Part shown: piece by piece, positions 1 through 24,270 of the stretch
Numbering within the stretch: position 1 is the stretch's first letter
How the letters are laid out: each line of letters opens with the position of its first letter
Assembly (NCBI GenBank): GCA_046538485.1
Contig: JBKHIT010000067.1
Location: 1 to 24,270 of the forward strand
Reading direction: 5' to 3'
Source: Candidatus Brocadiia bacterium
GTDB taxonomy: Bacteria; Planctomycetota; Brocadiia; SM23-32
Length of the DNA stretch: 24,270 nucleotides
The notes under the pieces: model-generated
Database searches by the model: none
Told to the model about the DNA's origin: nothing
The model's input: the letters and a program-made list of their open reading frames with translations, nothing else
Made by a program: the position numbers and the translations under genes

Positions 1-907
1 GGTTCAACGACAACGGAAAACGGCAAAGCGGCGAAGAATCGCCGCACTCCATAGCCGGCTCGCGTGTTCCCGTGCTTGTGATACCCCGGACAGTGCGACC
101 GATCCAACACTGGTGGCCCTGGCAGAACTCGTTGCCGTCGCGTCCCCAGGGCATATCACGCAGGTCGCTGCCATCGTCACGAATCACGTGGACATCACAT
201 CCCGCCCCCGCCGTAGCCCTGACGCCCTCCCCCGCTGCATCCCTCAGGCCGTCGTGATTATGCTGAACGAGCAGGTCACGGTTTTCTCCGGGATTCCGGG
301 AGCGACAGTACTGGGGATGGAGATTGAACCAGTCTTCCCCCAGCGGCACAACCTCGACTTCGGCACTGTCAAGGTCGACACGGATAAACCCCCACGGTGC
401 GCCTTCGGTCTGTCCGTCCCCCAGGAATCCGCTTATGATGATCCGGCGCCCGTCCGAAGAAATCGTGGAGAGCGGGTAAAGACGACTCAGAAACAGGTCG
501 GACCCGGTCAGGGCGTCTTCGAGCTCCAAAATCGTTTCCCGGCCCGTGCCGTCAAGAGCCACGCGACGAAGCATTATCCGCCCGCTTCCCGGTTTCGTTT
601 GGTCTATGAAATAATAGAGGTGTTGGCCGTCGGGCGAGATCGCGGGTCCGGTGGTCCCTTTTTCATCGGTCAGGGGGATTAACTCTCCGTCATTGGACAG
701 GTCACAGAGCAGATAACGATGACGGGGATCATCACGGTCCGAACCGTGAGGGGTGGCGGAACGATGGAGGATGAACCGTTCCGAATCGGGGGTGAAAATC
801 TGCGCTTCCATATAGACGTGGCTGGAAGGTATATCTTCCTCGGTAATCTGAAAGATCTCCAGTCCGGTCGGACAGTTTTCGTCGAGCAGGTCAGGTCGCC
901 GTTTCAT
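1..907 (-). CDS. Oligogalacturonate lyase (PL22)-like / TolB-like beta-propeller protein, 3' end beyond the window edge and possibly disrupted by a repeat
   Basis: Absent from the ORF track because there is no stop in the window. My translation from ATG at 907: MKRRPDLLDENCPTGLEIFQITEEDIPSSHVYMEAQIFTPDSERFILHRS...GPAISPDGQHLYYF...STISSDGRRII...FNLHPQYC...DVHVIRDDGSDLRDMPWGRDGNEFCQGHQCW. TG-x-E-x-x-QIT, FTPDS, SPDG/SSDG blade motifs and the HPQ and GHQCW segments resemble Ogl-type propellers. The + strand ORFs 113..682 and 719..910 are its antisense shadow. Confidence 0.7.
   Translation of the reverse strand, partial: MKRRPDLLDENCPTGLEIFQITEEDIPSSHVYMEAQIFTPDSERFILHRSATPHGSDRDDPRHRYLLCDLSNDGELIPLTDEKGTTGPAISPDGQHLYYFIDQTKPGSGRIMLRRVALDGTGRETILELEDALTGSDLFLSRLYPLSTISSDGRRIIISGFLGDGQTEGAPWGFIRVDLDSAEVEVVPLGEDWFNLHPQYCRSRNPGENRDLLVQHNHDGLRDAAGEGVRATAGAGCDVHVIRDDGSDLRDMPWGRDGNEFCQGHQCWIGRTVRGITSTGTREPAMECGDSSPLCRFPLSLN
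25..53. repeat. REP-like palindrome, family A (AAAGCGGYG-hairpin-GCACTCC)
   Basis: AAAGCGGCGAAGAATCGCCGCACTCCATA with stem GCGGCGA/TCGCCGC; same ends as the copies at 10663, 12743, 12904, 13043 and 23866. Confidence 0.75.
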
Positions 908-1033
908 TGAAAAATCTCAACTATTTTCTATCGTTAGTGAATTTCTTCCCTCCCGGGATATTGGCCGTTCTTTTTCAACTCCCTGGGCTCGCGAGTGGAG
1001 AAAGCGCCTGCCCGGTGGACTGCCCGAGCGATC

Positions 1034-2473
1034 TCAAAACGAAACCACCCAGTGCCAGATGAAGGTGTAGGCATTGGCATCAACCTGTTGCCAGATCCGT
1101 TCCACCAGCTCTTCGCTACCGGTAATCGGCCCGCGTTCGGATCGTTTTTTTTCCCACGGCACGCAAGTGCCCGGCGGGGAACCGGAATTGTCATCGGGAA
1201 AAAGGGGCATCGAATCGGTCTCCTCATCTCCCCCATCGGATTCTCCGGAATCTTTCGTATTTCCCCCACCTCCCGAAGAATACGTCCCGTAATCCCGGAC
1301 AAACTCCGTCATCACCCGCAGGTTCTCCTCGCAGGTATCATCCTGCATGATCGCGCCGGCGTCCGCAATGTAGCCGCCATCGGCGGCCACTCCATCGATG
1401 ATTTTCCGGCAGCAGTCCCGGACTTCGTCGGGTGAACCGTAGGAAAGCAGAAAGTTCGGAATCCCGCCGCTGATACAGAATTTATCGCCGAGTTTCTCAT
1501 ACACCTCAAAAATGTCCGCGCGATCGACGTGAAAGACAATGCTTCTGTCGGGCAGTTCCGTGAAACTGTCCAGATGCGCGTTCCAATCACCTTCCGCATA
1601 GAAGAGGGTCTGCAGGTCACGCTTCCAGAGTTCTTGAATAATCGGTTTGAGCGTGGGCCAGTAGTGGGAATCGAACTGGGCCGGCGTGACGAACGGCACG
1701 CAGCCGCGATGCATCCAGATGGCGACCGGCACCGTTCCCGTCGGATCGGCGCTGTCGATGGCCACGCGCAACAGGTGCGGAGCGAGGGCTTCGGCGGCCG
1801 CCAGAACTTTTTCGGGCTGAGTATGCATGTCCATGGTCAACCCGTAGTAACCACGGAATTTGTCCGCAAGAATATCAAACGGAGCCTTCAGGATTCCCCC
1901 GATCGCCGGAACTGTACCGGTCTCGTCCTGCATGCGTTGCGCACCGGCCCCCAGATCCATGAAATACTGCAGCATGGCCATCGCGCTCCGCACCAGGGCC
2001 GTGCTGTGGCGGTAGGTCGTGGGGTCTCCCGTCGCGCAAATATCCTCGGCCACGCGCGGGAACCAGACTTCGTAGAGGAAAGCGGTCGGATCATCAATCA
2101 ACCGGTCGTATTCATCGGCCCGCATAAACGCGTCTTCCTCGGCCGGTTCCCGGTATTGGAATCCGACGTCCTCTTCGATGTCGATGCCCGGGACGCCGTA
2201 GTATTTCAGCCCGACAGCTTCGGTTAACCCTGTCCAGACATAGACCATGTTTGGCACGGTCGCATCCCAATCAAAATCCGCCGCGCACTGGATGGTGGCA
2301 TCGATGGCCTTGTTGTAGTCATGGGTCACTTCCTGGCAGGTATAACCGGCGTACTTTGCGACGAATTCAGCAACAAATGGCCGGATCGGCACGCAATCGG
2401 GTTTCCCGTTGTGCAAGGCGGTCTTATACCGTTTGAGTTTTTCGTCGTGAGATTTGGGTGTATCGTTTGCCAT
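1034..2473 (-). CDS. Uroporphyrinogen decarboxylase / MtaA-CmuA superfamily protein, likely a corrinoid-dependent methyltransferase (O-demethylase MT1-like)
   Basis: Start moved to ATG at 2473 (MANDTPK), which has an AAAGGAG Shine-Dalgarno upstream. Motifs: ALHNGKPDCVPI, APFDILADKFRG...DMHTQPEKV, IWMHRGC, YWPTLK, FYAEGDW, FCISGGIP...GSPDEVRDCCRKIID..AADGGYI. 479 aa. Confidence 0.8.
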   Translation of the reverse strand: MANDTPKSHDEKLKRYKTALHNGKPDCVPIRPFVAEFVAKYAGYTCQEVTHDYNKAIDATIQCAADFDWDATVPNMVYVWTGLTEAVGLKYYGVPGIDIEEDVGFQYREPAEEDAFMRADEYDRLIDDPTAFLYEVWFPRVAEDICATGDPTTYRHSTALVRSAMAMLQYFMDLGAGAQRMQDETGTVPAIGGILKAPFDILADKFRGYYGLTMDMHTQPEKVLAAAEALAPHLLRVAIDSADPTGTVPVAIWMHRGCVPFVTPAQFDSHYWPTLKPIIQELWKRDLQTLFYAEGDWNAHLDSFTELPDRSIVFHVDRADIFEVYEKLGDKFCISGGIPNFLLSYGSPDEVRDCCRKIIDGVAADGGYIADAGAIMQDDTCEENLRVMTEFVRDYGTYSSGGGGNTKDSGESDGGDEETDSMPLFPDDNSGSPPGTCVPWEKKRSERGPITGSEELVERIWQQVDANAYTFIWHWVVSF

Positions 2474-2746
2474 GCGCGACTCCTTTCGCTGGTCCTCTTT
2501 GCCCATTACGCAATCCTCATCCGGACACAAATCTAATCGAATGTTCGCCCGGCGGCAAGCCGCAACCGTTGGTTCCAGGAACGCCACAAAACCCGCCTCT
2601 TTTCCGACTACATAATACATCCTGAACTCACACCGGCTGGAAACCGGGTTTACTGGAGGGACAAAATCCATGGTCTTTTTCTCGAACTGAATAGCCCAAC
2701 AATGAGAATATCCCCTGCGCTGAGCAACCCCGTACAAAAGTCCAGC

Positions 2747-2774
2747 TTGACATTCTGGCGGGGCGAGTTATAAT
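2747..2774 (+). promoter_or_regulatory. Sigma70-type promoter for the prepilin-regulator-GH71 cluster
   Basis: Perfect TTGACA (2747-2752), 16-nt spacer, perfect TATAAT (2769-2774), 60 nt upstream of the ATG at 2834, in the divergent intergenic region. Confidence 0.75.
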
Positions 2775-2833
2775 ATCGGTGTAGCGATATATATAAATGC
2801 GCGGGTTATGTGTTTGGCGAGAGGAAAGGACAG

Positions 2834-3538
2834 ATGTTTTCAGATGATGGCCGAGATGCATTCACTCTGATCGAGTTGCTTGTGGTCATTGCGATTATTG
2901 CCATCCTGGCGGCCATGCTGATGCCGGCCCTGGAAAAAGCTCAAGCGCAAGCCAAGCGTGCCGGGTGCGCAGGCCGCGAAAGACAGATCGGGCTGGCTTT
3001 GCATCTCTACGCCAACAGTTACGATGGTTATGTTCCGCCACGCTGGGTGGATTATATCCACAGCGACACTTACAAATTTATGAGTTACCTCAAAACTTAT
3101 CTCGAAAGCCCATCGGTAGTTATCTGCCCGGGCCGCTCCTACCAGGTGTGGAATAGTCCTTACGACTCTGTACCCGGAGCTTACGAGTGGTACGAGGTGT
3201 CGGCTGCAAAAGCCCCTTCTTACGGGTGGGGATTCGGATACAGCGGATATGTGTATGATATCGGGAAAGGCGGCAATCGTGTGGGCATCCGCACGTGGAA
3301 AACAATGCCCAACATCCCCGCCTCCTACGTGATGGCGAGTTGCCGCAGCGATTGGAAGTATGACAGCGGGTGGCGGGATATGGACAAATACTGCAATATC
3401 AGTTGGCTCCCCCACAAAAACACACATTTCAATCTGCTCCGTGCCAGTGGTTCAGTAATCACGCGAAAACCTGCTTTCGCCAACACGGACAATACCAGTT
3501 CCAAAGAGTTCTTCTGGGGTTGGGCTCACAACCATTAA
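2834..3538 (+). CDS. Prepilin-type N-terminal cleavage/methylation domain protein (DUF1559-like, PVC type)
   Basis: [37 protein letters not shown]...[16 protein letters not shown], central ICPG, and a degenerate C-terminal H-X9-DG-type motif ([16 protein letters not shown]). ATG at 2834 follows GAGGAAAGGA. Confidence 0.9.
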
Positions 3539-3584
3539 TTACTCCGATTCGTAAGCACAGTCACATTTACGGGATGGTAAATCA

Positions 3585-4739
3585 ATGGACGTAACCCAAA
3601 ACGAAACCGGCACCACTTTCGCGGAACTCGGTCCCTCCTCGCGGGTGGCCGAAGCCTACAAGAAACTCCTCCGCTACATCCACGTGCACAAACTGACGCC
3701 GGGCGACCATCTCCCCCCGCAGGAAGAGCTGCGCAATGAACTCGGTTACAGCCATCACACCCTCAGCAAAGCCATGGGAATGTTGACCGACGCCGGCGTG
3801 GTAAGCCGCAAGCCAAAGGTCGGCACCATCGTCCAGAATCCCGAAGCCGTCCTGAAAGGCGTCTGGACGGTCGGGCTGATAACTCAACCTCAGGAAGTCC
3901 TGGAGGTGCCCTTTTTTGCGTTTCTTTCAAATCTCCTCCAGAGCCAGCTCATCCGGATGGGATGTCGCGTTCACATGTACCCGAACATCGATGGCAGCGG
4001 CTCGGACCGCCTTGAACATTTCCCGGGGCTGCCCGAAGAGGTGGCCGCGGAACGTCTGGACGGCGTGATGGCCACAGTGCAACTTCAGCGGAATGCTACC
4101 CGCAGCATCACCGATAACGATATTGTCCTCGTCCACGTGGGCCCCGGCGAAAAATCGGAGAATGCGGTCTGCATCGATCAGCGTGCCATGGTGAAAAAGG
4201 CAGCTGACCTCTTTATCAGCGGCGGCTGCCGGCAGCTGGCGGTCGTGAGCAATTTCGGAGAAGGATCGGGCGAGATCGGGTTCTGGCGCGGATTCCAGGA
4301 AGCGCTTGACGAGTCCCCCGAACACCAAAGCGACGGAGAATCGCTCCATGAAGGCAACGGACCGGAATCGGGCACGGAAGTGGCCCGCAAAATCCTCGAA
4401 CGTCCTGCCTCCGAAAGACCCGACGGCCTGATTGTCGTCGACGACCGGATCGCGATGGGGCTGACCGTTGAGCTGAGCAAAACCGAAGACTATCGTCCCC
4501 GAATCGCCGTGCAGGCCAACCGCGAAGTCCCGCTCGCCTTCCCCATTCCGGTCACCCGTTTCTACGTAAACATCGAGGAAATGGCGCGACTGGGAGCGCA
4601 GAAAATGGTCCGACAACTCCGCGATCCCTCCGAACCGGACGGAGTGACCTGGCTGGAACCTCAAATATTAACCGGAGAGAACGACGATTCCCAACGAAAC
4701 GGTTTTTCCATAAAGACAAAAAGCTGGGATTCGCCCTGA
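3585..4739 (+). CDS. GntR-family winged-HTH regulator with LacI/periplasmic-binding-type effector domain (AraR-like hybrid)
   Basis: N-terminal LTPGDHLPPQEELRNELGYSHHTLSKAMGMLTDAGVVSRKPKVGTIV is a GntR wHTH. The C-terminal part (PFFAFL, DGVM, VCIDQ, GCRQLAVV, RPDGLIVVDDRIAMG) matches LacI-type sugar-binding domains. The last 14 aa may be read-through (see findings). Confidence 0.88.
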   Translation: MDVTQNETGTTFAELGPSSRVAEAYKKLLRYIHVHKLTPGDHLPPQEELRNELGYSHHTLSKAMGMLTDAGVVSRKPKVGTIVQNPEAVLKGVWTVGLITQPQEVLEVPFFAFLSNLLQSQLIRMGCRVHMYPNIDGSGSDRLEHFPGLPEEVAAERLDGVMATVQLQRNATRSITDNDIVLVHVGPGEKSENAVCIDQRAMVKKAADLFISGGCRQLAVVSNFGEGSGEIGFWRGFQEALDESPEHQSDGESLHEGNGPESGTEVARKILERPASERPDGLIVVDDRIAMGLTVELSKTEDYRPRIAVQANREVPLAFPIPVTRFYVNIEEMARLGAQKMVRQLRDPSEPDGVTWLEPQILTGENDDSQRNGFSIKTKSWDSP

Positions 4740-5090
4740 TTGAACTACCCTTCGACAGGGTCATTGATATTGGGCGATTGTGGAACCAGCCGGGCGAACA
4801 AATGTCGCCGGTGATTCTGTCCTGCGCACAGTACGAATCGGATATTTTTGGGCAAGCAAGACACTTATCATAACCACGCTCACAAACGCGAGGGCGTGAA
4901 CGGAGTCTTCTACGATGGATCGGCACGTTGGATTTCACTCGAAGAGGTCAAAGCCGATGGAGTCCAGGTCTGTTCGCCATCGGGCCCGCTCGACGCCGAG
5001 TTTTTTCTCAATAACGACACCTGGGGGGCCGAGTGTCGGGACAACCTGCAAATGTGGGCCAAAAAATGTGCCACCTTGCGACCCGATTGA
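4694..5090 (+). pseudogene. Degenerate second prepilin-type (DUF1559 / H-X9-DG) gene
   Basis: The frame from 4694 reads (ACG)KRFFHKDKKLG|FALIELPFDR...SPVILSCAQYESDI. After a one-base shift in the T5 run at about 4845-4849 it continues GKQDTYHNHAHKREGVNGVFYDGSARWISLEE...LQMWAKK to a stop at 5090. The leader/cleavage motif and H-x10-DG motif are present; the start codon, hydrophobic helix and central region are missing. Confidence 0.72.
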
Positions 5091-5173
5091 AGCGGCTGCG
5101 ACACGTGATCGTTTTTCTGACAAAAAGAATCTGAACCAAATTCTGCCAGCAATACTTTAGAAGGAGATCCGCA

Positions 5174-7831
5174 GTGAACATTTCTCGCAAGAAATCGATC
5201 GTCTGGTTGCTTTGTGTCGTTTTTCTGATGGCAGGCTCCGCTGCCGACGTCATTGCCGCCGAACGGAAGTCGGCAATGCAGGCCGATCAACGCTACGTCT
5301 TCGCACATTATATGACCTGCTATTTCGGCTCCACACAGTTCTACAAACAGGAAATCGAACTCGCGCAACGGCACGGGATCGATGGTTTCGCGATGAACTG
5401 CGGGGCATGGCTGAACGACATGAAATATGTCAAAGCGACGGAACGAATGTATCAGGCCGCCAGGGAACTCGACACCGATTTCAAACTCTTCATCTCCGCC
5501 GATTGGTCCGCCCAAACCGCAAAAAACGTCAAGGACATGATCAAACGCTTCTACGAGCACCCGAATCAGATGCGCCACAACGCCGCCCCCGTGCTCAGCA
5601 CCTACGGCGGGAGTGCAGGACGGTACAAGAAGATAATCGCAGACCTGAATAAAGACGGTTTCAAAGTCTGCTTTGTGCCCAACCTGTCCCAACAACGTTT
5701 CTCGGCCAACCGCAGCCTCGAATCGAGCCTCCGCCTGATCAAACCGGAACACGTCAGCGGTATGTTCTGGTTTGCTGCCGACGCCACCGTGGCCGAAGCT
5801 CTTCGCACAAACGCCAGCCTCCGACGCGCCACGCTCCTTGCCGATAAAATCTACATGGCCGGGGTCGCCCCATCCTATAACAGCCCCAACCTCCGACAAC
5901 ACCTCGGCATCGAAGGTTATGGGGACGTCTGGGAAGGAATCATCCGCGACGGCGCCGATTGGGTCGAAATCGTCACCTGGAACGACTACAACGAAGATTC
6001 CAATCTCATGCCCTGGCGCTGGCAAAGAGGCTGGGAAAAACAATACATCGACCACGACGAAACCTACCTCGACGCGACCGAATATTACGCAAAATGGCAC
6101 AAAAGCGGCCGCCAGCCCCAAATCACGCAGGACAAGGTCTACTACGCCTACCGCAACCGTTCCCTCTGGCTGCGTCGGGCCTGGGACTGGAAGAACGAGA
6201 AGTGGGTCGATCTGACGATGACCGATTGGCCGTTCGATCAGATTCACGACGACGCAACGGACGAATTGTTTGTCACCTCATTTCTGACCGATCCCGCGAC
6301 CCTCACAGTGGAGATCGCCGGTAAAAAACACACCTGCGAAATGCCGGCCGGCGCAGGACATGCCCGCGTTCCCCTCAAAGCGGGTCTGCCCCGGTTCTCG
6401 TTGTCCCGAAACGGCAAACAACTGCTGGATTTCGCGGGCCGGAAACGCATCATCAACCGGGAGACCCAGACGAAACTCAACAGTCCCAAGGGCTATCACC
6501 TCCTGAACCGCACATGGACCGGCGCAGGCGCCGTGGGCAAGGTCGTGCGACGACTCCAGGTGGAAAAAGGCAAACTGTCTGAAGGTGCCAAAACCGTAAA
6601 AGTCAACGGCAACAAAGGCGTCCAAAATGAAGAAAACCATGGAAGCGGTTTTCGCATCCCGGTCAAAGGGCTCGAGACCTGCACCTACAACGTCCGGGTA
6701 CGATACTCAAATCCCGGCGATGCGGAGGCCCGCCTGACGCTCATGGCGGGCGGACCGCCGCGGCAAGAGAACGCGTATCCGTACTTCATCCCACTGTTTA
6801 TGCCCCGGACCGAAGACGGCGAATTCAAAACCATCAGTTTCTTCTGGTCCCTCTACGAAAATACCACCTGGATGGGCGTGGAATGGATGGAAAACGACGC
6901 ACATGGCCGGCATCGGGGCAATCCCCTCCAGAACGACATGGGCCGACCCATCATCGACTCCATCGAACTGGTGAAGGTCGAACCGACCGAAATGCCCGAA
7001 CCACAGGACTCGATCTTCCCAAAGATGGTCCGCATCCCGGGCGGAAGTTTCCAGATGGGCGACGCCGGGGGACGTCCCGATGAGAAACCGGAACATAAGG
7101 TAACGGTCTCCCCCTTCGCCATGAGCAAATACGAAATTACCAACGAACTCTACGAAAAATACAACCCCAAACACGCCCGCCACCGGGACGGCTATTCCTG
7201 GCGCGACCGCGAGCCGGTTATCTACGTCTCGTGGGTCGACGGAGCAAAATACTGCAACTGGCTCAGCAAACAGGCAAGCCTGCCCCCCGCCTACCGTCAG
7301 GAAGGCGAGAAGAAACAGTGGGTGGTCGATATGAACGCCGACGGTTTCCGCATGCCGACCGAAGCCGAATGGGAATACGTGGCCAGCGGTCGGGGAGAGG
7401 AGCGACAATATCCGTGGGGTCCCGAAGCTCCTCGCCCCGGCCACCACGGCCGCTTCGTCGGTGAAGACGCCCTCGACACCGATGTCAGGCTTCCGGCCCA
7501 GTACGAAGCCGGCACGATGGTGGTGGGATCCTACCCCGCCGGAGCGAGCCGCGACGGCGTGATGGACCTGACCGGTAATGTCTGTGAGTGGTGCAGCAAC
7601 TGGCTCCAGCCGTACACAAAAGACTCCGCGAAAGATCCCTGCGGCGACAAACCCGGCAACTACCGTGCCATACGCGGCAGTTCCTGGGGTTACTACGGCT
7701 ACCCGGCCGAGGTCCATGACCGGGAATACAACAACCCCAAATACCCGGGATACGTCTATATCGGCCTGCGGGTCGTGCTGCCGCAAAAAGGCTGGAACAA
7801 GATGAAAAAAACGTTGAAAGATCGTCGCTGA
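5174..7831 (+). CDS. Secreted GH71-like glycoside hydrolase + CBM6/35-like beta-sandwich + FGE-sulfatase (SUMF1/CLec-fold) domain (paralogue 1)
   Basis: AAGGAG SD before GTG; Sec-like signal peptide; GH71 motifs VFAHYM, EIELAQRHGIDGFAMN, FKLFISAD, YMAGVAP, DWVEIVTWNDYNE; CBM-like TYNVRVRYSN..ARLTL; FGE motifs MVRIPGGSFQMG, EKPEHKV, KYEITN, PVIYVSW, FRMPTEAEWEY, DLTGNVCEW, RGSSW, IGLRVV. Confidence 0.85.
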   Translation: MNISRKKSIVWLLCVVFLMAGSAADVIAAERKSAMQADQRYVFAHYMTCYFGSTQFYKQEIELAQRHGIDGFAMNCGAWLNDMKYVKATERMYQAARELDTDFKLFISADWSAQTAKNVKDMIKRFYEHPNQMRHNAAPVLSTYGGSAGRYKKIIADLNKDGFKVCFVPNLSQQRFSANRSLESSLRLIKPEHVSGMFWFAADATVAEALRTNASLRRATLLADKIYMAGVAPSYNSPNLRQHLGIEGYGDVWEGIIRDGADWVEIVTWNDYNEDSNLMPWRWQRGWEKQYIDHDETYLDATEYYAKWHKSGRQPQITQDKVYYAYRNRSLWLRRAWDWKNEKWVDLTMTDWPFDQIHDDATDELFVTSFLTDPATLTVEIAGKKHTCEMPAGAGHARVPLKAGLPRFSLSRNGKQLLDFAGRKRIINRETQTKLNSPKGYHLLNRTWTGAGAVGKVVRRLQVEKGKLSEGAKTVKVNGNKGVQNEENHGSGFRIPVKGLETCTYNVRVRYSNPGDAEARLTLMAGGPPRQENAYPYFIPLFMPRTEDGEFKTISFFWSLYENTTWMGVEWMENDAHGRHRGNPLQNDMGRPIIDSIELVKVEPTEMPEPQDSIFPKMVRIPGGSFQMGDAGGRPDEKPEHKVTVSPFAMSKYEITNELYEKYNPKHARHRDGYSWRDREPVIYVSWVDGAKYCNWLSKQASLPPAYRQEGEKKQWVVDMNADGFRMPTEAEWEYVASGRGEERQYPWGPEAPRPGHHGRFVGEDALDTDVRLPAQYEAGTMVVGSYPAGASRDGVMDLTGNVCEWCSNWLQPYTKDSAKDPCGDKPGNYRAIRGSSWGYYGYPAEVHDREYNNPKYPGYVYIGLRVVLPQKGWNKMKKTLKDRR

Positions 7832-7865
7832 GAAGGAACGGCTATATCGCAAGGTGCAGGAAAAC

Positions 7866-10628
7866 ATGAAATACAAAAGTATCCCATCAGCAATCGTCTA
7901 CACAGTACTGCTGGTGCTGGTCATCGGCATCGCGCCAGCACAGAAAACCCCAACTGCACGGAAACCGGCTGACGACTCCGTCCCGGTCTGCAGCACCCTC
8001 AGGTCCGCGCGGGAATTCCTTAAAAAGGCCCGGACGTCTCCCGAAATATACGCCGCGGATCTGTCCCGCGCCCAGAAAGGCCAGATACTCCGGGCGCAAA
8101 GTGAGAAACCGCTGCCGCCGGGACGTTACCGGCTCCATGCCCTGGTGGCGAGCCACCCCCACGGGACCATCATTGTCGACGCCGTCGAATTGCGCTTGCA
8201 GGCGAACGGCGCCCGGGCAAGTTTCAATCGCAAGCGCCATTTCCCGAAGCCCGGCAAGCTCGGACACGTGGCCGTGGATTTTCAACTCGAAAAAGAACAA
8301 AAAGCCAGGATCAAAGCCGACTGGTTTGTGGGCGATACTATGCTCGAAGTCGGCGGGAAAAAGAAATGGGAAGCGCGACGCATCTATCGGGCCCGCCGGG
8401 AAAACGCAATTATCAAACGACGACAAAAAGGCCAGTCCATCGACGCCATGGTTGGACATGGCGGCGATGATGGTCTCACCGAAGACCTTTCCATCGAAGA
8501 TGAGCCCCAAAAGCTCCGAAAACGCTCCGTAGAGGATTCCAAACTGCCCGAGTATAGACTCATGCTGGGCGGTCTGGTCATCGAGCGACTTAACCCCGTG
8601 CAGCTCATCGGCGTCACAACGCAACCCCAGATCCTTCAGCCACAGCAGACAGCGCAGCCAGTTGTAACCCTTCGCAATCTCTCGACCGACCCCGCCACCA
8701 CTACCTTGAGCGTGGGTTTCCGCGATGCGGAAGATGACGAACCGACGGGCGAGTTGCTTTCAACCGAGGTCACGCTAAAACCAGAGGAAAAGCGGAAATG
8801 GAAAGTGGACAAGACGCTGAACCTGGGAGGCGTGCGCCAGTTTTGCGAACTCACGGCCACGCTCGAAAAAAGCGAACTCCGCCCCCAGACAAAAACCTCT
8901 CTTCTCGCGATTCTGCCCTCAAAGCAAGATCCGCCTGACCTGCCAAAGAAGGCTTTCGCCCATTACATGGGGTGCTGGCCGGTGGCGACGGGCCCGATTC
9001 TGTGGCAGCTCAAAAACATCCACAATAATTTCAGCCATCAGAACTCCGGCGAGAAGGGCCGCTACGGCGGGCACGTGCGGAATTTCCCACTCGTCCCGCC
9101 GGATATGTCACTCAGCCTCGAGGAAAGCGTCGACCTGGAAATACGGCGGGCGTTGCGTATGGGACTGGACGGTTTCGCGATCGATGCCTGGGCCGGAAGC
9201 AACGACGCCAAAAATACCCTTAATGCGATGTTCAAGGTCGCGGAAGAAAAAGATTATCCCTTTGAAATCACCATCTGCCTCGACCCGGCCTGCGGAGGGT
9301 GGTCAAGCGCCGTCAAATATCTCATGGAACGTCACGGCGACAGCCCTAAACTCGCGCGACGGGACGGGAGACCTCTCATTTTTGGTTACCTCACGGGTTT
9401 CCATGTCCGCGGCCGGCTGCGAGGGAAATATCCAGACTTAAGCGACAAACAACGCCTCTCCCTTCTCGCCAAACCTGAGGGCTGGAAAGCACTCCGTGAG
9501 TTGCTGCAGGAATTCGACAGAGCGGCCGGCGAACGGTGTTACTACCACATCGGAATGCAGTATTTCTTTCATCAGGTTCCCGCTCACCTGCGCAGTCGGG
9601 AACGCACCCTCAGCGCCGTGCGGGCCTTCGCATCTTTCCCGGAAGTCGGCGCGATTGGGGCATTCTCACACACAGGTTACGGCTCCTTCGGGTCCCTGCT
9701 GCCCAAAATGGCCAGAGCCGTCAGGGAATCCGGAGCCGAATGGGAATGTCCGATTGGAATGTATCAGAAAGAAAACATCCCCTACGAAATGTTCGGTCCA
9801 AAAGGCACGGAATGGATCGATAGGTGCTGGAATGACGCCAGGAAACAAAACTCCACACTGCTCCAGCTGGTCACCTGGAACGACTACGGTGAGAACACCA
9901 TGATGGCACCGGCCTGGAACACACGATACACGTTCTACGATCTGACGCGATACTACCTGCAGTGGTGGAAAACGGGCGCGAAACCCCGGCTCGATCGCGA
10001 TCGCATGTATCTATCGTGGCAGAAATACCCCGAAGGTTCGAAAGTCTGGCCGTTCGACGTGAAATTCCATCGCAAAGGCGCCATTGAAGTGCTGACCTTT
10101 CTGAAAAAACCGGCTCTGGTCCGTCTTCCGGGCCGCGACGTGGAATATGAAGCTCCTGCCGGCAAACTCCGCCGCCAGTTCCCCCTCACCCCGGGTCCAA
10201 TCGTCGCAGAAATTGTGCGTGACGGAAAAGTCGTGCGCCGGCTGGAAAGTCCGGAACCGGTCACTGATCGTCCGTTCCGGGGAGATAACGGTCTGACATG
10301 TATCTCAACGGAATTCGAACGCCACTGGCGCGCCGATTTCGGGGATACCCCGATCTGGCATTACAGCGAATACGGCGATGCCGACGACGACGGGTTGCCG
10401 AACTGGTTCGAGATGTACTGGTTCGGCAAATGGCTTGATTTTTCCACCATGACCGACGCCGAACCGGACGCAGATCCGGACGAAGACGGCAAGACCAACC
10501 GGGAAGAATACCTGGCGCGAACCGACCCGACTCTGGGACATGTCTCGGCAGATCCAGCCGAACTTGAAAAGGAAATTGACAAAGAGAAGGACCAGGATTT
10601 CGACCTGCTTGATGAGCTGGAGGAATGA
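7866..10628 (+). CDS. Secreted GH71-like glycoside hydrolase with extra N-terminal beta/Ig-like domains, C-terminal Ca-binding TSP3-like module and acidic tail (paralogue 2)
   Basis: Likely ATG at 7866 (MKYKSIPSAIVYTVLLVLVIGIAPA signal peptide); the track start is GTG at 7854. Motifs KAFAHYMG, EIRRALRMGLDGFAIDAW, QLVTWNDYGE; C-terminus YGDADDDGLPNWFE...ADPDEDGKTNREEYLARTDP...DFDLLDELEE. Confidence 0.82.
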   Translation: MKYKSIPSAIVYTVLLVLVIGIAPAQKTPTARKPADDSVPVCSTLRSAREFLKKARTSPEIYAADLSRAQKGQILRAQSEKPLPPGRYRLHALVASHPHGTIIVDAVELRLQANGARASFNRKRHFPKPGKLGHVAVDFQLEKEQKARIKADWFVGDTMLEVGGKKKWEARRIYRARRENAIIKRRQKGQSIDAMVGHGGDDGLTEDLSIEDEPQKLRKRSVEDSKLPEYRLMLGGLVIERLNPVQLIGVTTQPQILQPQQTAQPVVTLRNLSTDPATTTLSVGFRDAEDDEPTGELLSTEVTLKPEEKRKWKVDKTLNLGGVRQFCELTATLEKSELRPQTKTSLLAILPSKQDPPDLPKKAFAHYMGCWPVATGPILWQLKNIHNNFSHQNSGEKGRYGGHVRNFPLVPPDMSLSLEESVDLEIRRALRMGLDGFAIDAWAGSNDAKNTLNAMFKVAEEKDYPFEITICLDPACGGWSSAVKYLMERHGDSPKLARRDGRPLIFGYLTGFHVRGRLRGKYPDLSDKQRLSLLAKPEGWKALRELLQEFDRAAGERCYYHIGMQYFFHQVPAHLRSRERTLSAVRAFASFPEVGAIGAFSHTGYGSFGSLLPKMARAVRESGAEWECPIGMYQKENIPYEMFGPKGTEWIDRCWNDARKQNSTLLQLVTWNDYGENTMMAPAWNTRYTFYDLTRYYLQWWKTGAKPRLDRDRMYLSWQKYPEGSKVWPFDVKFHRKGAIEVLTFLKKPALVRLPGRDVEYEAPAGKLRRQFPLTPGPIVAEIVRDGKVVRRLESPEPVTDRPFRGDNGLTCISTEFERHWRADFGDTPIWHYSEYGDADDDGLPNWFEMYWFGKWLDFSTMTDAEPDADPDEDGKTNREEYLARTDPTLGHVSADPAELEKEIDKEKDQDFDLLDELEE

Positions 10629-10662
10629 ATTGCCGGCAAAAGGCGAACTTGAGGAACAATTC

Positions 10663-10729
10663 AAAACGGTGTTCCGTCCGCCGGAAGGCGGACTGCTCAC
10701 CGCACTCCAGAGATGGCGCTCGCGCCATC
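10663..10729 (+). repeat. REP-like palindrome, family A, plus adjacent hairpin
   Basis: AAAACGGTGTTCCGTCCGCCGGAAGGCGGACTGCTCACCGCACTCCAG followed by the hairpin GATGGCGC-TC-GCGCCATC; homologous to the reverse complement of 12743-12800. Confidence 0.75.
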
Positions 10730-10809
10730 AGGACTCAGAACGCCGGACGCCAGTTGTAGCATTTTGTAGTTTCTTTCGATAAACGAATGCACACAAGAAT
10801 ATCAGGATA

Positions 10810-12663
10810 ATGGTTAAACGATTTCTCTACCGCTACCTATCGCCAGCTATCGTCCTCCTCGCGGTATTTTCCCTTTTCGGCACCGCCCCATTGCTCGGCG
10901 GGGAGAGAAAAACCAGGCGCAAAATCTACGCTCATTATTACGGGGCGTTTCCGTTCGCGCGGCGTGCGATGGCTCTGTACGTCCGGCACAACTACCATAG
11001 CATGTCGCCCGGCGATGAGAACAAAGATGGCAATCCGCTGCGCGCCATGCCCCTTCACAACCGCCGGCTGGTGGCGCACTGGGAACTTTCGCCCGACGAA
11101 AGCGCGGACATCGCCATTCGCCGCGCGCTCCGAGCAGGCCTCGACGGGTTCGCGGTCAACGCATGGTGCGGCGGTGGGGAAGGCCGACGAATGCTCCACG
11201 TGCTGATGAGAGTTGCAAAAAATAAAGACTACCCGTTTGAACTCACCGCTGCCCTCGATCCGTATGAAGTTTACGACATTTTCACCAATCCCAGTGCAAA
11301 TCCCAGCAATCCGCCCGGCCGGACCGTCGAAAAGGTCCTCCACGCAGCCGAATATGTGGTCACCAAATTCGGTGAACATCCGAAACTCGCCCGGCGGAAC
11401 GGCAAACCGCTCCTTTTTATCCACAACGGCAGGCTCCTCGCCCACTGTTACCGCGAAAGTCATGACAACACCAGCAGCACCATCTCCGCGTTGAAGCTGG
11501 CCTGCGAAGCAATCCAGAAACGCGTCGGACAACCCATCTACCTCGTGGTCGACGTTGCCGGAGTCTACCCGAGACAGAGCAAAGGGGTGCTCAGTCCGAA
11601 AGTGACCTCCCGACTCGCCCGTGAGGCCGCGAAAAAAATGAAGGCCGTGACGATTTTCCAGCCCAATGACGAACCCGATTGGGTTGCCCCTGGGAAAGCG
11701 GTTGAGAAAACCGGGGCCGAGTGGTGCTACCCACTCTGCTATCAATATGAAAACCTCGATTACCGGATCCGAGCCCACGCATTCAGTGTCGGCGGTGATC
11801 GGTTCCGCGAACAGTGGAGGAAAATCCGAGAAAGTGACACATCCCTGATCCTGCTCCACAGCTGGAACGATTACCGTGTGCTGAGCCACATTTCGCCTAC
11901 GTTCTCCCACAACTACGTGCCGCTCGATCTGACGGGCTATTTTGCCCGATGGTGGAAAGAAGGCGATCTCCCGGAGACAAAAGACGACAGGATCTACTGT
12001 CTCTACCGCCGCTACCCTCCCGGGACGCGCATCGCTCCGTTCAATAAATACTATCCCGAGCCCGAGCACGGGGCTCTTGAAGTGCTGACGATTCTGAAAG
12101 AGTCCGGCCGAGTGGTCTTGAAAGACCGTGGAGAGAACGGAGAGGATCTCGCCTGGGACGCACCCGCCGGGCTTTCGTTCCGGCAGTTCCCCCTGGAACC
12201 CGGCCCGGTGGAAGTGGAGTTACTCCGTAACGGCAAGAAAGAAAAGTCCCTGAGCTGCCCCGAACGGATAACCGACAGACCTTTCCGCCAGGACAACGCC
12301 CTTGTGGCGTATTCAACCGAATACATGAAACATTGGCAGGCGGATTGGGAGACGCCGCCACTGGATCGCAAAAATCAGAAACCCATTTTCTATTCCGAGT
12401 ATGGCGACGCCGACAGCGACGGACTGCCGAATTGGTTCGAGATGTATTACTTCGGAAAATGGAATGATGCGAAATCGAAAAAGCGCGCCGATCCAGAAGC
12501 CGATCCCGACAAAGATGGCAAAACGAATCGAGAAGAGTACCTGGCGCGCACCGATCCGAAGAAAAAAGGAAAAGGCATCCACGATCCTTCAAAGATGGGC
12601 AAAGATCTTGACGCCAACCCACCGGACGACAGCGGGATGCTCGACAATCTGATGGAGGAATAG
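10810..12663 (+). CDS. Secreted GH71-like protein with TSP3-like module and acidic tail; conserved Glu replaced (paralogue 3)
   Basis: Signal peptide; KIYAHYYG, AIRRALRAGLDGFAVNAW, HSWNDYRV (WNDYxE in the other four); C-terminus YGDADSDGLPNWFE...ADPDKDGKTNREEYLARTDP...GMLDNLMEE. Confidence 0.8.
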   Translation: MVKRFLYRYLSPAIVLLAVFSLFGTAPLLGGERKTRRKIYAHYYGAFPFARRAMALYVRHNYHSMSPGDENKDGNPLRAMPLHNRRLVAHWELSPDESADIAIRRALRAGLDGFAVNAWCGGGEGRRMLHVLMRVAKNKDYPFELTAALDPYEVYDIFTNPSANPSNPPGRTVEKVLHAAEYVVTKFGEHPKLARRNGKPLLFIHNGRLLAHCYRESHDNTSSTISALKLACEAIQKRVGQPIYLVVDVAGVYPRQSKGVLSPKVTSRLAREAAKKMKAVTIFQPNDEPDWVAPGKAVEKTGAEWCYPLCYQYENLDYRIRAHAFSVGGDRFREQWRKIRESDTSLILLHSWNDYRVLSHISPTFSHNYVPLDLTGYFARWWKEGDLPETKDDRIYCLYRRYPPGTRIAPFNKYYPEPEHGALEVLTILKESGRVVLKDRGENGEDLAWDAPAGLSFRQFPLEPGPVEVELLRNGKKEKSLSCPERITDRPFRQDNALVAYSTEYMKHWQADWETPPLDRKNQKPIFYSEYGDADSDGLPNWFEMYYFGKWNDAKSKKRADPEADPDKDGKTNREEYLARTDPKKKGKGIHDPSKMGKDLDANPPDDSGMLDNLMEE

Positions 12664-12742
12664 TCGTCGCTGCTACACAACTATAGAATATAGAATCATG
12701 AAGAGAGCGTTTGACCACTGTGAACTGCAAAAACCCCTCCAC

Positions 12743-13100
12743 GGAGCGCTTTCGGATTGCGGTGAGTAGGCCGCCATCCGGCGGGCCCAGCACCGCTTTC
12801 GCTTTCGTTCATAGCGATATAATGTCCGGCGAAACAATTATGGGAACGTTTTTTTCTTGATCTTAAGCTTGTTTGATTATCGTGGCATCTGAGATTTTCA
12901 TACCAATTGAAAGCGGCGCTGGCGCGCGCGCACTCCAAAGCCAGCGCGGAGCGCTGGCAGGGCAACACAAATATGCCGATGCCCGAGGAGCCGAAATGCA
13001 AAGCTCAGTTTCAGCAATCGTGAAATCCAAAACACTCCTGCGCGGAGCGCTTTCGGAGTGCGGTGAGGAGTTCCGCATCGCGGAACGGAGCACCGCTTTC
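12743..13100. repeat. Cluster of three family-A REP-like units in alternating orientation (12743-12800 -, 12904-12958 +, 13043-13100 -)
   Basis: Both minus copies read GGAGCGCTTTCGGA(T/G)TGCGGTGAG-[variable hairpin]-AGCACCGCTTTC on the + strand; the plus copy is CAATTGAAAGCGGCGCTGGCGCGCGCGCACTCCAAAG. Confidence 0.78.
12826..12894 (+). repeat. AT-rich 69-bp direct repeat, copy 1
   Basis: CCGGCGAAACAATTATGGGAACGTTTTTTTCTTGATCTTAAGCTTGTTTGATTATCGTGGCATCTGAGA; 65 of 69 positions identical to 18314-18381 (3 substitutions, 1 T-run indel). Confidence 0.9.
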
Positions 13101-13250
13101 ACTTTGCCGACAGTTGCCGTCAATCGTAAGTATTTTTCTCTCGAGGCACCAATAGCTTTTCCTAACATTACACTGATGCATTTCGCCCGACAAAACCACG
13201 AGATTGCGGATCGAAACGGCGCGCCTCACTCAAAAGCCCGATAGACCATC

Positions 13251-15038
13251 ATGAAACACAAAAATCAACTGCTGGCATTTACAATAACGCTGCTGATTCT
13301 GTTCGTTTCTCCGGAGACGCAGATTTCCAGATGTGCCGCGGGAGAAAAAAGAGAACGCAAGTTTTTCGCCCACTACATGGGCTGTTTCCCCGTCGGGCGC
13401 GGGGCGAGCCAGTACCACCGCCGCGAAGCGAAACGCTTCGGCGGCGAACTCCGCCAATACAACCTCGTCCCCTTCGATGCGAACCTCTCCCGACTGGAAA
13501 GCGCCGACCTCGAACTGCGTCGCGCGGCTCGCATCGGGCTCGACGGATTCGCCATCGACACGTGGGCGGGCGGGATTGAGGCCAAGAACACCCTCGACGC
13601 CCTTTTCTGGGTGGCCGAGAAAAAAGATTATCCCGTCGAAATTACCATTTGTATTGACGCCAGCTGTCTGTCCATGTCGCCCAAACCCGGCACCGTGGAC
13701 GCCGTGCGGTATCTGCTGGACGTGCACGGGGACAGTCTGAAGCTGGCCCGCCGCGACGGAAAGGTGCTGGTTTTTGGATACCAGTCGATCTGGCCGGGGG
13801 TGCAGCATCTGTGGGACGTGCTGGGGCCGAAAATCGGCTGGGATAAACGGGGCAAGATCGCGGCAGCCGTCGGCCGAATGCGGCGCACTCCGGAAGGCTG
13901 GCGGCATATCGCCGGTGGGTACCGGTGGATTGAAAAGCAGGTCGGACAACCCATCTACTGGCATTTCGGCATGGGCGCATTCTTCCACGGTGTGAGCCGG
14001 AAGAAAAATCAGTCCCTCTCGACCAGGAAAGCCGCGGGGGTTATCGCCGAAAAGCTGGACGCCGTCGGACAGTTCACCTGGGGAGGAAATGTCAAAGGTA
14101 TGGCCGAAGCGGTGCTGGCCGAAGGCAAAGAGTTCTCCGTGCCCATGCTACTCCAATACGAAAACAAAATGATGGGCCGTTCCTACGGCGGACCGGGCAC
14201 CAAAGCCATCCGGGGAAAATGGTCATTCGCCCGGAATCTCCCCAGCACGCTCATCCAATACACCACCTGGAACGATTACAACGAGAACACAATCCTCGCA
14301 CCCGGGCTGAAACTCCGCTACGCCTACTTCGATTTCACCGGGGAGATGATCCGATGGTGGAAAACCGGAGAACCTCCCACCAGCGATCACGACAAGATCT
14401 ACATATTCTCCCGCGATTACCCCCACAAAGCGCGCGTCTACCCCGGCAGCAGTATGGGCTGTGCGAAGGGGGCCCTGGAAATTATGACAATACTTCCCCA
14501 ACCCGCGACCGTCCGCCTGAAAGGCAGAGGCGAGGACGGCGAAGACGTCACGTGGGAAGCCCCGTCGGGGATGCACGCCCGGCAGTTTCCCGTCACGCCC
14601 GGACCGGTCATCGTCGAATTGCTCCGCGACGGAAAAGTCGCCAAACGGCTCGAACACCCCGATCCCATCACCGACAAACCCTGCACATTCAACGGCGGGA
14701 TCAATGCCTACTCCACGGAGTTCTACCGCCACTGGAAAGCCGATTTCGGAGATACCGACCCGGAACCGATCCTGCAAAGTCTGTATGGCGACGAGGACGA
14801 CGACGGGCTGCCAAACTGGTTCGAAATGCGCTGGTTCGGCACCGTTGGCGACTGGTCAACGATCACAAAAGCCCGCCCCAAAGCCGACCCGGACCGGGAC
14901 GGGAAAACGAACATCGAGGAATACCGTCAACAGTCGGACCCCACCGTCGGCCCCGTCAGTACGAACCCGGACGATTTCGAAAAAGGTTCCGACGAAGGCG
15001 ACGAAACGATGAATCTTCTCGATGAACTGGCAGAATGA
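13251..15038 (+). CDS. Secreted GH71-like glycoside hydrolase with TSP3-like module and acidic tail (paralogue 4)
   Basis: Signal peptide; KFFAHYMG, ELRRAARIGLDGFAIDTW, QYTTWNDYNE; C-terminus YGDEDDDGLPNWFE...ADPDRDGKTNIEEYRQQSDP...MNLLDELAE. Confidence 0.83.
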   Translation: MKHKNQLLAFTITLLILFVSPETQISRCAAGEKRERKFFAHYMGCFPVGRGASQYHRREAKRFGGELRQYNLVPFDANLSRLESADLELRRAARIGLDGFAIDTWAGGIEAKNTLDALFWVAEKKDYPVEITICIDASCLSMSPKPGTVDAVRYLLDVHGDSLKLARRDGKVLVFGYQSIWPGVQHLWDVLGPKIGWDKRGKIAAAVGRMRRTPEGWRHIAGGYRWIEKQVGQPIYWHFGMGAFFHGVSRKKNQSLSTRKAAGVIAEKLDAVGQFTWGGNVKGMAEAVLAEGKEFSVPMLLQYENKMMGRSYGGPGTKAIRGKWSFARNLPSTLIQYTTWNDYNENTILAPGLKLRYAYFDFTGEMIRWWKTGEPPTSDHDKIYIFSRDYPHKARVYPGSSMGCAKGALEIMTILPQPATVRLKGRGEDGEDVTWEAPSGMHARQFPVTPGPVIVELLRDGKVAKRLEHPDPITDKPCTFNGGINAYSTEFYRHWKADFGDTDPEPILQSLYGDEDDDGLPNWFEMRWFGTVGDWSTITKARPKADPDRDGKTNIEEYRQQSDPTVGPVSTNPDDFEKGSDEGDETMNLLDELAE

Positions 15039-15082
15039 ATAGGAGTTTTATGGGCATTGTGAAGCGTGTAGAAAGCAACAAC

Positions 15083-15206
15083 CACAGGCTGGAGAGCCTG
15101 TGCTACAGGCGTACCTGGGATTATTCCCCCGGCGAAATCCATAAAACTGATGTGGCACAGCCTCCTCGGGCTCCTTAGCCTTGCACGGAGGAGGCTCCAG
15201 GCTGTG
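15083..15206. repeat. Inverted pair of GTAG/GTGG-type REP-like palindromes (family B)
   Basis: CACAGGCTGGAGAGCCTGTGCTACA (15083-15107; reverse complement starts TGTAGCACAGGC) and TGTGGCACAGCC...GGCTGTG (15151-15206), the second with an enlarged internal hairpin (GCCTCCTC...GAGGAGGC). Confidence 0.7.
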
Positions 15207-15300
15207 GGCCAGGTCGCGAGACCCGGATGTTCCCCGCAGCTGGAAGTGAAACCCAATAAACCCATTCCCTGGCACCACGGAAAAACAGAAAGGCTCAGTC

Positions 15301-17958
15301 ATGCAAAACCGAAATCATAGAGTTCTGTCCATTGTCGCTGTTCTGCTGGTTTTCTCAGCCCTCGCGACGACGCCAGCCCGATCTGCTGAACCCAAAAATG
15401 CGGAAACTAAACCCCGCCACATGGTTTTCGCACATTACATGACGTGTTTTGCGCTCTCCGTCCCCTTCCACAAGCAGGAGATCCGCATCGCGCAGTCGCA
15501 CGGGCTGGACGGTTTTGCCATGGATTTTGGAGCCTGGATTTCTTACGACAAAAAGGAAGACAAAATCAAACCGACTCGTTACGTGGAAAATATCGATCGG
15601 ATGTTCCAGGCGGCCAAAGAACTCGGTACCGATTTCAAACTTCTTCTCACGCCGGAATACAGCGTGAATCCCATGGAGAAAGCAATACCTCACATGGTGA
15701 AACGCTACTACGACCATCCCAATACCATGCGCTATCAGGGCAAGATGGCGCTGTCTTCCTACGGTGTGTCTCCTCAGCGTATCGGCGGGCTGCTCGACCA
15801 GCTTCAAAAAGAAGGATACGAAATCGCCTTCATACCGTTTTTCGGCGTCGGCCGACATGAGATGTCGGAAAGCGTGGAACACACACTCACCATGCTTCGC
15901 AAGCCGCATGTCACAGGGGTCTGGCGTTTTGTGACCGACGACTCTCCCCGGGGATGCATCCGCACGAACGCTAATATGAGACGGGCCGCCCTCTTCGCCG
16001 ACAAACTCTACATGGCCGGCGTCTCTCCCTATTACAACAGCGCCAACGTCCGCGACATGCAGGGCATACACGGCTACGGGGCCGTCTGGAAAGGTATTAT
16101 CCGTGATGACGCCGATTGGGTCGAAATCGTAACGTGGAATGACTACAACGAAGACACCAATCTAATGCATTACAAGTGGAAACGTAACTGGCACAAACAG
16201 CTCTACAATCGGGACGGTTCCCTGCTCGACGCCACGGCCTACTACATCAGCTGGTATAAACGGGGGAAAGCACCGGAAATCCAGCAGGACAAACTGTTTT
16301 TCGCCTATCGCGACCGGTCAAAATGGCTCGTCAAAGCATGGCACGCAAAAAAGAAAGAGTGGAAAACTCATACGATGGGCAAATGGCCGTTCACCCAGAT
16401 CCACGACGATGTGCTGGATCGGGTATATTTCTCGACTTTCCTCACAAAACCGGCACGGTTGAGCGTCAGTATCGCCGGAACCGAAAAAACGTTCGAAATG
16501 CCGGCCGGCGTGAAACACCGCTCGATCCCCATGAAACCCGGTGTGCCGCATTTTGTCCTCCAGAGGCAGGGCAAAGAGCTCTTCGACGTCGTCGGGCGCC
16601 GCACAATCATCGAGAAAGAAACCAAAGAGAACAGCCGCTATTTCGGCAGCCACCGGCCGAGTCGCATCTGGGCAGGAGAAGCGGTGGCGGGGAAAGCAAT
16701 CTCAATCGAAGCTGAATCCGGGGAACTCGATAACGGAGCTGAGGCTCAAGAGAAGGCGGTTCATCTGCCAGCAAAACCAGATGCCGGCGTTTCCCTGGGC
16801 GTAAAAGGTTTAAGAACGGGGATGTACAACCTCCGCTTCCGTTATTCAAATCCCCACTCCTATGACCGTCGTCTCACGCTCTACGCTGACGGCGTGAAAC
16901 GAGTCGATCCGAATGAAAAATACCGGATCCCGCTCTGGCTTCCGCCGACGGGGAAAGGCAAATGGAAGACCGCAACACTGATGTGGACGCTCTACGAAGA
17001 CACCACATTCCTGCGAATCGAGTGCGATCGCAAACCGGAGGGCGAAAAGATTCGCACGCCGGGCTGGAACGATACCGCCGATGTGCTGATTGACCGGGTC
17101 GATCTCGTCCGTGTCCGGCCGCATTCGTTCGAACCCGTCAAACAGTCGATCTTCCCCGAACTGGTAAAAATCCCGGGCGGCACGTTCCAGATGGGAAACG
17201 ACACAAGCAGCGAAAAGGACGAAAAACCGGCCCATGAAGTCACCGTCTCCGATTTCTACATCGGGAAATATGAAGTGACCAACGAACAGTTTGAAAAATT
17301 CTGGCCGGAACACGGAAAATGGCGCGACGGCTATTCGTGGCGCAATGACGAACCCGTCATTTACGTCGGCTGGAAAGACGGCGCCCGGTATTGCAACTGG
17401 TTGAGCAAACAAGCCGGCCTGACGGAGGTTTACGATGAAAAAACCTGGAAAGCCGACATGAAAGCCGACGGATTCCGGCTTCCCACCGAGGCCGAATGGG
17501 AATACGTCGCCTCGGGGCGCGGCCAGAATCGAAAGTATCCCTGGGGCAATGAGGATCCGGAACCGATGGTCCACGGCAATTTTCAGCTTGAGAAATCGCT
17601 CGGAGTGCCTTCTATCATGAGAGCCCAGCATGCCCAGGGGGTTGTCACCGTCGGTAACTTCCGAAAAGGTGCAAGCCGTGACGGAGTGATGGATCTGGCC
17701 GGCAACGTCACCGAGTGGTGCACCGACTGGTATCAGATGTACTCCGGAGAGTCCGCCAAGAATCCCGTCGAGACGCAAGAAAGTCATAGCCGGGTATTGC
17801 GTGGCGGATCGTGGGGGTATTACGGCTACAGCCAGCGGTGCGACGACCGCGAATTCAACAGTCCCAATTACCCCGGCTACATATTCATCGGTTTCCGAAT
17901 CGCTCTGCCTGCATCCGGCTACGAAAAAATTAAGGGGAAACTTGTGTCCGACCGGTGA
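15301..17958 (+). CDS. Secreted GH71-like glycoside hydrolase + CBM6/35-like domain + FGE-sulfatase (CLec-fold) domain (paralogue 5)
   Basis: Signal peptide; MVFAHYMTC, EIRIAQSHGLDGFAMD, DWVEIVTWNDYNE; SIEAESG...GMYNLRFRYSN..RRLTLYADG; LVKIPGGTFQMG, FRLPTEAEWEY, DLAGNVTEW, RGGSW, IGFRIA. Colinear with 5174..7831. Confidence 0.85.
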   Translation: MQNRNHRVLSIVAVLLVFSALATTPARSAEPKNAETKPRHMVFAHYMTCFALSVPFHKQEIRIAQSHGLDGFAMDFGAWISYDKKEDKIKPTRYVENIDRMFQAAKELGTDFKLLLTPEYSVNPMEKAIPHMVKRYYDHPNTMRYQGKMALSSYGVSPQRIGGLLDQLQKEGYEIAFIPFFGVGRHEMSESVEHTLTMLRKPHVTGVWRFVTDDSPRGCIRTNANMRRAALFADKLYMAGVSPYYNSANVRDMQGIHGYGAVWKGIIRDDADWVEIVTWNDYNEDTNLMHYKWKRNWHKQLYNRDGSLLDATAYYISWYKRGKAPEIQQDKLFFAYRDRSKWLVKAWHAKKKEWKTHTMGKWPFTQIHDDVLDRVYFSTFLTKPARLSVSIAGTEKTFEMPAGVKHRSIPMKPGVPHFVLQRQGKELFDVVGRRTIIEKETKENSRYFGSHRPSRIWAGEAVAGKAISIEAESGELDNGAEAQEKAVHLPAKPDAGVSLGVKGLRTGMYNLRFRYSNPHSYDRRLTLYADGVKRVDPNEKYRIPLWLPPTGKGKWKTATLMWTLYEDTTFLRIECDRKPEGEKIRTPGWNDTADVLIDRVDLVRVRPHSFEPVKQSIFPELVKIPGGTFQMGNDTSSEKDEKPAHEVTVSDFYIGKYEVTNEQFEKFWPEHGKWRDGYSWRNDEPVIYVGWKDGARYCNWLSKQAGLTEVYDEKTWKADMKADGFRLPTEAEWEYVASGRGQNRKYPWGNEDPEPMVHGNFQLEKSLGVPSIMRAQHAQGVVTVGNFRKGASRDGVMDLAGNVTEWCTDWYQMYSGESAKNPVETQESHSRVLRGGSWGYYGYSQRCDDREFNSPNYPGYIFIGFRIALPASGYEKIKGKLVSDR

Positions 17959-18011
17959 TGCGGATTGCGGGCCATATGCGGGGCAAATCCACTCCCAAAA
18001 TACGGTCTCCG

Positions 18012-18061
18012 GAGCGGACTGAACTTCAGAACCGCTCGTGCGGGGCTGGAGTTCAGAACGC
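18012..18061 (+). repeat. Palindromic repeat family C (GAGCGGACTGRACTTCAG-loop-GCTGGAGTTCAGAACGC), copy 1
   Basis: Further copies at 18639-18679, 22326-22375 and a partial one at 23837-23864. A related unit GCGGACYCAGCTGAACTYGAGTCTC follows at 18130-18154 and 22472-22496. Confidence 0.78.
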
Positions 18062-18313
18062 GGGCAGTTTTGTCCGAGTTGCCATTCTCCAAATTTCGTC
18101 CGCCTCAATGTCCCGCTTCCTCCGCCATGGCGGACCCAGCTGAACTCGAGTCTCAATCCCCGCGAGCGCGGTGCAGAAAACAGCCCCCCTCGCAGCACAA
18201 ACGACTCTTCTCCTGGGAGAGCCCGCGAAGCGGGCGATTCAGAAGTATCCCGGTGTGAAGTGAGGCCGCTTTGCGGCGAAATGAACGCCGGGATAGGAGG
18301 TTCGGGAAAATCC

Positions 18314-18381
18314 CCGGCGAAAAAATTATGGGAACGTTTTTTCTTGATCTTAAGCTTGTTTGATTGTCGTAGCATCTGAGA
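18314..18381 (+). repeat. AT-rich direct repeat, copy 2
   Basis: Near-identical to 12826-12894. Confidence 0.9.
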
Positions 18382-18429
18382 GAGCCGTGCTACATGCGTT
18401 TGTAGACAGGACTGCCGGAAAAGCGCTTC

Positions 18430-18608
18430 CCGGGGCCAACGGCCCGGCAGATGGCGGCCCGGGGTACAGAGGCCTGAAAGTCCTCGGAGCCCTGCCGTTG
18501 CAGAGCCCTGAAAGGGCTGCATATAACAGCCCGGGGTGACGAGGGCCGAAGGTCCTCGGAGCCCTGGGTCAAGGATGCGGAGGAAAATATAGTGGGCTGA
18601 AGGCCCAC
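18430..18608. repeat. Tandem multi-hairpin REP-like units (family D: GCCCTGAAAGGGC...AGCCCGGGGT...GTCCTCGGAGCCCTG)
   Basis: Two units of about 62-65 nt (about 18433-18494 and 18504-18568) share GCCCGGGGT and GTCCTCGGAGCCCTG; a third leading hairpin GTGGGCTGAAGGCCCAC is at 18592-18608. Confidence 0.7.
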
Positions 18609-18638
18609 CATAAATCCGTTCCCCAAATACCGTAGCAG

Positions 18639-18679
18639 GAGCGGACTGGACTTCAGCCGAAGGCTGGAGTTCAGAACGC
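18639..18679 (+). repeat. Palindromic repeat family C, copy 2
   Basis: GAGCGGACTGGACTTCAGCCGAAGGCTGGAGTTCAGAACGC. Confidence 0.78.
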
Positions 18680-18796
18680 AGTTCGACTTATGTGTACCCG
18701 CTCAATTCATTCCTGTCATGCTTGCAAACCGGGGCCTTTCGCACCAAACTGTAAATGCCCCGAACATTCCGTTCCGTCTGAAACTCCGGTTTCAAA

Positions 18797-20191
18797 ATGA
18801 AACTCACCATATCCAAGCAGCCAATTTCCGACCGCCGTTTCCACGGTCTGGGTTTCCAGGCCGATCCGTTCGTGTACGATGAAACGAATTGCCAGGCGGG
18901 CGTTGAAGAAAGCGATTTTAAGCTGATCGAAGAACGAATCCGCGCCATCCGCCCCGCCATCGCCCGGATATTCGTCGCGGTGGAATGGTTCAATCCATCC
19001 CTCGACGGAAAAACCTTCGACTGGGAAACCGCTGAACTCAAAAATCTTCTGCGGCAGCTCCGGCTTCTGGATTCGCTCGGCACCAGGATAAATCTGGTGC
19101 TGTTCCGGCCGTTTCCGGGCGAACACGAAGAAACCCTGAAACTGGTTGAAGCCATGCTGGTCCTGATACGGCACCTCCACGAAAGAGGGCTCAAAACAAT
19201 CCGCTGGCTCACGCTCTACAACGAACCCGACACTTTTTATCCGCAGGATACCTCCCTCGCCCGGAAAGTGCTGCAGGAACGTTTTGAATCGACCGAACTG
19301 AGATGGGACGATTACGTTCAACTGAACCGCCACGCGGCGCAGATGCTCCGGGAACAGAAACTCGACGGCCCGTTAAAACTCATCGTTGCCGATACCGTCT
19401 GGGGACACCCTTTTCGTCTGGAACGCATGAACCTTGCCGCTGAAGCATTCAGTGATCTGGACGTCGTCTACGGTTACCATAATTACAGCCCCGAAGATTC
19501 GACTCTCCACGGCGACAAAGAGGAATGGGCTTACCCGGGGATCGTGCGTGAAGCCGAACTTCTTCGGGAGATTGTCGGCCAGAACTCACCTTTGATGCTC
19601 TGGGAATTCAACAACTCCGGTCCCGGTTTTGGAAGCCATTTTCCGGGCCTTGGGCCGGGCGGATCGGACCTTCTCGGCTCACTGCGGAGCGCCGTCCAGA
19701 CCAGCGACATCATCCTATCGGCCGCCGGAGCGGGTATCGATGGGCTGTGTCTCTGGTGCTCGCACGACATGATTTACCTCGGCAACAAGAAGGGCAATCC
19801 AATGCGGTTCGGGTTATGGCGTTACAAATGGGAGGACTGGCAGCCCCGCCCCTGTTACCATTATTTTGCCCTGCTGTGCCGCGCATTTCGACCTGGAACG
19901 CAGTTTGTTCAGTGCGATCGGGACAGTGACGATGTGCAAGTTCTTGCGGGCCAGCGGGACGAGGAGGCGGTGATTGGGCTTTTGAACAGAAAACGGGAGC
20001 CCGTGGAGGTCGCCATCGACAGCGCTCTGCCGGTGCCCCCCACACGCCACCGCATCCACCCCGAACCGCTCCCCCGGGAGAACCACCTCCCGGTATGGAA
20101 GGTGGAAAAGCAGGATTCCGCCACGGATGAGATGCGGCTGGCACCGTTTGAGCTAACAGTTTTAGCGGATGGATTGTCGGATGTCGGCTGA
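18797..20191 (+). CDS. Clan GH-A-like (GH39/GH30/GH5-like) glycoside hydrolase, no signal peptide
   Basis: Putative acid/base motif WLTLYNEPD, YGYHNYS, putative nucleophile LMLWEFN, GLCLW...RFGLWR..WQPRPCYH, and a C-terminal beta-sandwich (IGLLNR...LAPFELTVL). The family cannot be fixed by eye. Confidence 0.7.
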   Translation: MKLTISKQPISDRRFHGLGFQADPFVYDETNCQAGVEESDFKLIEERIRAIRPAIARIFVAVEWFNPSLDGKTFDWETAELKNLLRQLRLLDSLGTRINLVLFRPFPGEHEETLKLVEAMLVLIRHLHERGLKTIRWLTLYNEPDTFYPQDTSLARKVLQERFESTELRWDDYVQLNRHAAQMLREQKLDGPLKLIVADTVWGHPFRLERMNLAAEAFSDLDVVYGYHNYSPEDSTLHGDKEEWAYPGIVREAELLREIVGQNSPLMLWEFNNSGPGFGSHFPGLGPGGSDLLGSLRSAVQTSDIILSAAGAGIDGLCLWCSHDMIYLGNKKGNPMRFGLWRYKWEDWQPRPCYHYFALLCRAFRPGTQFVQCDRDSDDVQVLAGQRDEEAVIGLLNRKREPVEVAIDSALPVPPTRHRIHPEPLPRENHLPVWKVEKQDSATDEMRLAPFELTVLADGLSDVG

Positions 20192-20313
20192 TTTAAGCAA
20201 TTCAAAGATTTGTCCGAGGCCCTATTCGAAAAACGATGCTAATTCAAGTCAAATTCTGAGCCGTCAAACTGCGAAACGACCCATAGCGTAAATGTCCCGC
20301 ACCTGCCAACACT

Positions 20314-20341
20314 TTGAAAAATTCCTCCGGAACTCTATACT
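20314..20341 (+). promoter_or_regulatory. Putative sigma70 promoter for moxR
   Basis: TTGAAA-16 nt-TATACT, about 40 nt upstream of the proposed start. Confidence 0.45.
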
Positions 20342-20383
20342 TAGAGACAATTTGCGCGCCGATCAAACAAGGAGGGTGGAAAA

Positions 20384-21391
20384 CTGGATTCGGAAACAAC
20401 CGAAGAGAATGTAGATCCAGAACTCAAAGAAGACGTAAAGGAGGCCGGCGAAGCGCTCAGCGCGCTGAAAAACGAAATCCATCGGGTTATCGTCGGACAA
20501 GAAGCTTTGCTGGACGGGATGCTGAGCGCTCTCCTCTGCGGCGGACACGTGCTGGTGGAAGGAGTACCCGGTCTGGCAAAGACCCTCTGCGCCACCACAC
20601 TGGCGGGTGTGCTCGACGCCGACTTCCAGCGAATCCAGTTCACTCCGGATCTTCTTCCCGGCGACCTGATTGGGGCGGAAGTTTTTAACCCTCAAACCGG
20701 TGAATTTTACACGCGCCAGGGGCCCATCTTTACGAATGTCCTGCTCGCCGACGAAATCAACCGAGCGCCCGCAAAAGTCCAGAGCGCGCTCCTGGAAGCC
20801 ATGCAGGAACGGCAGGTCACGATCGGCGGCGAGAGTTTCCCGCTCGACGCCCCGTTCCTGGTTATCGCCACCGAAAATCCGATCGAACAGGAAGGCACCT
20901 ATCCTCTGCCCGAAGCGCAGGTCGACCGGTTTCTGCTCAAGCTCAAAGTCGATTATCCCGAGACCTCCGAAGAACTTCAGATCGTCGACCGGATGGCGGT
21001 CTCCGAACCTGCGCTCGACGTCGAGCCAATCATTGGGCCTGCCGAGGTGCTCAGACTCCGCAAAATCACCGACCAACTGGTCGTTACGGACCGTCTCAAA
21101 GACTACGTGCTGCAGATCATCCAGATGACACGCCCTTCCGGCGCGGCTGAACTCGAAATTGACCATCTGATCGAGTGGGGCGCGTCTCCCCGAGCCACAA
21201 TCTACCTCATAATGGCCGCCCGTGCCCACGCTCTCATCGAAGGACGACATTACGTAACACCCGATGACGTCAAAGCGGTCGCGCCCGACGTGCTGCGACA
21301 CCGCATTATACGGACTTTCGAGGCCGAAGCCGAAGGCGTCGATAGCGACACCCTGATCCGCCGCATCCTGTCGGCCGTACCGGTCCCCTGA
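20384..21391 (+). CDS. moxR: MoxR-family AAA+ ATPase
   Basis: [25 protein letters not shown] (Walker A), [40 protein letters not shown] (Walker B), [35 protein letters not shown]. The reading frame extends upstream of the track start (20507) to a CTG at 20384 preceded by GGAGGG. Confidence 0.92.
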
Positions 21392-21395
21392 AATT

Positions 21396-21461
21396 AGGCT
21401 CTGTTTGAAAACCCGGATCTGGATTCGAGCGGTCCGACGACCGAGTTTTCAAAAAGGACCT
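21396..21461. repeat. Imperfect inverted repeat after moxR (terminator-like hairpin or MITE-like remnant)
   Basis: AGGCTCTGTTTGAAAACCCGG versus the reverse complement of the right arm AGGTCCTTTTTGAAAACTCGG, 17 of 21 matches. Confidence 0.5.
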
Positions 21462-21497
21462 GGTGGTCCATGACACTTGATTTGGGGGTACAATGCA

Positions 21498-21585
21498 GAG
21501 ATTGCCGCGTCGCCCAAACAGCGGGCTCCTCGCAATGACGTTCTAAACGTGTTCTTGGTCATTGCGAGCGGAGCGAAGCAATCTC
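21498..21585. repeat. Inverted pair of GTCATTGCGAG...GCAATCTC REP-like elements (family E)
   Basis: GAGATTGCCGCGTCGCCCAAACAGCGGGCTCCTCGCAATGAC (21498-21539) and GTCATTGCGAGCGGAGCGAAGCAATCTC (21558-21585). Confidence 0.8.
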
Positions 21586-21678
21586 GTCGTTTGCCGGAAC
21601 CCATAAATTCACTTGTCACGGAGCACATTGGTCCGTTCCACTGGTGCGGATAATGTTGTGGGGCAGGAGATCTATGCC

Positions 21679-22239
21679 ATGCTGCCGAATCTTCTCACAA
21701 TGCTGAGATTGCTGCTCGTTCCGGTTGTGCTGGTTCTTACGTACGGACCCGGTACCAGCCTGCGGATTGGGGCTCTGTGCGTGTTCCTGTTTGCGGTCTT
21801 TACCGACTGGCTCGACGGTTTTCTGGCGCGTCGGTGGGACCAGATCACGCCCTTCGGAACGTTGATGGATCCACTGACGGACAAAATGCTCGTGCTCGGG
21901 CTGTTTTTTGTCTTCGCGGACCTCGATATAATTCCGCTCTGGCTCGCACTGGTGCTGTTGTTCCGGGAAATGATGGTTTCTGGGATTCGCCGTCTGAAAG
22001 CCGCCCAGGGCGATGTCATCGGGGCCAATTGGATGGGCAAAACCAAATTCGTGCTTCAGACAATACTATTGGCGGCAGGCCTGTTTTATCTTGTTTTACT
22101 CTCCGCCGACAAAGCGCCTCAATGGGCAGAAAAGGCGTTCCTATATGCGGCCGTGGGAGTTGTCGGCGTCGCGCTGTTTTTCGCCCTCAACTTCTTCCGC
22201 TGGCACGCCAGGGGGATAATGACGAGCTCGGGGGAGTGA
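21679..22239 (+). CDS. pgsA: CDP-diacylglycerol--glycerol-3-phosphate 3-phosphatidyltransferase (CDP-alcohol phosphatidyltransferase)
   Basis: MLPNLLTMLR start after an AGGAG SD; signature TDWLDGFLARRWDQITPFGTLMDPLTDK; RE..VSG.R and A.W.GKTK...Q; several transmembrane segments. Confidence 0.88.
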   Translation: MLPNLLTMLRLLLVPVVLVLTYGPGTSLRIGALCVFLFAVFTDWLDGFLARRWDQITPFGTLMDPLTDKMLVLGLFFVFADLDIIPLWLALVLLFREMMVSGIRRLKAAQGDVIGANWMGKTKFVLQTILLAAGLFYLVLLSADKAPQWAEKAFLYAAVGVVGVALFFALNFFRWHARGIMTSSGE

Positions 22240-22325
22240 ACGGGATTCGACGCGGTTCGGTCCCCTGACCCTGATACGGCTTCAGCGAAAAGGGCTGCCC
22301 TTTCGCGTCATATCTATCTGCACAT

Positions 22326-22496
22326 GAGCAGACTGGACTTCAGCGCCGCACCGGCGGGGCTGGAATTCAGAATGCGGTAGGTTTCGGATCGCTCAATATG
22401 CTTCGAACCCCTACGTTCTGCCCCCGCCTCAAGTACCCCCGAGGCGCACAAATGCCCCATCATCCACCTGAGCGGACTCAGCTGAACTTGAGTCTC
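22326..22496 (+). repeat. Palindromic repeat family C, copy 3, with downstream companion unit
   Basis: GAGCAGACTGGACTTCAGCGCCGCACCGGCGGGGCTGGAATTCAGAATGC (22326-22375) and GCGGACTCAGCTGAACTTGAGTCTC (22472-22496), between convergent genes. Confidence 0.72.
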
Positions 22497-22543
22497 CAGT
22501 CAACCAGGCGGCCCGAAAAAACGCTTTCAGAATCGCAACACGT

Positions 22544-23623
22544 TCAACCTTCCAAAATGCCCACAACCTCCGCTTTCTCAACTCGATTCACAACCAGCGG
22601 TTGGGAAAAATCCGGCTGGGATTGCTGCCAGGTGACCAGATACTGTTCCCCGGTATCGCAAACGGAACAATACCGACTGCAGCCGGTGCCATGAGGTGAG
22701 ACAAACGCCGGACGTTCCACCGACAGCCTGGTCAGGTCAGGGAACTTACCATCCGGTCCCGCCGCGAGACCGCCAATTTCCTCGCAGGAATAGCCTTTCG
22801 GCCGGTCACCACCGTGATCGTGAATACACTCCGCGCCGTCATAGAAATAAAGACACCGTTTTTCGTCGATCGAGCCGGACTCCGGCAAAACGAACCGCTC
22901 GGTCACACGGAAAACGGCCACATCCCAGGATGGCCCCCGCGATTCGATGGACCATTTTTTGATCTTCCACTCGCCCGTCTCATCATCTCTGAGGGCGAAA
23001 CCGGTGTTGGTGCTCGCCCAGGAATACGGATGCGAACAGACCAGCATTGTACGCACGCCATCCCGGTCGAAGACAACCGGGTCTTTTAGATGCAGCCAGC
23101 TCGGGGGTTCGCTACGCAAAACGCATTTTACTTCTGCGTCCGAAAGTTCTTCCACCTCCGAAGCCTGTATCACATCGATGCTCCACACCCCTGTTCCGGA
23201 CTTCTGAAACTCTTTCACGCGGGCCGGGTAGTCGCGTTTCTTCTCGGAGGAGACGTAGAGTTCCACGCCGCTTTCGTCGGCACAGAGTGACGCTCCTTCA
23301 ATCGAAAGAACTTCTTCCCCCTCCGGCGCAAGATCATCTTTGAGGAACGAAAATGCTTCTTCGAAGCTCTCGCCTCCGTCCTCGGATTTCCAGAGAGAAA
23401 GTTCCGCACCGCGCGGACCGGCTTCGATCCCGACGCGCGAGTCTCCGCCGTTACGGTAACGTCCCACAAGCCAGAACGTGCCATCCGCGGCCTGCGCGAT
23501 GTTTCCGCCCCCGAACCAGAACCCTTCCTCGCGAGCTCTCGGCTCGATGAGAACCTCAGCTTTCTCTTGATCGAGAAGGAGTCCACCGACCTCCAAAAGT
23601 TTTTTTGCGAGCTGCGCTTGCAT
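22544..23623 (-). CDS. Beta-propeller protein with Asp-box (sialidase / GH32-GH43-like fold), function unknown
   Basis: Likely start MQAQLAKK at 23623 with GGAGG upstream; the track start is 23785. GFWFGGG, FWLVGRYR, Asp-box LWKSEDGGESF, SIEG, HLKDPVVF, YFYDGAEC, SPHG.G.SRY. No signal peptide. Confidence 0.65.
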   Translation of the reverse strand: MQAQLAKKLLEVGGLLLDQEKAEVLIEPRAREEGFWFGGGNIAQAADGTFWLVGRYRNGGDSRVGIEAGPRGAELSLWKSEDGGESFEEAFSFLKDDLAPEGEEVLSIEGASLCADESGVELYVSSEKKRDYPARVKEFQKSGTGVWSIDVIQASEVEELSDAEVKCVLRSEPPSWLHLKDPVVFDRDGVRTMLVCSHPYSWASTNTGFALRDDETGEWKIKKWSIESRGPSWDVAVFRVTERFVLPESGSIDEKRCLYFYDGAECIHDHGGDRPKGYSCEEIGGLAAGPDGKFPDLTRLSVERPAFVSPHGTGCSRYCSVCDTGEQYLVTWQQSQPDFSQPLVVNRVEKAEVVGILEG

Positions 23624-23836
23624 AATGTAAAAAGACCTCCATTTGCATTGACGACTGTTTTTCCAGCTGCCGGGACAGGCACCCATTATAGCGCGCCTGT
23701 TTAGCGTGGCAACACCGCAGGACTTCCGGAGACGGGATTCGGGGGTTGGAACCCCAAAGATTGTTTGGACGGAAAGGGCTTTCAAGGACAGAACTGCTGT
23801 CGGGGGCGCTTATCCCGTCCCCTGGCACTGGGACAT

Positions 23837-23899
23837 GAGCGGATTGGACTTCAGCACCAGGCTGACAATTGAAAGCGGCGCTGGCGCGCGCGCTCCAAG
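23837..23899 (+). repeat. Chimeric repeat: truncated family C joined directly to family A
   Basis: GAGCGGATTGGACTTCAGCACCAGGCTGA followed by CAATTGAAAGCGGCGCTGGCGCGCGCGCTCCAAG, nearly identical to 12904-12940. Confidence 0.7.
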
Positions 23900-23965
23900 T
23901 AAATATTCAGTGAACCACGTTCACCGAATAGTCGCATCTTCTTCGATAGAGCATCATGAGCCCGG

Positions 23966-24215
23966 TTAGCCCGCCGGAGGCGGGCGTTTCAGAGTTAGCC
24001 CGGGGTGAGTGGGAGCGAACCCCGGGGGCAGAGCAAGCCCATCATCCGCGGATCGCCTCGCCGGAGGCGAGGGCCGCAACCTTCGATGGCCCCGGCCCTC
24101 GAAGGTTACGGCCACGAACAGTTCGTGCGATCCGCTCCATTACCAGACCCTCATCCTCAACCCCGGACTCCCCCGCTCCGCGGGGTCGGCCGGGGCTACG
24201 TCTGAGGCGCCCGCG
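23966..24215. repeat. Inverted pair of family-D-like multi-hairpin REP-like units
   Basis: GCCCGCCGGAGGCGGGC..TCAGAGTTAGCCCGGGGTGAG...GAACCCCGGG (about 23969-24026) and the inverted CCCCGGACTCCCCCGCTCCGCGGGGTCGGCCGGGGCTACGTCTGAGGCGCCCGC (about 24161-24214). Confidence 0.6.
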
Positions 24216-24270
24216 TTGCAGCCATTTTAAAGGGGGAGTTAATCAGAGACAATCAACGAAATCGGAAATC

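Follow-up and report, generated by a model that had tools for sequence, protein, structure and literature searches.

Three GH71-like proteins encoded by a 24,270-nucleotide stretch of DNA from a Candidatus Brocadiia bacterium (the whole stretch analysed, hereafter the window) carry at their C-termini a calcium-type module followed by an acidic tail. What are these ends for? A sequence-only reading had proposed that the tail, with or without the module, might be a signal for secretion, anchoring or assembly of an enzyme complex, and that the basic ends of two neighbouring paralogues might be its complementary partners. The module and the tail turn out to differ in status within the family, and their roles are considered separately below.

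The GH71-like genes of the window

All GH71-like genes detected by a scan of this genome lie within the window, and the five described here are on the + strand. P1 (5174..7831) and P5 (15301..17958), each of 885 aa, are paralogues that associate GH71 and FGE-sulfatase domains (Pfam PF03659, E=6.6e-54, and PF03781, E=1e-41, for P1; PF03781, E=5.5e-49, and PF03659, E=1.9e-43, for P5). The three others were recognized as ORFs. P2 (7854..10628), a long-form GH71-like enzyme of 924 aa that ends in ...DQDFDLLDELEE, comprises successively an N-terminal extension, a catalytic domain, a beta-sandwich, the calcium module and the acidic tail. P3 (10810..12663) is a divergent short-form paralogue of 617 aa ending in ...DDSGMLDNLMEE, and P4 (13251..15038), a short-form enzyme of 595 aa for which an AlphaFold2 model was obtained, ends in ...DETMNLLDELAE. 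Their matches to PF03659 (E=9.1e-17 for P2 and 2.9e-12 for P3; bit scores of 61.3, 46.5 and 49.7 for P2, P3 and P4, respectively) all exceed the cut-off of 34 bits, and each translation has a hydrophobic, signal-peptide-like segment at its N-terminus. All three are exported proteins with a GH71 fold.

With the model of P4 (mean pLDDT 91.1, pTM 0.89), the best Foldseek matches are two GH71 structures from fungi, 9fnf and 8yfh (TM by target 0.74–0.76, E about 1e-20). These fungal alpha-1,3-glucanases, AnGH71C and Agn1, share with P4 a (beta/alpha)8 barrel followed by a beta-sandwich, and with the bacterial subfamily the catalytic D-x-x-E dyad located in a WNDYxE motif. However, their identity with P4 is merely 13–15%, and they stop after the beta-sandwich (about 400 residues), without any calcium module or acidic tail. 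The catalytic Asp/Glu dyad of AnGH71C is D265/E268 (PMC12394665). P1 aligns to these two residues of 9fnf; for the other members of the family, the equivalence would follow from the common WNDY motif. The corresponding residues of P4, D342/E345, are conserved across the family, and P2 does not deviate there. P3 lacks this dyad feature of GH71, since a valine stands for the general-acid glutamate (E->V357 in WNDYxE). It also deviates at 25 of the 117 positions conserved at ≥90% and has a long terminal branch (1.82), yet its calcium module shows just two deviations, both conservative (W->Y547 and T->S556). As P3 has lost the general acid and nevertheless keeps both module and tail, the role of the tail would be independent of catalysis.

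Judged from their sequences, P2, P3 and P4 are old duplicates. They are only 37–46% identical to one another overall and have different nearest relatives, P4 being the sister of P0001 and P2 that of P0223 (both nodes with starred support in the tree). A literature search found nothing joining Kiritimatiellota with GH71; one metagenome paper reportedly mentions GH71 together with Planctomycetes (PMC7265232).

A calcium-type module fixed in the enzyme family

The EF-hand loop is a 12-residue stretch with the consensus D-x-[DNS]-x-[DNS]-G-x-x-x-x-x-E, followed by a helix. When the ends of P2, P3 and P4 are aligned, they delimit a module of 51 residues with two such canonical loops, both fitting D-x-D-x-D-G-x-x-x-x-x-E, and with the invariant pattern YGD[AE]D[DS]DGLPNWFEM.[WY]FG ... 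ADPD.DGKTN.EEY...[ST]DP; the common C-terminal module described by the sequence-only reading is thereby confirmed. It spans residues D842–P892 in P2 (10377..10529), 533–583 in P3 (12406..12558) and D514–P564 in P4 (14790..14942). In P2, loop 1 is DADDDGLPNWFE and loop 2 is DPDEDGKTNREE, a short helix following each; in P4, loop 1 is DEDDDGLPNWFE and loop 2 is DPDRDGKTNIEE, and AlphaFold2 places the helices after them at 522–529 and 554–560. Position 10371, where the feature had originally been marked as starting, lies two codons 5' of the first P2 loop (D842 being at 10377).

The module is strongly conserved. In a 16-sequence alignment, the P2 columns D842, D844, D846, G847, L848, P849, N850, W851, F852, E853 and M854, then D874, P875, G879, K880, T881, N882 and P892, are invariant. 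Among 122 sequences that are 42–58% identical overall, except P3 (37%) and P0001 (79%), D514, G519, P521 and P564 (P4 numbering) are invariant, G551 and D563 are invariant or nearly so, and D516, D518, L520, N522, W523, F524, E525 and M526 are conserved at ≥90%. Many of the invariant residues of the family thus lie inside the module. Of 120 homologues searched with an HMM of the module, 119 contain it, the sole exception being a truncated record. What comes after it is variable: 80 of these 119 proteins end within 20 residues, 20 run on for 21–79 residues and 19 continue into another domain. On this sequence evidence, the module is a fixed, integral part of this bacterial GH71-like subfamily and not a detachable tag, as its presence in 119/120 homologues argues against an appended element. 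It is modelled with high confidence in P4 (pLDDT 89–98, within the model of pTM 0.89). The module probably binds two Ca2+ ions and caps the beta-sandwich rigidly.

Its nearest kin were sought by profile and structure. Scanned at E≤10 against Pfam, the three C-terminal pieces matched no family, EF-hand, Dockerin_1 and PF18884 included, and the only match of PF18884 in the whole genome was an unrelated C115 protein, none of the three modules being detected. Against 1.84 billion proteins, a profile of the module retrieved 1971 proteins at E≤1e-3, the best of which are multi-repeat proteins, many with 5–19 matched stretches; the four top hits that were scanned are all Pfam TSP3_bac proteins (E from 1e-25 to 2e-92). 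Structural neighbours of P4 residues 505–595 in the ESM Atlas also bear TSP3_bac. Solved EF-hand proteins gave sub-threshold matches only (CDPK3, E=0.061; lanmodulin, E=0.18), and a structure search with the C-terminal model (VIA-align wide) was dominated by the beta-sandwich, residues 4–84, with a best Z of 6.2. These sequence comparisons indicate that the module is related to bacterial TSP3 repeats (PF18884). Both have acidic DxDxDG loops and a D-P/TDP spacer and are found on secreted polysaccharide enzymes, such as Lam16A of Saccharophagus degradans, whose organization is GH16/CBM6/CBM6/TSP3x4 (PMC2386152). However, TSP3 repeats form strings of variable length, whereas the module is one fixed pair on one catalytic family and is distinguished by its invariant aromatics (LPNWFEMxWFG). 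The calcium-binding role that the sequence-only reading gave to the module is thus supported at the level of the motif, given the canonical loops and the kinship with TSP3-repeat proteins, but the module is not an appended tag.

The type I dockerin of cellulosomal enzymes is also a pair of Ca2+-binding loop-helix F-hands. Like the module, it has two 12-residue calcium loops about 20 residues apart, each followed by a helix, near the C-terminus of glycoside hydrolases. Loop position 12 is Asp in dockerins and Glu in the module; furthermore, unlike a dockerin, the module is internal in 19 of the 119 homologues and is predicted with confidence as part of the full-length model. A cohesin/dockerin system was rejected, as there is no Dockerin_1 match and the genome, whose assembly is 88.3% complete and so gives no proof of absence, contains no match to the cohesin family PF00963.

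The acidic tail and its terminal motif

In P2, P3 and P4, the module is followed by an acidic extension that ends in a ΦDLLDELxE-type motif. The extension has 32 aa in P2 (10530..10625; FDLLDELEE at 10599–10625), 34 aa in P3 (12559..12660; GMLDNLMEE at 12634–12660) and 31 aa in P4 (14943..15035; MNLLDELAE at 15009–15035). Aligned, the three tails have invariant L91, D92, L94 and E96 at their end, whereas the linker diverges, as the sequence-only reading had observed; a refinement is that a further motif, itself weak, can be made out within the linker: [ND]P-x-[DE]-Φ-[EG]-K (ADPAELEK, TNPDDFEK and HDPSKMGK). The codons of the tails differ synonymously (CTG/ATG/CTT, CTT/CTC/CTC and GAT/GAC/GAT). 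Because of these synonymous differences, the 37–46% identity and the differing nearest relatives, the common tail is, on this sequence evidence, kept by selection and not the product of recent gene conversion. Conservation of the tail DNA as a ribosome-binding site of the next gene was discarded, the next start being 182 nt downstream of the P2 stop.

The tail recurs in the family, where it occupies at least five separate places on the tree. Kindred ends are found in P0001 (LDLLDELAE), P0223 (FDLLDELEE), P0211 (VLELLDK), P0167 (VEQLLEDI), P0184 (TLELLED), P0165 (LDALLEGLE), P0043 (NELLEGK), P0204 (NEMLDGK) and P0192 (DDLIDGK). The pattern [LMIVF][LMIVF][DE][DEGN] occurs within the last 10 residues of 11 of the 23 family tails of 21–79 residues, whereas shuffling each tail 2000 times with its composition kept gave 0.69 on average and never more than 5; as the counted tails are related, this contrast is not to be read as a probability. 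The motif is also degenerate. The tail is dispensable for the core function of the enzyme, since 80 of the 119 homologues end within 20 residues of the module. A homologue search with the tail alone (P4 556–595, E≤10) gave 11 candidates, none of which scored, since the word-based method lacks the sensitivity needed for an acidic query of 40 residues. The N-terminal extension of the long forms was considered as an alternative site for an LD-like acidic stretch; this idea was dropped, as only 2 of the 23 proteins of at least 850 aa have a strongly acidic segment in it.

The tail is predicted to be largely disordered. In P4, AlphaFold2 forms short helices at 573–579 (DDFEKG) and 589–594 (LLDELA), exactly at the two motifs. 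The full-length model has pLDDT 75 for residues 570–579 and 53–54 for 580–595, and the low value of the terminal helix means that docking in cis is not confidently predicted; a model of the C-terminal construct gives pLDDT 83, 62 and 74, the last value being that of the terminal helix. The last 31–34 residues of P2, P3 and P4 have a net charge of -2 to -11.5, and the tails reach -10 to -11.5 (-11.5 for the last 35 residues of P2 and -10.2 for those of P4), whereas the whole mature proteins are at about -1 to +7, and P1 and P5 reach +10.6 and +17.3.

The tail as a proposed sorting signal

If a dedicated machine recognized the acidic tail in order to export the enzyme or anchor it at the surface, the motif would be expected on other secreted proteins. 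Its place at the extreme C-terminus of proteins with signal-peptide-like N-termini, at a conserved position relative to the end, fits such a role, but its distribution does not. In this genome, the strict motif ends 4 of 42,398 six-frame ORFs, namely P2, P3, P4 and a spurious 112-aa frame, and no module was detected outside P2, P3 and P4. A looser motif was found in 10 of 5151 frames of at least 200 aa, among which only P2 and P4 are GH71-like. A further 31 genomes of the order yielded two pattern matches, FLDELNE-stop and FLDELIEW without a stop; the translation of the former resembles the glycine-cleavage H protein. In 400 other genomes of the phylum, 34 pattern matches were obtained, against about 58 for a reversed-pattern control (hand count). 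Of the 29 foreign loci that were read, three have a frame of at least 141 aa ending in LLDELxE-stop (a HEAT-repeat-like protein, a protein that reads as an M20-type peptidase and a 141-aa frame); three of the 34 places, among them LLDELQE-stop at G033:C232, lie outside the loci read. None of the LLDELxE-stop proteins read in these order and phylum scans has a calcium module, and they are apparently cytoplasmic or unidentified. The scans of the 31 and of the 400 genomes showed no enrichment above the control, and neither these nor the scan of this genome revealed the tail on any other secreted protein.

The tail does not look like known sorting elements either. PEP-CTERM, LPXTG and GlyGly-CTERM tags combine a signature motif, a hydrophobic transmembrane helix and a basic cluster at the C-terminus; a hydrophobic helix, a basic cluster and a beta domain are all missing from the last 31–34 residues of P2, P3 and P4, and such sortase-type features are absent from these tails, which have no hydrophobic stretch and a negative net charge. 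The C-terminal domain of T9SS substrates is a beta-sandwich of about 80–100 residues, whereas only 31–34 residues, predicted as coil plus two short helices, follow the module here. Type I secretion signals occur on proteins that lack an N-terminal signal peptide and have RTX GGxGxD repeats upstream; P2, P3 and P4 have signal-like N-termini, and no such repeats were seen in their translations. By these definitions, the absence of a hydrophobic helix, basic cluster and beta domain sets the tail apart from every known C-terminal sorting architecture. A literature search found nothing on LLDEL as a C-terminal feature of secreted proteins. With a motif restricted to one enzyme family and seen on no other secreted protein of the genomes scanned, and with 80 of the 119 homologues devoid of any tail, the secretion or anchoring role suggested by the sequence-only reading fails the test which that reading had itself set and is now very unlikely.

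The basic ends of the FGE-type paralogues

The basic ends noted for the FGE-type paralogues are real: P1 ends in KMKKTLKDRR and P5 in KIKGKLVSDR. In P1, the FGE match stops at residue 868 and is followed by a basic aromatic extension, LPQKGWNKMKKTLKDRR (7778–7828, + strand), whose motif is kept in relatives; the extension of P5 is ...PASGYEKIKGKLVSDR (17905–17955, + strand). Of 11 such proteins, 9 keep the motif G[WYF][KNRE][KR]Φ, which is present even next to enzymes devoid of an acidic tail. A GH71-FGE gene adjoins just 5 of the 15 module-bearing genes with at least 3 kb of flank. An FGE paralogue is found at nine foreign loci; seven of these have a complete module-bearing neighbour, only one of which (L040) bears an acidic tail. 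These counts speak against the GH71-FGE enzyme as the partner of the acidic tail, since the two would then be expected to occur together. As the basic motif occurs without an acidic-tailed neighbour, the two kinds of tail do not co-vary as a matched pair, and their complementarity was not borne out; from the sequences, the basic tails are a conserved feature of the FGE paralogues' own family.

A more elaborate scheme, built by analogy, would make the module-type and FGE-type GH71 proteins a Ca2+-dependent, cohesin-free docking system, in which the aromatic and acidic F-hand pair (DxDxDGLPNWFEMxWFG ... DPDxDGKTNxEEY) would clasp the basic aromatic FGE peptide (A-G-W-K-K-Φ-K) in a calmodulin-like manner. 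In this scheme, the LD-like tail, being acidic, would serve as a built-in competitor or as a second latch, and the enzymes would assemble into a multi-enzyme complex in the periplasm or at the surface of Kiritimatiellia and related PVC bacteria. We consider this scheme quite unlikely.

A docking-peptide model and its alternatives

The tail, whose anatomy, conservation, restriction to the family and absence from the other scanned proteins were directly observed, is neither a secretion nor a sorting signal. We put at about an even chance that it is a family-restricted, disordered, acidic short linear motif ending in an amphipathic helix, which we infer to dock on a basic surface. Taken together, its action could be pictured as follows. 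The module serves as a junction to what follows, be it nothing, the tail or another domain. The tail consists of a Pro/Gly-rich acidic linker with the weak motif N/D-P-x-D/E-Φ-E-K, then of the predicted helix Φ-D-L-L-D-E-L-x-E. The hydrophobic side of this helix (F/M, L, L, L), together with the carboxylates next to it, would fit into a groove that is itself hydrophobic and bordered by basic residues. Candidate grooves would be offered by the basic bodies of the same set of enzymes, in cis or between paralogues, or by the strongly basic GH71-FGE enzymes. Paxillin-type LD motifs (LDxLLxxL) are short amphipathic helices, acidic in charge, whose docking sites are helical bundles (PMC2572193). Like them, the tail would be a short acidic leucine-rich helix within a disordered region; DELDALLEGLE of P0165 fits the LD consensus exactly, whereas in the ΦDLLDEL of P2, P3 and P4 the leucine spacing is offset by one residue. 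LD motifs occur in the cytosol of eukaryotes, and the likeness is an analogy of mechanism that implies no homology.

The main alternative is that the tail has no specific partner and is an acidic bristle that balances the charge of a basic enzyme or keeps it soluble, the leucines capping a helix or being kept by descent. The composition of the family tails (D 13.6%, E 11.1%, P 10.4%; rich in Pro and Gly), their low pLDDT, the basic enzyme bodies, the many homologues without a tail and the acidic tails devoid of the LL motif in P0229 (...GEGDDEEDER) and P0231 (...DIEDEFED) would all suit it. It accounts poorly for a hydrophobic pattern fixed relative to the C-terminus across clades 44–60% identical while the linker varies, for the excess of the motif over composition-keeping shuffles, for its retention in the divergent P3 and for the last eight residues, DLLDELEE, common to P2 and P0223, the catalytic parts of which are 71% identical. 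The bristle is thus a possible explanation that we find less probable than docking. Alternatively, in a reading that amounts to docking in cis, the tail might mimic an anionic substrate and fold onto the basic substrate-binding surface, the enzyme remaining inactive or protected until polysaccharide or Ca2+ is met. An acidic tail on a basic body, a flexible linker of about 20 residues, which would be long enough to reach back, and the gain in confidence of the terminal helix in the C-terminal construct are compatible with such a regulator; the pLDDT of 53–54 of this helix in the full-length model speaks against it, and the retention of the tail by the catalytically impaired P3 would be odd for an autoinhibitor, which makes it unlikely. 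Finally, the tail might close with another Ca2+ site, the third of the protein and a degenerate one, in which an EF-like loop runs into the LLDEL helix: in P2, D-K-E-K-D-Q-D-F-D-L-L-D is acidic at positions 1, 3, 5, 7, 9 and 12 and hydrophobic at position 8. However, P3 has Pro at position 5 and Ser at position 8, position 1 is S or E in P4 and P0001, the Gly of position 6 is missing from all of them, and the C-terminal pieces gave no EF-hand family match. This loop, which fits P2 only, was dropped as extremely improbable.

Significance

For the time being, the main value of these results is negative and clarifying: the calcium module is fixed in an enzyme family, and the tail is no new PVC-wide secretion signal. 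Should docking prove to be its role, the tail would exemplify, in bacteria and outside the cytoplasm, a short linear motif that organizes glycoside hydrolases without cohesin-dockerin pairs, and it would offer, through peptide pull-down, a handle to the partners of an uncharacterized bacterial branch of GH71.

A GH71-like gene array and its setting

The window is the complete contig C18 of a 5.19-Mb assembly (88% completeness) and carries five co-directional GH71-like genes, which are the complete set of this genome according to tblastn on the whole assembly. P1 (5174–7831, +) and P5 (15301–17958, +) encode GH71 proteins with an FGE-sulfatase domain (Pfam). The GH71 match is weaker for P2 (7854–10628, +; 924 aa), P3 (10810–12663, +; 617 aa) and P4 (13251–15038, +; 595 aa). 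Immediately 5' of the array, at 3585–4739, lies a gene for a GntR regulator with a periplasmic-binding domain. The other context genes encode a prepilin-type N-methylation protein (2810–3538; weak DUF1559 match), a URO-D-like protein of 567 aa (1034–2737, −) and two products, of 464 aa (18797–20191) and 413 aa (22544–23785, −), that match no Pfam family. A Kiritimatiellia MAG was the sole relative retrieved from the reference-genome collection, and a partial protein at 95% identity carries the NCBI label 'Planctomycetes bacterium'. The N-terminal extension of P2 (about 350 residues, 7854–8900), which has no Pfam match, is common to other long homologues (P0009–P0013) and includes the conserved blocks GRYRLHALV and W.VGD..LD.

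The AlphaFold2 model of P4 (mean pLDDT 91.1, pTM 0.89) is structurally closest to the fungal GH71 alpha-1,3-glucanases 9fnf and 8yfh (E about 1e-20, TM by target 0.74–0.76), the next-ranked matches being GH99 enzymes. The catalytic D-x-x-E dyad of AnGH71C is D265/E268 (PMC12394665), and alignment to this enzyme confirmed the equivalent dyad in P1. In P3, a valine replaces the general-acid glutamate of the GH71 WNDYxE dyad (E→V357). Of the 117 positions conserved at 90% or more, this protein, a very long branch in the tree, departs from the family at 25, E→A102 and D→N117 being two instances. P3 is probably a catalytically impaired paralogue; both the Ca module and the tail are still present in it.

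C-terminal organization of P2, P3 and P4

ORF translations and their alignment bear out the description given by the sequence-only reading: each of the three proteins ends with a module, a divergent acidic stretch and a conserved terminus. In the 51-residue module, loop 1 (D-x-D-x-D-G-L-P-N-W-F-E) is followed by a helix (M-x-[WY]-F-G) and a spacer, and loop 2 (D-P-D-x-D-G-K-T-N-x-E-E) by a helix and [ST]-D-P. The remaining 31–34 residues are acidic for the most part and terminate in FDLLDELEE (P2), GMLDNLMEE (P3) or MNLLDELAE (P4); the 'linker' also contains a weak second motif, [ND]P-x-[DE]-Φ-[EG]-K. Since the tail codons show synonymous differences, P2, P3 and P4 share only 37–46% overall identity and, in a tree built from catalytic columns only, P4 pairs with the homologue P0001 (82% identity) and P2 with P0223 (71%), the shared tail is not a recent copy. 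Loop 2 (14883–14918 in P4, with equivalents in P2 and P3) has a proline at loop position 2; lanmodulin loops, found as sub-threshold matches (E=0.18 and 0.33), likewise read DPDKDG.

A TSP3/EF-hand-type pair fixed on the enzyme

The module HMM matches 119 of the 120 best full-length homologues, the one exception being a truncated record, and the small set of invariant or near-invariant columns of the whole family includes residues of the module. With residues 500–595 of P4 as sole query, 13 proteins were returned, all of them GH71. The module is modelled in P4 with pLDDT 89–98. Beyond it, 80 proteins end within 20 residues, 20 continue for 21–79 residues, and in 19 another domain follows, about 150–370 residues long.

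Both loops fit the canonical EF-hand consensus, and AlphaFold2 predicts a helix after each. Sequence matches of the module to solved EF-hand proteins are all below threshold, and it is reached by none of the Pfam TSP3_bac, Dockerin_1 and EF-hand models. A search of 1.84 billion proteins with the module profile gave 1971 matches, many of them with 5–19 repeats; the four that were scanned with Pfam are all TSP3_bac proteins, and TSP3_bac is also found on Atlas structure neighbours of the module. Secreted glucanases of Saccharophagus degradans with TSP3 modules have already been published (PMC2386152). The module is thus a divergent bacterial TSP3/EF-hand-type pair, fixed in single copy on this GH71 branch, that presumably binds Ca2+. 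The earlier proposal of a Ca-binding module was right in kind, except that the module forms an integral part of the enzyme rather than an add-on tag.

Related units occur elsewhere. An 872-aa protein of a same-family genome (locus L003, 442–3060, −), which in its N-terminal half resembles a pectate lyase, has its two domains separated by a two-loop unit of the same kind (DEDRDGMPDQWE ... DQDDDGYTNLEEYLNQTDP); in this lineage, the unit therefore also links domains of other secreted enzymes. In the genome of the window, small proteins on contigs C12 (frame at 0, 303 aa) and C91 (frames at 0 and 2387) have as their last element a DxDGDG loop that runs straight into a helix (for example DMQDLIDELKREGYK or DLEDLKQVLEEQGYRSP); these are EF-hand-like C-terminal units with a LIDEL-type exiting helix.

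Distribution of the tail: a family trait rather than a general signal

The acidic tail, with or without the module, had been proposed as a secretion, anchoring or complex-assembly signal. In the genome of the window, the strict tail pattern retrieved from 42,398 frames only the three paralogues and one spurious 112-aa frame, and the module patterns retrieved the same paralogues and one unrelated TSP3-repeat protein. A looser acidic-tail scan matched 10 of the 5151 frames of at least 200 aa. A DNA pattern for [LF][LF]DE[LF]xE then T-R-R, run against 401 genomes of the phylum, was found at 34 places, against about 58 for the reversed control (counted by hand). In the 29 foreign loci read, LLDELxE-stop ends frames of 318, 492 and 141 aa (three further places lie outside this set); by their sequences, the 318-aa frame resembles a HEAT-repeat protein and the 492-aa frame an M20 peptidase, and none of the three contains the module. 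An order scan of 31 other genomes gave two matches, one without a stop and the other at the end of a protein reading like glycine-cleavage protein H. The motif is thus family-restricted, with no enrichment over the control, an outcome that the earlier proposal itself had named as refuting a sorting signal; within the genomes searched, that reading is refuted.

The single intriguing match of the looser scan is a membrane-anchored protein ending in DIDPGLLED (contig C8, 11868–14495, −). In this 875-aa frame, which is not a GH71, a membrane anchor at the N-terminus and an acidic region are accompanied by a body reading like a beta-propeller type, and the frame ends with PASGWEEKKPTPVEDIDPGLLED, which combines a 'GW..KK' element and an acidic LLED end.

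Within the family, tail-type endings are found outside the window in P0001 (LDLLDELAE), P0223 (FDLLDELEE), P0211, P0167, P0184, P0165, P0043, P0204 and P0192, and looser acidic/hydrophobic ends in P0046, P0163 and P0231. The motif [LMIVF]2[DE][DEGN] lies within the last ten residues in 11 of the 23 tails of 21–79 residues; composition-preserving shuffles (2000×) yielded 0.69 tails with the motif on average and never more than 5, a comparison that is descriptive as the rows are related. Two five-member clades with good support, one around P4 and one around P2, show the trait throughout, and its distribution requires at least five changes by starred branches and eight in the best tree. This pattern fits an old feature that was often lost, in an unrooted tree from which the direction of change is not readable.

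Neighbouring GH71-FGE enzymes and possible role of the tail

Among the 15 module-bearing genes flanked by 3 kb or more on each side, 5 have a GH71-FGE gene next to them, an arrangement also seen in the window. GH71-FGE genes lie beside a module-bearing GH71-like gene in loci L001, L040, L055, L058 and L071 (also L044 and L046), and the two enzymes form a recurrent pair. The FGE-type proteins have a C-terminal motif of their own, G[WYF][KNRE][KR]Φ (for example AGWKKIKK, AGWKKTKK, GYKKLGGK, GWNKMKK and GYEKIKGK), located C-terminal to the Pfam FGE domain. This motif is conserved in 9 of the 11: P1 (7778–7828), P5 (17905–17955) and those of L040, L044, L046, L058, L065, L066 and L071; it was not found in those of L001 and L055. 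This basic aromatic motif could offer the EF-hand pair of the adjacent enzyme a target peptide. The basic tails had also been suggested as complementary partners of the acidic ones. A complete module-bearing neighbour is present in seven of the nine foreign loci that contain an FGE paralogue, and only that of L040 has an acidic tail. Given this count and the adjacency in only 5 of 15 cases, the two tails do not act as an obligatory matched pair.

The tails of P2 and P4 have a charge of −10 to −11.5, versus about −1 to +7 for the mature proteins overall; P1 and P5 reach +10.6 and +17.3. In P4, short helices predicted by AlphaFold2 coincide exactly with the two tail motifs (in the full-length model, pLDDT is 75 at the first motif and 53–54 at the terminal one; in a construct without the catalytic domain, the values are 83, 62 and 74). 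Because of this acidic tail on more basic bodies, the helices predicted at the motifs and the retention of module and tail by P3, a docking peptide is favoured as a plausible reading: the flexible acidic tether would carry an amphipathic acidic helix that binds, in cis or in trans, to a surface of basic and partly hydrophobic character. The likeness to LD motifs would be in mechanism only. Taken as a whole, the finding is a modest variant on a known theme, namely secreted glycoside hydrolases that bear Ca-binding repeat modules and disordered tails.
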